Virus record (IMG/VR): IMGVR_UViG_3300044633_003049
Coordinates: 147,785 to 211,784 of that record
Reading direction: 5' to 3' (one strand)
Length of the DNA: 64,000 nt
A program made the position numbers and the translations under genes. The notes under the pieces are model-generated. The model worked only from the letters and a program-made list of their open reading frames with translations. It was not told the DNA's origin and made no database searches. Of this stretch, positions 1-64,000 are shown piece by piece; position 1 is the stretch's first letter; each line of letters opens with the position of its first letter.

Positions 1-1059
1 TGCCGCAACACTAATTAGTGGATAACCTGGTGATAATGTATTAATTAATATACAATCATTAATCGTATATGTGCCTGTTGATGTTATATTTCTAAATACA
101 AATCCATTTATGGTATCATATTTAATATTTCCTATTGCCGTTACGTTAATTGTTGTCCCACTATAATATGTTGTACCTGTTGTTGCACTTGAACAATCAA
201 CACCGTCAGGACATGACGCGGTAAATACCACATTAAATGGTGTAAATGTATTACCCGTTGTTGTTGAATAAACCACAACGTCTAATGTTGTTTTTGTGTC
301 ATTACTAATGAAACCTACCGTATCAGATATACTTTGAGCCCCCGTACCAAATGCGTATGTGGTACCATAACTCTCAGCTACATTACCGACGAATATTTCA
401 TTATTTGAGTTTGTATTTCCACTAATGTTAATTGTAATATCTACATTACCATAAGTTTGATTTAATTCAAAAAGTTGTGTTGGGGTGTTATATCCTTGTG
501 TCGCAACATTGTATGTTAATGAACCTGAACAAACTAATGTTGTTCTTAATGTTGATAATGCACAATTGCCCGCTAATTCAACATAACTTGAATCTGTTAA
601 TGTCATACCTCCATCATAATTTGAAAATAAATATGGTTCTGTATCGGCACAACTTTGAGCACAAATATAATCTGTAAATGTTCCTGGATATGAAAAAGTT
701 AGATATGATGTCTCACCACTATAAGTTCCACAAGGATAATAATATAAATAAATCTTATTATCGGTTTCACCTGATATATTGTTTAAATCACTCTGATTAA
801 TAACGATATTATATGATGTACATTCGTCACAAGGTTTTTTAATATCTTCTTTAGTAATTAATTGATTGGATAATTTTTCACTATATGAAACATGTAGGGG
901 ATTAATATTAATATATTGTAGTGCACGTTCTTTTGTAACTCCTTTATCTGTTGTTGGAATCGTTGTTTTTGATGTTAAAAAACCATCTTCAGCGGCTCTA
1001 TTAATATCACTATCAGTTAATATTTTATTTTTGGTTATCCCTGTCCATGATAATGACAT
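1..1059 (-). CDS. Tail fibre-associated structural protein, truncated by the window edge (not in ORF track)
   Basis: Hand translation from ATG at 1059 is open to base 1: MSLSWTGITKNKILTDSDINRAAEDGFLTSKTTIP...; 353 codons, Thr/Ser/Cys-rich beta-type sequence; start overlaps the end of the fibre gene by 35 nt. Confidence 0.8.
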   Translation of the reverse strand, partial: MSLSWTGITKNKILTDSDINRAAEDGFLTSKTTIPTTDKGVTKERALQYININPLHVSYSEKLSNQLITKEDIKKPCDECTSYNIVINQSDLNNISGETDNKIYLYYYPCGTYSGETSYLTFSYPGTFTDYICAQSCADTEPYLFSNYDGGMTLTDSSYVELAGNCALSTLRTTLVCSGSLTYNVATQGYNTPTQLFELNQTYGNVDITINISGNTNSNNEIFVGNVAESYGTTYAFGTGAQSISDTVGFISNDTKTTLDVVVYSTTTGNTFTPFNVVFTASCPDGVDCSSATTGTTYYSGTTINVTAIGNIKYDTINGFVFRNITSTGTYTINDCILINTLSPGYPLISVAA

Positions 1060-3355
1060 ACAATGACTCTATTTTATTTTCTAATTGTTTTATTTTATTT
1101 TCCAATTGATGTATTTTGAGAGTATGGACATCGTTATAGTTGACACTCATTGGTAAATCACCAACGACTAAGTCAGAACAAGCTTCTTTAACACTTTGAG
1201 CCGAATAACCATATCTTACTTGATTATCACCTTTTAATGTGAATTGTATAACATCTAATGTTGATAAATCCACATTTGGATTAACTGATATAATATCTTT
1301 ATATCTAATATCTGATACTTCGTAATACGCAGCAGCACTTACACTACCTGTAACAGATAATGATCCTGAAATTATTTGATTTCCTTTAAATGTATTTGAA
1401 CCAGTTGTTGCAAAATCTCCATAATTTTTTATTTGTATTGAACTAGACACAATACCTGAAGGTATTCCATTCAAACCGCTATATGTAATCTGTGAACTAC
1501 CTGAAACTAAAGATGGTTTGTCGATAATACCATTGAATGATATTTGACCTGAACCGGACACTACACTTATACCATTAAAAAATGAACCTGAATGTATAGT
1601 TGTTCCACCCAATACTTGTGAAGAACCTGATACCAAACCTGGTGGAACATCTGTAATACCGGTGAATGATATTTGTGATGAACCTGATATTACACCATCA
1701 GTTAATCTTAATAATTTTGATTCGGACCCCAAAGGACCAGCCATCCAATAATCATTTGTTGTATTCCATAATAACGAACCTGATACTAATGATGCGGTAG
1801 TTGCATCCCTAACAACCAAACCCGCATTTGCGGCTCCTGAACCATTTAACGATATAATATTATCACCAATTTCAAGTGTTGTTGAATTGATTGTTGTAGT
1901 TGTGCCAGATACAATTAAATTACCACCAATAGTAACTGTTGTACCGTCATCTGTTATTGATGAGTCACCTACAGTTGATGAGGAAGTAAATTTAACTACT
2001 TTATTGTTAGTACCTGATGTTGTAATTGAAGTTCCTGAACTTCCGTCTGTTCCATTAGAACCACTAGACCCTGAAGACCCGTCAGTACCATTACTACCTG
2101 ATGAACCACTAGTACCATCTGTTCCATTAGAACCACTAGTACCAGAACTACCATCAGTACCATTGGAACCTGATGAACCATTAGAACCTGAACTACCGTC
2201 TGTTCCGTTAGAACCACTAGTTCCTGAAGTACCATCTGTTCCATTACTTCCACTACTTCCCGAAGACCCGTCAGTTCCATTAGAACCTGAAGAACCAGAA
2301 GAACCATCTGTTCCATTAGAACCAGATGAACCTGAAGAACCTGAAGAACCAGAAGAACCATCTGTTCCATTAGAACCAGATGAACCTGAAGAACCTGAAG
2401 AACCAGAAGAACCATCTGTTCCATTAGAACCAGATGAACCTGAAGAACCTGAAGAACCTGAAGAACCATCTGTTCCATTAGAACCAGATGAACCTGAAGA
2501 ACCTGAAGAACCAGAAGAACCATCTGTTCCATTAGAACCAGATGAACCTGAAGAACCTGAAGAACCAGAAGAACCATCTGTTCCATTAGAACCAGATGAA
2601 CCTGATGTTGATGCGTTTGTTTTTGTTTCTAATCTACCTGATGTTGTATTATAAACAATAACTTCTGTTGATGTTGATCCTGATGTTAATCCTGTAATAT
2701 AAATTGAACCTGTGAATTGATGTGTGTCGTCATTGGTATCACCAAATTTTGTTGAACCTGATGAATATAAAACAGATGATGTAACATATGTCATATAAAG
2801 TTCGTCAGCCGTAATCGCACCTTTAACTTTAAATGAACCTGTTACTTCTAAATTGTTTGTTGTGTAATAATACCCTGCACCTGATATAAATAAAGAATCA
2901 CCTGATGTACCTGAAGAACCGTTGGTTCCATTAGACCCTGAAGAACCATTTGTTCCGTTAGAACCACTAGAACCTGAAGAACCGTTGGTTCCGTTAGAAC
3001 CTGATGTACCATGTGTTCCTGGATTTCCTTGATTACCCTGAGCTCCGGCCTCCCCATCACTACCTGATGTTCCAGAAGTTCCACTTGTTCCAGAAATACC
3101 TGATGAACCTGATGAACCATTTGTTCCATTATTTCCCGTGTCACCTTTTGTTCCACTTGAACCACTTGTTCCGCTAGACCCTATTCCTGATGTTCCAGAT
3201 GTACCATTACTTCCATCACTAAATCCAGTTAAAAATAATTCTCTTTTAATTCTAGACGTTACCGTTTGACCGGAATTATTTACAATTAACCATGAACCTG
3301 ATATGTCTCCCTCAAATAAGGGTAATTCACTAATTGGTATATCTGTTCCTGCCAT
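1025..3355 (-). CDS. Tail fibre with Gly-Ser collagen-like repeats and C-terminal intramolecular chaperone (peptidase S74-type)
   Basis: Long G-x-x triplet tracts (GSSGSNGTD); C-terminal SDIRYK autocleavage motif, GYSAQSV, SVNY and a terminal coiled coil, as in S74 chaperones. Confidence 0.85.
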   Translation of the reverse strand: MAGTDIPISELPLFEGDISGSWLIVNNSGQTVTSRIKRELFLTGFSDGSNGTSGTSGIGSSGTSGSSGTKGDTGNNGTNGSSGSSGISGTSGTSGTSGSDGEAGAQGNQGNPGTHGTSGSNGTNGSSGSSGSNGTNGSSGSNGTNGSSGTSGDSLFISGAGYYYTTNNLEVTGSFKVKGAITADELYMTYVTSSVLYSSGSTKFGDTNDDTHQFTGSIYITGLTSGSTSTEVIVYNTTSGRLETKTNASTSGSSGSNGTDGSSGSSGSSGSSGSNGTDGSSGSSGSSGSSGSNGTDGSSGSSGSSGSSGSNGTDGSSGSSGSSGSSGSNGTDGSSGSSGSSGSSGSNGTDGSSGSSGSNGTDGSSGSSGSNGTDGTSGTSGSNGTDGSSGSNGSSGSNGTDGSSGTSGSNGTDGTSGSSGSNGTDGSSGSSGSNGTDGSSGTSITTSGTNNKVVKFTSSSTVGDSSITDDGTTVTIGGNLIVSGTTTTINSTTLEIGDNIISLNGSGAANAGLVVRDATTASLVSGSLLWNTTNDYWMAGPLGSESKLLRLTDGVISGSSQISFTGITDVPPGLVSGSSQVLGGTTIHSGSFFNGISVVSGSGQISFNGIIDKPSLVSGSSQITYSGLNGIPSGIVSSSIQIKNYGDFATTGSNTFKGNQIISGSLSVTGSVSAAAYYEVSDIRYKDIISVNPNVDLSTLDVIQFTLKGDNQVRYGYSAQSVKEACSDLVVGDLPMSVNYNDVHTLKIHQLENKIKQLENKIESLYVIIMDRDNQK
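2304..2605. repeat. Near-perfect 54-bp tandem repeat (5 full copies plus a partial) inside the fibre gene
   Basis: Unit ccatctgttccattagaaccagatgaacctgaagaacctgaagaaccagaagaa starts at 2304, 2358, 2412, 2466, 2520, 2574; one mismatch seen in copy 3; encodes SNGTDGSSGSSGSSGSSG. Confidence 0.95.
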
Positions 3356-3393
3356 AACTATTGATTAACTAATAAATATATTAGTTTTTGGTT

Positions 3394-4266
3394 CTAATCG
3401 ACATTTATGTAATTATTATTTTCAGTTTTAATAGGATTGAGGTCTTCAGTATTAATTCTCATATAACTCGCAGCACTTTCACCACAATTAACAACCTTAA
3501 CAACTTGATTTGTTAGATACGGTGATTCAAAAACTATTCTAATTGTTTTCTCTTCAGCAACATCAAATGATTTTGTTACACTACCATTAATTCCAATTGG
3601 TGATGTGGTTTCGTCTCCCCAATGTACCGTAAATGATGACCCCGATATTGATAAATCTTGTCCGTCAATTATTATATATTCAGACAATTCGTTCTTAATT
3701 TGTTGGGGGTATTCAGATGTCAAATTTCTAACACCTGTTACATTCGTTGTTCCGTCTGGATTTGTATCATTAGCTAAAATGATATTAACTAATTGATACG
3801 TTGTTGTATTGTTAATTGTTATTGTGCTACCAGTTTCAGTACAAACACTTTCATATGCGAAGTTTGCACTAATTTTATTATGTCCAATATTTTTATCAAA
3901 CTCAACCATATCTCCCATTTCATCGGCCGTTGCTTCTAAAAATAATGGTAGTTGGAAATCGTCATAAACTTGACTATTAATATGTGTTTCTATTTCTTGT
4001 TCTGTCGTACCAGTACCAATAATTAAATTCCATGTGTCTCCTGTTGTTGGTGTATTCCATTTATAATATCCACTTGTTACGGTACCACCTGTTACATTAA
4101 AAACTAAAAAACCTGTGTCGGGTGTAAATCCGGTAGCTAAAAAGTCGGTCGCTCCCGTCCATGAAATCGGCGTATCATTAGAATCATACCATGTCTTTCC
4201 CGTTAATGAAACTAATTTCACTTCAGGTATTTTTTTTCTTCTAATGGTATGGTTAATTCTTTTCAT
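3394..4266 (-). CDS. Hypothetical virion structural protein
   Basis: 290-aa ORF in the tail/baseplate operon, Thr/Gly-rich. Confidence 0.65.
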   Translation of the reverse strand: MKRINHTIRRKKIPEVKLVSLTGKTWYDSNDTPISWTGATDFLATGFTPDTGFLVFNVTGGTVTSGYYKWNTPTTGDTWNLIIGTGTTEQEIETHINSQVYDDFQLPLFLEATADEMGDMVEFDKNIGHNKISANFAYESVCTETGSTITINNTTTYQLVNIILANDTNPDGTTNVTGVRNLTSEYPQQIKNELSEYIIIDGQDLSISGSSFTVHWGDETTSPIGINGSVTKSFDVAEEKTIRIVFESPYLTNQVVKVVNCGESAASYMRINTEDLNPIKTENNNYINVD

Positions 4267-5071
4267 AAAACTTTATCGGGGTATTTGTTATTCCTGATTT
4301 TGTCCCTCTACTAATTCCGTTATATTTGTAAACTTGGTATGAATAATCTCTTTTATCAATATCAACTTGGTAGTACATATCATTTTGTTCAGTAATAGTG
4401 TGACTCGTACTATAACTATCATTTGTAAAATCTAAAATTGTACCTTCTTTTGCGTTATAAAACTTTGCTGTCATAAAAAAGGTGTTACTTGTCGTTGTAC
4501 CACTTAAATTTGTTTCAGTTAAAACACTCTCATCTTGGAACCAAAAGAAATACATATTTTCTTTGTTACTATAATTTGATCCTCTAAAAACAGGTAAATG
4601 TATATAACCATTAAGTGAATTATAAAACATTTTTTCACCTAACGGTAACGACAAATTTTTTGCAAATATTAATTTTCTATTTTGTCTTGTTGGTGGTTCA
4701 CATGTTAATACATTACCTGAGACGGTTCCTGGTGTTTTAAAAAATTCCAATCTAAAAAAACTTTCGGTGGCCTGTTTCAACATACTTTCATTTTCTTGTG
4801 AACTTATACCTTGTGGGGTATAATCTTGAGTATATGTTCCATCACTTAAAAAATAAAAATAAAACCAAATATCGGTTTGCGCTACACCATCAGATAAATA
4901 TGGTTTATGGATATATCTAACCGTTTCGTAATTCTCAATTGGATTAATAATATCACTTAACACTTCGGTTTCAAATTCTTTCAAATTTTCTTCCCAACCG
5001 AGATTTGTTTGAAAATCAGTTTCAGTATTTAATAATATATTTAAATCAGTATCTTTTCTTAATATTTTCAT
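4253..5071 (-). CDS. Hypothetical virion structural protein
   Basis: 272-aa ORF tightly packed in the baseplate operon. Confidence 0.65.
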   Translation of the reverse strand: MKILRKDTDLNILLNTETDFQTNLGWEENLKEFETEVLSDIINPIENYETVRYIHKPYLSDGVAQTDIWFYFYFLSDGTYTQDYTPQGISSQENESMLKQATESFFRLEFFKTPGTVSGNVLTCEPPTRQNRKLIFAKNLSLPLGEKMFYNSLNGYIHLPVFRGSNYSNKENMYFFWFQDESVLTETNLSGTTTSNTFFMTAKFYNAKEGTILDFTNDSYSTSHTITEQNDMYYQVDIDKRDYSYQVYKYNGISRGTKSGITNTPIKFYEKN

Positions 5072-5072
5072 G

Positions 5073-6863
5073 TTAACAATCTGAATTACTATTTTTATTA
5101 TTTATATCCATGAAACTCGTTATTCCATTTGATTTATTTTTATAATATCTTTCATTTCTTAAATAGAAATTAATGTTTGCTTTAACATAATGATTACCAT
5201 TCATAAAAGGAAAATCTGTTCCGAATCCATCGGAATCAACGTAACCGTGATCATATATATCTCTCCATCTCCAAACTTTATCATATGGGTCATACTTTGC
5301 ATTTTCAGGTAAATTGAAAATATCATTAGTATTTGCAGTTTCGGTATATGGTGATAATTCCCTTAATTTAATTCTATAATGTGGTTGATATATTAATCCT
5401 TCTAAATTTGTTGATGACGCATATGTTGAACCCGATGTTTGTCCGTGATTAAATATTGTTATTGGATTTGTGATTTTATGAAATGATTCACTTACAATTC
5501 TCTCAGTCATTTCTTTTGGGTTATATTCAACAAAGGCACCATTTAATATTGAACCTATTGGTAATGTTTGTCCACTTAAAAATGTAAATCCAGTGTATCC
5601 AGGTAAATTTGTGTTTCCAGTAAATGACGTACTCGTTAATCCAATTTCGTTTGATGTGGTTCCACTAAAATGTTCATCAATCCATGTATCGTGAAAATGA
5701 AATTTATATCCAACCTTTGGTGGATAATTAAAATATCCATTTCCATTTCTAAAAATTGCAGTAACAAAAACATTTGTTGGACTAAATCCTAAATTATTTG
5801 TTAATCCACTTAATTTTAATGGTTCCTTAAAATCATATAAAACAGATTCCATTCTATTTCTTTCAACTATAACATCATTTGTACCTACACTATTTTCAAA
5901 TAGTATTTTTTTCTCGTCTTCAAACACTGGACTTTCAAATCCAAGTGAATCCATTATATATCCACCTTCATTAGTTAATGTTTTATGTTTGTGAACATAA
6001 TATTTGGAAGTTGAAGCAACAATGTTATTAAAATCTTTACATCTTTTACCTAACATAATTGTACTGAATGTTGTTCCCGTTTTTATTTGTGACTTTATAA
6101 TATTAATGACATATTTTTTAGAATCAAACGTTTCATTACCAACTGAATTGATATAAAAGGTTCTACCTGTTAATGTTAATCCTGTTAATGTACTACCAGA
6201 TAGAACCACATGTTCACCTTCGCTCATTCCATGTTCAACTGGTGATGTTAATTCATAATATGTGGTATAATCCACGACTCTAAATGGAATACCATCTTTA
6301 GCGGTGAAACTAACTTTAGTTCCGCCTGTTAGCGTATAGTCCATTTTAAATTCACTATCACCACTATAAACATAACTTAAATATAAATTCCAGTTTTGGT
6401 ATGGTGCCGATATTGGTGTTACGGTTGTGTGTGCTGTTGATCCTGATTTTACTATGTTTGGTGTAAAGGTACCTAATGTATTTCCCGTTACCGGTAAATT
6501 AACTTCTCTATAAACGTCTCTTCTTAAAAATGCAAATTCGTCATATGGTAAATAACCATCAAAAACAGTACTATCTTGTATGTTACTACCGTCACCCGTT
6601 AAATATAATCTTTGTTTTAAATAAGAATAAGGTGTCGATCCAGAATATAAATTACGAAAAACCATTTTTAACTTTCCATATATCTTATAATTTATACTTT
6701 CATTACGTTCTTTATAATATTGTTCATCTATATCTAATATTATGTCCCTTTCACCTATTCGCATAAGTGTATCACTATTGTCAAGATTTAGTTTTAATTC
6801 TAATTCTTGGTCATCCGCCTTTGCGAATTTTTTACTTGGTAATATGATTTGTTTCTTTTCCAT
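5073..6863 (-). CDS. Hypothetical virion structural protein
   Basis: 596-aa ORF coupled to its neighbours; 14 (S/T)GxT motifs. Confidence 0.65.
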   Translation of the reverse strand: MEKKQIILPSKKFAKADDQELELKLNLDNSDTLMRIGERDIILDIDEQYYKERNESINYKIYGKLKMVFRNLYSGSTPYSYLKQRLYLTGDGSNIQDSTVFDGYLPYDEFAFLRRDVYREVNLPVTGNTLGTFTPNIVKSGSTAHTTVTPISAPYQNWNLYLSYVYSGDSEFKMDYTLTGGTKVSFTAKDGIPFRVVDYTTYYELTSPVEHGMSEGEHVVLSGSTLTGLTLTGRTFYINSVGNETFDSKKYVINIIKSQIKTGTTFSTIMLGKRCKDFNNIVASTSKYYVHKHKTLTNEGGYIMDSLGFESPVFEDEKKILFENSVGTNDVIVERNRMESVLYDFKEPLKLSGLTNNLGFSPTNVFVTAIFRNGNGYFNYPPKVGYKFHFHDTWIDEHFSGTTSNEIGLTSTSFTGNTNLPGYTGFTFLSGQTLPIGSILNGAFVEYNPKEMTERIVSESFHKITNPITIFNHGQTSGSTYASSTNLEGLIYQPHYRIKLRELSPYTETANTNDIFNLPENAKYDPYDKVWRWRDIYDHGYVDSDGFGTDFPFMNGNHYVKANINFYLRNERYYKNKSNGITSFMDINNKNSNSDC

Positions 6864-9800
6864 TATTCAGCTGACGGGAATGCTCCCTTTGGACCAAATA
6901 GGTCAATAAATTTATCCATACCTGTTTTACCCGCATTTAATCCAAAGTAAAATTGGAATGGGGTTGAAAGTATTTGTTTATTTCCACTATAATAATCTTG
7001 TGTTCTTTTAATTGTAAATGTCGTGTTAGTCCAATTTGTAGATTGCCAAGTGCCAGCATCACCATATCTTGTATATAATGTTCCTGATGTTGGGTTTGTT
7101 TCCGAATTAGCAAATAAATAAGTAAATCCAGGATATTGTGTGTCATAACTTGTATGGTCGTCAACATCTGAAATCACATCAAATTCTATAGTTGTTCCTG
7201 ATATTTCACTATTTCCCGTTATAGTTAAACCGCTAAATGTATATGTCATCGGTAATAAAAGATATTGGTCTGATGGGTCATTAGGTGATTCCGTATATCT
7301 ATATCCATATGTCATACCTTGTAAAGGTTGTGATTGTACTCCACTATAATCCCATGATTGATTATTTTTATTTGTTCCATAATCACCAAATCCATTTCCT
7401 TTTTTATCCCATAAATAAAATGGGACATTTTGTGACGATTCAGTTAATCTACCAGGCTCATTTAAACAAGATCTAATTCTTTGTCCATCTTCTGATAATT
7501 CCAATGTAAGAGGTAATGGTCCGTAAATTGATGTTCCTCCTTTAAAAACTTGTGGATATTCTTCCGGATCTAAAACATTAAATTGGTATCCGAGATATTG
7601 TGGATTTTGTAAATCAAATTCTTCAATTCCAGTTTCATTATTTATAGATAATAGTTGTAAAATATCACCATCTAAAACATTTGATATTCCTACTCCACTT
7701 GAAAATCCTTTATTATCAAAAAACATATTTAAATTGCCGTTAGCATTTGCAACATCCATTCTATAGTTAATTGCTAACCCTAATAATTCACCTAAATCTT
7801 GATATGATGTCGCACCGATTGAACGTGATACTGAACAGTTTGGGTCTAATTTTGGATCAATACAAATTTCTTTAATAAATTCATCTCTTGGACCTAAATC
7901 AACAAATGTTGTTGGTTTTTTTATATTATCTACACTAAACGATAACCCATTTGATGTTGGGGCCGAACAATAATATAGTCTTTTTTGTCCGACCACTAGA
8001 CGTGCAATGTCTCTACAATAATTTGCGGTATTTTGATTATTACGATTAATTGCCGTTATTACTCTTTTAGCTTTGAATTGAGTGAAATACAATGAGCCGG
8101 ATAACCAATTATCGATAAATGCGTAATTCACAATTCCACCACAAAACATCTTTCCAACTCTTTTTCTTCTATAATATTCGTTTATTATTTTAATCAATCT
8201 AGACAATGTGTGAGTACCTGGTACTATATAAAAAATACCATTCATAAATTCGCTTCTATGGCTGGCCGGAATTGGTAGTCTACTAAAAACTTCACTTTCA
8301 ATATCTCTTATATTTTTATTTGAACTATAATTAGGAAATGGTATATGGGTCATAGAATCACCACCCGCCAATAATGTCGCAACTACTTTATCACCGGTGG
8401 ATGGACTTGGTTTATACGTTCTTCCTCCAATACCATTATCAACATAAACACCCGTTATTATCGCATCATTATATACTGTGTCGTACAATGCACATCCCTC
8501 TTCCGCAACAATACTTACATCTTGTGCACATTCAGTACATTCTGGAAAATTTATTAATGATAATTTTGTTGTGTTATCTATTTGCATATTACTTACAAAT
8601 CTTCTTAAATCTCTACCCGCACCTTTAGTTACACCAATATCAATTAATAATTCCGCAAATGGACCTAAAATATCTTTTACTAAAATATTTAACGTTGTTA
8701 GAATAATAAGTTTTAATACATAATCTAATAATAAAAGAAAATCTGCAATTAATAATGTAAATGTATAATTCTTAAATCCAAAATTTGATGGTGGTGTTAG
8801 TTTATCTCCACAATCCTCTTCCTCTGATGGATGTAATTCATTTATGTTTGCAAAATTTCCACCAACTTGGTAATTACTATGAAACGATGAAACAGTATAA
8901 ACTTTATTATAATTAAATCTATAAAAATAATCTCTTGGATAATATTCTCCCATTTCACTATATAAAATACCGTAATTAGAATTAGTGCTAACGGCATTTG
9001 TTGGATATCCACTCCATTGTGTACCGAAATAATATGACGCATCTATCTCACTTTCAGATGAATTAAATTCTCTAATATTTGGAATTAGGTAGTCAGCGTT
9101 AGCTCTTGCTCTACTTAAATCATTATCGTTCATACCGATTCTAAAACGATAACACGCGGAAGTTGGTACACCTTTATTTGGATCATTAGTAATTTCATTT
9201 TCACCAAACTCATTTGTATAAACATAATCCATATTCATTTCAATTGGAAACACAAAACCTCCGTCGTCGGGTATATCTTCTTCTAAATTAACCTCTTCTA
9301 ATATTGGTGCCGTAATTGATGTTCCGGATATTATTATGGTCTCTTTTTTTGGTGTAAATCTAATTGCTTCAATCTTACCAGATTTGGCAACCAAATCACA
9401 TTTTCTACCCATTTTCTTTTTGGGTCTACAGTTTTTATTAACTGCACTTTTACCGTTATCACCGTATATTCCACCAATAATAAATGCTGTTGGTGTTATA
9501 TTAATTCCTTTCTCTGATAAATCAAAATCAGTTCTTGTTAAACCAATTTCACAAAAATCATCATTACCCCAAAAAGGATAAACTTCAATTGTTTTATCAA
9601 ATGAAACAATTTGTGGTAACGTACTTAAATCTTCAGATGATTTAAATGTGTATTTGTTTTTAAATTTATCCACTCCATCACCTTGTCTCATGAAATCGTA
9701 AGGTCTTAAAGAGAAACAACCAATATCGGACAAATCAACATCAACGTGAATTGTTTGTTGTCCTAATGGAACTCCCCAAATCATAAAATCACCAGAACTA

Positions 9801-10243
9801 TTTGTTTTAACTGTATACGAATAATAAGTTTCATACACCTCTAAAACTTCTTCTCTTGTTAAAATATCTTCTTGGTCAAAGAATGTACCGGTGGGTTCAT
9901 GTCCGCCATGTTGTTTTCTTGATGGTAACAAATTGTATCTATAATTGTTACTATCTTTGCCCCCGATTTCAGTATAGGGATATAATGCAGATATAACTGG
10001 GTCATTTGAATGAATTTCTAATTGTGGAATAAATAACGATACTCTGGCATTTGGTACGCCCAAACCATTATTAACTGAAATACGACCACACACAACCCCA
10101 TAATCCGAACACATAGATGAATAAACATCCTTTTGAGTGAATCTTAACGATAGAACTTCCAAAAAATCAAAATCTTGTTTTAATTCAAGATTGACTATTT
10201 GGTCCTTCCCAATGTTTGTGGATATTCTATGCTTCTGTATCAT
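6863..10243 (-). CDS. Large baseplate/tail protein with N-terminal carboxypeptidase-regulatory-like (prealbumin-fold) domain
   Basis: GVPNARVSLF...TVKTNSSGDFMIWGVPLGQQTIHV pattern; directly downstream of the gp6-like wedge gene. Confidence 0.55.
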   Translation of the reverse strand: MIQKHRISTNIGKDQIVNLELKQDFDFLEVLSLRFTQKDVYSSMCSDYGVVCGRISVNNGLGVPNARVSLFIPQLEIHSNDPVISALYPYTEIGGKDSNNYRYNLLPSRKQHGGHEPTGTFFDQEDILTREEVLEVYETYYSYTVKTNSSGDFMIWGVPLGQQTIHVDVDLSDIGCFSLRPYDFMRQGDGVDKFKNKYTFKSSEDLSTLPQIVSFDKTIEVYPFWGNDDFCEIGLTRTDFDLSEKGINITPTAFIIGGIYGDNGKSAVNKNCRPKKKMGRKCDLVAKSGKIEAIRFTPKKETIIISGTSITAPILEEVNLEEDIPDDGGFVFPIEMNMDYVYTNEFGENEITNDPNKGVPTSACYRFRIGMNDNDLSRARANADYLIPNIREFNSSESEIDASYYFGTQWSGYPTNAVSTNSNYGILYSEMGEYYPRDYFYRFNYNKVYTVSSFHSNYQVGGNFANINELHPSEEEDCGDKLTPPSNFGFKNYTFTLLIADFLLLLDYVLKLIILTTLNILVKDILGPFAELLIDIGVTKGAGRDLRRFVSNMQIDNTTKLSLINFPECTECAQDVSIVAEEGCALYDTVYNDAIITGVYVDNGIGGRTYKPSPSTGDKVVATLLAGGDSMTHIPFPNYSSNKNIRDIESEVFSRLPIPASHRSEFMNGIFYIVPGTHTLSRLIKIINEYYRRKRVGKMFCGGIVNYAFIDNWLSGSLYFTQFKAKRVITAINRNNQNTANYCRDIARLVVGQKRLYYCSAPTSNGLSFSVDNIKKPTTFVDLGPRDEFIKEICIDPKLDPNCSVSRSIGATSYQDLGELLGLAINYRMDVANANGNLNMFFDNKGFSSGVGISNVLDGDILQLLSINNETGIEEFDLQNPQYLGYQFNVLDPEEYPQVFKGGTSIYGPLPLTLELSEDGQRIRSCLNEPGRLTESSQNVPFYLWDKKGNGFGDYGTNKNNQSWDYSGVQSQPLQGMTYGYRYTESPNDPSDQYLLLPMTYTFSGLTITGNSEISGTTIEFDVISDVDDHTSYDTQYPGFTYLFANSETNPTSGTLYTRYGDAGTWQSTNWTNTTFTIKRTQDYYSGNKQILSTPFQFYFGLNAGKTGMDKFIDLFGPKGAFPSAE

Positions 10244-10297
10244 TCTTTTAATAAATAGAAAAAAGGAGATTTTCTACTATTATAAACAAAAAACATT

Positions 10298-12130
10298 TTA
10301 ATATGTAGTCGTTCCTAATGTTTTGGTTCTAACTCTAATATCAGTATTAGGGAACCTTATTTGGAATATTTGATTAGACTTCATAAAAATGGTCATATCT
10401 GACTGTAATATTTCCTTAGTTAATGTGTCTTTGTATGCCATTGCGGTTTCTGATGAAGAATATAACCCACCAATCTTATTATACGCCCTGATATCAATTA
10501 CATTCACTACTCCAGGTATTTGACCAATATGTCTAATTAAATCTCCAATGAATAATGGGTCACCCATTTTTCTTTTAGAAATGTCAAAGAAATCTGTTGT
10601 ATCGTTAATTGCTGTTTTAACGACATCTGTTGGGTTTTCATTTTTGTCGATGACAATATCCATTTCCAATGATAAGTCAATAACTTCCCCACTTGCAATG
10701 TCAATATAATCATTTATCATTCTATATTCAGAAAGATATTCTATAATATTACTTTTTAATGTATTTGAAACTGTGTCAGATAAATTACCATTATCGTCAT
10801 AGGATAAAATTTTAATTTTTACCTTATTGTCTTCTTCAACGACGTTCACTTTTGCTGGTGCTCCAAATGTTGCTGGCATCACCTCAATTATTGATTTATA
10901 GTCATTTAAAGTAACCGCTCTATTTTGTGCAGCAAAATTATAAGAAATCATGTTTCTCAATTCTTCAATCGTTGGTTGATCTGCCCCACCGACAGCTGGA
11001 GTTACATTTGTAACCCTCATAGATTGTGTCACTTGTGTGTTAATGGTAGATTGAGGTCCGTTGATATCTAATTCCACATTATCAATACTCGTGATAACAT
11101 TCACACCTAAATTGGAATCTTTTCCTCCACCAACTCTGTATTTTATGAATAAGGTTGTACTTGATTTTGGTATTGCCCCCAATGACATATTATTAAGATA
11201 GGTTGAAAGATTAACTTTCATTGTACCATTCATATAACTATCTAAATTGTCTAATGGATCAACATTACCCGAACCAAATGTAACTGAAAAATATCCTTCT
11301 GGTGTATATTCAGTTATAAATTTATTTGTAACAATTTTATTAGTTCCAGCCTTAAAATTATTTTTATCTGATACTGCGGTCGGGTCCGGTACAAAAACTT
11401 TATCCTGTACCAAACTTTTAACTTCATACCATTTGTTTGTTAAATCACTAAATTCATTTGAAGTAGGATTAGTACCAAAGTTAGTACCATCTTTATGTAT
11501 AATACTACTAACACCTAACACATCTTGTTCGGGTAAATACAATTTTAAAAATGGCTTTTGGTCTAATGATGTGATTACTCTCCTATATATTCTTGTAACC
11601 CCATTAACTACCGCTTCTCTTTTTGTAATTGTATATGACACCAATGAATTATTTGCATTGAAATTTGGTATTTTTAATCTATTTGGTTCACCCTTACTAT
11701 TAAATGGGTCTGAAAAATCTACATCCTCTACGGTTTCAAAAATTTGTCCTCCTCCTGATACTTGTGTTCCTGATCTCATAATTCCCAAATATCTATCATC
11801 TTCTTTATCACCTCTAACTGGTACATTTATTGAGAAATCACATAACGCAACTGAAGGTCTTTTGCATGGTATTTTCATACCATAAGTTTTTGCAATATGA
11901 AATAATGATTGTCTTTGTTGAGCAAAATCTAACATTGTTTCTTGCCAAACTCTATCTATATGGAAGTGTAAGTTATCTGCTACCGCAGCATTTAAATCCA
12001 ATAATACTGAAAATATTGATGCGTCGTTGGTATTTTTAACCAAGTCAGGATAATATTGTGTTGTTAGATTTACTAACTCTTCTCTTAAACCTGCAAAATC
12101 TCTTGTTGCGTATGATATTTTTTTACTCAT
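10298..12130 (-). CDS. Baseplate wedge protein, T4 gp6 / baseplate J-like
   Basis: N-terminal RDF..LR..L...Y.D....DASIFSVLLD..A; YRVGGG..SN; QNRAVTLNDY motif; follows a gp25-like gene. Confidence 0.85.
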   Translation of the reverse strand: MSKKISYATRDFAGLREELVNLTTQYYPDLVKNTNDASIFSVLLDLNAAVADNLHFHIDRVWQETMLDFAQQRQSLFHIAKTYGMKIPCKRPSVALCDFSINVPVRGDKEDDRYLGIMRSGTQVSGGGQIFETVEDVDFSDPFNSKGEPNRLKIPNFNANNSLVSYTITKREAVVNGVTRIYRRVITSLDQKPFLKLYLPEQDVLGVSSIIHKDGTNFGTNPTSNEFSDLTNKWYEVKSLVQDKVFVPDPTAVSDKNNFKAGTNKIVTNKFITEYTPEGYFSVTFGSGNVDPLDNLDSYMNGTMKVNLSTYLNNMSLGAIPKSSTTLFIKYRVGGGKDSNLGVNVITSIDNVELDINGPQSTINTQVTQSMRVTNVTPAVGGADQPTIEELRNMISYNFAAQNRAVTLNDYKSIIEVMPATFGAPAKVNVVEEDNKVKIKILSYDDNGNLSDTVSNTLKSNIIEYLSEYRMINDYIDIASGEVIDLSLEMDIVIDKNENPTDVVKTAINDTTDFFDISKRKMGDPLFIGDLIRHIGQIPGVVNVIDIRAYNKIGGLYSSSETAMAYKDTLTKEILQSDMTIFMKSNQIFQIRFPNTDIRVRTKTLGTTTY

Positions 12131-12131
12131 C

Positions 12132-12584
12132 TTAAATGTTTAGTATTATAAAATCCGAAGACGTAAAAGCTCCGTTATTTACTGTATATTCAATTTTAAC
12201 TACAGCCGTATGTGGTTTTTCAGAATCGCTTGAAACTCTAAAAAGTCTATTATCTTCATTTTCTTGTAGTGAATTAATTTGGTCTGGATCATCTTCCGCT
12301 GATACAACTACTATTGAGGTTAAATCCAAATTAGGAATATATTTTTTTACAGAATCTCGAATTTCACTTTCAATTAAACCGAATGTAACCGCATCGTTTT
12401 GGTCAAAGATGTATTGATATAATCTAGTACCAAAATCAGGTAAAAAATATCTACTACCCTTCTTTGTCAATAGGAGGTGTATTAAATCCGCTCTAATCTC
12501 TCTTTCGGGAGTACCAGTCATCTTTAAAAACTTTCCTTCTAAACTATCCCTAAATGGGAAATCTATTCCGTAGGTTGCTGCCAT
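12132..12584 (-). CDS. Baseplate wedge protein, gp25/GPW-like
   Basis: GIDFPF, LIHLLLTKKGSRYFLPDFGTRLYQYIFD motif; ATG at 12584 preferred over the TTG at 12590. Confidence 0.85.
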   Translation of the reverse strand: MAATYGIDFPFRDSLEGKFLKMTGTPEREIRADLIHLLLTKKGSRYFLPDFGTRLYQYIFDQNDAVTFGLIESEIRDSVKKYIPNLDLTSIVVVSAEDDPDQINSLQENEDNRLFRVSSDSEKPHTAVVKIEYTVNNGAFTSSDFIILNI

Positions 12585-12614
12585 ATTCAATAAATATAAA
12601 CAATACGAAAATGG

Positions 12615-12779
12615 TTATGTATCTTCTTTTATTTTTGTATTCCCTTTTTGATGTGGAGGTAAGTAAGGACATCCTGAACATCCATTACCACAACAGTACC
12701 CTCTCTTTAATAAAAAAAGAGAAGTCAGAACCATAAGTCCTGACTTCCCATCTATGTAATAATCTACCCCTTCTACCAT
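12615..12779 (-). CDS. Small Cys-rich protein, DUF5522-like (not in ORF track)
   Basis: Hand translation MVEGVDYYIDGKSGLMVLTSLFLLKRGYCCGNGCSGCPYLPPHQKGNTKIKEDT (54 aa); ATG overlaps the RNR stop (TAATG). Confidence 0.8.
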   Translation of the reverse strand: MVEGVDYYIDGKSGLMVLTSLFLLKRGYCCGNGCSGCPYLPPHQKGNTKIKEDT

Positions 12780-15040
12780 TAGATACTTGTAATTTCACAA
12801 CTTCCACCAGAACATGCTTGAGCCGCAAAGTCACTAATATCTTTATATTGAGGTCTGTCTAAAATTTCACCAAAATTAACTTCTTTAAATTGACGAGTGA
12901 TGGTTTCCCACTTATAAAATAAATGGACGTCTTTTAAACAATAAACCATTTTCTTCATATCACCTTTAAAGTAATTCTTTGCAAATTTCTTCGCTCTTGA
13001 TAACCAATATTCTTTTAATAAAACTTGTTCTCTTGTTCCTGTTAAAGTTATACTTCTATCCAATAAAGTATCACAAGCTAACCATAAGTTTTGATTAAAG
13101 TAATGTAAACCATCAATGATTAAACCTGACGCTAAAATTGAACCTTTACCATATTGTTCAATAATATCTTCTAAATTCAATACTGAAGTGAATGGTGCTT
13201 GGTTAAAATCTTTATCTCCGTAATCAGACATAAAACTTACAGCAGTAAAGAAATCTCTTTCTTCCCAAATGTAATCAACAATCGCATCTTTGTCATCAAT
13301 AATGACGGTACAAGATGTATTATGATTAACTCCTTTGTAAGCACATAATTCATGATTAGTTCCGGCATTTACCCAATGTTGTTGAACTAATTTAATTAAT
13401 TCAAGATGTTTAATTCCTTTCATGTCCTTTTTGAATAAACCAACTTTTGGGTTTTCAACAGGAACAAAAACAACGTAATCACTTTTAGTTGATGACCATA
13501 CACTCTCTTCCAATAAGAATCCCATATTGTCAACTAACCATTTTGCGGTGTTACTTTCTTTATTCAATTGCATAATACGGAAATACTTTTCAGAATGTTC
13601 AGGGTGAATACCTGAAGCGGTTCCTAATACAACTGATGCGTTACCTGAAGGTTTAACACAAGTAGTTCTTGCAGCTTGGTTAATACCAATAACCGCAGCA
13701 ACTTCTTTATTTGTGTCTTTTACCATTTGAGCACCTTCTTCTAATAATTCTGCATTGAATAATTTTGGATTGTTCATCCAACCTGTAATACTAACACCTA
13801 ATAAAGCCTCCCTTTCAAAAATCTTTCTACTTGTTTCACCTAAGTAAGGGAAACTTGTATATCCTGCTTGTAGTGTACCTAAGATAGACGCATCTTTACA
13901 AGCCTTTAAAAATTTATCTTTTGTAGTTGCCTTCTCCGCATTAATTTCAGTTAAGTTACAACCTTGAATACCAAATTTTTCTTTATTGTTTTTAACATAT
14001 TCTTCAACATCATCATATTTGATTTTAGAAAAATCTACAGTATCTAATACAGGTATTTTTAAAATTTCAAAACATGGGTTGAACATATCAAACCAACTAT
14101 TTGCAAATACGAATCCAATATCGTTAGCACCATCATTAAGTTGTACCAAGTAATTAAATTGTTCTTTTTGAACTTCACTTCTTAATAACAAAACTGAGTT
14201 ATTACTACGACCTCTTTGTGGATTTTCATTTCTCCAATTCCCTGTTTTAGCGTGAATCATTTCAGTATCGTTAGGGTCAACAATCATATTCAACGCTGAA
14301 CGTCTAACACCACCTGATAATACAGCATCTGCCGAATGACAAATAATATCAAACGCTAAAATTGGTCTGATTTTATTTCCTTCATTAGTTAACCACTTTT
14401 CAATTAACGCTTCTATCTTTTCTAAAGATTGTTTTAATCCTTCGGGGCCAGGTGCTTTAAAACCACCACTAATGAATGCTCCTTTTTCTCTGATTTGTGA
14501 ATAATCAAATTTTACTTCATATCCAGCAAATTCAGGGAAAGGTTGTTCATCAACAAAATATGATGACATAATAACTCCCAATGAGTTTGCCCATCCTTCA
14601 ATACTATCTTCAATTACATATGTTTTAGTACCTAAAGTTCTTTTTTGAATTTTACTTAAATTATTAACAAATGGAATTGATAGTCCTCCACCGAAACCAC
14701 AACCAGATAATGCAAGATAAAATATCTCTTGAAATACTCTATTACGAGCAATGTGTCCTGATGTACAGTTAAACATTCTCGTGTTGTGTTTCATAATTTG
14801 TTCGTGTCTGTATTGTAAATTTCTTTGTGAAGCCAATACCGCCTGATCTTTCATACTTTCTAACGCCGACTCTAAATACGGTTCCACCGTTTTTTTATAG
14901 TTCACATATTTTTTTCTGTGTCCATCTATGATATTTTCACATGCGTCTTCCCATGTTTCATACCTTCCTTTATCTTCCAACCATTTGAAATAGTCCGAGT
15001 GTAACTTCAAGTCACTCAGAAATTTTTTACCTTTCTGCAT
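12779..15040 (-). CDS. nrdJ: Class II (adenosylcobalamin-dependent) monomeric ribonucleotide reductase
   Basis: FNC, SGGVRRSA, NPCFEI, CNLTEIN, TCVKPSG, GTASGIHP and C-terminal CSGGSCEI; resembles RTPR-type enzymes; no beta subunit adjacent. Confidence 0.85.
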   Translation of the reverse strand: MQKGKKFLSDLKLHSDYFKWLEDKGRYETWEDACENIIDGHRKKYVNYKKTVEPYLESALESMKDQAVLASQRNLQYRHEQIMKHNTRMFNCTSGHIARNRVFQEIFYLALSGCGFGGGLSIPFVNNLSKIQKRTLGTKTYVIEDSIEGWANSLGVIMSSYFVDEQPFPEFAGYEVKFDYSQIREKGAFISGGFKAPGPEGLKQSLEKIEALIEKWLTNEGNKIRPILAFDIICHSADAVLSGGVRRSALNMIVDPNDTEMIHAKTGNWRNENPQRGRSNNSVLLLRSEVQKEQFNYLVQLNDGANDIGFVFANSWFDMFNPCFEILKIPVLDTVDFSKIKYDDVEEYVKNNKEKFGIQGCNLTEINAEKATTKDKFLKACKDASILGTLQAGYTSFPYLGETSRKIFEREALLGVSITGWMNNPKLFNAELLEEGAQMVKDTNKEVAAVIGINQAARTTCVKPSGNASVVLGTASGIHPEHSEKYFRIMQLNKESNTAKWLVDNMGFLLEESVWSSTKSDYVVFVPVENPKVGLFKKDMKGIKHLELIKLVQQHWVNAGTNHELCAYKGVNHNTSCTVIIDDKDAIVDYIWEERDFFTAVSFMSDYGDKDFNQAPFTSVLNLEDIIEQYGKGSILASGLIIDGLHYFNQNLWLACDTLLDRSITLTGTREQVLLKEYWLSRAKKFAKNYFKGDMKKMVYCLKDVHLFYKWETITRQFKEVNFGEILDRPQYKDISDFAAQACSGGSCEITSI

Positions 15041-15059
15041 TTCTAAACTTTGTTTTTTT

Positions 15060-16445
15060 TTATTTACTTATTATTTGTGTCTTCTTCTCTTGTGCCTTTT
15101 TGTAAACTTCGGCAACTCTATTAGCTCTTTTTTGTACCTCGTCTTGTTCATGACCTAATAAGGTATTTTGTGATTCCGTATCAATAATTAAAAATTCATT
15201 ATTAAATTTACAATTTTGAAATACCACACCATCTTTACCAATACGTGATTTCAATAATGTAAGTGTTGCCAAATTATGTTCCTTTTGTTCTAATGTTTTA
15301 CCAATAGATAATATAACGTGAGCAATTTGAGCCTTCTTAATTGAACCTCCCATTTGGTCACCAGTCACAACTTCGCTTGAAATAGATTCACGGTTACCTT
15401 GTGTTGCCGTCCATATTGCCATTTCAAATTCACCCGTCATAGATTCCAAACTTCTCATAACCGAACCCTCTCCTTTCCATTCTTCACCATTTGTTGATTT
15501 GTCAGATGAAATACAATCAACATAATCTAACACTAATAAATCCACTTTAATTCCATCTGAATTCATCTTTCTGATTTTATTTTTAATTTCAGAAACAGTT
15601 ACATTATCACTCGCCAATTTCAATAATTTCAAACTTCCTTTTGATCTTGTTTGTGCTTCCTCAACTTTTTCTTTAACCATATCTTTAAATTCTGGTTGTT
15701 GGTCTGGAGCAATTTCTGACCAAATAGTATAATGTTTTCTTTTAATATTACCTGGGTTGTCTTCAAAAAATATTTGAACTACGTTATAACCTAAGTTATA
15801 AGCCGTGTTTGCAAACTTCGTAAGTAAGGTAGTTTTACCAGTACCAGTAGGTGCTAATACAACTCCTAATTCTCCTATCCCTAACCCACCCTTAAGTAAG
15901 TTGTCAATTCCCACAATGCCTGTCGGTAATGGGTGTCTAAAGTCCTGTTCTAACGCTGCATCAATATCGTGGAATACATCAGTTGTTTCATCATTAGAAA
16001 TACCAACTTGTAATGCTTTTTGGATAATTTCTTCAATCTTATTATACGCTTCAAATTCACCACTTTCAATAATACTCTGTACGTTTTTTAACTCTCTTTT
16101 CAAGTTTTGTTGTTTACAGAAATTAAGTGCAGTGTCTTTTACATATTCAATTTGTGATTCATTATTTTTAATTGCCTCTAATGTATCTACGTGAACTTTG
16201 GAAGAGTCTTTGTTACCACCTTCAGCCATAATTTTCTGTGCCAATGTATTGTAATCAGGAATTTTATTATATGCCTTATATAATTCCTTTGTATTTTCCA
16301 TAATAAATTTAAATGAACTGTTGTCAAAAAATTTACTTTCTAATACATCAATAATGGTCTCACCATATTTCTTATCTTCAATAATCGCTTTTATTAGGGA
16401 TTGTTGAAACGAAAATCCCAAATACCCAAAATTCCTTTCTTCCAT
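15060..16445 (-). CDS. dnaB: Replicative DNA helicase, DnaB/gp41-like
   Basis: Walker A APTGTGKTT, LLVLDYVD Walker B, WTATQGNR, LLKSRIG. Confidence 0.9.
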   Translation of the reverse strand: MEERNFGYLGFSFQQSLIKAIIEDKKYGETIIDVLESKFFDNSSFKFIMENTKELYKAYNKIPDYNTLAQKIMAEGGNKDSSKVHVDTLEAIKNNESQIEYVKDTALNFCKQQNLKRELKNVQSIIESGEFEAYNKIEEIIQKALQVGISNDETTDVFHDIDAALEQDFRHPLPTGIVGIDNLLKGGLGIGELGVVLAPTGTGKTTLLTKFANTAYNLGYNVVQIFFEDNPGNIKRKHYTIWSEIAPDQQPEFKDMVKEKVEEAQTRSKGSLKLLKLASDNVTVSEIKNKIRKMNSDGIKVDLLVLDYVDCISSDKSTNGEEWKGEGSVMRSLESMTGEFEMAIWTATQGNRESISSEVVTGDQMGGSIKKAQIAHVILSIGKTLEQKEHNLATLTLLKSRIGKDGVVFQNCKFNNEFLIIDTESQNTLLGHEQDEVQKRANRVAEVYKKAQEKKTQIISK

Positions 16446-16470
16446 GTTTTGTTTTTATATATGTTTTAAA

Positions 16471-16929
16471 TTATAGCTCGTGTTGTAGATATTTCGTCTC
16501 TAATTCTTCGGTTGATAAAATGTCAGTTAAATCTGACAAAATTGTTTTCAATCTCGGACGAATGTCTACCGTATATCTTACTTTCGGATGGTAATAATAT
16601 GCGGGGAATATCCTTTGAATAAATACATCGTCCCCCAACTTAATTTCCATTAAAAAATGTTCTTTTTCTTTGGTTTCATCACTTTCCACAGAGTCCATAT
16701 TAAGGATATAGTTTTGATTCTCACATAGATAGTTGGAACTTTTTATTTTCAAATCGTGTGAAATATCTTCACAAATATTTTTTATATAGTAGTGAAGGTC
16801 CATTGAACGTCTCGCTTGGTCAACGTGGTCTCTCACGTTAAAAAATCTTTGACACACAATGTGTCCTTCTAAAGACAAAAGAAATTCAAATTTCGTAATG
16901 TTGTCTTGGTTTTGGTAATCTCTACTCAT
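16471..16929 (-). CDS. Hypothetical protein
   Basis: 152-aa ORF overlapping the exonuclease stop, upstream of the helicase. Confidence 0.7.
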   Translation of the reverse strand: MSRDYQNQDNITKFEFLLSLEGHIVCQRFFNVRDHVDQARRSMDLHYYIKNICEDISHDLKIKSSNYLCENQNYILNMDSVESDETKEKEHFLMEIKLGDDVFIQRIFPAYYYHPKVRYTVDIRPRLKTILSDLTDILSTEELETKYLQHEL

Positions 16930-17950
16930 TGGTTTTTACTTTAATTGTTTTTGTTTTTATTTTATTTTTTTCTTTTCTTGTTAAACGTAAGAATGGATTT
17001 AAAAACTTTGTCCATGCGTCATCTGATTTGGGTAACATATTGAACAGTCCATCGTCCATCATCATTTTCATTGCGTTTTTATAAGATCTTCCTTCTTGGT
17101 CTAATGACTCGTTTATTAGAAGGTCAATGTTTTCTTTCGCCTCATCACTTAAAAAAGGTTCATCCAAACTCACGATACGATTGTTTACGTCAAAGAACTC
17201 TTCCCCAAATACTCCGTGTTTAGTAACACCTGTTAGTAAATTTGTAATTAATTTGTTGTGTTTGTCTTGTTCAAAAAGAAGTTCACTCCTTTCTTTAACT
17301 TGTTGAACTGAGATTGATTCGGTTCTAAGTTCAGGGAAAAAAGATAGAAATCTTTTAACACCCATTCCTTTAATTCCTGCAATGTTGTCTGACGAATCAC
17401 CACATATCATCTTAACCAACCTAACGTTTTCAATTAAGATGTCTTCTTTGTCATAAACTATCGTATCATTTTGTTTGTATAACTTTCCGTGAGACGGATT
17501 GTAAATTTGTGTGTTTTCTGAAACCAATTGGGTGAGGTCTCCGTCTGAAGAATAAATTATTTTATTTTCATCTGGTGAGTTTTGTGTGTAATAAGCAATG
17601 TTATCATCTGTCTCACAAAATTCATATTCACCCTGTCTTACATATAGTTCTTCAAGATATTGTTTAACCCTATCTCTTTGACTTAAATAAGATTGTAATT
17701 CTTCTTCCGACCTTAATCTTGAACGTCGGTTTTCCTTGTAATGAATGTATATTTTCTTTCGGTTTTGTGAACCTTCGTGTCCATCCCAAAATACTACAAT
17801 CTTATCTAAATGGTAGTACTCAAACGCTCTCCTAAGAGTATTAAGGAAATGATATATTCCCCCAACATGTTGTCCTTTATGAAAAGCATTTTTGACACCG
17901 TAAAAACCAATTGTGAGTAGATTGTCTCCATCAACAAGTAAAACCGACAT
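16922..17950 (-). CDS. 5'-3' exonuclease / RNase H (T4 rnh, PolI 5'-nuclease family)
   Basis: LLVDGDN, VVFWDG, ETDDNIA, SSDGDLTQL, GDSSDNIAGIKGMG helix-hairpin motifs. Confidence 0.9.
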   Translation of the reverse strand: MSVLLVDGDNLLTIGFYGVKNAFHKGQHVGGIYHFLNTLRRAFEYYHLDKIVVFWDGHEGSQNRKKIYIHYKENRRSRLRSEEELQSYLSQRDRVKQYLEELYVRQGEYEFCETDDNIAYYTQNSPDENKIIYSSDGDLTQLVSENTQIYNPSHGKLYKQNDTIVYDKEDILIENVRLVKMICGDSSDNIAGIKGMGVKRFLSFFPELRTESISVQQVKERSELLFEQDKHNKLITNLLTGVTKHGVFGEEFFDVNNRIVSLDEPFLSDEAKENIDLLINESLDQEGRSYKNAMKMMMDDGLFNMLPKSDDAWTKFLNPFLRLTRKEKNKIKTKTIKVKTNE

Positions 17951-17960
17951 TTAAAATAAT

Positions 17961-18941
17961 TTATAGATCACTTTCTTCTGTTACAACTTCTACGTCTGCG
18001 ATGTCTGTAACATTAACACCTAACATCTTACTGATGTAATCACCACTTTCTTTTTTATATTCCTCGATAGATTTCTTCTCTTCAGCGTCTTCTCTACCTG
18101 GCATAAATCCGTGTGATGTAACCAAGATACGTCCATCCTCATATCCTAAACCATTGATGTGGTTTTTCATAATTGAGATTTTTGTTCTTGTTGCAATTTT
18201 AACTTTTCTCTTATCTTTAGTGATAGAGATTTTAGTTGTTCCCGCTCCTTTTTGATTACCAAATAAGAATACAATACTTGAGTTTAACCAAATTGCTTCA
18301 CCGCCCTTTGCTTTAATCTTTGGTTGTCCAAAAGGATTGTCAGGTAATTCTACCCAAGGTTGGTTTACAATGATTAACGTGTTTGTATAAGGTTTATCTG
18401 TTCTTCTTGAACCTGAGATACGTTGATTAATACCCATTCCAATTTTGTCAGCTAATACCGACGCATTGTGTTGTTTACCACCTTTACCATCATATGTCAT
18501 CTTACATGGAACTGAACCAACCGAATCCCAAAGAATTAATAAATCGTGAGGTAAATCACCTTTTTCTTGTGCATCTAATAGTTCATTTATATATTCTGTA
18601 ATTTGCTCAATATACTCAAAATCACTATTAAAAAGGTAGTCTCCGTCTTTATTAAACCCCATTAATTCGGCGTGGTCCCAACTCCATTTTTGTTCTGTAA
18701 TTACAAACACAGGAACAACACCTTTCTTTTGTGCATCTACCGCTGCCTTTACAAGTGCTGTAGTTTTACCCGTATCACTATGTCCTAATAACATATTGAT
18801 GTGTCCCATTGCAGGACCTGGAATACCACAAGCATCCAAGAAAGCATCTCCCAAATCAAAGAAACGGTCTGGTTTATATTCGGCCTCTTTTGAGAATTTT
18901 TTTTTAATTGCTGAAAAATCTGTTTTTTTAATACCTGCCAT
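17961..18941 (-). CDS. recA: RecA/UvsX-like recombinase
   Basis: Walker A GHSDTGKTT, ILWDSVG Walker B, IIVNQ, GGEAI. Confidence 0.9.
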   Translation of the reverse strand: MAGIKKTDFSAIKKKFSKEAEYKPDRFFDLGDAFLDACGIPGPAMGHINMLLGHSDTGKTTALVKAAVDAQKKGVVPVFVITEQKWSWDHAELMGFNKDGDYLFNSDFEYIEQITEYINELLDAQEKGDLPHDLLILWDSVGSVPCKMTYDGKGGKQHNASVLADKIGMGINQRISGSRRTDKPYTNTLIIVNQPWVELPDNPFGQPKIKAKGGEAIWLNSSIVFLFGNQKGAGTTKISITKDKRKVKIATRTKISIMKNHINGLGYEDGRILVTSHGFMPGREDAEEKKSIEEYKKESGDYISKMLGVNVTDIADVEVVTEESDL

Positions 18942-18954
18942 GTTTTTGTTTTTA

Positions 18955-18984
18955 AAAATGGGGCGGATATTTCACCACCCCGTT
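18955..18984 (-). terminator. Intrinsic terminator after the SSB gene
   Basis: Minus strand ggggtggtgaaatatccgcccc hairpin followed by attttt. Confidence 0.65.
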
Positions 18985-18990
18985 AAATAA

Positions 18991-19833
18991 TTAGAACGGA
19001 AGATCTCCATCTACATCCGCATCGTCTTGTGGGTCAACCACAGGAGTAGAAGATTTCGGTGCTCCGATAGTTTCTTCTGTTGTCAAATTAGAAACCCATT
19101 TGCTACTTGCGGTGTCCCAACGTGGAACCTCACCTCTTGCAACCATTTCCAAATAATCTTCACCCTTTTTAGAGTAAACATCAGACCAAGTTAATTCATC
19201 TTCTAACCACGTTTTTGCAACGTCAGCGTCAGTATGTAATGGACTTGGGTCATCATTTAATACTGAATTAATAACAGTGTACTCTTTTCCTGTACCTGCC
19301 TTTGTTAAGGTTAAAGACAAGATTAAGTCACGACCTGTTTCAGAATTGGTAACATCACCTTTATTACGGAAGATTGGGAATACTTTGTCGATAACACCAT
19401 CACCTTTATGGTTGTGTTTAAATCTCCAAAATTTAACTCCGTCAGATTCGTGGTCTCTATCTATAACTTTAACGATATAGAATTTACGAGAACGATATTG
19501 ACGTGCGGCTTCTCTATCAGCCTCAACACCCGTACCCATTAAAGCTTCATTAACCTCATTTAATGGTGAACGTTTTCCTTCTTGTTTTGGGTCATATAAT
19601 TTAACCCATTTTCCATCCACTTGAATTTCGTGGAAGTAAACCTCAACAAACGGAGAAGAACCGTCTTTTGTTGGTAAAATACGAATACGTCTTTCTTCAC
19701 CCTTAGAACCCTTAGGTAATACGGTTGTGAAATAACGTTTCATTCTGTCCTCTGAGGACATTTTGTTGCTATTGCCACTTGTGGCGTTTTTGTTTTTCTC
19801 GTACTGTGCAAGTACTGCGTCAAATGTAGACAT
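18991..19833 (-). CDS. Single-stranded DNA-binding protein, gp32-like
   Basis: IRILP..DGSSPF.EVYFH, R.KFYIVKVIDR; acidic C-terminal tail DDADVDGDLPF; next to RecA. Confidence 0.8.
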   Translation of the reverse strand: MSTFDAVLAQYEKNKNATSGNSNKMSSEDRMKRYFTTVLPKGSKGEERRIRILPTKDGSSPFVEVYFHEIQVDGKWVKLYDPKQEGKRSPLNEVNEALMGTGVEADREAARQYRSRKFYIVKVIDRDHESDGVKFWRFKHNHKGDGVIDKVFPIFRNKGDVTNSETGRDLILSLTLTKAGTGKEYTVINSVLNDDPSPLHTDADVAKTWLEDELTWSDVYSKKGEDYLEMVARGEVPRWDTASSKWVSNLTTEETIGAPKSSTPVVDPQDDADVDGDLPF

Positions 19834-19880
19834 GTGATTTTGATTTAAATTTTAATAATCATTTATGATATAATATACAT

Positions 19881-19910
19881 AAAAAAACCCAGACTGTGAA
19901 ATCTGGGTTG
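19881..19910 (-). terminator. Intrinsic terminator upstream of the SSB gene
   Basis: Minus strand aacccagatttcacagtctgggttttttt. Confidence 0.8.
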
Positions 19911-19934
19911 AATTATTTTTAAAGTATTTTTTTA

Positions 19935-20162
19935 TTACCAACTAATCACATAATCGTTATTGGTACCCATAAAATTGTTCTTAGTCTGAATTTTATAACC
20001 ATAATTTGTTAATGTGGTTACTATCGCGTCATTCACGTATCTTGGGTCTAAGGTAATTTGATATAGTCCTTGAGATGTTGCCCCTGATATTAAACCATCA
20101 ATATAAGCTAACGACCCTGTTGATGTATTTGACGCTGTTCTAGCTGCTGATCCTGATTGCAT
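19935..20162 (-). CDS. Hypothetical protein
   Basis: 75-aa ORF followed by a terminator. Confidence 0.65.
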   Translation of the reverse strand: MQSGSAARTASNTSTGSLAYIDGLISGATSQGLYQITLDPRYVNDAIVTTLTNYGYKIQTKNNFMGTNNDYVISW

Positions 20163-20182
20163 TTTTTAATATTTTTTAATTT

Positions 20183-20554
20183 TTATTCTAATGTTAATAG
20201 ATATTGTAGTTTATTTACTTCACCTAAGATTTCGTCCCTTATGTTCATAAGATTAGTATCTGTAGATTCAAATTCTTCTGTAAATTGAATTAAAGCGTCT
20301 TTAGTTGTTTTTAACATTCCTTTAAGGTCAAGTTCCGCTAAGTTCTGTAAATTGATTGTTTTACTTTCATCATCTAAAACGAATCTACCGTATTTTCCCA
20401 TTGACTCTTCAACAAACCTATCAATTAAATCTCCTAATGCATCATATATTCCACCAAATGCATTATGTCTTGAGAACTCTTTAGTTTGCCAATGATTAAT
20501 CCTGAATTGTACTTGAACCTCCAAGAGGAACTTTACTTTAGTAGCTATATTCAT
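20183..20554 (-). CDS. Ferritin/Dps-like four-helix protein (DUF5856-like)
   Basis: HWQT..FSRHNAFGGIYDALGDLIDRFVE and NIRDEILGEVNKLQYLLTL. Confidence 0.65.
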   Translation of the reverse strand: MNIATKVKFLLEVQVQFRINHWQTKEFSRHNAFGGIYDALGDLIDRFVEESMGKYGRFVLDDESKTINLQNLAELDLKGMLKTTKDALIQFTEEFESTDTNLMNIRDEILGEVNKLQYLLTLE

Positions 20555-21194
20555 CTTTCTCTTCTTCTGGGTTAAACGATGCCTTTATTGTTGGGTTATA
20601 ATTTTCAACATCATCTTTAGTTAAAATGTATTCATTTTTTCCACTAGCTCTCATTTCACCTTGTTTGTGGTCAAAAAATTCTGCTGGTTTTTCATTAAAT
20701 GGGTATGAATCTAAAGAACGCATTTCTAATTTCTCAACAGGAGTTTCAGGTTTGATTTGTTGAACCTCAACACCTAATTGGTCAATTTTAGCCATTACTT
20801 GATCCATTTGAGCAAGTTTTTGTTCTAACTCACCTAATTTACTAAACACATCATCCATTTTATTAACAATAGTACCGTGGTCTTGTTGTTTATTCTCTAA
20901 ATCTCTCTTTATACTTTTAGTCATGTCAACTAAATCTGTAATATCAATTTCTTCCGTACTGTCCATTTCAGGTGATGGTGGAGTGTCCATAGACATATCA
21001 GCATCAGGTGTTGGTGGTAAATCCGTAGGAACGTCGCCAGCCGGTGGTGGAGGAGGAACATCCGTAGGTGCCGCAGCATCTGGTGCTGGTGGAACATCTG
21101 TAGGAGGTACGTCTTGCTCCATTATCATCGTTTTACCATATTTGTTAATGGCTTTGTAACGATTTAATTCTTCTTGTAGTTTTTGCTCTAACAT
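20538..21194 (-). CDS. Hypothetical protein with Pro/Asp-rich linker and coiled coil (putative head-internal protein)
   Basis: N-terminal KLQEELNRYK motif; DVPP repeats. Confidence 0.65.
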   Translation of the reverse strand: MLEQKLQEELNRYKAINKYGKTMIMEQDVPPTDVPPAPDAAAPTDVPPPPPAGDVPTDLPPTPDADMSMDTPPSPEMDSTEEIDITDLVDMTKSIKRDLENKQQDHGTIVNKMDDVFSKLGELEQKLAQMDQVMAKIDQLGVEVQQIKPETPVEKLEMRSLDSYPFNEKPAEFFDHKQGEMRASGKNEYILTKDDVENYNPTIKASFNPEEEKDEYSY

Positions 21195-21198
21195 AGTA

Positions 21199-21402
21199 TT
21201 AATCTTGTAATAATTGTCTACCGTCGTTTGTGACGTATTTTTTATTTATTCTTTCAACGATTCCGTCTTTTTCTCTGATTGTATAACATTCTCCAGTCAT
21301 CAAATCACATTCTTCTCTTTCCATTCCGTCTTGAGAAACTCTCTTAACATTCTTTGGAGTTAAGAATTGATCTACCGTATTATTTAATTTATTATTTTCC
21401 AT
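21199..21402 (-). CDS. Hypothetical protein
   Basis: 67-aa ORF with upstream TATTTAT motif. Confidence 0.6.
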   Translation of the reverse strand: MENNKLNNTVDQFLTPKNVKRVSQDGMEREECDLMTGECYTIREKDGIVERINKKYVTNDGRQLLQD

Positions 21403-21450
21403 AATATTTCTTTTATTAATATAAATATCCTAAATATTGTTATTATTCAA

Positions 21451-24400
21451 TTATTTGTATAAAGGAAGGTCATCATCTCTAAAATACACCACGTCACCGT
21501 CTTTTAAACCTAATGCTATCATTAATTTTTTAGACAATGCAACGCCATAACCTGCAACTGATGGCCCAACACTAATCGGACCTGTTAGGTTATCAATACG
21601 CATTTCTGATTCACTAATTGGGGGTACGGTTACCGTTTTTCCGTTTTCAGGGTTTTTAAATAACGTTGATGTAGATATGATTCTATTAGGTGTTATTTTA
21701 TTAGATAAGAACTTTGTGGAATAGAATAATTTACTATTTGATACAGTTTTAACTGACTCCCATAGTAATGGTAATGGTTTTATTTTTAATGTATTAAGTT
21801 GGTTATTTCCGTATCTATCGACACCATTTAATAAACTCATTTCTATTTTATCATCCAACGGATTTTTTGTACCTCCCATTTCAACCGCAATTGCTCTTAA
21901 CCATATTCCACTATTACTTACTTGTTGAATGTACTTCTCATCTTCAAATCCATTATATGGAATACCAAAACTACTAATACCTGTTTTATATATTAATGTT
22001 TCACCATTAATACTTTTACCTCCGTTATCAACAGTAACGGATCCGATATCTGTTTGTATTGATTTTTCGTTTTTATTAGAACCTATTAAACTATCAGCTT
22101 GTTTTACTTTAGCCACCGCACTGTTTGTTATTTTATCAAAATAAACCCTATAACTTGAGAAGAACGAATCTTTAGGGTCAGGTAACGATGCGTATGGTAT
22201 TCTTGTTCCTTTAAATGAAGTACTGATTTTATTTCCTTGAATGCTATGTGATACTTCGGTAATCCAATATGAACCTCTAAACATTGGTACATTCTTTAAA
22301 TAGAAAAACATTGTTGGTTGAATCATCACATTACCCATACATGAAACTTCACAGGTATATGAAGCTTGTCTATAAACATCAAATAAACCGATATCAACAT
22401 TATATGTTGCACCACCACTTTCAGAACGTCCCATATTTTCATATACGGCGAACGATTCACTTGTATTTCTAATTGAGTTTTGATCAAGTTTTACTCCTTT
22501 GAATATTCCTTGATTTTGGTCACCAATACTAACTTCAAATGCAACAACTTTATTAGATTTACTTAAATCTCCAGTTTTGAAAACTTCAGGTATGGTAATT
22601 GATAGGGGTCCACCTTGTCCATTAAATAAATTACCACTATCATTTTTAAATTTGTATTTTTCACTAATGTCAGATAATTCCAAATGTTTTGATGTTGGTC
22701 CCGTATATTGAAGAACTATCTTTGGTGCGGATTCTTGGTAATCAACTTCTAAAAATGTTCCAAATATATTTTTAGCAACTTGTTTTGATGAAGTTACTTT
22801 AGATTTATTTGTAAAGTTAGTTCCGTTAAAGTTTACATATGCAGGTAATGCCCTCATATCAAATCCAGTTCCTGAAATTAACATACCAATAACACTATAC
22901 AAATCTACGTTGTCATTTTTAGGGTCTTCTAATGCTATAAGTTTATCTAATGAAATGTAAGCTTGACTACCAATATCTTTATTGGCTTTATCAATAAATA
23001 AAAACTCTTCCAATAGTCCTCTTTGACCTATGGAATTTCCAGACGACCATTTATCATTAAACGACTTAAAGTGATTGTATAATTCCAATTTACCTAATAA
23101 ATCGTTATAACCATTTGTAATTGTTAATTTATTATTGGAAGTTCCTTTTGACACAAAATCAGGAGATTTAATTTTATCAATAATTTGTTGTAGATATATG
23201 TTAAATCTATATTCAAATTCAGTTAATACATTATCCTTTATATATGTTTGGAATCCAATTTTAGTGGTGAATTTATCTCCATATCCACCAGCAAAAATTA
23301 AAATTAAAGGTCTAAATAATTTGATATTATCTTCACTTAATATTATATTATTTGTGATAAAAAATTGTTTATATTTTAAATCTAAATCTTCACCGACATA
23401 TATTTTAATGTAATCTTCGGTTCCAGGAATCCAATTACCATCAATATATTGACCTGAAGTATATTGTGATTGATTGTATTCATTATATGTAAACGTGTTA
23501 CCTGTTGAAAATTTTGTAAATCCATCCCAAACATATAATTTAATTTCTTTAGGATTTCCTAATGTAATTTTAATTAAATTATCATTAGTTAAAATATCAT
23601 TTGTAATTGTTTTTAGATTATCTTCTTGTATTGTTCTAATTGAACTATACACGTCTTTTGTTGAGTCAATTTTAGTACTGTCAACAGTAACGATTGATTT
23701 TAAAAGATTTTGAAAATTATCATATCTAATATAATGTCTATGTCCTGATGATGTTTCAATATAATCGGGGAATATTTTTCTTTCAACCTCAACATTTACT
23801 CTTTCAGATGCAAACTCTATAAAATACGTTTCAAATAAATCTAAAATATCAGGACTAAAGGTTCCAATTAAATCAATTACTTTTCTTTTATTTTCACTAA
23901 CTGAATAATGATTATCTAAATTTCTATCATCAATATTTAAACTTCTATTATATTCGTATGGTGTGTTAAATGTTTTTCCACTAAAAGATTCACCATTTGT
24001 ATTTTCATCTTCGTACCAAACAACTCTGAAATTAGATTGTTCACCTTGATTAAAGTCGATAATATCAATTTCAATATTATTTATTAAATCAACATAAAAA
24101 TCGTTATATGTATTTAGATATTCTTGTTTGTTAGACCCATCACAAGGTAATAATGTATAATAGGTACTACCAGTTAATATTTTAGAATTATCCACATATG
24201 ATGTCCAATAATTTATTCCATCATTTATTTTATTTGTTCTACTTCTACCAACATATGTGCTCCCACTTACTGAACTATAGAAACTATCTGTACTTCCCGT
24301 TGAAAAATTAAAATAACTATACCCATTAACAACATTGTGAAATACATTGTCATAATATGGGTGTAACCCAATATTGGTTTTTCCACTATATGTTACAACA

Positions 24401-27294
24401 TTTGTAATTTCTGAGTTAGTTGGATAAAATAGATTACCATTAAAATCAAAAAACGTACTTCCTACAATTGGAGTCGTTACTCCTGATAATATATCAACGT
24501 TATCTAAAATTTGTCTTTTATACCTATGATATAATGACCCCCATTTTAACATCAAATGATACGGAACGTAATGTGTTCCTCCAACTTCTTTAAACATTGA
24601 AGACATATTAACCGAATTTCCACTAAATGTTAACGTATCTTCTAAATCTTTGAATGGTAATGAGTTCAATAACAAATATGCTGAACCAATATATTTTCCA
24701 TTTGATGTTTGTATTAAAAAGTCATCATTCAATTGTTTATGGAAATAAGGGGTATTGAGTATGTTAATTTTTGAATCTCCTATTTCTAATTTTTGACTAA
24801 ATAAATTTGTTGTGTAATCACTTTTAACCCATGATTGGGGTTCTAATGGTGTACAAATAAATCCTGATTTTGTATCAATCTGAAATATATTTGTGAACTT
24901 CAAACTGTCATCAAAAGATGTTTTATTTAAATAACTTAAGTACTCGGTAGAATTAAATGGATAAATGTTTTTTCTATAATCTTCAATTTTATAATCTTCA
25001 AGTAATTTTTTTAAACTACCAAATGAACTTGATTTATCCGTTTTAAACTCATTACCGTAAGATTGTTTTATTTCAAATGGTGTTTCTATAACATCTTTTA
25101 TGTATTGTACCGTATCTAAATTGTCTAAATAATATGGGAACCTTTCCAATGGTGAAAATGATAAAAGATAATTTTTTAATATATCTATTGTGGACACTCC
25201 TTTAATTAAATTAATTAAATCATAATCTTCATTAAATGAAAATCTAATATTTTCAAATTCAATGTTAGCTAAATCTTGTAATGTTTTAGGGTTATTAAAT
25301 GTATCAAATAATGTGGCGTTTTTTGCCCTCTCATATATCTCATAAAAAATATTTGATATTGATTTATCATTATATGGTAACCTAAAAGATAAATTTAATA
25401 AATTTGAGGTTGGTGTGTAATTTTTTTCATCAACATTAGATTCAAAAACAAAACTCACGTTACCTACACCTCCTTCTTTTTCGGCCAATGTGTCTAATCT
25501 TTTAGTGGATACTCCGACATAGTTTTCAATAAAATCAATTTCAGGCCAAAGTGTTTTATTATCTGATCTTAATTTTTTCTGTAGGTCAGGGTCTCCAGGA
25601 TATGCCAATACTTTTCTCTTATCTGAACCAGTTTGTTTTTTAATTTCGGGCCAAGGATATATGTTATCACCACCAGGCGCTTCGTCAACTAAACCATTTA
25701 AAATATTCTTTCTTTGTGCTGATACGTCAAAAGCTGACTTGTGTACGTCTTTCATTAAACGAATATAAACATCGGCGTTAGCCAAGATAACCGCAAAAAT
25801 ATTTCTAATTGTAGGGTCAAATCCAATACCTATACCATTATTTGGGTCTTTTATAATGGTATTCATTTTTTCTTCTACACTTTTTTGTAACTTATCTCTT
25901 TCTTTTACAAATGATGATTGAATTTCGTATATGTCAGATAATATTAAATTTTTTGCAATAACATATTGTGATTCAAATGGTTTATAATATTGATTGATTT
26001 TTTTAATATTAGTAATTAAATTAAATGTTTCTTTTTTGAAATCTACATTAATTGATTTAACACCATTTTTGTCCTTTTTTATTAAATCGTCGGTAAAGAT
26101 TTGAATTTCTTTTAACTCCTTTTGATAATTTATTATTAAGTATTCTAAAGTATTTGTACCTGTTCCTGTTATTTTTTCTAATGTATTTTTTTCTTTTGCT
26201 TGACCTTTTAATTTGAAATAAACTGTATCCGTGTCGGTAAAATTAACAACTTCATCTGTTAAATTAATATTAGACCATGCTGTAATTGAATTTTCAAAAT
26301 CAATTATTTTTTTCTCAAACTCTTTAACTCCATTAAATAATTTAAAATCAACAACTTGGTCAAAAATAGTTCTTTCTAAAATTTTGTCTAAACTTTTAGC
26401 AATTGCAATAACTTCCCTAAGTGTTTTAACTGGAAAATCTTTTGGTAATAATCCTTTGGCCTTATATTCATCGTAAACGGTTTTAAGTATTGAATACCCT
26501 TTTGATGATTTTTTAACTCTTTTCTCGTTTATACCAGTTTTATTATTAAATTTTATTTCACTATCACTTTCAATGTAATACATATACGGGGCGTTTAACA
26601 TACCCGATAGTGGAATATCATTTAAATATGCATATGTTGAACCGACAAACGTACATGTTATATCAAAATTTCCATTTGATTCGTTATATCTAGATGTAAA
26701 ATTTGTCATATGTAAACGATATCTTATCGCCTTACCATAATAACCCTTAACCGTTAAATAATATATCGGCCACGGTAAATGAAAGAATGCTTTATATGGT
26801 GAATCTTTAGGTGATTCAAATAATGTTTTACCTCTAACATCAACAAAATTTATTGTGATTTGAGGGATAAAATTAGCACCTTTAATTGCAATGTTAATAC
26901 TATCAATACCAAAAGATTGTCCTGAAGAATCTGATTGTTCAAATTCACCAGTAAACTCTCCTGTTTTATTGTTTTTTACTTCTTCTGAATTTAAAAATGA
27001 ATCTGTCCATGATGTATCAAAATCCTGACCATTTTGATTTCTAAGGAAATTCAAAGTTCCTTTAGCAATTGAAGACAACGAACCAACTATGTTTTGTCCT
27101 CCTGACGCTGTTAATATTGATCTTGGTACTAAGTCCGCCTCTAAATTAACGTACATCACAAAATTTTCAGGAATTACACCTCTAGTTTCAACGGTATTTC
27201 CGTTGACAATACTATTAGGGTCAATATATATTAGGTTATTTTCATCAACCTTAACTAATATATTTTCACTACCATTTAAATTATTGTTCGCCAT
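21451..27294 (-). CDS. Giant baseplate hub protein (gp27/gpD/VgrG-like elements)
   Basis: 1947 aa; C-terminal MGNVMIQP...GSYWITEVSHSI...STSFKGTR hub-type barrel motif; downstream of a LysM/gp53-like gene. Confidence 0.6.
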   Translation of the reverse strand: MANNNLNGSENILVKVDENNLIYIDPNSIVNGNTVETRGVIPENFVMYVNLEADLVPRSILTASGGQNIVGSLSSIAKGTLNFLRNQNGQDFDTSWTDSFLNSEEVKNNKTGEFTGEFEQSDSSGQSFGIDSINIAIKGANFIPQITINFVDVRGKTLFESPKDSPYKAFFHLPWPIYYLTVKGYYGKAIRYRLHMTNFTSRYNESNGNFDITCTFVGSTYAYLNDIPLSGMLNAPYMYYIESDSEIKFNNKTGINEKRVKKSSKGYSILKTVYDEYKAKGLLPKDFPVKTLREVIAIAKSLDKILERTIFDQVVDFKLFNGVKEFEKKIIDFENSITAWSNINLTDEVVNFTDTDTVYFKLKGQAKEKNTLEKITGTGTNTLEYLIINYQKELKEIQIFTDDLIKKDKNGVKSINVDFKKETFNLITNIKKINQYYKPFESQYVIAKNLILSDIYEIQSSFVKERDKLQKSVEEKMNTIIKDPNNGIGIGFDPTIRNIFAVILANADVYIRLMKDVHKSAFDVSAQRKNILNGLVDEAPGGDNIYPWPEIKKQTGSDKRKVLAYPGDPDLQKKLRSDNKTLWPEIDFIENYVGVSTKRLDTLAEKEGGVGNVSFVFESNVDEKNYTPTSNLLNLSFRLPYNDKSISNIFYEIYERAKNATLFDTFNNPKTLQDLANIEFENIRFSFNEDYDLINLIKGVSTIDILKNYLLSFSPLERFPYYLDNLDTVQYIKDVIETPFEIKQSYGNEFKTDKSSSFGSLKKLLEDYKIEDYRKNIYPFNSTEYLSYLNKTSFDDSLKFTNIFQIDTKSGFICTPLEPQSWVKSDYTTNLFSQKLEIGDSKINILNTPYFHKQLNDDFLIQTSNGKYIGSAYLLLNSLPFKDLEDTLTFSGNSVNMSSMFKEVGGTHYVPYHLMLKWGSLYHRYKRQILDNVDILSGVTTPIVGSTFFDFNGNLFYPTNSEITNVVTYSGKTNIGLHPYYDNVFHNVVNGYSYFNFSTGSTDSFYSSVSGSTYVGRSRTNKINDGINYWTSYVDNSKILTGSTYYTLLPCDGSNKQEYLNTYNDFYVDLINNIEIDIIDFNQGEQSNFRVVWYEDENTNGESFSGKTFNTPYEYNRSLNIDDRNLDNHYSVSENKRKVIDLIGTFSPDILDLFETYFIEFASERVNVEVERKIFPDYIETSSGHRHYIRYDNFQNLLKSIVTVDSTKIDSTKDVYSSIRTIQEDNLKTITNDILTNDNLIKITLGNPKEIKLYVWDGFTKFSTGNTFTYNEYNQSQYTSGQYIDGNWIPGTEDYIKIYVGEDLDLKYKQFFITNNIILSEDNIKLFRPLILIFAGGYGDKFTTKIGFQTYIKDNVLTEFEYRFNIYLQQIIDKIKSPDFVSKGTSNNKLTITNGYNDLLGKLELYNHFKSFNDKWSSGNSIGQRGLLEEFLFIDKANKDIGSQAYISLDKLIALEDPKNDNVDLYSVIGMLISGTGFDMRALPAYVNFNGTNFTNKSKVTSSKQVAKNIFGTFLEVDYQESAPKIVLQYTGPTSKHLELSDISEKYKFKNDSGNLFNGQGGPLSITIPEVFKTGDLSKSNKVVAFEVSIGDQNQGIFKGVKLDQNSIRNTSESFAVYENMGRSESGGATYNVDIGLFDVYRQASYTCEVSCMGNVMIQPTMFFYLKNVPMFRGSYWITEVSHSIQGNKISTSFKGTRIPYASLPDPKDSFFSSYRVYFDKITNSAVAKVKQADSLIGSNKNEKSIQTDIGSVTVDNGGKSINGETLIYKTGISSFGIPYNGFEDEKYIQQVSNSGIWLRAIAVEMGGTKNPLDDKIEMSLLNGVDRYGNNQLNTLKIKPLPLLWESVKTVSNSKLFYSTKFLSNKITPNRIISTSTLFKNPENGKTVTVPPISESEMRIDNLTGPISVGPSVAGYGVALSKKLMIALGLKDGDVVYFRDDDLPLYK

Positions 27295-27607
27295 AATATA
27301 AGTTATACAATTCTACGCCGTTTTTATAATCTTGTAAAGAGGTTACCAAAGGAAACGGTACCCTTATATAAGAATTATCTGGTATTTCAAATTCAATACT
27401 ACCCACGGATGGGTTTGCTGATAATATTAACCAACCAAACATTGGTGAGTTGTAATATTCTTGTGATAAAATATCTAATCTATGTTTTCCTTTTTTATAT
27501 TGGAAAAATTTATCTGTTGATTTAATTGGTATTTCTATTCCAGGGACAATTCTAAATTTTCCGTCGGTAATATAATCTTGGTATCTATTGTAATAATTTC
27601 TACTCAT
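27281..27607 (-). CDS. Baseplate protein with LysM-like domain (gp53/gpX-like)
   Basis: RLDILSQEYYNSPMFGWLILSANP...IPDNSYIRVP. Confidence 0.75.
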   Translation of the reverse strand: MSRNYYNRYQDYITDGKFRIVPGIEIPIKSTDKFFQYKKGKHRLDILSQEYYNSPMFGWLILSANPSVGSIEFEIPDNSYIRVPFPLVTSLQDYKNGVELYNLYYGEQ

Positions 27608-30600
27608 TATTTATAAAAATTTAAAGTGGTTCCAAGGTTATTTTTTGATGAGAATATTTTAAATATATCATCTGATTTTGTTAAATCTGAAACCTCACTA
27701 GATGGTGAAGTTTCATATTCTATTGGTGTTTCATTACTTCTAATAGGTGCAACATCAATTGTTAATGTTGTTTTATTATTTGTGTTAACAAATAAATCAA
27801 ATTTTTCATAAAAATTTTGTGTGGTATATTGTAACAATTCATCACCAATCCAACGATTAACAAGTGGGTCCACAATATCTGATTTATGTCCAATTAGGAA
27901 TACTTGTAATATTGATTTAATATCTTCATTTGAAATTGTTGCAGATTCAAGATATACTGTGTTAAAATCAATTGATGAGTTAAATAATGAAGTAGTTTTT
28001 AAATCAAAACTTCTTAAATAATCAATAACTACATTGTAGTTTGATGTGAATCCTGATTGATTAAATCCCGTTAAAGGTGTTTTTACCAATGTTGTTTCAA
28101 CAATTTTAGTGTCTCCTGAATATATTGCAATGTAGTTTAATTTATCTATTATTGATACAGTTTCATTTCTCGATGTTTCAACTTCTTTTATTGATTTTAA
28201 TGTTGAAAATTCATCAATAATGTCAGATACTATTTTATTAATAATAGGTTTAATTATATCTTCCGCCTCTTTTGATACATCCTCACCACCCATTTCAAAC
28301 CCTAACATATCCATAAGTTCTTTAGTTGGTAATGTTGTGATTGAATATGTTAATGTGTTTTTAAATGCGTTAGAATAAAAAGATAAATTATTATTTCCAC
28401 TATATTCTCCTAACATATTAATAACATCACCTTCTTCAATATTAATATTTAACTCATTAATTGTTCTATAATCTGGTGAGAAAAATAATCCAACTACTTT
28501 AGGACCATATTTTTCATAAATTGATTCATATGTAGATTTATATTTTTTAGTATAGTTATCCGCTAATTTATATAATTCATTTATTAAGGTTGTGTATACT
28601 AATTTAGTACCACTACCAACACCAATATATGTGCCTTGTACTATTTTATTCGGGTCCGTCGAAACTGATGGGGTTTTTGCTATGTCAATATTATTTAATG
28701 TTTGTAAAAATTCTTTTGTGAACTTTTCTCTATTCTCATATCCAATTCTACCATCAGTTGGTATTGACCTTTCATCATACATTTCTGTATTTGCAAAGAA
28801 ATTAGACGATAACGCATTTTGTAATTTTTCAACAGGTCTATCTAATCCTTGTCCTCCAATAAAATTAACTTGTAACTGAACGTTAGCAATCATTGGTTGT
28901 ACACCAATACCTTCAGGATTAAAATCCCAAACACCTTCTTCATATGTTATATTAATGTCTTTAATAATAATTTTTGAATGGTAGAAATCACCAATTCTCA
29001 ATACACAAATTGGTGGTGGTCCAAAGGTTGTGTTTCTTGCACCAATATCATTATTATCTGAAAGTCCTTTAATTGGTATGGTATCACCAGGTCTTAAACA
29101 TTGTAATAAAAATGTTAATCTACTATTCAAACCTTCTGGTGTTGTTGAGTGAAAAGATGGGTGAAAATATTTTAATTTTTCTGTTAAAGATTTAAATGCT
29201 ACCGGTGAGTCCTCCTCTAATTTTTTAAAATAAAAACACTCCGATAATGTTTTCATTATAATTCTTTTCATAACATCTATCGATGGTTTCTTTTTTGTAA
29301 TGTCTACCGTATCCCTTGAAACTACTAATTTTAGAGGTGGAATGTTAATCTTTTGTACTGTTTTTTCACCCGCACTTTTTGTATATTTAATTTTTACTTT
29401 ACCCTCTCTACAATAAAATGCCGTTGGTGAATATACCTTTAATAATGTATTTGTAAATGGTTTAGAACAATCAACATTTGTTTCTCCTCCAGCATTATCT
29501 AACACATAACTTTCACCAAATGTACTAACATTAAATTTTATTTGTCCATCCACATCATAACCAAAATCTTTAAAACTTTTTGTAATTGGTAAAGTGTTAA
29601 ATCGTAAACCATCCTTTACAAATGGGTCAAGTTTAAGTTGGTCGAACCAAACTAAACTTGGTGGGTTATTATTTTTAGTTATATAACCAATAATGTATTT
29701 TAGTAATGAATGTATTCTTCTTATACCTAAATAGAAATTTTTATTTTCATCTCCCGCTTCAGATGTTGTAGTTAAAATTTGAATTTCAGCATCTCCAACA
29801 ATAGTTTTACCTGATAAAACCGTTTTTAAATCATCTAATTGTTTATTTAATTCGGTAAAATTTACACCTAACTCGGTGAATCCACTTGTTATTTTACCAG
29901 TTATTTCGGTGATAACACTTGGAGTTGATGTTGATCCGGTACTTCCTATTAGTAAAAGTTTATCTGATGAATTTAACGAACTATTCATTGCTGTCGTTAA
30001 ATTAGTGACACATGTACCTGACGTTCCACTATAAGATGTGATTTGTGAACCGTAATCTCCATCTGAAATTGTTAATGAATTTCCTTGTTTACTTGGTATG
30101 TCATTTTCAAAATAAAATGAATTTTTTATATTATACTCTATATTTGTAAATTTATTATTATCAGTATCTCCATTGTCGGCTGGTAATGGTTCACTGGTAA
30201 ATTTAATATTAGTTATTGCCTGTTTTTCAATTCCAGCATTAAGATATTGTTGGATTAAATCTCTATCGTTTTGGTCTAAAGTGGTGTATGTTTGTATTAA
30301 AGAATAGAAGTCAACATCTTGTGCACCAGCGAAAAACGCATTTATATAGTTATCTGATTCTTCATCTGACATTCCTTTGAAATGTTCTCTAACCAATAAA
30401 TTCATAATACTTGGGTGGTCAACAACTACTTTAAATGAAACTTGTCCGGTTCTTTCGGTATTTTGATATGTGTAAATCGGTTCGGGTCTTCCAATAAAAG
30501 AATTCTTTTCCCAACTTGCACTATTTTGTTCTGACATTTTTAAATCATATGGTGGAAACCACATGACTCTTCCTCCGTTATTACCTCTTTCACATGCTGG

Positions 30601-32367
30601 TAAATCGCTAACTTGAAATCCTTTTAAATTAGATGTTTTCCATGCTAAATTCTCAATTGATAACATATATTTTTTAGCGTAGAAATCACCATTACCTATA
30701 TTTTTTTCAACAATATTTGTTGACGTATCAAATGATTTTTTACCATTAGACATCGGTGCCATATTCAAATTCCATGTGTCGTCTAATACACTTGAATTGA
30801 ATCGTCTTATATTACCTCTTCTATATTTTCTTCCTGTTTGTTTGTATTTTTTTGTGTTAATATCTTTTTGATTTGTCGCCAATGGCATCGTATCAAAATT
30901 TGTCATATATGGTCTATCTTTCGTCCAAACTCTAGCATATTCAACTCCACTTTCTTCTCCTGTAAATTTGTCCGTATACTTAACTGCAGAACCTCTCGAT
31001 ATTCTTGTGTCTCCATCTTGGAAAACTCTACTTGTTTGGTCAATAACATTTGCAACATGTGAACGTGCTGCACCTCCATCTGAAGGCATTGAATCTAATA
31101 ATTCTTGTGTAATTCCTAAAATTGAATCGGACCTAAATTTATAATTAATTGATGTACTACCAGTAAATAATGAAGCTTGATAGCTATCGTTATTAGCACC
31201 TAATTTATTTTTGGAGTTTTTACTAATCCAAGATAACTTACCGCCGATTGACCCTCCCTCTGTAATATTTTTATTTGTGTGAAATAATTCAGCTGACACT
31301 TTATCAAACATTAACGTTAAAAAATAGTTACTCTTTACGGGTCTATCATTAAAATCGTTCATCTCATATTTTACATCCTCACCTCTATCATCTCCAATAT
31401 ATGCTTTTCCTGTAGGTGCCTCAACACCTAAAATATTTTTTACCCCTTGTGCAACTTTATCGACAAAATTAAAAATTTTAGATGTGTTTTGTGACCTTGC
31501 TGTTGTGGTATAATTTGGTGCATATGTGGAATATCGTAATAGGTCATATAACCTGTTTTTTTGACCACTTCCCATATGTTCAATCAAAAGGTCAGATGGT
31601 TTCCTTGACAACAATGGTCGTCTTTGTATTCCGATTAATGAACCTAATACGCCTGTTACGTCTTGATATAATGCACCTAATTGTGATGACGCTTGTGGTC
31701 TATAATTAATTGGGTTTCTTGGATTGCTTAAATAATCACCCGGTATTTGACTAAAGGGTAATTGTACTCCCGACACCGTTCTTAAAAAATCAACCGCTTG
31801 ACCTGGTATACTTAATGTATTATCAACCGTGATTGTGTAATTTGATTCAATTAATGGTTCTCTACCTGTTATTATGTTAACCGCGGTGGCTGTGTTACCA
31901 TTAAGAGCATCCAATATTCTCACACGACCATATGTATTTTTTTCTACATTTTGAGCTATTCTACTATAAACGGGTCCTTGTGGGTCATTTTTAATTAAAC
32001 TAGTTGAAAACTTAACTAATTCAGATTCAGTTTCATAATTTGAATTACTAATGATACCGAATAAACTTAAATCTGTTTGAACAAAACTTGGGTATAACTT
32101 TAAATTAACTGAACGAGGTAATGTGTTAATAACTTCACCAATAAAATATTCGTCAGGTTTATATATGTTTGAGTTTTTTGGTATTCTTAAATCACTACCT
32201 CTGTTGGTATCTACCTGACCTTGTAATAAATTAGGAATGTCACTTAGATTTTGTTCAATATATGAACTGTTTGTAAACGTTTGGGGTCCATTAGGTTGTT
32301 GTAAGGTCTTACCTAATATATGGTTTCTAAACTGTTTTGTTGTGTTAAAATCTAAATAACTCGGCAT
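27607..32367 (-). CDS. Large baseplate/tube-initiator protein with CIS-tube-like domains and an OmpA-like insert
   Basis: WFPPYDL....SASW....FIGRPEPIYTYQNTER and PPICVLRIGDFYHSKIIIKDINITYE motifs; located between tape measure and LysM genes. Confidence 0.6.
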   Translation of the reverse strand: MPSYLDFNTTKQFRNHILGKTLQQPNGPQTFTNSSYIEQNLSDIPNLLQGQVDTNRGSDLRIPKNSNIYKPDEYFIGEVINTLPRSVNLKLYPSFVQTDLSLFGIISNSNYETESELVKFSTSLIKNDPQGPVYSRIAQNVEKNTYGRVRILDALNGNTATAVNIITGREPLIESNYTITVDNTLSIPGQAVDFLRTVSGVQLPFSQIPGDYLSNPRNPINYRPQASSQLGALYQDVTGVLGSLIGIQRRPLLSRKPSDLLIEHMGSGQKNRLYDLLRYSTYAPNYTTTARSQNTSKIFNFVDKVAQGVKNILGVEAPTGKAYIGDDRGEDVKYEMNDFNDRPVKSNYFLTLMFDKVSAELFHTNKNITEGGSIGGKLSWISKNSKNKLGANNDSYQASLFTGSTSINYKFRSDSILGITQELLDSMPSDGGAARSHVANVIDQTSRVFQDGDTRISRGSAVKYTDKFTGEESGVEYARVWTKDRPYMTNFDTMPLATNQKDINTKKYKQTGRKYRRGNIRRFNSSVLDDTWNLNMAPMSNGKKSFDTSTNIVEKNIGNGDFYAKKYMLSIENLAWKTSNLKGFQVSDLPACERGNNGGRVMWFPPYDLKMSEQNSASWEKNSFIGRPEPIYTYQNTERTGQVSFKVVVDHPSIMNLLVREHFKGMSDEESDNYINAFFAGAQDVDFYSLIQTYTTLDQNDRDLIQQYLNAGIEKQAITNIKFTSEPLPADNGDTDNNKFTNIEYNIKNSFYFENDIPSKQGNSLTISDGDYGSQITSYSGTSGTCVTNLTTAMNSSLNSSDKLLLIGSTGSTSTPSVITEITGKITSGFTELGVNFTELNKQLDDLKTVLSGKTIVGDAEIQILTTTSEAGDENKNFYLGIRRIHSLLKYIIGYITKNNNPPSLVWFDQLKLDPFVKDGLRFNTLPITKSFKDFGYDVDGQIKFNVSTFGESYVLDNAGGETNVDCSKPFTNTLLKVYSPTAFYCREGKVKIKYTKSAGEKTVQKINIPPLKLVVSRDTVDITKKKPSIDVMKRIIMKTLSECFYFKKLEEDSPVAFKSLTEKLKYFHPSFHSTTPEGLNSRLTFLLQCLRPGDTIPIKGLSDNNDIGARNTTFGPPPICVLRIGDFYHSKIIIKDINITYEEGVWDFNPEGIGVQPMIANVQLQVNFIGGQGLDRPVEKLQNALSSNFFANTEMYDERSIPTDGRIGYENREKFTKEFLQTLNNIDIAKTPSVSTDPNKIVQGTYIGVGSGTKLVYTTLINELYKLADNYTKKYKSTYESIYEKYGPKVVGLFFSPDYRTINELNINIEEGDVINMLGEYSGNNNLSFYSNAFKNTLTYSITTLPTKELMDMLGFEMGGEDVSKEAEDIIKPIINKIVSDIIDEFSTLKSIKEVETSRNETVSIIDKLNYIAIYSGDTKIVETTLVKTPLTGFNQSGFTSNYNVVIDYLRSFDLKTTSLFNSSIDFNTVYLESATISNEDIKSILQVFLIGHKSDIVDPLVNRWIGDELLQYTTQNFYEKFDLFVNTNNKTTLTIDVAPIRSNETPIEYETSPSSEVSDLTKSDDIFKIFSSKNNLGTTLNFYK

Positions 32368-32396
32368 TTTTTATTTTATTATAAATAGGTTTAATA

Positions 32397-34325
32397 CTAT
32401 TTTTTATTGTTAGCGGCTAATTTTGGTGTGGTATAATCACTTTTATGTCCCCATTCAGTTATTGCTGTTGGGTTTTTCATAACTTCTTTATTAATACCGT
32501 CCATAATTGATGAAGTAATTAAATTATGATTTACTGTTAATGTTGAATTTTGCGGTGTGTTATTATCGCTAACTCCATTTTTCACTTTTTCAAATTCTTT
32601 ATTAAGTGATTCTGTTATTTTTTTAACCGTTGCATTTTGTGCTCCATATATTTCAGTTAAAACATTTAATTTTGTTATTTGTTCCTGAACTTGTGGTAAG
32701 TTTTTAAAATCTTCGACGGCCGCCGCTATTCTTTCTTTATTATTATCATTAAATGGTCCCCTTTTTTCTTTTAAAAAAGTATCAGTATAATTTGATACAT
32801 TTCTCATCGCATCAGCACCAAGTTCATTTAAATTTAAACCTTTTTTTCCTGCCCCCATACTTACAGCCTCTATTTTTTGTAATGCCCACATTGATGCCAA
32901 ATCTCTTTCTATGTTTTTAACTGATGTGACTTGGTCTCTAGCTATGTCTGCTGGACTCATGGCTTCAAATGCTTTTCTATTATCTTGTAATACTTCAATT
33001 TGTTTTTGTGTCAAATCAGATAGCGCTATTTTACTTTTACCTTCAAAATCTTGTGATAATGTTTTAGGTATTTCAATTACCATTTTACCATTATCCATTT
33101 TAGATAAATTGGTAATAAATTCTTTATCTTCTTCTTTGATACTAAAACCTTTAGCCATTAAATCATTTGATGCTGCTAATCTTTCTTGTGACGCAACGGC
33201 ACCTCTAGTTAAACTTTCATATGAAATACCTAATTCATCCGCCATCGCCTTCGCTCTTCTAATATTAATACCTGTAATTTCAAATCTACCTTGTTTGTCA
33301 TTATATGTTGCCAATGAACCTGAAGCCTTTATAATTGCATCTTGTAATCCCTCAACATTGTTAGTGGCCATGTACATCAACTTAAGAGGGTCATTAAAAT
33401 CGCCAATTGCACCACCTAAAACTTGTAAATTAGCGGTTAATGCTATTGCCTTTTCAGGGTCCATTACTTTATCTGCAATGATGAAGGCATCACCAATATC
33501 CATTCTAAATTCTTTTGCCCTTCTTGACATAGTTGCTAAACCTTCAATACCCTCTTTAAATCCGTATTTATTTAACTTCTCAATATTTTCTCTAATATCC
33601 GTAATTGTTTTTTTAGCTACAAGTCCTAACGATAATGAATTCTTACCAGCCTGATTAATTGAATCAATAGCATTACCAGCACCAATTCCAACCTTTTCAA
33701 ATTCGGTAAACGACTTACCCATATCACCTAAACTACCCACAAATGCCCTTGCCGAATCAAAACTTTTTGTTAATGTTTCTGAAGAAATTAAATTAAATCT
33801 ACCTGATGACTCCATCATGTTGGTTACCAATTCAGTTACTTGTGCAATACCATATCCCATTCTAATCGCGGCGGGATACGAATCTATCATTTCTTTTCTT
33901 AAACCTTGAGATAATTCACCACTAATACCAATTTTTTCGTTTACTTCAGTTCTAACTTGATTTTCTAATTGTAGTTGTTGAAATATTTCATTACCAGCAA
34001 CTTTTAAATCTTTAAATAAATTTGCACCGTTCTTACTTAATGCACTTAATATGTCACCTGGAGTGGTAACCTCATCACCATATGTGTTAGATTGTGTAAC
34101 ATTAAACGCTGCAGTAAAACTAGTTGCTTTTTGTGCGTACGCAGTTTGAGATGAACCACTTGAAGTATTTTTACTATTTCCTGTAGATGTTGCGGAAACT
34201 CCTGCTAACGCAGTTAATACTTGTGGTTGAGATGCCCCTTCTTTATCTAAATATTTTGATAACCCTTTAGGGTCATTTTTATATTTATTTACCGCATCCT
34301 TTACTTGTTGATCTGTTAGTGCCAT
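32397..34325 (-). CDS. Tape measure protein
   Basis: Helical Ala/Leu/Lys-rich 642 aa; canonical position after tube and chaperone genes. Confidence 0.7.
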   Translation of the reverse strand: MALTDQQVKDAVNKYKNDPKGLSKYLDKEGASQPQVLTALAGVSATSTGNSKNTSSGSSQTAYAQKATSFTAAFNVTQSNTYGDEVTTPGDILSALSKNGANLFKDLKVAGNEIFQQLQLENQVRTEVNEKIGISGELSQGLRKEMIDSYPAAIRMGYGIAQVTELVTNMMESSGRFNLISSETLTKSFDSARAFVGSLGDMGKSFTEFEKVGIGAGNAIDSINQAGKNSLSLGLVAKKTITDIRENIEKLNKYGFKEGIEGLATMSRRAKEFRMDIGDAFIIADKVMDPEKAIALTANLQVLGGAIGDFNDPLKLMYMATNNVEGLQDAIIKASGSLATYNDKQGRFEITGINIRRAKAMADELGISYESLTRGAVASQERLAASNDLMAKGFSIKEEDKEFITNLSKMDNGKMVIEIPKTLSQDFEGKSKIALSDLTQKQIEVLQDNRKAFEAMSPADIARDQVTSVKNIERDLASMWALQKIEAVSMGAGKKGLNLNELGADAMRNVSNYTDTFLKEKRGPFNDNNKERIAAAVEDFKNLPQVQEQITKLNVLTEIYGAQNATVKKITESLNKEFEKVKNGVSDNNTPQNSTLTVNHNLITSSIMDGINKEVMKNPTAITEWGHKSDYTTPKLAANNKK

Positions 34326-34340
34326 ATACTAATAAATAGA

Positions 34341-34493
34341 TTAATTAGGATTTTCTAACTCTAATAAGAAGTTAATATAATATCTTCTAACATATATGGG
34401 CATAGATAGGATATCGCCATATGTAAACCCCTTTTTAATGAGGTATAAAATCTCGTCTAATTGATTTTTTTTATATTCCGTAGAAAGGTCGAA
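34341..34493 (-). CDS. GT/gp51-like second tail-chaperone reading frame, probably reached by frameshift (not in ORF track)
   Basis: +1 frame relative to 34471..35220: FDLSTEYKKNQLDEILYLIKKGFTYGDILSMPIYVRRYYINFLLELENPN*; no upstream ATG in this frame. Confidence 0.7.
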   Translation of the reverse strand, partial: FDLSTEYKKNQLDEILYLIKKGFTYGDILSMPIYVRRYYINFLLELENPN

Positions 34494-35220
34494 AAAACTC
34501 AACCCCAAATCCAATGTCAATTTGGACTATATCTCCTGATGGGGTGGTTACTGTTTGGGTTAAATCTAACCCTGGTTTATTATCTTTGATAAATTTTCTA
34601 AATTCTTGTGAATCTTTAATCGGCATATTCTCAACAAAGTTCCTAATGTTCATTTGGTCTTTGTTACCTGCAACCGTTTTAATCATAAATTCAAGTTGTT
34701 TTGTAACAATTGGAGCCACCCCATTACCATTCCAACTTTCCTTTATATCTTCAATTTCCTTTTCTTGTTTTTGAGTTAAAAACTTGAAGGTGATATCTAT
34801 TTTACTCTTTTCCATGTAATATTGATATTCACCATTACTATCTTCTTTCAAGTTAAAATCCTTCATCTTTAATTCAGATAAATCAATTTCAACCGTAAAT
34901 TGTTCTTGTGTCTTTGAGTCAGTTGTGGTTAAGTTATATATTGAACCAAAACCTGTATTTCTTAAAAATATAAGAATGGCTTGTCTATCTTCATCCACAA
35001 TATCATCTACTTGTAAATCTTTATCCAAAACCTTTCTTCTTAAAAGTTCATTGATAACACCGTTATTCGCAATTAAGTTTGGAGCAGAAAGAATATTTTC
35101 ATCTGCAGCAGTTAAATAAGCAACTCTTACTGATTTCTTTTTACTTGGGTAATGTATACCTCTACTTGGTAGTTCTACTACGTCGTATGCAATTGTTGGG
35201 TCTATTTTATATTCGTCCAT
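34471..35220 (-). CDS. Tail assembly chaperone / T4 gp26-like baseplate hub assembly protein
   Basis: VELPSRG..Y, LTAADENIL, DRQAILIFLR, PIKDSQEFR; located between tube and tape measure genes. Confidence 0.75.
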   Translation of the reverse strand: MDEYKIDPTIAYDVVELPSRGIHYPSKKKSVRVAYLTAADENILSAPNLIANNGVINELLRRKVLDKDLQVDDIVDEDRQAILIFLRNTGFGSIYNLTTTDSKTQEQFTVEIDLSELKMKDFNLKEDSNGEYQYYMEKSKIDITFKFLTQKQEKEIEDIKESWNGNGVAPIVTKQLEFMIKTVAGNKDQMNIRNFVENMPIKDSQEFRKFIKDNKPGLDLTQTVTTPSGDIVQIDIGFGVEFFRPFYGI

Positions 35221-35261
35221 AATATAAGTTTATACTATAACTATGATAAAGTAAAGTTTTT

Positions 35262-35300
35262 AAATAAAAAAACCGATACCCATTTCTGGTATATCGGTTT
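35262..35300 (-). terminator. Intrinsic terminator after the tail tube gene
   Basis: Minus strand aaaccgatataccagaaatgggtatcggtttttttat; GAAA loop. Confidence 0.8.
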
Positions 35301-35321
35301 CTCATATGAAAAATTATTATA

Positions 35322-35810
35322 TTAATAAACTTGGATACAACGGTCCATTCTTAATGAAGCGTCAATTGTTGCCAAATCATCTCTTGAGTAATCTAAATCA
35401 CCGAAGTTCAAACTTGTTAAGAAACAACCTTGTAAAATCCATTTTTCAACCACAACTCCCGTTGGGTCTAACATCTCCAATTCAATGTCTTTCTTATAAC
35501 CCGCAGCATATCCCATACGACCTGTAACTGACTCCGCATGTAAACGGAACCATTCCATAAGTGCTTGAGAAGCAGAAGGACCAATTGGGTCTTTAAATTG
35601 AACTTTAATCTCTTCCCACTCAAATTGACCAGCAACATAAGTTTTTGTGTTCAAGAAAGGAATCTCAACTGATTTAATTTTAGCAGATGGTCTCGCTGTG
35701 GAGAATACATACCACTCATTTATTCCTAAAGATGATGGAAATCTTAGGATAAATCTATTTTTTCTTTTCGGTTCGTAAGGAACCGGCATTTTCATTAATA
35801 AATCTGCCAT
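35322..35810 (-). CDS. Tail tube protein (gp19-like)
   Basis: YEPKRKNRF, RPS, YVAGQFEWEEI, YKKDIELEMLDPTG..VEKW.L.GCF, GDLDY; follows the sheath gene. Confidence 0.9.
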   Translation of the reverse strand: MADLLMKMPVPYEPKRKNRFILRFPSSLGINEWYVFSTARPSAKIKSVEIPFLNTKTYVAGQFEWEEIKVQFKDPIGPSASQALMEWFRLHAESVTGRMGYAAGYKKDIELEMLDPTGVVVEKWILQGCFLTSLNFGDLDYSRDDLATIDASLRMDRCIQVY

Positions 35811-35946
35811 ATTGTATTTGTTAAAGTTTTTAAGTTATTTACTTTCTTATAAATATATCTATATTGGAAAATAATTTTATTTTAAGTTTTTTATTGGAAA
35901 TACTTGTTTATGTCAATTATTTTTCGTAGTTTTTTACAGGCTCCAG

Positions 35947-36022
35947 TATCTAGTTCCAGTTTACTACTCTCCTTTAATAATTTAATATTTCAATAATAAA
36001 TACTAGTATATCTAGTTCCAGT
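35947..36022. repeat. 14-bp direct repeat tatctagttccagt in the sheath-tube intergenic region
   Basis: Exact copies at 35947-35960 and 36009-36022. Confidence 0.85.
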
Positions 36023-36080
36023 ATTCTGGGTATAATATAATAGTATAATTGTTATATAATATGGTTCTACGTGGAGCATT

Positions 36081-36111
36081 AAAAAAGGGTACCATTTCTG
36101 ATACCCTTCTT
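36081..36111 (-). terminator. Intrinsic terminator after the sheath gene
   Basis: Minus strand aagggtatcagaaatggtacccttttttaa. Confidence 0.75.
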
Positions 36112-36134
36112 ATTTTTATATATCTCCTTTTAGA

Positions 36135-38966
36135 TTAGATATTGTCAAATGAAGCTCCTGTTGGAGTGATTACAAATTCCAAATCAATGAATTCTAAAGA
36201 ACGAGTTGGTTTGATATAAATCTTACCTCTTAATGTGTTAGCATCGATGTCCTCTGGATCATTAGATACACTCACACGGAAGTCATACAAACCTCTTTCT
36301 TTCTTAATTGATTCCAAGATAGGATTTACTAATCTTAAGAACTCTTGTCTTACTTGGTCGTCATTTTGTTCAAACAATAACCTTACAGCTACCGCAGAAA
36401 TCAATTTTCTAGCTCTTAATAATAATCTTCTTACGTTGATTCTATCTAAAGCCGACTCTCTAACTTGTAACGTTTTATTACCCCATATAATGGTACCTGT
36501 ATCAGAGAATGTTGCAATTGGGTTGATTCTCGCCTTATATAACTCATCTCTTTCGTCAAGAGTAAGTTTCTTTTGTGCTTTGATTGCGTTTACCAAACCT
36601 CTACTGTAACCCGCAACTGCGAACCAAGGATAAGATACGTTGTCAGTTAAGGCGATGTTCTTAACAACCTCACCTGTTGGTGGAATATATAATTGAGTTG
36701 CATTATCCGTGTCTCTTACTTGAATCCAAGGCCAATATGTGGCTGAATAGTTTGAGTCAACTGCGATACCGTCTAAATCGTCAATAACGTTAGATGCAAT
36801 AGTTTCATTTGGTGCTCCAATTATATAAATTGAATCCGCTCTATCAGTTTCAATCATGTCAATTGCTTGAGTTGTTAATGAACTATGGTCGTAGAAGTTA
36901 ATACCTGGAGTTGCAAATACGTTAATATCTACGGCCTCAGGATTTGCATATGTTTGAATACCTTCTAAATAAGCATAATAATCAGAGTTTCCATTTGCAG
37001 TGTCAAACAATCCACCATTTGTTGTAAGACCTGAAATATATGTTAATTTTCCAAATATATAACCGTCACCATATGTTCTTACTTGTCTGTAAATGTCCCA
37101 ACCATCAAAACCACCACATACGGCAAATGTAAATTTACGGAAGTTAATACTATCTAATTTACCTTTATCGGTACCTTCTAAATCATAAGGTGTTGTTTGG
37201 TACATTAATCCTGAAACTGTATTTCCAGTTATTGTAGCTGCGTTTATAGATAAGTGAAATCCGTCTGTTGATCCTTTTTGAGTTGCTTCTGTTGAACATT
37301 TATATTTAAACAAATCGGAGTCAAAATTAAAATTACCATCAGAAGATAAACCTAAAGATGTTTTTCTAAATTTATCACCATTACTTGTTATGTCATCATA
37401 AATTGTTTCACCAGAATCAAAAAATTCAGTTTTATAAAGAACACTACCTAATGTTGTTGAACCTGATAAAGTTGCATTTGTAAAACCTTTAAATCCTGCA
37501 GGAAATGCATTTGATGGTGCGTTAGAGTCCATAAGTAACATAATGTATTTAGAATTCAAAGTATACTCACCAGTTGATGTACCTATTTTTCTAGCAACAT
37601 ATCCTGCAACGTCTGGATTCATTGAACATCTTGAGAATTTTTCCAAAACAACCATGTTTTCATCGGAATCATTAAAATCTCTAACTAATATATCAAATTC
37701 ACCTGTTTCAATATTAATATTTTGAATTGTGATTTTAATTTCCTGATTTGCGGCGTTTCCGTCAGAAATTGTAATAACATCAAATAAATCATCAACTTTA
37801 CCACCACGAACTTCAGAAACCACAGTAGGTGACTTTGGTGTGTCCCAAGTATTTGAGAAGTTGTCACCTTCCGCATTATATACTTCAGTTAGGCTTAAAC
37901 CTCTAATTAAACCTTGATTATATAAGTTTTTTGTTAAGTTCGGATAAACTTCGTGAACATATAATGGAACATCGTTACCATCTTTATCATATGGACTTGT
38001 TCCTAAAACTTTAGTTATGTATTTTGTTGACGTTGAATCTAAACTACACGTGAAAACCTTAGCACCTGTAGTTCCTGTAACATAAATATTAAATTCCGAT
38101 AATGGGTCACTTGTTAACGTTGCCCCACTAATAGTAAAAGATGTGTTTCCAGTAACTTGAAAATTTAAAGATTCTTGTGAATAATTTCCTCTTGATCTTA
38201 ATGCCGCCATAACAATTTCCTTATCATATACTGAAGTTGCGGTATATGTATATTTTGTTGTGGTAAAATTCATTGAACTAGCAGCATAAACAAATAAGTA
38301 ACTATACACTTCGGTACCGTTAGTATTGGTAAACACGTTATTCCAATTTTTTATAGTTGCGGTTCCAATAGGACTTGTTTTTTGATTTCCCGTTAAACCT
38401 GATGTTGCTGATGATGGAACATTTCCAATTGTAAACCAATCACCTGTAGATAAACCGCTACCGTAATTAGTGACTATATAATTTGTAACCGTTGTACCAG
38501 TTGAATTGGTTTTACCAGATAATGAACTATAAAAAGTACTATATGTTGGGTTTACAATGTCCTCAGCTGTTGGTGTTGTAATACCTGTAGTTGAACTTGG
38601 AGTTTGTGTTAAGTCAACAGATATACCACCTATTGTTTTAATGCCGAATGTTTTTCCTGCTTTGTAACCTGTCTTACCTAATACTCTTGTTACAAATAAT
38701 TGATTTGACTCTTGTAAATAAGATTTAGCGACATAACCTAATTCATATTTTGGATTGCCAGCACCATCTTTTTCAGGTGAGGTTGGTCCGAAGTATGTTT
38801 TAAATTCGTCAAAATTTGAAATTAATATTGGTTCAAAAGCGGGACCTTTTAAGGTTTCACCCACTAATCCCAATGTTGTAACACCTATACTTTGTGCTAC
38901 GAATGTTAGATCTTTCTCTGATGTATAAACACCAGGAGACACGAAAACTCTGTTATTACTTGCCAT
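36135..38966 (-). CDS. Tail sheath protein (gp18-like)
   Basis: FVSPGVYTSEKD, GETLKGPAFEP, SNYSATYWPW, PWFAVAG..RG, INPI, WGNKTL, RINVRRLL. Confidence 0.95.
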   Translation of the reverse strand: MASNNRVFVSPGVYTSEKDLTFVAQSIGVTTLGLVGETLKGPAFEPILISNFDEFKTYFGPTSPEKDGAGNPKYELGYVAKSYLQESNQLFVTRVLGKTGYKAGKTFGIKTIGGISVDLTQTPSSTTGITTPTAEDIVNPTYSTFYSSLSGKTNSTGTTVTNYIVTNYGSGLSTGDWFTIGNVPSSATSGLTGNQKTSPIGTATIKNWNNVFTNTNGTEVYSYLFVYAASSMNFTTTKYTYTATSVYDKEIVMAALRSRGNYSQESLNFQVTGNTSFTISGATLTSDPLSEFNIYVTGTTGAKVFTCSLDSTSTKYITKVLGTSPYDKDGNDVPLYVHEVYPNLTKNLYNQGLIRGLSLTEVYNAEGDNFSNTWDTPKSPTVVSEVRGGKVDDLFDVITISDGNAANQEIKITIQNINIETGEFDILVRDFNDSDENMVVLEKFSRCSMNPDVAGYVARKIGTSTGEYTLNSKYIMLLMDSNAPSNAFPAGFKGFTNATLSGSTTLGSVLYKTEFFDSGETIYDDITSNGDKFRKTSLGLSSDGNFNFDSDLFKYKCSTEATQKGSTDGFHLSINAATITGNTVSGLMYQTTPYDLEGTDKGKLDSINFRKFTFAVCGGFDGWDIYRQVRTYGDGYIFGKLTYISGLTTNGGLFDTANGNSDYYAYLEGIQTYANPEAVDINVFATPGINFYDHSSLTTQAIDMIETDRADSIYIIGAPNETIASNVIDDLDGIAVDSNYSATYWPWIQVRDTDNATQLYIPPTGEVVKNIALTDNVSYPWFAVAGYSRGLVNAIKAQKKLTLDERDELYKARINPIATFSDTGTIIWGNKTLQVRESALDRINVRRLLLRARKLISAVAVRLLFEQNDDQVRQEFLRLVNPILESIKKERGLYDFRVSVSNDPEDIDANTLRGKIYIKPTRSLEFIDLEFVITPTGASFDNI

Positions 38967-39010
38967 TGATTTTTGTTTGGTTAAATTGTTTTTATTACTT
39001 ATCTAATAAA

Positions 39011-39079
39011 TATCTTTGTTTTTACCAAAGATTTCCTAACTTTTATTAAAAAGATAGTTATTTATCTTTAATTATCTTT
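39011..39079. promoter_or_regulatory. Array of AAAGAT(A)/(T)ATCTTT repeats between the divergent sheath and RHH genes (putative operator)
   Basis: tatcttt 39011, caaagat 39026, aaagata 39050, tatcttt 39063 and 39073. Confidence 0.5.
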
Positions 39080-39082
39080 TAT

Positions 39083-39241
39083 ATGGAAAACAAACAAAAA
39101 AACGTTAAAATAGGTCAGAAACACCACGAAATGTTAAAAAATTTTTGTGATAAAAATGGATTAAAAATTTATAAAGTATTGGAAAAACACATTGAGGAAC
39201 TTTGTAAACCTAAAAAGAAGGACATTTACGGAGATGATTAG
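39083..39241 (+). CDS. Small ribbon-helix-helix-like DNA-binding protein (not in ORF track)
   Basis: Hand translation MENKQKNVKIGQKHHEMLKNFCDKNGLKIYKVLEKHIEELCKPKKKDIYGDD (52 aa): strand KNVKI, helix, G-turn, helix. Confidence 0.7.
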   Translation: MENKQKNVKIGQKHHEMLKNFCDKNGLKIYKVLEKHIEELCKPKKKDIYGDD

Positions 39242-39741
39242 TATAGATAAGATATACTAATTTTTGACCCAACTTTAGGATTGGAGAGATATGTAATTTC
39301 ATCGTCTCCCGTAATCTCAAACCCAACTGACTCTTCTTCAGCTAATCCATTGGTTTCAACTGTTATTAAACTATTGATGTAATTACTTAAGTTAAACACC
39401 GTTGATGTAGAGTAAATAAACTCTTCTTTTTCATATTGTAATAATTTACCCTTATTATCTAATATTACACTATTAATTCCTTTATAAAATTGTACCGTTA
39501 TTATTGAGTTATTTAACGGAGGTTCAATAAAAGTAATCGTACTTGTAAAGTTTATAAACGTAAAACTTAAATCTCTTATTTGACCAATACCGTTCATTGA
39601 AACTGAAAATAAGGTTCCGATATTAGTTCCAACACTAAAATTAGTTTGTGTTCCGTCCGCAACAAAACTGACCGTTGTTATATTAATCGGCATGTTTTGA
39701 CTCTGACTTGAAACGACATTATCTTTTATAAATTCGTACAT
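39238..39741 (-). CDS. Structural protein, stand-alone paralog of the C-terminal domains of the upstream gene
   Basis: MYEFIKDN...DGTQTNFSVGTNIGTLF matches MFEFIKDN...DGIQTVFDVGESIGTLF in the upstream ORF. Confidence 0.7.
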   Translation of the reverse strand: MYEFIKDNVVSSQSQNMPINITTVSFVADGTQTNFSVGTNIGTLFSVSMNGIGQIRDLSFTFINFTSTITFIEPPLNNSIITVQFYKGINSVILDNKGKLLQYEKEEFIYSTSTVFNLSNYINSLITVETNGLAEEESVGFEITGDDEITYLSNPKVGSKISISYLY

Positions 39742-39751
39742 AGATTATAAT

Positions 39752-41032
39752 TTAAAATAAATATCCTACCGATATATTTGAATTTATTGATGGTCTATCC
39801 GATAAAATAATATACGAGTTATCATCTGAAACAATAAATCCGATACCTTGTTGTTCTGCCAATCCATTAATCTCAACTGTAACAACACTATTAATCATTT
39901 CATTTGTATCAAACATTGGTCTATTATTGGTTGGTGGGTCAAAAAAAGATCCCGAACCTGTGAATTGAAACTCTTCTCTAACAAAACTAAAAATTGTACC
40001 TGATGTTCCTACTATTCTACTATTTTTACTTTTATAATAAACAATGGTGAGTTTACTTCCGGCGGTTGGGATATATGGAGAAACAAATTCTATTTTTGAA
40101 GTGTAAGTAATATGTAAATAATTTGTATTTTTTGTTTGTAATACATCATTTACATAAACACCGAATAATGTACCAATACTTTCACCAACATCAAAAACAG
40201 TTTGAATTCCGTCAACTGCTAAATTTACAGTTTGTATTATATCATTAGTATTAACAACTTTATTGACACCAAATTTGGGATTGTCTTTTATAAACTCAAA
40301 CATGGTAAATAATCTATTAATGGCGGGTTTCACTTCAAACTCCTCACTATCTATCAAATAACCTAACATTGTAAATTGGTAATTCTGAACGTAAAATCTA
40401 CGTCCGTCAATCGTTTCAATTGGACTATTATCTTCAATCTTATCAAGAACAATAGGAATGTAATGTCCTTTAATCATTGTGTAATCTTGTCTTGACGCAA
40501 AGTGACGTAATATGATTTTATTAAACTTGTTTAAATCTCTAAATTTATTACATATAATTGTTACATCATAAGTAATATCCACAGGGATAGGTTGTGGGAT
40601 TGTATATATATCCGCACCTAATTGTGAACCATTCCAATTCGGAACTGATGCATAATAAACTTGGTATCTATCGGGTATTGTTCTTTGAACTGCCGGATTT
40701 GTTCCAAATTGAACGTCAGGTTTTCTAATGGTTGCAATAAATGGAAGTTGCATGTTCCCGTCTTCATCACTAAACGACCAATTCTGCATAAACTCTCCCC
40801 ATCTTTGTATTGTAAGAATTTTATTTATAATTGGGATTTGTTTACCGTCAGTTACAACCTTAAATGTTTTTGTAACATAATCTAACATACCCCTATCTAA
40901 ATCATCGTGTAATATAGAATCGGGAAGATTCGTATCTGATTTGGTAATATTATCCAAAAGTTCCTGTCTCCTTTTAGTGAGTTCAGAACCTTTATAGATT
41001 TCAATATTTGTTTTTCTTTTAGGTATTCCCAT
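39752..41032 (-). CDS. Tail completion/terminator-like protein (gp15-like N-terminus) with C-terminal beta-sandwich extension
   Basis: DLDRGMLDYV, LPFI...R, PIPVDITYDVTI; start MGIPKRK at 41032 preferred because the track start overlaps the upstream gene. Confidence 0.55.
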   Translation of the reverse strand: MGIPKRKTNIEIYKGSELTKRRQELLDNITKSDTNLPDSILHDDLDRGMLDYVTKTFKVVTDGKQIPIINKILTIQRWGEFMQNWSFSDEDGNMQLPFIATIRKPDVQFGTNPAVQRTIPDRYQVYYASVPNWNGSQLGADIYTIPQPIPVDITYDVTIICNKFRDLNKFNKIILRHFASRQDYTMIKGHYIPIVLDKIEDNSPIETIDGRRFYVQNYQFTMLGYLIDSEEFEVKPAINRLFTMFEFIKDNPKFGVNKVVNTNDIIQTVNLAVDGIQTVFDVGESIGTLFGVYVNDVLQTKNTNYLHITYTSKIEFVSPYIPTAGSKLTIVYYKSKNSRIVGTSGTIFSFVREEFQFTGSGSFFDPPTNNRPMFDTNEMINSVVTVEINGLAEQQGIGFIVSDDNSYIILSDRPSINSNISVGYLF

Positions 41033-41033
41033 G

Positions 41034-41552
41034 TTATACTCCTCTAAATGTATTGTCTTGTACCGCAGTACATACAATGTTTCTATAATATGGTTTGTAA
41101 CCAAACATATTATGTTTATTATCTGATGTTACCTTTCCGTCATTTGAAACATTATAATATCTTGTTCTTGTTTCAGATTCAGGATATCCAATAAAATCTC
41201 CGTATTTAATGTCAACCTTCAATTCTTCTAAATGTTTTATATATACCGATAATGTCATATTACCTGGTTCGTTGTATCTTAATAACCCACCTTTATATGT
41301 ACTATTCTTTGGTTCTTCTATTTTAACTAACGCATAAAACTCAATAGGTGGGAAATATTTAATTTCATCCACTCCAACTTCGGCGTAAACGTCGTCGTTT
41401 TCTGTTTTTTGTTTATCTACACGATATAGTACCAATTTTATCCCCAAATCACCATGAAGGTACTCCTGACCCATTTGAATATTTAAATCAAAGTCGTCTT
41501 GAGAAAGGAATTTGGACATTCTCGTAATAGGTAGTTTATTATTCATATCCAT
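41034..41552 (-). CDS. Head closure / neck protein (gp14-like)
   Basis: Position upstream of the tail-completion gene; LYRVD, GNMTLSVYIKHLEELKVDIKYGDFI. Confidence 0.5.
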   Translation of the reverse strand: MDMNNKLPITRMSKFLSQDDFDLNIQMGQEYLHGDLGIKLVLYRVDKQKTENDDVYAEVGVDEIKYFPPIEFYALVKIEEPKNSTYKGGLLRYNEPGNMTLSVYIKHLEELKVDIKYGDFIGYPESETRTRYYNVSNDGKVTSDNKHNMFGYKPYYRNIVCTAVQDNTFRGV

Positions 41553-41600
41553 ATAAATAGTTTAATCTTTCATTCTATTTAGTTATATTGTATATATTAT

Positions 41601-43352
41601 ATGGAGATAAAAATTCCCGAGATTGAAGCGAGAAGTATATTATTAACTTACGAAGGTTCCAATAACCAATTATTGGATTGGAAAAGAAAGATAGATGAGG
41701 TTAAAAATTTTAAGTTAACCAGACCCCAAGCTGAATATGTAATGAAATATTACGAATTGAGTCCAAAGGTCGCTAGAAAATATATTAATTTGGTTTCCAC
41801 ATTTGGAGAAAAAATTATGGAAGAAAGGTTATTACCTGTCCCTCCTGAAAAAATTTGGTGTGAAAAATTGTTATGTGAATCTGATAAAGCTTTTCATATA
41901 TGGGGTAAAGTTTTAGATAGTGACCAAATGAGTGCAATGTGGTTACCAAAGTCCGCAATTGTCCAAGATGAGAAAAAGTTAAATCGTGTAATAGATTATA
42001 GTCCGTATGATAATCGTCCTCCTATGGAACATCAGAAAGTCGCCATTGAGAAATTATTAGCAAACAATAAGTTTATATTGGCCGATGATATGGGTCTTGG
42101 AAAAACGACGGCAGCGGTTATTGCATCAATGGAAAGTGGTGCGAAGAAAGTATTAATTGTATGTCCCGCGTCTCTTAAAATAAATTGGGATAGAGAGATT
42201 AAAAATTACACCGATAGAAAAGTATTAATAGTTGAAGGTCGTAAATGGGGTTCTACCTTTGATTACTACATTATCAATTACGATATATTAAAGAATTACC
42301 ACACTACAGAAAAAAGTGAAGATAGTGATGACTATAAATTATTGGTAAATGAAAAGTTTGATTTAGCAATTGTGGATGAAGCACATTATGTTAGTAATAG
42401 CACGGCGAACAGAACTCGTTTATTGAATGATGTATTAGAAACCATACCACGAGTTTGGTTATTAACAGGAACCCCAATGACGTCAAGACCAATTAACTAT
42501 TTTAATTTATTAAAGATTGTTGATTCACCTTTAACATTGAATTGGCAATCTTATGTTCGTCGTTATTGTAAAGGTTATCAATTCACAGTTGGAAATAGAA
42601 AAGTGTGGAACACAAGTGGTGCAAGTAATTTGGATGAGTTAAGAGAAAGAACAAAGTCATATGTTCTTCGTAGAATGAAAACAGATATTTTAGATTTACC
42701 TGAAAAAATTGTTACACCTGTATTTGTAGAGTTAAGTAGTAAAATGTATGATGAGGAGTTAGAAGAGTTTACAAGAATTAGTAATGATAAGAAGGACAAT
42801 GAAACTATTAGTGTTACCTTAAATCGTTTAATGAAAATTAGACAACTTATTGCTTACGAAAAAATTCCATATACTTGTGAGATTATAGACAAATGTTTAG
42901 ACCAAGGAAAGAAAGTAATTGTATTCACCAACTTTACAATGTCATTAGATATGTTACATGAGAAATACAAAAAGAACTCTGTAATATTAAATGGTAGTAT
43001 GTCTAAAGAAAAGAAACAAGAAAGTGTTGATAGATTTCAAAATGAAGATAAGGTAAAAATATTTATCTCAAATATTATTGCTGGTGGTGTTGGTATTACA
43101 TTAACCGCCGGTGAAGTTGTGGTTATGAATGACTTATCATTTGTACCTGCACATCATAGTCAAGCCGAAGATAGAGCATATCGTTATGGTCAACAGAATA
43201 GTGTATTAGTATATTATCCCGTTTTTGAGAATACAGTTGAGAAAATCATCTATAATATATTACAAAAGAAAAAAGGAATCATCGACCAAGTTATGGGAGA
43301 TGGTGAATACTCAGAATCGTTCAGTAAGGATTTACTTAAAAGTCTCTTGTAA
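41601..43352 (+). CDS. SNF2/SWI2-family helicase (HARP/SMARCAL1-like)
   Basis: ILADDMGLGKT, IVDEAH, LLTGTP, GVGITLT, QAEDRAYRYGQ. Confidence 0.9.
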   Translation: MEIKIPEIEARSILLTYEGSNNQLLDWKRKIDEVKNFKLTRPQAEYVMKYYELSPKVARKYINLVSTFGEKIMEERLLPVPPEKIWCEKLLCESDKAFHIWGKVLDSDQMSAMWLPKSAIVQDEKKLNRVIDYSPYDNRPPMEHQKVAIEKLLANNKFILADDMGLGKTTAAVIASMESGAKKVLIVCPASLKINWDREIKNYTDRKVLIVEGRKWGSTFDYYIINYDILKNYHTTEKSEDSDDYKLLVNEKFDLAIVDEAHYVSNSTANRTRLLNDVLETIPRVWLLTGTPMTSRPINYFNLLKIVDSPLTLNWQSYVRRYCKGYQFTVGNRKVWNTSGASNLDELRERTKSYVLRRMKTDILDLPEKIVTPVFVELSSKMYDEELEEFTRISNDKKDNETISVTLNRLMKIRQLIAYEKIPYTCEIIDKCLDQGKKVIVFTNFTMSLDMLHEKYKKNSVILNGSMSKEKKQESVDRFQNEDKVKIFISNIIAGGVGITLTAGEVVVMNDLSFVPAHHSQAEDRAYRYGQQNSVLVYYPVFENTVEKIIYNILQKKKGIIDQVMGDGEYSESFSKDLLKSLL

Positions 43353-44351
43353 TTTTATAAAAAACTCAGACAATTCATTTGATAAATTTTCATCTAAAAA
43401 ATTACCAATTGTTATCATTACGACATCATCTTTAATTTCCATTAAATTGGTACCGCTTTTAACATATTGTAATTCAATTATTAATTCAGGTTTGTTATAG
43501 ATAAATTCTGTAATTTTATGTAAAGTTTCAGGTACTTCCATATGTTCATTAATTTTTATTGGTTGTAATATTTCCTTACGGAAAGTATGATTTATAGTTC
43601 CTCTTATTATATATTGTAATAAATTTTGAAATGTGACTATTGTTGTTTTATTGTCTTTAAAATCAACAAAACAATAATATTTAGCTTTTGATTTTAAATC
43701 ATTAACTGAACTTTCAACAACAAAACCTATTTCATTTTCTTGAATTATTTTTCCCGATTTAACTTGTATTGTTATTATTTCACCACAATCATTTTCAATT
43801 ATTATGTCAATACCTTTAAAATCGTTACCGTCCCCTCTCATAATACTAAAATCCATTTTAAGTATTTTACAGTCAGGAAAAAGTTCCCTTATTTTATACA
43901 TAACTGCAATAGTGGTTACCTGACCTCTTCCCCAAGATTTATTACAACGACGCCAAAAATTTTTAAAATATTTTTCTTCAATGTTCATAGTAAAAAATAA
44001 ATCAAAGTTCTCATCTACAAATTCAAATAACTTATCAATATTTTCAAATAACGTGGTCGGATTATCGTAATCTAAGGTTTCATTTTTAAAATGTTTATAT
44101 AAATAAAAGAGATCTAAAGTACAATAAGGATGTGTATTAACGGTATTTCTCCAACACCAAATTGATTGTTCATTTAAAATACCATAATTTCCTCTCCACC
44201 AGAAACCCCAAATTCCAAGTCTCTCACCATTTCTTTTGAAGACCTCATTACATTTTTTAATATAATATGACTTAAATGTATCATTCTGAAAAAGGTTATG
44301 AAAATAATTGTGTCTTAAATTATAAGGACTGTAAGGATATATTTCTATCAT
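43332..44351 (-). CDS. Hypothetical protein with a PD-(D/E)xK-like nuclease motif
   Basis: DFKGIDIIIENDCGEIITIQVKS; aromatic-rich N-terminus; opposite strand to both neighbours. Confidence 0.45.
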   Translation of the reverse strand: MIEIYPYSPYNLRHNYFHNLFQNDTFKSYYIKKCNEVFKRNGERLGIWGFWWRGNYGILNEQSIWCWRNTVNTHPYCTLDLFYLYKHFKNETLDYDNPTTLFENIDKLFEFVDENFDLFFTMNIEEKYFKNFWRRCNKSWGRGQVTTIAVMYKIRELFPDCKILKMDFSIMRGDGNDFKGIDIIIENDCGEIITIQVKSGKIIQENEIGFVVESSVNDLKSKAKYYCFVDFKDNKTTIVTFQNLLQYIIRGTINHTFRKEILQPIKINEHMEVPETLHKITEFIYNKPELIIELQYVKSGTNLMEIKDDVVMITIGNFLDENLSNELSEFFIKLQETFK

Positions 44352-44390
44352 AAGTTCAAATTTACACTATTTATTAGAATATACCAAATT

Positions 44391-45506
44391 ATGGCCACTA
44401 TTATTACACCGGAAGAAAGAGATAAATTATATACGCAGGTTTTTCACCTTTTGGGGATGCCAGTTCGTGGAATTGAACTTACACAGGAACAAATGGATAC
44501 CTTTTTAGAGTTATCTCTATCAGAATACGAACAATACGTTAGTGATTGGTTAATTGAGTCTCAATGGTCAGCATTGGCCGGACTTGATTTAGATACACAA
44601 TCCCTTTCAAGGGCTTTCACAACAAGAAGTTTAGATTACGAAACTCAATATACTCACTCATATTCCAAAATTGTAGGTTTACAGGCTGGAGGAACAAGTG
44701 AATTAAAGAAGGACTATTTTACAGTTTCACAAGGTCAACAAGTATATGAAATCCCTGCTGGTCGTGAAATTAACGAGTTATTATACTTTACACGTGCAAC
44801 TTTAAATGACTCAATTGTTGATCCATTTTTAGGTGGTTTTGGTGCACTTGGTGGTGTTGGTTTCGGTGGTGTGGGTGGATATGCTCAAGTTGGGACCGCT
44901 GGTTCATATTTTATGACACCGGGTTTTGACCTATTATTAAGAATGCAAGATAGAAACTTTAAGAGTAGAATGATTGGTGGTGATTTAACTTATAAGATTA
45001 CCGCGGGTCCTGAAGGTAAGAAATTGGTACACCTTTATAACGTACCAGGTGGTAAATTTGACTTTGGTTCTATCGCTAAAAATAACTACAACGTTTGGTA
45101 TTGGTACTATGAAACTATGGATAGAGATACTTGTTTAGAGAAAAACAAAGATGTTATTAAATTACCTTCGGATGTAATGACGGAAGAATTAACATGGGGT
45201 AGTTTAAATAAACCTTCACAGAATTGGGTTAGAAAATATCTAATCGGTTATTCTAAAGAAGGTTTAGGTCGTATATGGGGTAAGTTTTCAGGTGATTTAC
45301 AAGTTCCTGATAGTACAATTAAATTAGATTACAGTTCATTAATTACTGAAGGTAAAGATGAAAAATCTAAATTGGTTGAAGAACTTATGGCAAGATTAGA
45401 AAGATTACGTCCTGACAAAATACTTGAAAGAAAAGCAGGTGAGGCAGAGAACCTAAACAAATCTCTTAAGTTTAGAGCAATGCCTGCACCTATTAATATT
45501 ATCTAA
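44391..45506 (+). CDS. Neck / head-tail adaptor protein (gp13-like)
   Basis: LGMPVRGIELTQEQMDTFLELSLSEY N-terminus; WVRKY.....KEGLGRIWGKF; LITEGKDEK..L.EEL. Confidence 0.8.
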   Translation: MATIITPEERDKLYTQVFHLLGMPVRGIELTQEQMDTFLELSLSEYEQYVSDWLIESQWSALAGLDLDTQSLSRAFTTRSLDYETQYTHSYSKIVGLQAGGTSELKKDYFTVSQGQQVYEIPAGREINELLYFTRATLNDSIVDPFLGGFGALGGVGFGGVGGYAQVGTAGSYFMTPGFDLLLRMQDRNFKSRMIGGDLTYKITAGPEGKKLVHLYNVPGGKFDFGSIAKNNYNVWYWYYETMDRDTCLEKNKDVIKLPSDVMTEELTWGSLNKPSQNWVRKYLIGYSKEGLGRIWGKFSGDLQVPDSTIKLDYSSLITEGKDEKSKLVEELMARLERLRPDKILERKAGEAENLNKSLKFRAMPAPINII

Positions 45507-48400
45507 CTTTCTATTGCGTGTAATGCATAATCATTACCATTAGTCTCAATAATTTCCTCTTCATTTGATTTGGTACTTTGTTCTTGAAACGAAATTACTT
45601 TTCTATTGTGGTCAACCCAAAATGGGTCGGCAAGTTCTAAACTATTTTCCACATACATAAAGTAAGGGTCTCTACCCACACGATTCCAAAATAATACTTC
45701 ACTATCTGATAAAGTCATTACCTCATCTAATTTATCTTGACCTTCTTCTTTTAATGGAAATCCATTAACTAATTCACATTGTAATTTTGTAAAGAATTGT
45801 CTTTGGTCAGGTGATTCAATTAATATATCTTCTCTAATTGATGGATGAAAAACAACTAACAATGGTTCAACACGTTTGTTAAAATTATTAAGATAACGAG
45901 GAACATTATAATCACCTTTTAAATCAGGATTATTTAATATTTCTTTTTCATCAATCATATAACAATTCACTTCAATGTAATCTTCGGGCATTGGCGTACC
46001 ATGTTTTGCAAGATATTCTTCTAAAACTTTCTTACTAGGTCTACTAACTTTCTGAACATCTCCAGATGATTTCTTAACACCATTATTTACATAATAAATT
46101 GTATCTCCTAATCCTGCGGGATAATCACTTCTCATAATTAATTCCATATGTGCTTGACGAGACATTAATGAACCAGCTTTAGTTGTCTTCTGAACATACT
46201 TTCTATAATCATTAATAGATTGTTTAACACGAGCTTTATTTGCAATTTTAGATAATGGAATTTCTTTATTATAGATTTTACTTACAAATTCATAATATAA
46301 TTCCACAAAAGATAATCCATCACCATTTAACAAATACTTTAATCCTTCATCTAAAAACTCTACGATATATGTTTGTAATTTTTTTGATTTGATTGTGTTA
46401 CCTGTTAATTTAATTTTCTCTTTTCCTTTCTTCATCATCTTAATGATATAGTTCTTACGAGAAACATTAATACAAGCCGGCGCCACATAGTCAATATCTA
46501 ATCCCATTTCATTTCTCATAAAGATATCATTGAATTCTGCGGTGTCCGCTTCAATACCTTTATATTCTTTTCCTAATGTAACCATTTCATTTAATCCTTT
46601 ACCAACATAAACCGTATCATCAATATTCAATGGTGTTTCAAAGTTCACACCATCCGTGTCCATTACCAAAGGTTTATAACCTTTCTTCATATAGAACATA
46701 ATCATCATCCTTAAACACTGACGACCAACACAGGTAATGGTTTCACCCATATTCATATCTCCCCAAGGGAATACGTGTGGTGCAGATAAACTACCGAAAT
46801 AAGCGTTGATAAAAATCTTAATTGGTAATTGTTTTCTATCATACATTTCAGCAAGAACTGGATCACTATTTTTTAATTCACCAGCAAGTAATTTATATTT
46901 GATACGAATATCACGGAAATATTTTAACATTGATTTTTGTACACCCATCACATCACAATCAGGGAACACATCATATACAAGTTGAATTGATGGATAAAGT
47001 GATGCGTAGTCAAACTTAACAATGTTCTTTGAATAACCTACGTTAAGTAATCTTGATAAACCACCAGTGATTGCACGTTTCTCATCTTTTGCTGGTATTG
47101 CTAAATTGTTTTCATAAGACCATGCTAACATAATAATTTTCCATAGTGTTGCAGTTCCCATTGTTGCAATTCTTTCATAAGTGGTAGGTACAAGTTTTGA
47201 TAATAAGAATGTTGATTGAGAAAATGAATCATCTACAACCATAGTCTCATACAAGTCATCGTCAAGATATTGTTCCACAATTTTTCTTCCTGTCCATATC
47301 TCAAATTTACCAGGATATTTCTGTGTTAGATTTTCTGTACCAGGTTCTCCAATTTGTTTGTAGTTTCCTGTCTTTGGATTTACATAATAACTTTCGTTAT
47401 CAAGATATATTTTTGAAATCTTTGCACCATCTACGTATACACGATTAGGTTTTTCTTTCTCCAAATATGTTGTAATATATTTTAATCCCCAACTTTTAAT
47501 TTCAGAATTGATAGCTTGTGCTCTACGAACTGAATGTGCAATATCAATAATATTAAATCCCCATATAACGTGTTGTTTGTATGGTTCAATTTCATTTGCA
47601 AGTTTTAACATTCCTTCCTTCTCTTTCATTCCTTGCGTTGTGAATATTTGTGTAAGACCATTAACGTCAACACCAAGTATTTCTGCACGTTTTAATATAA
47701 ATGGCCAGTCAAAGAACGCGGAGTTATAACCTGCAACAATGGTTGGTTTTAAATCTTTAATATACTTGAAAAATCTTTCTATACATTTCTTTTCACCGTC
47801 TTCACCAAATGCTGCAATTGTTTCGTTCATACCACGATTGTCTTTAACTCCAATTAATATAATAACACAAGTTTCAGGGTCAAGACCTGTGGTCTCAATA
47901 TCAAATACAAATCTATTAACACCACTATATTCATCAATACCTTTAAATAATCTTTTTTTCTTCTGTATAAGATATTGTTCTACAGGGTTTAATACGGTAA
48001 AATGTTGTCTAACTTTTTCGTCCCATGGATTTAATCCGCCCATTCTAAAGAACGATACTAAATCCGTATATGATTTAATACTCTTAACAATATGGGTCAT
48101 ACCATTTTCTAAACGTTCGTTGCCGTGTGTATCTAACTTTTCAATTAATATCCCAAACTCACCCATACGTTTTTTCTGCATGGCCTTTGAGTTGTTATAA
48201 AAATTTAATCCTGTTAAATCACCTACCCATATAAACGGTGTAAATGTATCAGATTTAATAATTTTTCCTTCAATTGGGTCTTGAATAATTTTCCAAATTG
48301 TATTGGTTGGGTAGTCATATTCAACACCGACGATATACATTTCGTCGTCACCACCATTGAGGAAGCCTTCAATAACTTCCTGAGAGATAACCTCTTTCAT
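45503..48400 (-). CDS. Family B DNA polymerase
   Basis: ExoI FDIETTG, ExoII GYNSAFFDWPF, motif A DYASLYPSI, motif B KIFINAYFG, motif C MDTDG. Confidence 0.92.
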   Translation of the reverse strand: MKEVISQEVIEGFLNGGDDEMYIVGVEYDYPTNTIWKIIQDPIEGKIIKSDTFTPFIWVGDLTGLNFYNNSKAMQKKRMGEFGILIEKLDTHGNERLENGMTHIVKSIKSYTDLVSFFRMGGLNPWDEKVRQHFTVLNPVEQYLIQKKKRLFKGIDEYSGVNRFVFDIETTGLDPETCVIILIGVKDNRGMNETIAAFGEDGEKKCIERFFKYIKDLKPTIVAGYNSAFFDWPFILKRAEILGVDVNGLTQIFTTQGMKEKEGMLKLANEIEPYKQHVIWGFNIIDIAHSVRRAQAINSEIKSWGLKYITTYLEKEKPNRVYVDGAKISKIYLDNESYYVNPKTGNYKQIGEPGTENLTQKYPGKFEIWTGRKIVEQYLDDDLYETMVVDDSFSQSTFLLSKLVPTTYERIATMGTATLWKIIMLAWSYENNLAIPAKDEKRAITGGLSRLLNVGYSKNIVKFDYASLYPSIQLVYDVFPDCDVMGVQKSMLKYFRDIRIKYKLLAGELKNSDPVLAEMYDRKQLPIKIFINAYFGSLSAPHVFPWGDMNMGETITCVGRQCLRMMIMFYMKKGYKPLVMDTDGVNFETPLNIDDTVYVGKGLNEMVTLGKEYKGIEADTAEFNDIFMRNEMGLDIDYVAPACINVSRKNYIIKMMKKGKEKIKLTGNTIKSKKLQTYIVEFLDEGLKYLLNGDGLSFVELYYEFVSKIYNKEIPLSKIANKARVKQSINDYRKYVQKTTKAGSLMSRQAHMELIMRSDYPAGLGDTIYYVNNGVKKSSGDVQKVSRPSKKVLEEYLAKHGTPMPEDYIEVNCYMIDEKEILNNPDLKGDYNVPRYLNNFNKRVEPLLVVFHPSIREDILIESPDQRQFFTKLQCELVNGFPLKEEGQDKLDEVMTLSDSEVLFWNRVGRDPYFMYVENSLELADPFWVDHNRKVISFQEQSTKSNEEEIIETNGNDYALHAIES

Positions 48401-48432
48401 CTTTTAATTTTTTTTAATGTGACGTATTAGCT

Positions 48433-48447
48433 TGTGATTAAATCACA
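48433..48447. promoter_or_regulatory. Palindrome tgtgatt-a-aatcaca upstream of the polymerase start
   Basis: 7-bp arms, about 33 nt upstream of the ATG at 48400. Confidence 0.4.
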
Positions 48448-48491
48448 GTTTGCCTTGTTTACATTAATAAGTATAAGAAAAAAAGGAGGTA

Positions 48492-48845
48492 TTAAAAAAT
48501 ATTAATGTATAATTTTTCCTTAACGGGTAATATAAGTTTATTACCATTATCAAACGACACATTTACTTTTCCTTCAAATTTACCTATTTCAGATGTCTGT
48601 TGTTCAGTGAATCTATAAACGATATAATATTCGTCAGTCGTTTGGTTATATAATTTTGTTCTTGTTGTGATATTACAAGTTTCATTTAATAATACGGGTT
48701 CACCGGTACTAACATCAAACATGTCAAATGTGATTGTTGCATTTTCCAATAAATCATTAAATGATGATTTGTCGTTTTTACCGTCATCAATCATCCTCAT
48801 TTTTAATATTGGGTCAGATGCCCCTTGTCTTATAAAGAATTCCAT
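48492..48845 (-). CDS. BppU N-terminal-like baseplate/adaptor domain protein
   Basis: FFIRQGASDPILKM, ATITFDM, YRF...QT...GKFEGKVNV.F....LILP. Confidence 0.55.
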   Translation of the reverse strand: MEFFIRQGASDPILKMRMIDDGKNDKSSFNDLLENATITFDMFDVSTGEPVLLNETCNITTRTKLYNQTTDEYYIVYRFTEQQTSEIGKFEGKVNVSFDNGNKLILPVKEKLYINIF

Positions 48846-48867
48846 ATGTTATAAATATATATTTTTG

Positions 48868-50988
48868 TTATAAACCGTATTTAGATTTGTCTGCGTTATA
48901 GTTATTCAAAACTTCAGTTGATGTTAATGCACTACTATATAAACGGGTTATACCAATCTTACCATCAAAGTATTGTGGGTATTCACCATTATTATATGAA
49001 CCAATGTATAAGTTTGTAGTAGTGTTTAATATACTTGCTAAACTGTGATTTACAGTACCGATACTAACACCATTAACAAATGTTTGAAATGTATTGGCCG
49101 CAACATTAGTAAATACATAAACTATTTGATACCATGTATTAAGTGTTGCGGTGTGGTTTGTACTATTAACAAATAGTGTTGATCCTGAACCCGCACCCGA
49201 ACCATATTGTCCATAAAATGTTGAAGCAGTTGTTCTAACACTATAACCCACACTTGTTGTTAACCCAGCTGCGTTAAATTTACCAAGTACTACATCATTA
49301 CCTGCTACTGATTGATTCACCCAAACTTCTACTGTCCAATCACCACTTCCCGGTTCTAATGCCGCATTATCTGCAACTGAAATTTGTGATGAAGAACCAT
49401 TGTATGTGAAGTATGGTGATGTATATGTTATATTACTCATTGTTCCATTCAAATCATTACCTGATAAATCATTAATTGTTGTTCCACTACCAGGATATGA
49501 AGAAAGGTTTGATGGGTCGTAATGTAATACTAAATTGCTTGTAGTTATCCCACTTGCGGCGACACTTGGTGTGGGTGTAACTGAATTGGTAGGTGTGACC
49601 GTATTAGTGGGGGTATTAGTGGGTGTATTCGTTGGAGTTTGCGTAGGTGTTTCAGTAACCGTAGGAGTTGGTGTGTTAGTTGGAGTAGGTGTTGGGGTTT
49701 CACTTCCTGTTGGTGTTGGTGTGTTAGTCGGTGTATTAGTCGGCGTTTGCGTTGGAGTAACGGTATTTGTTGGTGTCGAAGTAATTGTGTTAGTAGGAGT
49801 GTTTGTAGGTGTAATACTTGGTGTTGGTGTATTGGTTGATGTATTAGTTGGTGTAACAGTATTAGTAGGAGTAACAGTATTAGTAGGTGTTGGTGTGTTA
49901 GTTGGTGTTGGTGTTGGGCTTGGTAAAACATCTGAACAACCATATATTGAATAATTTGGTTTAATTGATGTTAAATAATGATGATTAACATGAACAAAAT
50001 CCAACGGTTCTTCAAAATACTTAACTTGTTTTAAAACACCATTAAGTGAATTATTACCAAAAATTTGTACGATTTCATTTTCAGAAGACCTTAATGATGG
50101 AATTATTTCCTCAAAGTTTTCTAATTTATATATTCTTTTACCGTTATGATAAATTTTAAGTGTTCCTAATCTTTTTTGTTTTTCTCCTGCCCATTTTTTA
50201 TTTAATTCTTCCACATAACTATATTCAGTATCCCCCGTAATCCAATTTAATGATCCGGTAACCATTGTATAACCTGTGGTGATTTGTGTTGAGTGACCTA
50301 TAAATGAACCCGAAAAGAAACTACCAGTATCACCAGTTGTCGGAGCCCATAATTCATCAGTATAACTAACTGCGTGTGGACCTAATATTAAATCATTAAA
50401 TCCCCCCTCATTCTCAATCTCACAACCATAAAGATATGTGTATCTATCAAATGTGATTGTAATATTAAAATCGTCATATATTCCATTTGCACATAATTCA
50501 GGAGTATTACCTGTTATTGTGTAATATGACTCCGTGTACCCACTATCTGGATTACATAATCCCGAATAATGAAATGACTCCCATTTTATCTTTTTATTAT
50601 TGGTAAATGAGAATGTTAAATTATTATCCGCGTAATTCCCATTAGCCAAATCATCTTTAATTCCTAAATAGTAAAATGTCGTTCCAGTTACTAATCTATC
50701 AAAAACCAAATCTAATGTCCAACCCTTCTCTGTTCTTCTACGAACAGTAAAATCACAGGTGTCTCCCGTATAACGAGTATTCACCGCAACTTCCCAAGGT
50801 GAAGTTAGTCCCGTTAAACAAGAAGAATCGATAGTTAGTCCTGTATATGTTATTTCCGTGTCGAAATCTAAGACCTCTTCATTATAATCCATTTGAACTT
50901 TTGATAGTTCATAGTCATATAATTCGGAATAATCTACCTTTAAATCGAGTTTGGAACCGTAAAATCTTAAAATATTCTGATTAGCCAT
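48868..50988 (-). CDS. Virion protein with Pro/Thr mucin-like linker and C-terminal LamG/concanavalin A-like domain
   Basis: LVLHYD...[50 protein letters not shown]; start MANQN at 50988 preferred. Confidence 0.8.
49545..49920. repeat. Low-complexity Pro-Thr repeat (TPTPTNTPT)
   Basis: Translation of the 48868 ORF. Confidence 0.9.
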
Positions 50989-50989
50989 G

Positions 50990-51030
50990 TTTATATAAAT
51001 ATCTTTCATAACATTTGATATTTATATAAA
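50990..51030. promoter_or_regulatory. Perfect 14-bp inverted repeat forming back-to-back putative late promoters
   Basis: tttatataaatatc 50990-51003 and gatatttatataaa 51017-51030, between divergent genes. Confidence 0.7.
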
Positions 51031-51041
51031 AGTCCATTTAG

Positions 51042-51815
51042 ATGAATAATTTTATAAAACAGGTAATTGAGGAGAAATTTGCATCAAAAGCACAACAAAG
51101 ATTCTTCTATGCAAAAGCCAAAGGGGGTAAAAATAAGAAGTGGTCCAAATGGGCCAAAGAGTTTTCTGATAAAACAGATTATAATAAAATACCTGATAAA
51201 GTAGAAAAAGAAGAAGAGGTGGATGAGATTGTAGATAAAAATGGTAATATCTTAACAAGTAAAAAACCTTCGGATTTAGATGCTAAAGGTGTTAGTTCCG
51301 ATTCAACAAGTGATGAAGTGGCTCTAACTGGTAAAGGTATGATGGGTAATTACGGTATGACTAAGGTTCAAAACTACACAAAGTTCTGGGGAGAGGGTAA
51401 ATTAACCAAAGGAGAACTTATTGAAATTGCAATGAAAGATGCTCTTGGATTTGATGCAACAATGGGAAATGACGCAGATTACGAAGAGGCTGAAGAATAT
51501 TTTGAAAAAGATTTAGGTTTGGACAGTGAAGAAACTGAAGATAGAATGGATCAAATGGGTTATGATAAAAATTTACCTGACGATAAGGTTAGATTAGTTG
51601 AGAACCCAAAGAAGTATATGGAGGAATATATTGAGAGTATTCTTAAAGGTAGAAGTAAAGATAATGATGTTTTAGAAAAGGAAAAGGAAGAAGTTGAACC
51701 AAAAGAAATACACCCAATTATTAAAAGACAACTTAATTCATTAAAAAATAGTATGGATAGTCACGGTTTAACTGCTGACGATGTAATTAATTATATTAAA
51801 AAAGATAATGAATAA
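51042..51815 (+). CDS. Hypothetical protein (putative head-internal)
   Basis: Charged 257-aa ORF with TATTTAT upstream. Confidence 0.7.
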   Translation: MNNFIKQVIEEKFASKAQQRFFYAKAKGGKNKKWSKWAKEFSDKTDYNKIPDKVEKEEEVDEIVDKNGNILTSKKPSDLDAKGVSSDSTSDEVALTGKGMMGNYGMTKVQNYTKFWGEGKLTKGELIEIAMKDALGFDATMGNDADYEEAEEYFEKDLGLDSEETEDRMDQMGYDKNLPDDKVRLVENPKKYMEEYIESILKGRSKDNDVLEKEKEEVEPKEIHPIIKRQLNSLKNSMDSHGLTADDVINYIKKDNE

Positions 51816-52302
51816 GGATTTAAAACATAGGATATTTGATATACCGCAGAACATTTTAGATAAGATTAACCACACAATTGTTGGTCTTAACGGAACACAT
51901 GTTCATGGTGTACAAAGAGCTAAGAAACTTTTAATAGATAAAAAAGTTAAATATGGACAGTTAAAAAGAATTATACATGACTTACAAAATATTGATAAAA
52001 TTGGTGATAGAGTTAGGTATGACTTGGCTGGTGGTGAATTAATGGATATGTGGTCCAAACAATACCTACAAGGTGAAAGAGATATGGTGAGTAATAGAAA
52101 AGACGGAAGAAAACAGGCTGATGATATTGGTGGGATAACAGGGGAAAGAAAAAATAGTCATTTGAAAAAACATTCAAAGAAGCCAGATTTCTTACCTCCT
52201 TTGAATATGATGAAAAGTAATTCACATAAATCTTCAATATCAAGTATTAAATTATCAGGTTTGTTTGAACAATTACAAAGAATAAAAAAATTAATGTTAT
52301 AA
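51808..52302 (+). CDS. Hypothetical protein
   Basis: 164 aa, C-terminal LFEQLQRIKKLML. Confidence 0.7.
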   Translation: MNKDLKHRIFDIPQNILDKINHTIVGLNGTHVHGVQRAKKLLIDKKVKYGQLKRIIHDLQNIDKIGDRVRYDLAGGELMDMWSKQYLQGERDMVSNRKDGRKQADDIGGITGERKNSHLKKHSKKPDFLPPLNMMKSNSHKSSISSIKLSGLFEQLQRIKKLML

Positions 52303-52303
52303 T

Positions 52304-52699
52304 ATGGCAAAGACACAATTAGAAGTTATCGCTGAAAAATTAAGAACACAAGAAGTTGTTATTAACAGATATTCAGAAAAAAATGGTTATGGTATCACAA
52401 GTAAAAATGCACTTTCCGACGGAGATGAATTAGGTAAAGGACAAGTTGGTGATACGGGTACTGTCGGTTCATTAACTGATATTAACACAAGAATTCAAAT
52501 TATGGCAACCAATAAATATAGTGGTGAAAATGGATATGGTGTTACAAATCCTAATGCAATGTCAGATGGTGACGAATTTGGTAAAGGACAAATTGGTGAT
52601 AATGGACAAGTTGGTTCATTAACCGATATTAATACAAGAATACAAGTTATTAATAAAAATAAATTTGGTGAAACCAACAAATATCCTGATTTCGAATAA
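52304..52699 (+). CDS. Hypothetical protein built from two 49-aa repeats
   Basis: N.YS..NGYG.T..NA.SDGDE.GKGQ.GD.G.VGSLTDINTRIQ occurs twice, 147 bp apart. Confidence 0.75.
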   Translation: MAKTQLEVIAEKLRTQEVVINRYSEKNGYGITSKNALSDGDELGKGQVGDTGTVGSLTDINTRIQIMATNKYSGENGYGVTNPNAMSDGDEFGKGQIGDNGQVGSLTDINTRIQVINKNKFGETNKYPDFE

Positions 52700-53529
52700 T
52701 GAATTTTAATCAAACATTCTTCGATGTTATTGAAGAACAAAATATATTAAAGACGACTAAAACAAAACCTATTGTTGATGCAATCAAAAGTAGGAATAAG
52801 ATATCTTTTTTTTATAGTGGGCCAAGAAAACCCGCAAAAAATAGTGTTAAACCAGGTAATAGAATTGACGCAGAAGCGGTTGCGTTAGGTTTAAATAAAA
52901 AAGGTAATTTAGTTGTTCGTGCGTATGTCCAACCACCATCAGTATCCAAAAAAGGATTTGATAAAACAGGTTGGAGAACTTTTATGGTTGGTCGTATGAG
53001 TAATTTAAAGGTTAGTGATAGTAAGTTTGACCAAAAAAGACCCGATTATAAAGAAGGTGACGATAAATCTATGAGTGTTACTTATGTAACTTCCGATTGG
53101 ACAAATAAACCTGAAGTTAAAAAACCAAGGATTGTTAAACCTATTGTTACTAAACCAACTACTCCTACAACTGAACCTACGGAACCAACACCAACAGAGC
53201 CGGAGGTTACAACATCACAAGAACCAAAGACAACAGAGTTACCTCAACCAAAACCTCAAACTAAACCTGAACCAACACCACAAGATACGGTTGATAAAGG
53301 AAAAGAACTATATAAAGCTAAAGAAGTTGATTGGATTAATAAACAAAAAGAGGTTGGTGGTAATACTAAACCAGGTCAAGGTACAAGAGAAAGATTTAAA
53401 AAGGAAGTTGAAAAAGAATTACCTCAACCAAAACCAACAGAAAAACCTGTTGCAAATCCTGAAGAAGAGGATGAAAATAAGAAACTTCAAGAAAGTATTA
53501 AAAACATTAAGCGTTTAATGTTTTCATAA
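52699..53529 (+). CDS. WYL-like domain protein with Pro/Thr/Glu-rich tail
   Basis: DAIKSRNKISFFYSG...R.IDAEAVALG...LVVRAYV...GWRTFMVGRMSNL matches the WYL pattern; no HTH. Confidence 0.65.
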   Translation: MNFNQTFFDVIEEQNILKTTKTKPIVDAIKSRNKISFFYSGPRKPAKNSVKPGNRIDAEAVALGLNKKGNLVVRAYVQPPSVSKKGFDKTGWRTFMVGRMSNLKVSDSKFDQKRPDYKEGDDKSMSVTYVTSDWTNKPEVKKPRIVKPIVTKPTTPTTEPTEPTPTEPEVTTSQEPKTTELPQPKPQTKPEPTPQDTVDKGKELYKAKEVDWINKQKEVGGNTKPGQGTRERFKKEVEKELPQPKPTEKPVANPEEEDENKKLQESIKNIKRLMFS

Positions 53530-53562
53530 AAAATATTATATTAAAATAAAATATTTATTAGT

Positions 53563-54135
53563 ATGTCACAAGGAAAAGGAACAATATCATCTAACGATTT
53601 AATGCAAAAATTAGTTAATGCTAAAAAGGTTATGAATAAAGTAGACGGCGGAAACTACGAAAGAGGTCATGTAAATGAAGAAATGTTAAGGTCTAATCCA
53701 GAAGATTTAATGAATAGTCAAGATTTACCACAACAATCTTCTACAAAACAAATGGGTATGCCGTCTGTTGATAAAATACAAAATTCTAAATTACCTGACG
53801 CAATTAAAAAAGCAATGATTGAGAATCCAATTCAACAAATATCTTTAAATGATACACTTGATATGGATTTCTTAAAAGGTGCTAAAAGATTAATGGAACA
53901 AGAAGGTGTCGGTAAAAAACAACCACAACAAAAACAAGTAGTACAATATAATAGTAATATTGATATGGGGGCAATTGCCACACTTATTGAAAATACAGTT
54001 CGTAAAGTGATGGACGAAAAGTTAAATCAAATATTAACAGCATCAACCACAGCATCAATTAATGAAAATTTAGTATTAAAGGTAGGTGATTCAATATTCA
54101 AAGGTAAAATCACTGGTGTAAATAAAGCAAAGTAA
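53563..54135 (+). CDS. Hypothetical protein
   Basis: 190-aa ORF with TATTTAT upstream. Confidence 0.7.
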   Translation: MSQGKGTISSNDLMQKLVNAKKVMNKVDGGNYERGHVNEEMLRSNPEDLMNSQDLPQQSSTKQMGMPSVDKIQNSKLPDAIKKAMIENPIQQISLNDTLDMDFLKGAKRLMEQEGVGKKQPQQKQVVQYNSNIDMGAIATLIENTVRKVMDEKLNQILTASTTASINENLVLKVGDSIFKGKITGVNKAK

Positions 54136-54186
54136 TTTTGTTTTCTCATTTTTATTTCTTATATTATAGACATATAATAGTAATTA

Positions 54187-55407
54187 ATGTCAAAAATTAG
54201 AATTTTAGCGATTCCCTCGGATAAACACGGAGTAGGTAAGTTTAGGATGATGGACCCTTACCAATTTATTGGTGATAATCATTCGGATGATATCCATGTT
54301 GATATCTCATATAATGCAGATAACAATGATGAATATTTTTTAAATTACGATATCGTCGTATTTCATACGTTCATACATCAAACAAATCACGAACAAAACA
54401 TTGGAAGAATAAAATGGTTGCAATCCAAGGGTATTAAAGTTATTATGGATATTGATGATTTGTGGTTTGTCGATCAAAGACACCCAATGTATCATCACGT
54501 TAAAGCGTCTAAGATAGGTGAGATGAAAATCGACATGTTAAAAGCAGTTGATTACGTTACAACGACGACACCAATTTTTGCTAAAACAATTAAAGATAAA
54601 TTACATATAAAAAATATTGAGATTTTTCCAAATGCAGTTAATGAAGATGAACCTCAGTTTAAGAGAGAACCAATTAAGTCAGATAAAATTAGATTTGGTT
54701 GGTTAGGTGGTTCATCACACTTACACGATATTGAATTAATGTCAAATGGTATTTCTTCAACGCACAACAGTTTCAAAGATAAAGTACAATTTGTGTTATG
54801 TGGATTTGACTTAAGAGGAAGTGTCACTGAAATTAACCAAGAAGGAAAACAAAGACAACGTCCAATTCAACCAACAGAAACTGTTTGGTATAAGTATGAA
54901 AAATTCTTTACTGAAGATTATAAAGTATTAAGTCCTCAATATAAAAGTTTTTTAAATACATTTGTTGATACACCATATGATGATGAAAATGAATCATATA
55001 GAAGAAGGTGGACAAAGGACATTAAAACATACGCATCAAATTATAATACATTTGACGTGTCTTTGGCTCCGTTAGTTGAATCTCAATTTAACGCTAACAA
55101 ATCACAATTAAAAGTTATTGAAGCTGGGTTTCATAAGAAAGCAATTATTGCAAGTGAAACTGACCCATATACATTAGATTTAATTTCAGCAATTAACGAC
55201 GGTAAGTTTAATGATAATGGTAATGCATTATTAGTTAACCCAAGAAGAAATCATAAGGATTGGGCAAAACATATGAAACGTTTAGTTGAGAATCCAAATA
55301 TGATTGAAGATTTAGGTAATCGTTTATATGAAACAGTAAAAGACAAATACTCATTAAAAAAAGTTTGTCAAGATAGAGTAGAATTTTTTAAATCAATAAT
55401 AAAATAA
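54187..55407 (+). CDS. Glycosyltransferase, GT-B fold (family 4-like)
   Basis: VIMDIDDLW, RFGWLGGSSHLHD, FDVSLAPL...FN..KSQLKVIEAG...IIAS. Confidence 0.8.
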   Translation: MSKIRILAIPSDKHGVGKFRMMDPYQFIGDNHSDDIHVDISYNADNNDEYFLNYDIVVFHTFIHQTNHEQNIGRIKWLQSKGIKVIMDIDDLWFVDQRHPMYHHVKASKIGEMKIDMLKAVDYVTTTTPIFAKTIKDKLHIKNIEIFPNAVNEDEPQFKREPIKSDKIRFGWLGGSSHLHDIELMSNGISSTHNSFKDKVQFVLCGFDLRGSVTEINQEGKQRQRPIQPTETVWYKYEKFFTEDYKVLSPQYKSFLNTFVDTPYDDENESYRRRWTKDIKTYASNYNTFDVSLAPLVESQFNANKSQLKVIEAGFHKKAIIASETDPYTLDLISAINDGKFNDNGNALLVNPRRNHKDWAKHMKRLVENPNMIEDLGNRLYETVKDKYSLKKVCQDRVEFFKSIIK

Positions 55408-55413
55408 AACAAC

Positions 55414-55650
55414 ATGCATTATTTAGTTACAATCGGTTATGAAACCGAACAAATGGACAGAGAAGGAAACCCTCGTGTTAAAAAGTACAAGTACATTATC
55501 GAAGCGGAATCGGTAGAAGAAGCAACAATTGTCGCATCAAAGTACAGAGCAGGTGACACACGTTCAAGTGAAAGCATTTCAGTTGCTAAAATGGCAATTG
55601 AATGTATCATTGATAGTAAGAACACACCTGAGTATTACAAAAGTAAATAA
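55414..55650 (+). CDS. DUF4494-like small protein
   Basis: Y.VTIGYE......GNPRVKKYKYIIEAESVEEA pattern resembles Bacteroidota DUF4494. Confidence 0.5.
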   Translation: MHYLVTIGYETEQMDREGNPRVKKYKYIIEAESVEEATIVASKYRAGDTRSSESISVAKMAIECIIDSKNTPEYYKSK

Positions 55651-55669
55651 CAATTAAACACCAACTGAT

Positions 55670-55882
55670 ATGGAGTTCTATAGTCGTGAAATACAAATTA
55701 TGCGTCAATCGCAAAGTAAAATGGCTTTAGAGTATGTCACAACAGTTGGTGTTTCTGTTACTTTAGAAGAGTTAATACGAATAACTGATTTATTCGTAGA
55801 AATATGTTTAAGACCCCAAGATGATGACCTTAAAAGAAGAATAAAGGCGTTAGATAAATGGTTGGAAGAAAAGAAAAAATAA
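55670..55882 (+). CDS. Hypothetical protein
   Basis: 70-aa ORF in the operon. Confidence 0.6.
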   Translation: MEFYSREIQIMRQSQSKMALEYVTTVGVSVTLEELIRITDLFVEICLRPQDDDLKRRIKALDKWLEEKKK

Positions 55883-55883
55883 A

Positions 55884-56537
55884 ATGGAAAAAGAAGAAAT
55901 AGAACAGTACCTAAAAAAATTAGAAGAGATTGAAAAAACACTTAATGACGATACTGATGAAAGTCAGGATATGAGTTATTTAAGTGAGTTAGAAGATGTT
56001 TTAAATAAATTATCTGGAGAAATTATTAATGATGACGCACCAAAAAATGTTAATACTCCTGTTGCCGGACGAAACATAATTAACACTCAACCAACAATGA
56101 CGGGAGGTGGTACTTTAGTTAAAGTTAAAAAATTAGTTCCTGAAGCTGTAATCCCATCATATTCAAAAGTTGGGGATGCTGGTATGGATTTAACAATCAC
56201 AAAAGAAATAGAAAATACATCATTTAGTGTTTCTTATGGATTTGGTATTGCAATTGAAATTCCACAAGGTTATGTCGGTTTAGTATTCCCACGTTCATCT
56301 GTACGTAACCAAGATTTAATATTATCAAATTGTGTGGGTGTTATTGATAGTGGATATAGAGGAGAATTACAAGCCACCTTTAAGAAAACAAATGGTTTGG
56401 ACTCAATTAAATACAAAGTTGGAGATAGAGGAGCTCAAATCATCATATTACCTTATCCTACCATATATATGACGGAGGTTCTTGAATTATCTAATACAGA
56501 AAGAGGTGAGGGAGGATTTGGATCTACTGGTGTTTGA
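55884..56537 (+). CDS. dut: Trimeric dUTPase with acidic N-terminal extension
   Basis: Motifs AGMDL, PRSS, GVIDSGYRGE, RGAQII, RGEGGFGSTG. Confidence 0.95.
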   Translation: MEKEEIEQYLKKLEEIEKTLNDDTDESQDMSYLSELEDVLNKLSGEIINDDAPKNVNTPVAGRNIINTQPTMTGGGTLVKVKKLVPEAVIPSYSKVGDAGMDLTITKEIENTSFSVSYGFGIAIEIPQGYVGLVFPRSSVRNQDLILSNCVGVIDSGYRGELQATFKKTNGLDSIKYKVGDRGAQIIILPYPTIYMTEVLELSNTERGEGGFGSTGV

Positions 56538-56580
56538 TGATATTTATAAACAATAAACAGAACTTTTAAAACTATCAATT

Positions 56581-57312
56581 TTGGCATATAAAACTAGAAC
56601 CAAAACAACCAACCACCCACCCGTATTAGTAGAAGAGAAGAAGATATCACATAAGGATAGGATTAGACAAATCATCAAACGTCCTAAAGAAAAGTTCCTA
56701 ACGAAAAACCAAGAAATTTATTGGAACATTCTTGGAGAAAATCAAATAACATTATGTTTCGGTCCCGCAGGTGTAGGTAAGTCCTACATAGCAATGAAAC
56801 GTGCTGTGGACCTATTATACGACGATTCTAACAAGTATGAGAAGATTATCATAGTTAGGCCCGCAGTTGAAGCTGAAGAGAAATTAGGGTCACTTCCAGG
56901 GGGTTTAGAAGAGAAATTAGACCCATACATTTATCCGTCATATTATCTATTAAACAAAATTATTGGTAAGGAATCAAGAGAAGAACTAAAAGACCAAGGT
57001 TATATTGAGGTTGCTGCTCTCGCTTACATGAGAGGTTGGAACGTAGATAATACTATTCTTGTTTTTGAGGAAGCACAAAATGCTACCCCATCACAAATTA
57101 AGTTATTATTAACTCGTATTGGATTTAATTCCAAATTTTTCTTATCAGGAGACCTTGAACAATCAGATAAATTTAGAGATAAAACTAAATCTGGTTTATT
57201 TGATGCCAAAATGAGATTACAAGATGTTAAGGGAATTGGTATTTTTGAATTTGGAATGCAAGACATTGTACGAAACCCAATCATTGGTGAAATATTGAAT
57301 AGGTACGATTAA
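56581..57312 (+). CDS. phoH: PhoH-family ATPase
   Basis: GPAGVGKSY, RPAVE, GSLPG, YMRGWN, EEAQN, GDLEQSD, DIVRNP; TTG start. Confidence 0.92.
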   Translation: MAYKTRTKTTNHPPVLVEEKKISHKDRIRQIIKRPKEKFLTKNQEIYWNILGENQITLCFGPAGVGKSYIAMKRAVDLLYDDSNKYEKIIIVRPAVEAEEKLGSLPGGLEEKLDPYIYPSYYLLNKIIGKESREELKDQGYIEVAALAYMRGWNVDNTILVFEEAQNATPSQIKLLLTRIGFNSKFFLSGDLEQSDKFRDKTKSGLFDAKMRLQDVKGIGIFEFGMQDIVRNPIIGEILNRYD

Positions 57313-57337
57313 AATAATTATTAAATTACATATTTTG

Positions 57338-57372
57338 ACCCACATCGTTTACTATAATGGTGTGGGTTTATT
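57338..57372 (+). terminator. Putative terminator after phoH
   Basis: acccacatcgtt...aatggtgtgggt hairpin followed by a T-rich stretch. Confidence 0.55.
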
Positions 57373-57408
57373 ATTTACTTATGGTTATGAATATGTTATA
57401 TTTTTATT

Positions 57409-58053
57409 ATGGAAATTTTTATTAGTATAGATGGTGTTATAAGAAACACAATTCAAAAATTTGACTTTCATTATAAGGATTCTTATTTGGATAGTGAAAG
57501 TGAAGATGTCTTTGAATACGACATAACGGAACCAATTCAAAACGACAATTTATTAAATTCTTATAAATTTCAATCACAAGAAGAATTTGAATATTTTTTA
57601 TTTGTTGAATACCCAATTGAAATATTTGGTCACGCTGGTTTGAGTTACTCCACCACATTTACGGATTTACATAAAATGATTTTTGATAATCCTGAACACA
57701 ATTTTACATTAGTTGGTTTAGATGAATTAGGTAAAGCAAAACCTGCAACACTTTTCTTCTTATCAAAAAATGGATTCATGGGTAATAATATTAAATCTAT
57801 TAAAACTGAAAACTTAAATGAGAATTGGAATAAGTGTGATGTTTGGATTACTGATTGTAAAAAAATTGTTGACTCGTGTCCAAGTGATAAAGTTGTAATT
57901 AAATTTAATACGACTTATAATCAATACTTTACAAATAAAAAAGAAATAACTAAATTAACAGAAATACAAGAACCATGGTTGAAATCTTTGGAAAAATCTA
58001 CTACATTGACCTTGACGGAGTCACAGACAAATGTAGAACAGGAAAAAATATAA
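57409..58053 (+). CDS. HAD-like 5'(3')-deoxyribonucleotidase (NT5C-like) with degenerate catalytic motifs
   Basis: ISIDGVIRN motif I, CDVWITD motif IV, FNTTYN. Confidence 0.55.
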   Translation: MEIFISIDGVIRNTIQKFDFHYKDSYLDSESEDVFEYDITEPIQNDNLLNSYKFQSQEEFEYFLFVEYPIEIFGHAGLSYSTTFTDLHKMIFDNPEHNFTLVGLDELGKAKPATLFFLSKNGFMGNNIKSIKTENLNENWNKCDVWITDCKKIVDSCPSDKVVIKFNTTYNQYFTNKKEITKLTEIQEPWLKSLEKSTTLTLTESQTNVEQEKI

Positions 58054-58256
58054 AAGACGAGGATGGAGAAGATGTTACCGAGGTAAACATTTTCAAATAT
58101 GAAATTATAAAAATGTGTTTAGATAGAGTGTTGGCCGAGTTTGAACAAGTAGATGAAGAACTTGGTGAATTCGCACAAAACAATACAACCACATCATTTA
58201 AAATTGCATTTAACACACTAATAAAAAATCAAATATTAATAGAAGACGATGAGTAA
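57975..58256 (+). CDS. Hypothetical protein
   Basis: 93-aa ORF overlapping the upstream gene by 79 nt and coupled to the next gene. Confidence 0.6.
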   Translation: MVEIFGKIYYIDLDGVTDKCRTGKNIKDEDGEDVTEVNIFKYEIIKMCLDRVLAEFEQVDEELGEFAQNNTTTSFKIAFNTLIKNQILIEDDE

Positions 58257-59313
58257 TAACGAAAACATAGAAAAATTAGAATCTGCTTTAGGTAGATTAA
58301 ATAACAATGAAAGTGTTGTTTATTTTTTAACATACGACACTAAAACAAATGCAAGAGCATCAGTAAAATACATTTACGATTTAGCATTAACACTTAATAG
58401 AAATGGTAGAAAATCCAAAATTTTAGTTGAAGATAAAAACTATGTTGGGGTTAGTTCTTGGTTAAGTGAAGAATATAGTGAATTAGAGATTGTATCTATC
58501 AAAGAAGATAAAGTTGAAATTAAAATTGAAGATGTCTTAGTTGTTCCCGAGTATTACGGAAACACATTACAACAATTATCAAACATTAGATGTATTAAAG
58601 TTTTATTGATACAACAAAAAGAATATATGTTTGAGACATTACCAATTGGTAGTAGGTATAGTGAATATGGATTTGATAAAGTTATTACCACAACTGAAAG
58701 TGCAAAAAAATACATTTTAGATTACTTCCCTGAAAGTTTAGTGTATATTATTCCGCCAATTATTGGAGATAATTTTAAACCAATTAATTTACCATTAAAA
58801 CCTTATGTGGCAATCAGTTGTAGAGATAGAGCGGTACATAGAAAATTAATTTCTGAATTTTATTTGAAGTTCCCACAATTGCGTTGGATTACTTTTAGAG
58901 ATATGGTTCAGATGTCTTATGATGAGTTTTCGTCAAACTTAAAGGAATGTATGGTATCGGTATGGGTTGATGATGAAAGTACGTTTGGTACATTCCCATT
59001 AGAATCTATGAAATGTGGGGTTCCTGTAGTCGGTAAAATTCCTGACACTGAACCAGATTGGTTAAGTGAAAATGGTATGTGGACATACGATGGTAATAAG
59101 TTAGTTGAATTATTAGGTACCTATATTTTAGCGTGGATTGAGGGTATTGAATTAACTGACGAAGTTAAAGATAAAATGAAAGAAACGTTATTACCTTATG
59201 ACACCGAAATTACAAAAAATAATATTTTATCAATATTTGGTTCATTAATAAATAAAAGAGTTGATTCTATTCAATCGGCATTAGACAAATTAAAACAAGA
59301 AGAAACAGTATAA
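58249..59313 (+). CDS. Glycosyltransferase-like protein, GT-B fold
   Basis: DVLVVPE, DDESTFGTFPLESMKCGVPVVG (GT4-type acidic-x7-E signature). Confidence 0.7.
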   Translation: MSNNENIEKLESALGRLNNNESVVYFLTYDTKTNARASVKYIYDLALTLNRNGRKSKILVEDKNYVGVSSWLSEEYSELEIVSIKEDKVEIKIEDVLVVPEYYGNTLQQLSNIRCIKVLLIQQKEYMFETLPIGSRYSEYGFDKVITTTESAKKYILDYFPESLVYIIPPIIGDNFKPINLPLKPYVAISCRDRAVHRKLISEFYLKFPQLRWITFRDMVQMSYDEFSSNLKECMVSVWVDDESTFGTFPLESMKCGVPVVGKIPDTEPDWLSENGMWTYDGNKLVELLGTYILAWIEGIELTDEVKDKMKETLLPYDTEITKNNILSIFGSLINKRVDSIQSALDKLKQEETV

Positions 59314-59314
59314 T

Positions 59315-60094
59315 ATGAAAAATATAACAGTAATTTTACCTTTACATAAATTAGATGATGATTATAAAGTTATGTTAAATAACGCGTTATCGTCTATCGA
59401 GGATTTCCACAATGATGTTAAAGTGTCAATTGTTTGTCCAAGTAAATTAAAAAAAGATTTAGAGAATCTTTCTGAAAAATTAGAAATTGAAATTGTGGTT
59501 AATAAAGGTGAAACAGATTTTTGTTCACAAGTTAATTTAGGTATTGAGAAATGTGATACTGAATGGTTTACTATTTTAGAGGTTGATGATGAATTTAGAC
59601 CTATTTGGTTAAAATCAATCAACGATTATATGAAAATTTATAAAGATGTTGATGTATTTTTACCTATTGTAAGAGACATTAATACTGATGGTAAATTTGT
59701 AAGTTTTACAAATGAATCAGCTTGGGCATATGGTTTTACTGAAATGCAAGGATTCATTGACAATGAAGTATTATTAGATTTCCAAAATTATCAAATAAGT
59801 GGTGGTTTATATAGAACCCAAGTTATTAAGGATAACGGTAGTTTAAAAGAAAATATCAAATTAACATTCGCATACGAATTCTTTTTAAGATTAACACACA
59901 ATGGTATTAGGGTCATGACAGTTCCTAAAATCGGTTATCAACATGTAAACTTAAGAGAAGACTCATTATTTTGGGATTACAAGAATAATGAAAAACAAAA
60001 ACTGTCAGAAAATGAGGTTAAATTTTGGTTGGAAACTGCCAAAAAAGAATTCTTTTTTAAGAATAAACGAGATGTAAATTATGAAACAGTTTAA
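59315..60094 (+). CDS. Glycosyltransferase family 2 (GT-A fold)
   Basis: ITVILP, NLGIEKCDTEWFTILEVDD, YEFFLRL....IRV..VPKIGYQH. Confidence 0.85.
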   Translation: MKNITVILPLHKLDDDYKVMLNNALSSIEDFHNDVKVSIVCPSKLKKDLENLSEKLEIEIVVNKGETDFCSQVNLGIEKCDTEWFTILEVDDEFRPIWLKSINDYMKIYKDVDVFLPIVRDINTDGKFVSFTNESAWAYGFTEMQGFIDNEVLLDFQNYQISGGLYRTQVIKDNGSLKENIKLTFAYEFFLRLTHNGIRVMTVPKIGYQHVNLREDSLFWDYKNNEKQKLSENEVKFWLETAKKEFFFKNKRDVNYETV

Positions 60095-60793
60095 ATGCCG
60101 AGACCACGAACCCAAAAAATATACTTTGGTGAGGATCAAGAAAAAGCCGTCGTTAATTACCTAGAGAGTACTGACGAAGACGAAAGAAACAAAATATTCA
60201 ATGAGTTTTTAAGAGAACCATTAGTTATTATGGTTGAAAGTATTATTAGAAGATATAAATTATATAGGAAGGATATGGAATTTGAAGAAATTCACACCGA
60301 CACTATGTCTTTTTTAATCACCAAAATTAATAAATTTGACCACACAAAGAACACTAAAGCGTATTCATACTTTGGAACTATCTGTAAAAACTACCTTATG
60401 GGAGCAATACAGAAAGACACTAAAGAACAGAATAGACAAGTATCTTATGATGACATATCATCTGACATTGAAGATAGAAAAGATTTGTCTTATGTTATTG
60501 ATGAACATATTATTGATTATCAAAGTGTTATAATTAAATTAACCATTTCTTTAGAAAACTTTATTGAGAAGGAAAACCTAACGGAAAACGAACAAAAATT
60601 GGGATATGCCTTGTTAGAGATTTTTAGCAATTTTGATAAAATATTCCAAGTTGGGGATGGTAATAAATTCAATAAGAACCTTATCTTACTCTCATTACGA
60701 GAAATGACCTCATTATCCACAAAAGAGATTAGAGTATCCCTAAAACGTTTTAAAAAGATGTATGACGGTATTTTGGTTGGATTTTTAGAATAA
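60095..60793 (+). CDS. Sigma-70-like factor, T4 gp55-like late sigma candidate
   Basis: Region-2-like KINKFDHTKNTKAYSYFGTICKNY; N-terminal KIYF. Confidence 0.7.
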   Translation: MPRPRTQKIYFGEDQEKAVVNYLESTDEDERNKIFNEFLREPLVIMVESIIRRYKLYRKDMEFEEIHTDTMSFLITKINKFDHTKNTKAYSYFGTICKNYLMGAIQKDTKEQNRQVSYDDISSDIEDRKDLSYVIDEHIIDYQSVIIKLTISLENFIEKENLTENEQKLGYALLEIFSNFDKIFQVGDGNKFNKNLILLSLREMTSLSTKEIRVSLKRFKKMYDGILVGFLE

Positions 60794-60807
60794 ATCTATT
60801 TATTGAT

Positions 60808-61185
60808 ATGAGAACACAAAGAAACAATATTACTTTAGATGTTGATTCGGCGTTAGCCCTAATGCAGGAAATCTATAACGATGTTGTAGAGAATAGAAAT
60901 ACTGCGTCCCAAATTTTGAGAAAAATGATGGGATTTATGAAGGACGCTGAAGATATGAGTACAATTGGACCTGTTATTAAAGAACAACAGAAGATTTTAA
61001 ACGATTGTACCGAGAAGAAAATTTCATTAGTTAAATTACAAAGTTTACTATTAAAACAAACTACAGGTGGTGGTAATGGAGGTGGACCAATGGGTAAACT
61101 TACATTATCGGATGAAGATAGGGAGTTATTAGATAAACTGGTAAATGATGGTTCAGATAATAAACCAAGTAATTATTCATTATAA
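60808..61185 (+). CDS. Hypothetical coiled-coil protein
   Basis: 125 aa, TATTTAT upstream. Confidence 0.7.
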   Translation: MRTQRNNITLDVDSALALMQEIYNDVVENRNTASQILRKMMGFMKDAEDMSTIGPVIKEQQKILNDCTEKKISLVKLQSLLLKQTTGGGNGGGPMGKLTLSDEDRELLDKLVNDGSDNKPSNYSL

Positions 61186-63242
61186 TGTCATCATTAAACG
61201 ATAAATTAAGCGATCCAGCTTTTCAACAGAAATCAATAGAACAACCAGAAAAAGGACAACCCACTCCCAAAATATCTAAAACAAAGGTTTTAATTGCTAG
61301 AATTAAAGGGAAAATTCAGGCTGTTAAGGAATTTACCGAAAAGTATAACAATGCAATAGATGAGGATGGTTTTGGGGGTATTATTGATTTTAATGGAGAT
61401 GGTCCATTACTTGCGGATGCAAAAAGAAAAATAAAGAAAAAATTTACAGATTTAAAAACTAAACTGCAGAAAAAAAAAGATGCTGGAAAATTAAAAACCG
61501 ATATTTTTAGTCAAATTATTGATTTAGTTGATACTTTTTTAAATAAAAAAAAATCTACAACTTTTACTGTTAAAAAAACTTACGGGTCTAAATTAACAAC
61601 ACAAAACTTTGTGTCTAAAGACAGATTACATTTTTTAGCACATGAAGCCATTAATACAACAATAACGTCTTCTAAAAATATTGTGATGGATAACGTTAAA
61701 AATATCCTTTTTGCTGGAGACGGTATTTGTGGATCATCGACTCCAATCACGGGTAGTACGTTATTCATACGACCTGGTGAATTTGATTTTATGAATATTT
61801 TGACAATAAACCCAACTAGTAATAGTGGTCAAATTGTCTATGAACCACAAAATCCATCAAGGAATTTAATTAAAATGAATCGTACATTATATTCTACCTT
61901 TACAGCAACAGGAACTACATCGGTTGAAGCATCTGACGGAAAAAAACTATTTGACTTAGAATGGGTGGAAGCAGATCAAGAATTTAAATTAGATAATTTG
62001 TCAGGTGTTGTCACCTTGGCACAAACAGGTGCTACGGTTGGTGGTTTTTTTAATGATTATTATAGTAATATTGAACAGTTAGATTTGTCGGCAGTGGTCA
62101 AAACTGCAACGATGATGGTATTGAAAGGTGATAAATCTGAACCCCCGTTATTTGATATTGGTATGAATGATTTAAATAGATTACTAAATAAATTGATGAA
62201 AGTTTGTAATAACCCAAGTCAAGGATTAAATCAAAGTGCGGAAAATCAATTTAATGAAGACGATGAAGATATTGAATCTTATTTTGATTTTGACGATATG
62301 GAAGGTATTGATTTAGACGACGAGGCGAATAGATTCAATAAAGTTTTAAAATTTACAGATTGTAATAATTTTACAATACCATCAAATCCATCACACTATG
62401 AAGATTTTGTGTATCTTTCAAAAAACAATTTAGATGATGCAGTAAATGACGTCTTTTTAAATACTGCAACAACATCATATCAAGAAGCTGGTGGAACAAT
62501 ACCATTAGTTAATTTTCAAATATCGTTATTCAATAGTTATATTTTAAACTTACCTAAAGCATTGATTGGTTCTATTTTATCACCAAAGTATATTTTACCA
62601 ATTGTAATAATTTATAAATATATAAATTCAACGGGAGGTAATGTTGTTTTATTGGCAAAAGAAATAATGAAAAAATTACATAAATTGTTTTTCAAAATAA
62701 TTAAGGATATTTTATGGAAATTTATAAGTGAGTTTTGGAAATTAGTTAAAAAAGATTTACTTGAATTTTTAAAAATTACAGCGTGGAACATATTAAAAGA
62801 AAAAATTAAAAAATATAGAGATTATATTCTTTCTGTTATAAATTTATTACGTGGACTGTTGGACACAAAGCTTAATAACTGTAATGCATTATTTACTGTG
62901 ATTGATAAAACAATAGATGCTGCATTATTTGGGGGACCTAATTTTCAAGTTCCTGGTATTATTGATTCCTACGCTGATAAAAAATCAGGATTTAGTAATA
63001 CTAGAACTATTATCAATATCGTGAAACAATTAGAAAAACAAGGTATAAATGCATCCCAACCAATATTTGGTAAAGATAATAACTTATTAAATGTTTTGGC
63101 AACAACAGTCCAACAACACACTAAAGAAGTAAATAATAACTCTTACATGCACGGTTCAAATAAACCGATAACGGTGCCTGTTATTAATGGAGTGGCGGTA
63201 ATAGCACGAGGAGCACTTAAAGTCACTGGAGGACTAGCATAA
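61185..63242 (+). CDS. Hypothetical virion protein
   Basis: 685 aa, upstream of the spike gene; hydrophobic helical C-terminal half. Confidence 0.65.
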   Translation: MSSLNDKLSDPAFQQKSIEQPEKGQPTPKISKTKVLIARIKGKIQAVKEFTEKYNNAIDEDGFGGIIDFNGDGPLLADAKRKIKKKFTDLKTKLQKKKDAGKLKTDIFSQIIDLVDTFLNKKKSTTFTVKKTYGSKLTTQNFVSKDRLHFLAHEAINTTITSSKNIVMDNVKNILFAGDGICGSSTPITGSTLFIRPGEFDFMNILTINPTSNSGQIVYEPQNPSRNLIKMNRTLYSTFTATGTTSVEASDGKKLFDLEWVEADQEFKLDNLSGVVTLAQTGATVGGFFNDYYSNIEQLDLSAVVKTATMMVLKGDKSEPPLFDIGMNDLNRLLNKLMKVCNNPSQGLNQSAENQFNEDDEDIESYFDFDDMEGIDLDDEANRFNKVLKFTDCNNFTIPSNPSHYEDFVYLSKNNLDDAVNDVFLNTATTSYQEAGGTIPLVNFQISLFNSYILNLPKALIGSILSPKYILPIVIIYKYINSTGGNVVLLAKEIMKKLHKLFFKIIKDILWKFISEFWKLVKKDLLEFLKITAWNILKEKIKKYRDYILSVINLLRGLLDTKLNNCNALFTVIDKTIDAALFGGPNFQVPGIIDSYADKKSGFSNTRTIINIVKQLEKQGINASQPIFGKDNNLLNVLATTVQQHTKEVNNNSYMHGSNKPITVPVINGVAVIARGALKVTGGLA

Positions 63243-63245
63243 TAT

Positions 63246-63446
63246 ATGGAAAAAGAAAAAATTATAGAAATAGTATATGACGTTGAAAATAAATCAAATA
63301 AAGATTTATTCATTGTCGTTAATGAATTATACGAAGAATTTGAAAAGACAAAACAATTAATAATTGATTTAACAAGACATATGGAGAGTGTTGAAAGTTC
63401 ATATAATAAAGTTAATAAAGAAATTGAAAAAAGGATTAAGAAATGA
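63246..63446 (+). CDS. Small coiled-coil protein
   Basis: 66 aa; stop overlaps the next ATG (ATGA). Confidence 0.65.
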   Translation: MEKEKIIEIVYDVENKSNKDLFIVVNELYEEFEKTKQLIIDLTRHMESVESSYNKVNKEIEKRIKK

Positions 63447-64000
63447 AAATAATTGATATCGCCATTTGTGTTGATAATAATGACCCAAAAGGTATTGGTC
63501 GTATTCGTGCAGTTAGGTATAGTTCATATACGGGTGAGTTAGAAAAGGCTTTTGATTATAATGCTTGGGATGACAAGGATTTATTTACCGCAATTCCATT
63601 TTTACCGACAAATTTAAATTTCATTCCTGAAAAAGGACAATCAGTTAAAATTATAAATTACGACACTGATAAAGATACTGTGAATTTGGAATATATTGCT
63701 GGCCCATTTACGACTGTTCATGATTATAATGGACAAACACATTCGGCACAACTTGAAAATACAACATACGGTATTGCAGCGAAACACGGTGAAGATGTTA
63801 AAGATAAAGACGGAAATTATATTAAACCAAAATCTAATGGTTCGTTAGCAAAAAATACTGATTATGGTGTTTATGGAAAATATGGTTCTGATGTTATTTT
63901 TACAGAAAATGGTGTGAATATTAGAGGTGGTAAATTGTTAAGTAAATCATTTGCAACAAGTGCACAAAAAAAGACATTATTGTCACATCCGATAATGTCG
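63443..64000 (+). CDS. Baseplate spike/hub protein with gp5/VgrG OB-fold N-terminus, truncated by the window edge (not in ORF track)
   Basis: MKIIDIAICVDNNDPKGIGRIRAVRY...AIPFLP....FIPEKGQSVKII matches the gp5 N-terminal OB motif. Confidence 0.75.
   Translation, partial: MKIIDIAICVDNNDPKGIGRIRAVRYSSYTGELEKAFDYNAWDDKDLFTAIPFLPTNLNFIPEKGQSVKIINYDTDKDTVNLEYIAGPFTTVHDYNGQTHSAQLENTTYGIAAKHGEDVKDKDGNYIKPKSNGSLAKNTDYGVYGKYGSDVIFTENGVNIRGGKLLSKSFATSAQKKTLLSHPIMS

What the first reader, a model, noticed from the sequence alone, without database searches (positions are those of the whole stretch)
60095..60803. Candidate late regulon: sense-strand TATTTAT motif plus gp55-like sigma
Seen: TATTTAT on the coding strand within about 45 nt of the start of 16 genes. 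Forward positions are 3372, 10251, 12590, 21421, 32381, 34332, 35849, 39006, 41553, 48851 and 50995 (minus-strand genes) and 44368, 51019, 53552, 56541 and 60797 (plus-strand genes). It is absent before SSB, RecA, helicase, RNR and polymerase, some of which show TATATT-like boxes instead. It is the reverse complement of the core of the T4 late promoter TATAAATA. Inference: a -10-only late promoter of distinct specificity read by the sigma-like protein. phoH would then be a late gene.
Basis: partly seen in the sequence, partly recalled or inferred. Interest (0 to 1): 0.6.

Follow-up and report, generated by a model that had tools for sequence, protein, structure and literature searches.

The report
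Late promoter box and its phage sigma
A freshwater jumbo phage marks its virion and lysis genes with an exact TATTTAT box placed just before the start codon. The box travels through evolution with a distant, two-domain relative of the T4 late sigma factor gp55, so it is most likely that factor's -10-only late promoter.

Summary
All 16 TATTTAT sites exist. The raw count in the window is not above chance, but the placement is. In the 211.8-kb record, 43 of 128 copies lie on the sense strand within 60 nt of a start, against 12.8 +/- 3.6 expected. In a complete 335.6-kb relative the figure is 89 of 234. No one-mismatch variant is comparably enriched. The box is depleted on both strands inside genes, is 90% conserved between orthologues, and has no -35 partner. 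It precedes tail fibre, sheath, tube, baseplate and lysis genes, and phoH, but not polymerase, RNR, helicases or the recombinase.

ORF 60095-60793 is a sigma-like protein. Its best PDB fold match is T4 gp55 (Z 10.8). It also carries a conserved extra C-terminal domain and belongs to an unnamed family of at least 1,301 clusters. Box and family co-occur in a Flavobacterium phage, a Microcystis phage and a 53%-GC contig. Those two phage genomes lack any canonical sigma.

Read in the same orientation, TATTTATA matches T4's TATAAATA at 6 of 8 positions, so the reverse-complement remark is a red herring. The spacing (never under 4 nt, mode 5) implies that many late mRNAs are leaderless.

The parts
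60095..60793 (+). Sigma-like protein of 232 aa. It has an N-terminal sigma region-2 domain closest to T4 gp55 and a conserved C-terminal helical domain (about residues 142-232), possibly sigma-4-like. It is the proposed reader of the box.
   Evidence: Sequence matches: Pfam Sigma70_r2 E 1e-3, below the cut-off; phrog_234 'late sigma' E 5e-4; the only PDB sequence hit is gp55 7d7c_F, E 9e-4; 24 of 65 family members hit Sigma70_r2, best 5e-7.

Structure: AF2 model with pLDDT 92.7. The unbiased fold search puts gp55 7d7d_F on top: Z 10.8, 117 residues aligned, rmsd 5.0. Other sigma-2 domains follow. The C-terminal domain alone matches sigma-H and SigA region 4 only weakly, at Z 5.1-5.9.
60797..60803 (+). 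TATTTAT box 4 nt before the ATG of the 125-aa gene 60808-61185, inside the 14-nt spacer after the sigma stop codon.
   Evidence: The box is invariant in about 40 distinct relatives while the flanking bases and the spacer length vary. The same arrangement occurs in 33-43%-identical family members, including a 53%-GC contig, and in the immuto phage.
56541..56547 (+). Box 33 nt before the TTG start of phoH (56581-57312).
   Evidence: PhoH Pfam match E 9e-62. The box is present in all but one of the 38 distinct relatives shown (lost in L080) while the upstream flank varies. PhoH is also preceded by the box in immuto.
53552..53558 (+). Box 4 nt before gene 53563-54135 (190 aa, unknown function).
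   Evidence: The box is gained and lost among relatives; variants such as TATTTAA occur.
51019..51025 (+). Rightward box of a back-to-back pair, 16 nt before gene 51042-51815.
   Evidence: Invariant in the 26 distinct relatives shown, down to 46% protein identity. It lies in a short divergent spacer that must hold two promoters.
50995..51001 (-). Leftward box of the pair, 6 nt before the ATG at 50988 of a protein similar to virion structural proteins (48868-50988).
   Evidence: Invariant in the 21 distinct relatives shown, always 6 nt from the ATG. phrog_8510 'virion structural protein'.
48851..48857 (-). Box 5 nt before gene 48492-48845 (117 aa).
44368..44374 (+). Box 16 nt before gene 44391-45506, whose C-terminal part weakly resembles a head-tail adaptor.
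   Evidence: phrog_211, E 1e-9, residues 272-337 only.
41553..41559 (-). Box abutting the first ATG of gene 41034-41552. A second in-frame ATG lies 6 nt further on.
39757..39763 (-). Box 15 nt before gene 39238-39741.
39006..39012 (-). Box 39 nt before the tail sheath gene (36135-38966).
   Evidence: Sheath homology. Lake metatranscriptome contigs cover the gene up to 38949, and none lies at 39028-39618 in four runs.
35849..35855 (-). Box 38 nt before the tail tube gene (35322-35810).
   Evidence: phrog_4542 'tail tube' E 4e-26. Metatranscriptome contigs cover 35285-35875 but almost nothing at 35876-36072.
34332..34338 (-). Box 6 nt before gene 32397-34325 (642 aa).
32381..32387 (-). Box 13 nt before gene 27607-32367 (1586 aa).
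21421..21427 (-). Box 18 nt before gene 21199-21402 (67 aa), which heads a run of small genes.
12590..12596 (-). Box 5 nt before the baseplate wedge gene (12132-12584).
   Evidence: phrog_261 and phrog_43 'baseplate wedge'.
10251..10257 (-). Box 7 nt before gene 6863-10243 (1126 aa).
3372..3378 (-). Box 16 nt before the collagen-like tail fibre gene (1025-3355).
   Evidence: Several tail-fibre PHROGs, best E 1e-43.
57396..57402 (+). TTATATT box of the other promoter class, 6 nt before gene 57409-58053. It is the nearest promoter-like box upstream of the unit that ends with the sigma gene, and no late box lies between it and the sigma gene.

Best explanation
TATTTAT(A/T) is the late promoter of this phage and of a wide clade of relatives. 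It is a single box that stands where a -10 or '-7' element stands, with no -35 partner.

It is recognised by the phage's own sigma-like protein (60095-60793) bound to host RNA polymerase core. The host is probably a member of the Bacteroidota. The N-terminal domain of the protein is a gp55-type sigma region 2, which would bind the unwound non-template strand. The tyrosine that stacks on the flipped adenine at box position 2 in T4 gp55 (Y97) is conserved here as Y92. The residues aligned with H95 and T99, which contact the adenines at box positions 5 and 6 in T4, are changed. The box itself differs from T4's TATAAATA at positions 4 and 5 (AA to TT), so only the H95 change coincides with a changed base.

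The sigma gene sits in a unit headed by a box of the other class (TTATATT, with an upstream TT element). It would therefore be made early or in the middle period and then switch on tail, baseplate, lysis and some auxiliary genes, phoH among them.

If the box occupies -12 to -5, as the Flavobacterium sigma-A box does, transcription starts on or within a few bases of the ATG for nearly half of the late genes. Many late mRNAs would then be leaderless.

Shown: the motif statistics, its conservation, its co-occurrence with the family, and the fold.
For: Placement and specificity
- G000 has 43 sense-upstream copies against 12.8 +/- 3.6 expected. G001 has 89 of 234, against 19 in the opposite orientation.
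- Before co-directional genes the sense:antisense counts are 72:7 and 38:11.
- The exact word is enriched 10-11 fold. None of its 21 one-mismatch neighbours exceeds 4.5 fold.
- No other conserved position appears in 89 aligned sites.

DNA-level signal
- Inside genes the word is depleted on both strands against codon-order shuffles. Ratios are 0.43 and 0.47 in G001, 0.37 and 0.38 in G000. Composition-matched controls give 0.61-1.19.
- Divergent spacers of 22-59 nt carry back-to-back boxes.

Conservation
- The box is invariant amid variable flanks in IMG/VR relatives.
- Among 132 orthologue pairs of G000 and G001, 27 carry it in both genomes and 6 in only one. That is 0.90 conserved, against 0.41 for other A/T 7-mers.

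Regulon
- Box-preceded genes include tail fibres, sheath, tube, baseplate wedge, a peptidase or endolysin-like protein and a virion-protein-like gene.
- Replication genes lack it.

Link to the protein
- The box recurs before terminase, portal, sheath, tube, hub, tape measure and PhoH in Flavobacterium phage immuto, whose homologue is 27% identical.
- It recurs before terminase, tube and other genes in Microcystis phage Mel-JY01, there upstream of separate GGAG sites.
- It lies directly after the sigma gene in family members on contigs of 27%, 38% and 53% GC.
- Immuto and Mel-JY01 have no Pfam sigma r2 or r4 match, so a canonical sigma cannot be the shared reader.

Fold
- gp55 is the top match among 48,161 PDB chains.
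- Y92, aligned with gp55 Y97, is kept in 62 of 65 family members. gp55 recognition residues are taken from PMC7892883.

Geometry
- No site lies at 0-3 nt from the ATG (control words: 11%). Sites at 4-8 nt number 41 of 89 (control words: 16.5%), with the mode at 5.
- The Flavobacterium sigma-A box lies at -12 to -5 (PMC9723704).

Expression
- Lake metatranscriptome contigs cover the tube and sheath genes. None lies for about 590 nt upstream of the sheath box, and almost none upstream of the tube box.
Against: - No mapped 5' end, no time course and no biochemistry exist. The metatranscriptome evidence comes from assembled contigs, which cannot show starts, and non-coding divergence could also explain the gaps.
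- The window protein alone is below Pfam's sigma cut-off. The profile-to-PDB E-values are weak, at 1e-3 to 0.05.
- No conserved -35 element partners the possible sigma-4-like domain.
- The phage has a second, canonical sigma that could read some class of promoters.
- Some box-preceded genes are not classic late genes: a DNA methyltransferase, a NifU-like protein, a kinase-like protein and an antiterminator-like protein.
- Two family members lack the box right after the sigma gene (L113, L114).
- Boxes 4 nt from the ATG require a start one base closer than the host geometry predicts.
Confidence: 0.7

Rival explanations
1. The box is a promoter, but it is read by a host sigma (sigma-A or an alternative host sigma), perhaps remodelled by a phage factor as in T4 middle transcription. 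Alternatively, in this jumbo phage it is read by the second, RpoD-like phage sigma. The 232-aa protein would then do something else.
For: The box shares TA..T.T with the Bacteroidota sigma-A box TAnnTTTG and fits the same -12 to -5 spacing. A canonical sigma with Sigma70_r2 (E 4e-15) and Sigma70_r4 (E 8e-12) is encoded at G000 123014-123829 and in G001.
Against: The same exact word marks structural genes in phages of Flavobacterium and of Microcystis, whose host promoters differ. It also appears on a 53%-GC contig. Complete immuto and Mel-JY01 genomes have no canonical sigma but do have the 232-aa family. There is no -33 element, unlike the phage's TTATATT class.
Confidence: 0.17
2. The word acts in RNA, not DNA. 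It would be a site for an endoribonuclease that cuts polycistronic RNA before each late gene, or an AU-rich translation enhancer in a host without Shine-Dalgarno sites.
For: It is very close to start codons, at 4-8 nt in about half of the cases. Only 13 of 217 genes have a Shine-Dalgarno-like word. The exact-word specificity would also suit an RNA-binding protein.
Against: The word is avoided equally on the antisense strand of genes, which an mRNA signal does not predict. Distances range from 4 to 52 nt. In Mel-JY01 the box lies 20-40 nt upstream of separate GGAG sites. Divergent spacers of 22-32 nt hold two outward-facing boxes and no room for other promoters. RNA contigs do not lie upstream of the sheath box.
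Confidence: 0.08
3. It is a chance product of AT-rich intergenic DNA.
For: The genome is 31% GC, and the window-wide count (42) is below the shuffle mean of 58.
Against: z is about 8 against dinucleotide shuffles of the same upstream regions. The strand bias is 10:1. No one-mismatch neighbour behaves alike. Orthologous conservation is 90%. The box also occurs in a 53%-GC contig.
Confidence: 0.01

Closest known systems
Phage T4 late transcription: gp55 with the TATAAATA box (plus gp33 and the gp45 clamp)
   Same: A phage-made sigma region-2 protein redirects host core polymerase to an 8-bp TATA-like box at the -10 position. There is no -35 element, and the box sits before virion genes (PMC2988020; PMC7892883). 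gp55 is the best structural match. The boxes are identical at 6 of 8 positions in the same orientation. The stacking tyrosine (gp55 Y97, here Y92) is conserved.
   Different: - Box positions 4-5 are TT, not AA.
- The protein has 232 aa with a conserved C-terminal domain, whereas gp55 has 185 aa and lacks a sigma-4 domain.
- Residues aligned with gp55 H95 and T99 are Y and G.
- No gp45-type or DnaN-type clamp was detected, even in the complete relative.
- The box abuts the start codon in about half of the cases.
- Sequence similarity is marginal (E about 1e-3).
Bacteroidota sigma-A promoters (-33 TTTG and -7 TAnnTTTG)
   Same: An AT-rich 8-mer beginning with TA. The inferred position of -12 to -5 fits the observed spacing to the ATG. 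The phage's other class, TTATATT(AT) with an upstream TT element, resembles this type.
   Different: The late box has no upstream element. Its last three positions are ATW rather than TTG. It is also kept in a cyanophage.
Bacillus phage SPO1 gp28 and gp33/gp34; other phage-encoded sigma cascades (from my own knowledge)
   Same: Phage-encoded sigma-like proteins switch host polymerase between temporal classes.
   Different: Those promoters are bipartite (-35 and -10). The proteins are unrelated in sequence to this family as far as I tested; no such hit appeared.
Leaderless transcription units (mycobacteria, archaea, Deinococcus; GeneMarkS-2 paper PMC6028130, seen only as an abstract)
   Same: A promoter box at a fixed short distance from the start codon, so that the mRNA begins at or next to AUG.
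   Different: Here the pattern applies to a phage's temporal classes, in a host phylum where leaderless mRNAs are rare: 5.5% in F. psychrophilum. It is inferred from spacing only.

Membership tests
T4 gp55 late sigma family | A sigma region-2-like domain resembling gp55 | tested here: met
   gp55 is the only PDB sequence hit (E 9e-4, residues 24-145). It is the top fold match of 48,161 chains (Z 10.8, 117 residues aligned, rmsd 5.0). The phrog_234 match is only E 5e-4 over 72 residues.
T4 gp55 late sigma family | A small protein with region 2 only and no sigma-4 domain; gp33 supplies the flap contact | tested here: not met
   The protein has 232 aa, and residues about 142-232 form a confidently modelled helical domain. 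That domain is conserved over 65 diverse members. It gives weak matches to sigma region 4 (Z 5.1-5.9). I did not search for gp33.
T4 gp55 late sigma family | Works with a gp45 sliding clamp through a hydrophobic and acidic C-terminal epitope | tested here: inconclusive
   Pfam gp45-slide_C, DNA_PPF and DNA_pol3_beta_3 find nothing in G000 or in the complete G001. A divergent clamp could be missed. The C-terminal tail (...GILVGFLE) is hydrophobic and acidic, but tails vary across the family.
T4 gp55 late sigma family | Cognate promoter is an 8-bp TATA-like box at about -10, without a -35 element, before late genes | tested here: met
   There is a single box with no other conserved column. It precedes virion and lysis genes. 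The consensus differs from TATAAATA at 2 of 8 positions. Its position relative to the start site is not measured.
Sigma-70 family (Pfam Sigma70_r2) | A match to the region 2 model above the curated cut-off | tested here: inconclusive
   The window protein scores 19.2 bits against a cut-off of 24. Of 65 relatives, 24 match at E up to 0.01, best 5e-7. The family profile hits SigA region 2 at E 1e-3. There is no Sigma70_r4 or r4_2 match.
Bacteroidota sigma-A promoter (-33/-7) | TAnnTTTG at -12 to -5 plus TTTG near -33 | tested here: not met
   The late box has ATW at positions 6-8 and no upstream element. TAnnTTTG itself is barely enriched upstream of genes here: 22 of 334.

The most novel reading that the evidence does not exclude
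The 232-aa protein would be an unsplit counterpart of T4's 'split sigma' (gp55 plus gp33). A gp55-type region 2 fused to a flap-binding region-4-like domain would need neither gp33 nor a sliding clamp. This large, unnamed family would drive late transcription in phages of Bacteroidota and cyanobacteria from TATTTATW boxes. In the jumbo lineage, roughly half of the late mRNAs, and many early ones, would be leaderless, in a phylum where leaderless mRNAs are rare.
Probability: 0.3. Interest if true: 0.75.

Novelty: new variant of a known kind. Interest (0 to 1): 0.64.

Why it matters
Late transcription is understood in detail for T4 and its close kin, but hardly at all for the abundant T4-like and jumbo phages of Bacteroidota and freshwater cyanobacteria.

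This finding gives those phages a concrete, testable late promoter. It also names the likely specificity factor, a family of at least 1,301 sequence clusters that databases leave as 'hypothetical'.

The 6-of-8 relation to TATAAATA, together with the conserved stacking tyrosine and the changed pocket residues, offers a natural experiment in how gp55-type proteins read single-stranded promoter DNA.

The box can be used at once to annotate late regulons in metagenomic phage genomes, including auxiliary genes such as phoH. The spacing suggests widespread leaderless translation during infection of hosts that lack Shine-Dalgarno sites. A cultured system exists for testing: immuto on Flavobacterium sp. 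LMO8.

Tried and rejected
- Raw motif count in the window: not enriched, so only positional tests are meaningful.
- Single-sequence fold of the sigma-like protein: pLDDT 51, discarded.
- Foldseek against PDB: nothing at E <= 0.001, though the weak hits were nearly all sigma factors. VIA-align was used instead.
- hhalign of the family against the phage's canonical sigma: probability 5%, E 0.007, region 2 only.
- Pfam searches in G000 and G001 for RNA polymerase beta (PF00562), the gp45 clamp (PF09116, PF02916), DnaN (PF02768) and Sigma70_r4_2: no match.
- No tRNA genes in the first 148 kb.
- The sigma-70-type promoter scan is below its shuffle mean. The terminator scan found 13 against 7.2 +/- 2.7 and was not followed up.
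No host was found that way.
- The search for homologous proteins returned only relatives at 90% identity or more, all unnamed apart from two automatic 'AAA+ ATPase' labels.
- The Atlas search for the 125-aa neighbour found only unnamed viral clusters.
- Metatranscriptome contigs were laid on 5,901 bases. They are consistent with the promoter reading but cannot show starts. Adapter-like loose ends near the tube gene's ATG were seen, and I did not trust them.
- Literature searches for TATTTATA as a late promoter, for gp55 in Flavobacterium phages and for Mel-JY01 found nothing. The late motif proposed for Ma-LMM01 (TATTMT with a -35 part) is different.
- Reading the box as a T4-oriented TATAAATA on the opposite strand: rejected, because before co-directional genes it would point antisense (72:7).

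Full report
WHAT THE WINDOW IS

The window is the last 64 kb of a 211,784-bp IMG/VR virus record at 31% GC. CheckV rates the record 63% complete. It is collinear over its whole length, at 67-88% nucleotide identity, with a complete 335,630-bp relative, G001. It is therefore a fragment of a jumbo myophage of roughly 335 kb, not a prophage.

Relatives abound in lake and freshwater metagenomes and metatranscriptomes. The nearest cultured relatives are distant: Flavobacterium phage immuto and Microcystis phage Mel-JY01.

Only 13 of 217 genes have a Shine-Dalgarno-like word. Adenines are enriched at -3 and at -10 to -14. This pattern points to a Bacteroidota host, which is an inference.

THE OBSERVATION

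All 16 sites exist on the stated strands, 0-39 nt before an ORF start. The raw window count (42) is below the shuffle mean of 58, so abundance is not the signal. Placement is.

- Genome-wide, 43 of 128 copies lie on the sense strand within 60 nt of a start. Dinucleotide shuffles of those same regions give 12.8 +/- 3.6. The opposite orientation occurs 16 times.
- In G001, 89 of 234 copies are so placed, against 19 in the opposite orientation.
- Before co-directional genes the ratios are 72:7 and 38:11. A T4-oriented box on the other strand is therefore excluded.
- TATTTAT is the most enriched upstream 7-mer in both genomes.
- None of its 21 one-mismatch neighbours exceeds 4.5-fold enrichment, against 10-11 fold for the exact word.
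- Apart from weak preferences at the two bases before the word and A/T after it, no other column is conserved in 89 aligned sites. There is no -35 element.

A DNA-LEVEL SIGNAL UNDER SELECTION

- Against codon-order shuffles, the word is depleted inside genes on both strands. Ratios are 0.43 and 0.47 in G001, 0.37 and 0.38 in G000. Composition-matched control words give 0.61-1.19. An mRNA signal would be avoided on the sense strand only.
- In about 40 distinct IMG/VR relatives the word is invariant in the 14-20-nt spacer after the sigma gene. It is also invariant on both sides of a divergent spacer, and it is kept before phoH in all but one of 38 relatives. The flanks and the spacing vary.
- Among 132 orthologue pairs of G000 and G001 with aligned N-termini, 27 carry the box in both genomes and 6 in only one. 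That is 0.90 conserved, against 0.41 for other A/T-only 7-mers.
- Divergent spacers of 22-59 nt carry outward-facing box pairs and have room for little else.

THE REGULON

Box-preceded genes include:
- six collagen-like tail fibre genes;
- the tail sheath, tail tube and baseplate wedge genes;
- a gene whose C-terminal part weakly resembles a head-tail adaptor;
- a gene similar to virion structural proteins;
- a peptidase or endolysin-like gene.

They also include phoH, a DNA methyltransferase, a NifU-like gene, a kinase-like gene and an antiterminator-like gene.

DNA polymerase, RNR, the DnaB-like helicase, an exonuclease, the UvsX-like recombinase and an SF2 helicase lack the box.

Those genes, and many others, instead show a second word, TTATATT(AT). 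It has a TT(c/t) element about 20 nt upstream, which makes it a bipartite, host-like class. The sigma gene itself lies in a unit headed by such a box at 57396, with no late box in between.

THE PROTEIN

ORF 60095-60793 on its own is only marginally sigma-like:
- Sigma70_r2 E 1e-3, below the cut-off;
- phrog_234 E 5e-4;
- gp55 as the only PDB sequence hit, E 9e-4.

It belongs to a large family that public sources leave unnamed. The family has 1,301 representatives of 50%-identity clusters at E <= 1e-3, mostly 230-260 aa long and aligned end to end. Of 65 diverse members, 24 match Sigma70_r2, best 5e-7.

With that alignment AlphaFold gives pLDDT 92.7. Against 48,161 PDB representatives the top match is T4 gp55 (Z 10.8, 117 residues aligned, rmsd 5.0). 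Thirty of the next 31 hits are sigma factors. The C-terminal domain (about residues 142-232) matches sigma region 4 only weakly, at Z 5.1-5.9. I treat that assignment as tentative.

WHICH FACTOR READS THE BOX

The genome also encodes a canonical RpoD-like sigma outside the window, with r2 at E 4e-15 and r4 at E 8e-12. Co-occurrence decides between the two.

- In Flavobacterium phage immuto (homologue 27% identical), TATTTAT precedes terminase, portal, sheath, tube, hub, tape measure, PhoH and the gene after the sigma homologue.
- In Microcystis phage Mel-JY01 it is again the top upstream 7-mer. It stands before terminase, the tube gene and others, 20-40 nt upstream of separate GGAG sites.
- Both complete genomes lack any Pfam sigma r2 or r4 match.
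- Family members 33-43% identical to the window protein, on contigs of 27%, 38% and 53% GC, carry the box right after the sigma gene. On the 53%-GC contig it is the only copy in 10 kb.
- Two members do not carry it there (L113, L114).

The same exact word in phages of two host phyla argues for a phage-encoded reader.

RELATION TO T4

That is true, but TATAAATA is nearly palindromic. In the same orientation, TATTTATA and TATAAATA agree at positions 1-3 and 6-8 and differ only at positions 4-5.

In the gp55 open complex, the non-template adenines at -12, -9 and -8 enter pockets. Y97 stacks on A-12, N13 and H95 contact A-9, and T99 contacts A-8 (PMC7892883). These adenines are box positions 2, 5 and 6.

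In the HMMER alignment:
- Y97 aligns with Y92, which is kept in 62 of 65 members;
- R57 aligns with R53, and F86 with F81;
- H95 aligns with Y90, and T99 with G94, both conserved within the new family.

The position-2 pocket is therefore kept. The H95 change coincides with a changed base at position 5. The T99 change does not, because position 6 is A in both boxes. The alignment is at 18% identity, so this is an inference.

GEOMETRY

In G001 no box lies 0-3 nt from the ATG, whereas control A/T words do so 11% of the time. Forty-one of 89 boxes lie at 4-8 nt, against 16.5% for controls. The mode is 5 nt, and the remaining boxes spread over 11-48 nt.

The Flavobacterium sigma-A box occupies -12 to -5 (PMC9723704). 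With the 8-mer in that position, a 5-nt gap puts +1 on the A of ATG.

The TTATATT class has its mode at 6 nt, which gives the same geometry once the TAnnTT register is applied. I therefore infer that many mRNAs of both classes are leaderless or nearly so. The host phylum shows only 5.5% leaderless mRNAs. In immuto and Mel-JY01 the leaders are longer.

EXPRESSION DATA

Ten lake or freshwater metatranscriptome runs hold parts of the tube and sheath region. I laid contigs of four of them on 5,901 bases of the window.

- They cover the tube and sheath genes.
- They give zero depth at 39028-39618, upstream of the sheath box, in all four runs. One run has a contig at 39619-39815, and the rest up to 40200 is empty.
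- They give almost none at 35876-36072, upstream of the tube box.

This fits the promoter reading. However, contigs cannot show starts, and divergence of non-coding DNA could produce the same picture.

VERDICT

The motif is real, specific, oriented and conserved, and it behaves as a DNA signal. A late promoter is the best reading. The 232-aa gp55-like family is the best candidate reader, on co-occurrence and fold.

It works like T4 late transcription but is not a plain member of the gp55 family. It has an extra domain, no detectable gp45 clamp, and a box changed at two positions.

I found no description of this box or this family in the searchable literature.

Noticed in passing
G000 123014-123829 (-), outside the window (L007:3014-3829); orthologue in G001 near 214589: A second, canonical RpoD-like sigma of 271 aa (Sigma70_r2 E 4e-15, Sigma70_r4 E 8e-12). 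Its relatives occur in Lak phages, cyanophages and Bacillus phages. It has no late box upstream. It may serve a middle class or the TTATATT class.
   Followed up: partly
Window 57396-57402 (+) and about 45 other sites in G000, for example before the helicase gene at 41601: A second promoter-like class, TTATATT(AT), with a TT(c/t) element about 20 nt upstream and a modal 6-nt gap to the ATG. It stands before replication and many other genes, and it also implies starts at or next to the start codon.
   Followed up: partly
Whole record G000 against G001 (L090-L106): The record is labelled 'provirus' and rated 63% complete. Yet it is collinear end to end with a complete 335.6-kb phage genome. The label is probably wrong, and about 120 kb of the genome is missing from the record.
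   Followed up: yes
Window 56548-56580, the leader between the box and the phoH start: The leader sequence (aaacaATAAAcgg... and ttaaaac) and the TTG start codon of phoH are conserved across relatives far better than the DNA upstream of the box. This may be a regulatory 5' UTR.
   Followed up: no
Window 59315-63242 (+) and loci L110-L114: A conserved gene string: GT2 glycosyltransferase, the sigma-like gene, a small 106-163-aa gene, then a 412-685-aa gene. The string is kept in most family members (not L114). The small gene is usually headed by the late box. Both downstream proteins match no known family.
   Followed up: partly
G000 114052-114582 (-) (L006:14052-14582): A 176-aa protein matching phrog_6386 'transcription antiterminator' (E 8e-22). 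Its upstream region holds both box types.
   Followed up: no
G000 93469-111916 and window 1025-3355: Five very large collagen-like tail fibre paralogues of 776-1460 aa. Each has a late box upstream, at 16-22 nt in four cases and 61 nt in one.
   Followed up: no
Immuto phage, L107 and L108: Two other words are strongly enriched upstream of immuto genes: ATCAATAATTAAAA-like and TATATTTAGGTA-like. They are probably its early and middle promoter classes.
   Followed up: no
Window 35285-38950: Contigs from four lake metatranscriptomes, 90-99% identical to the window, cover the tail tube and sheath genes. Relatives of this phage are therefore probably actively infecting cells in lakes.
   Followed up: partly
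G000 12007-12417 (-) and window 56581-57312: The auxiliary genes (NifU-like Fe-S assembly protein, PhoH) sit behind late boxes rather than early ones.
   Followed up: no
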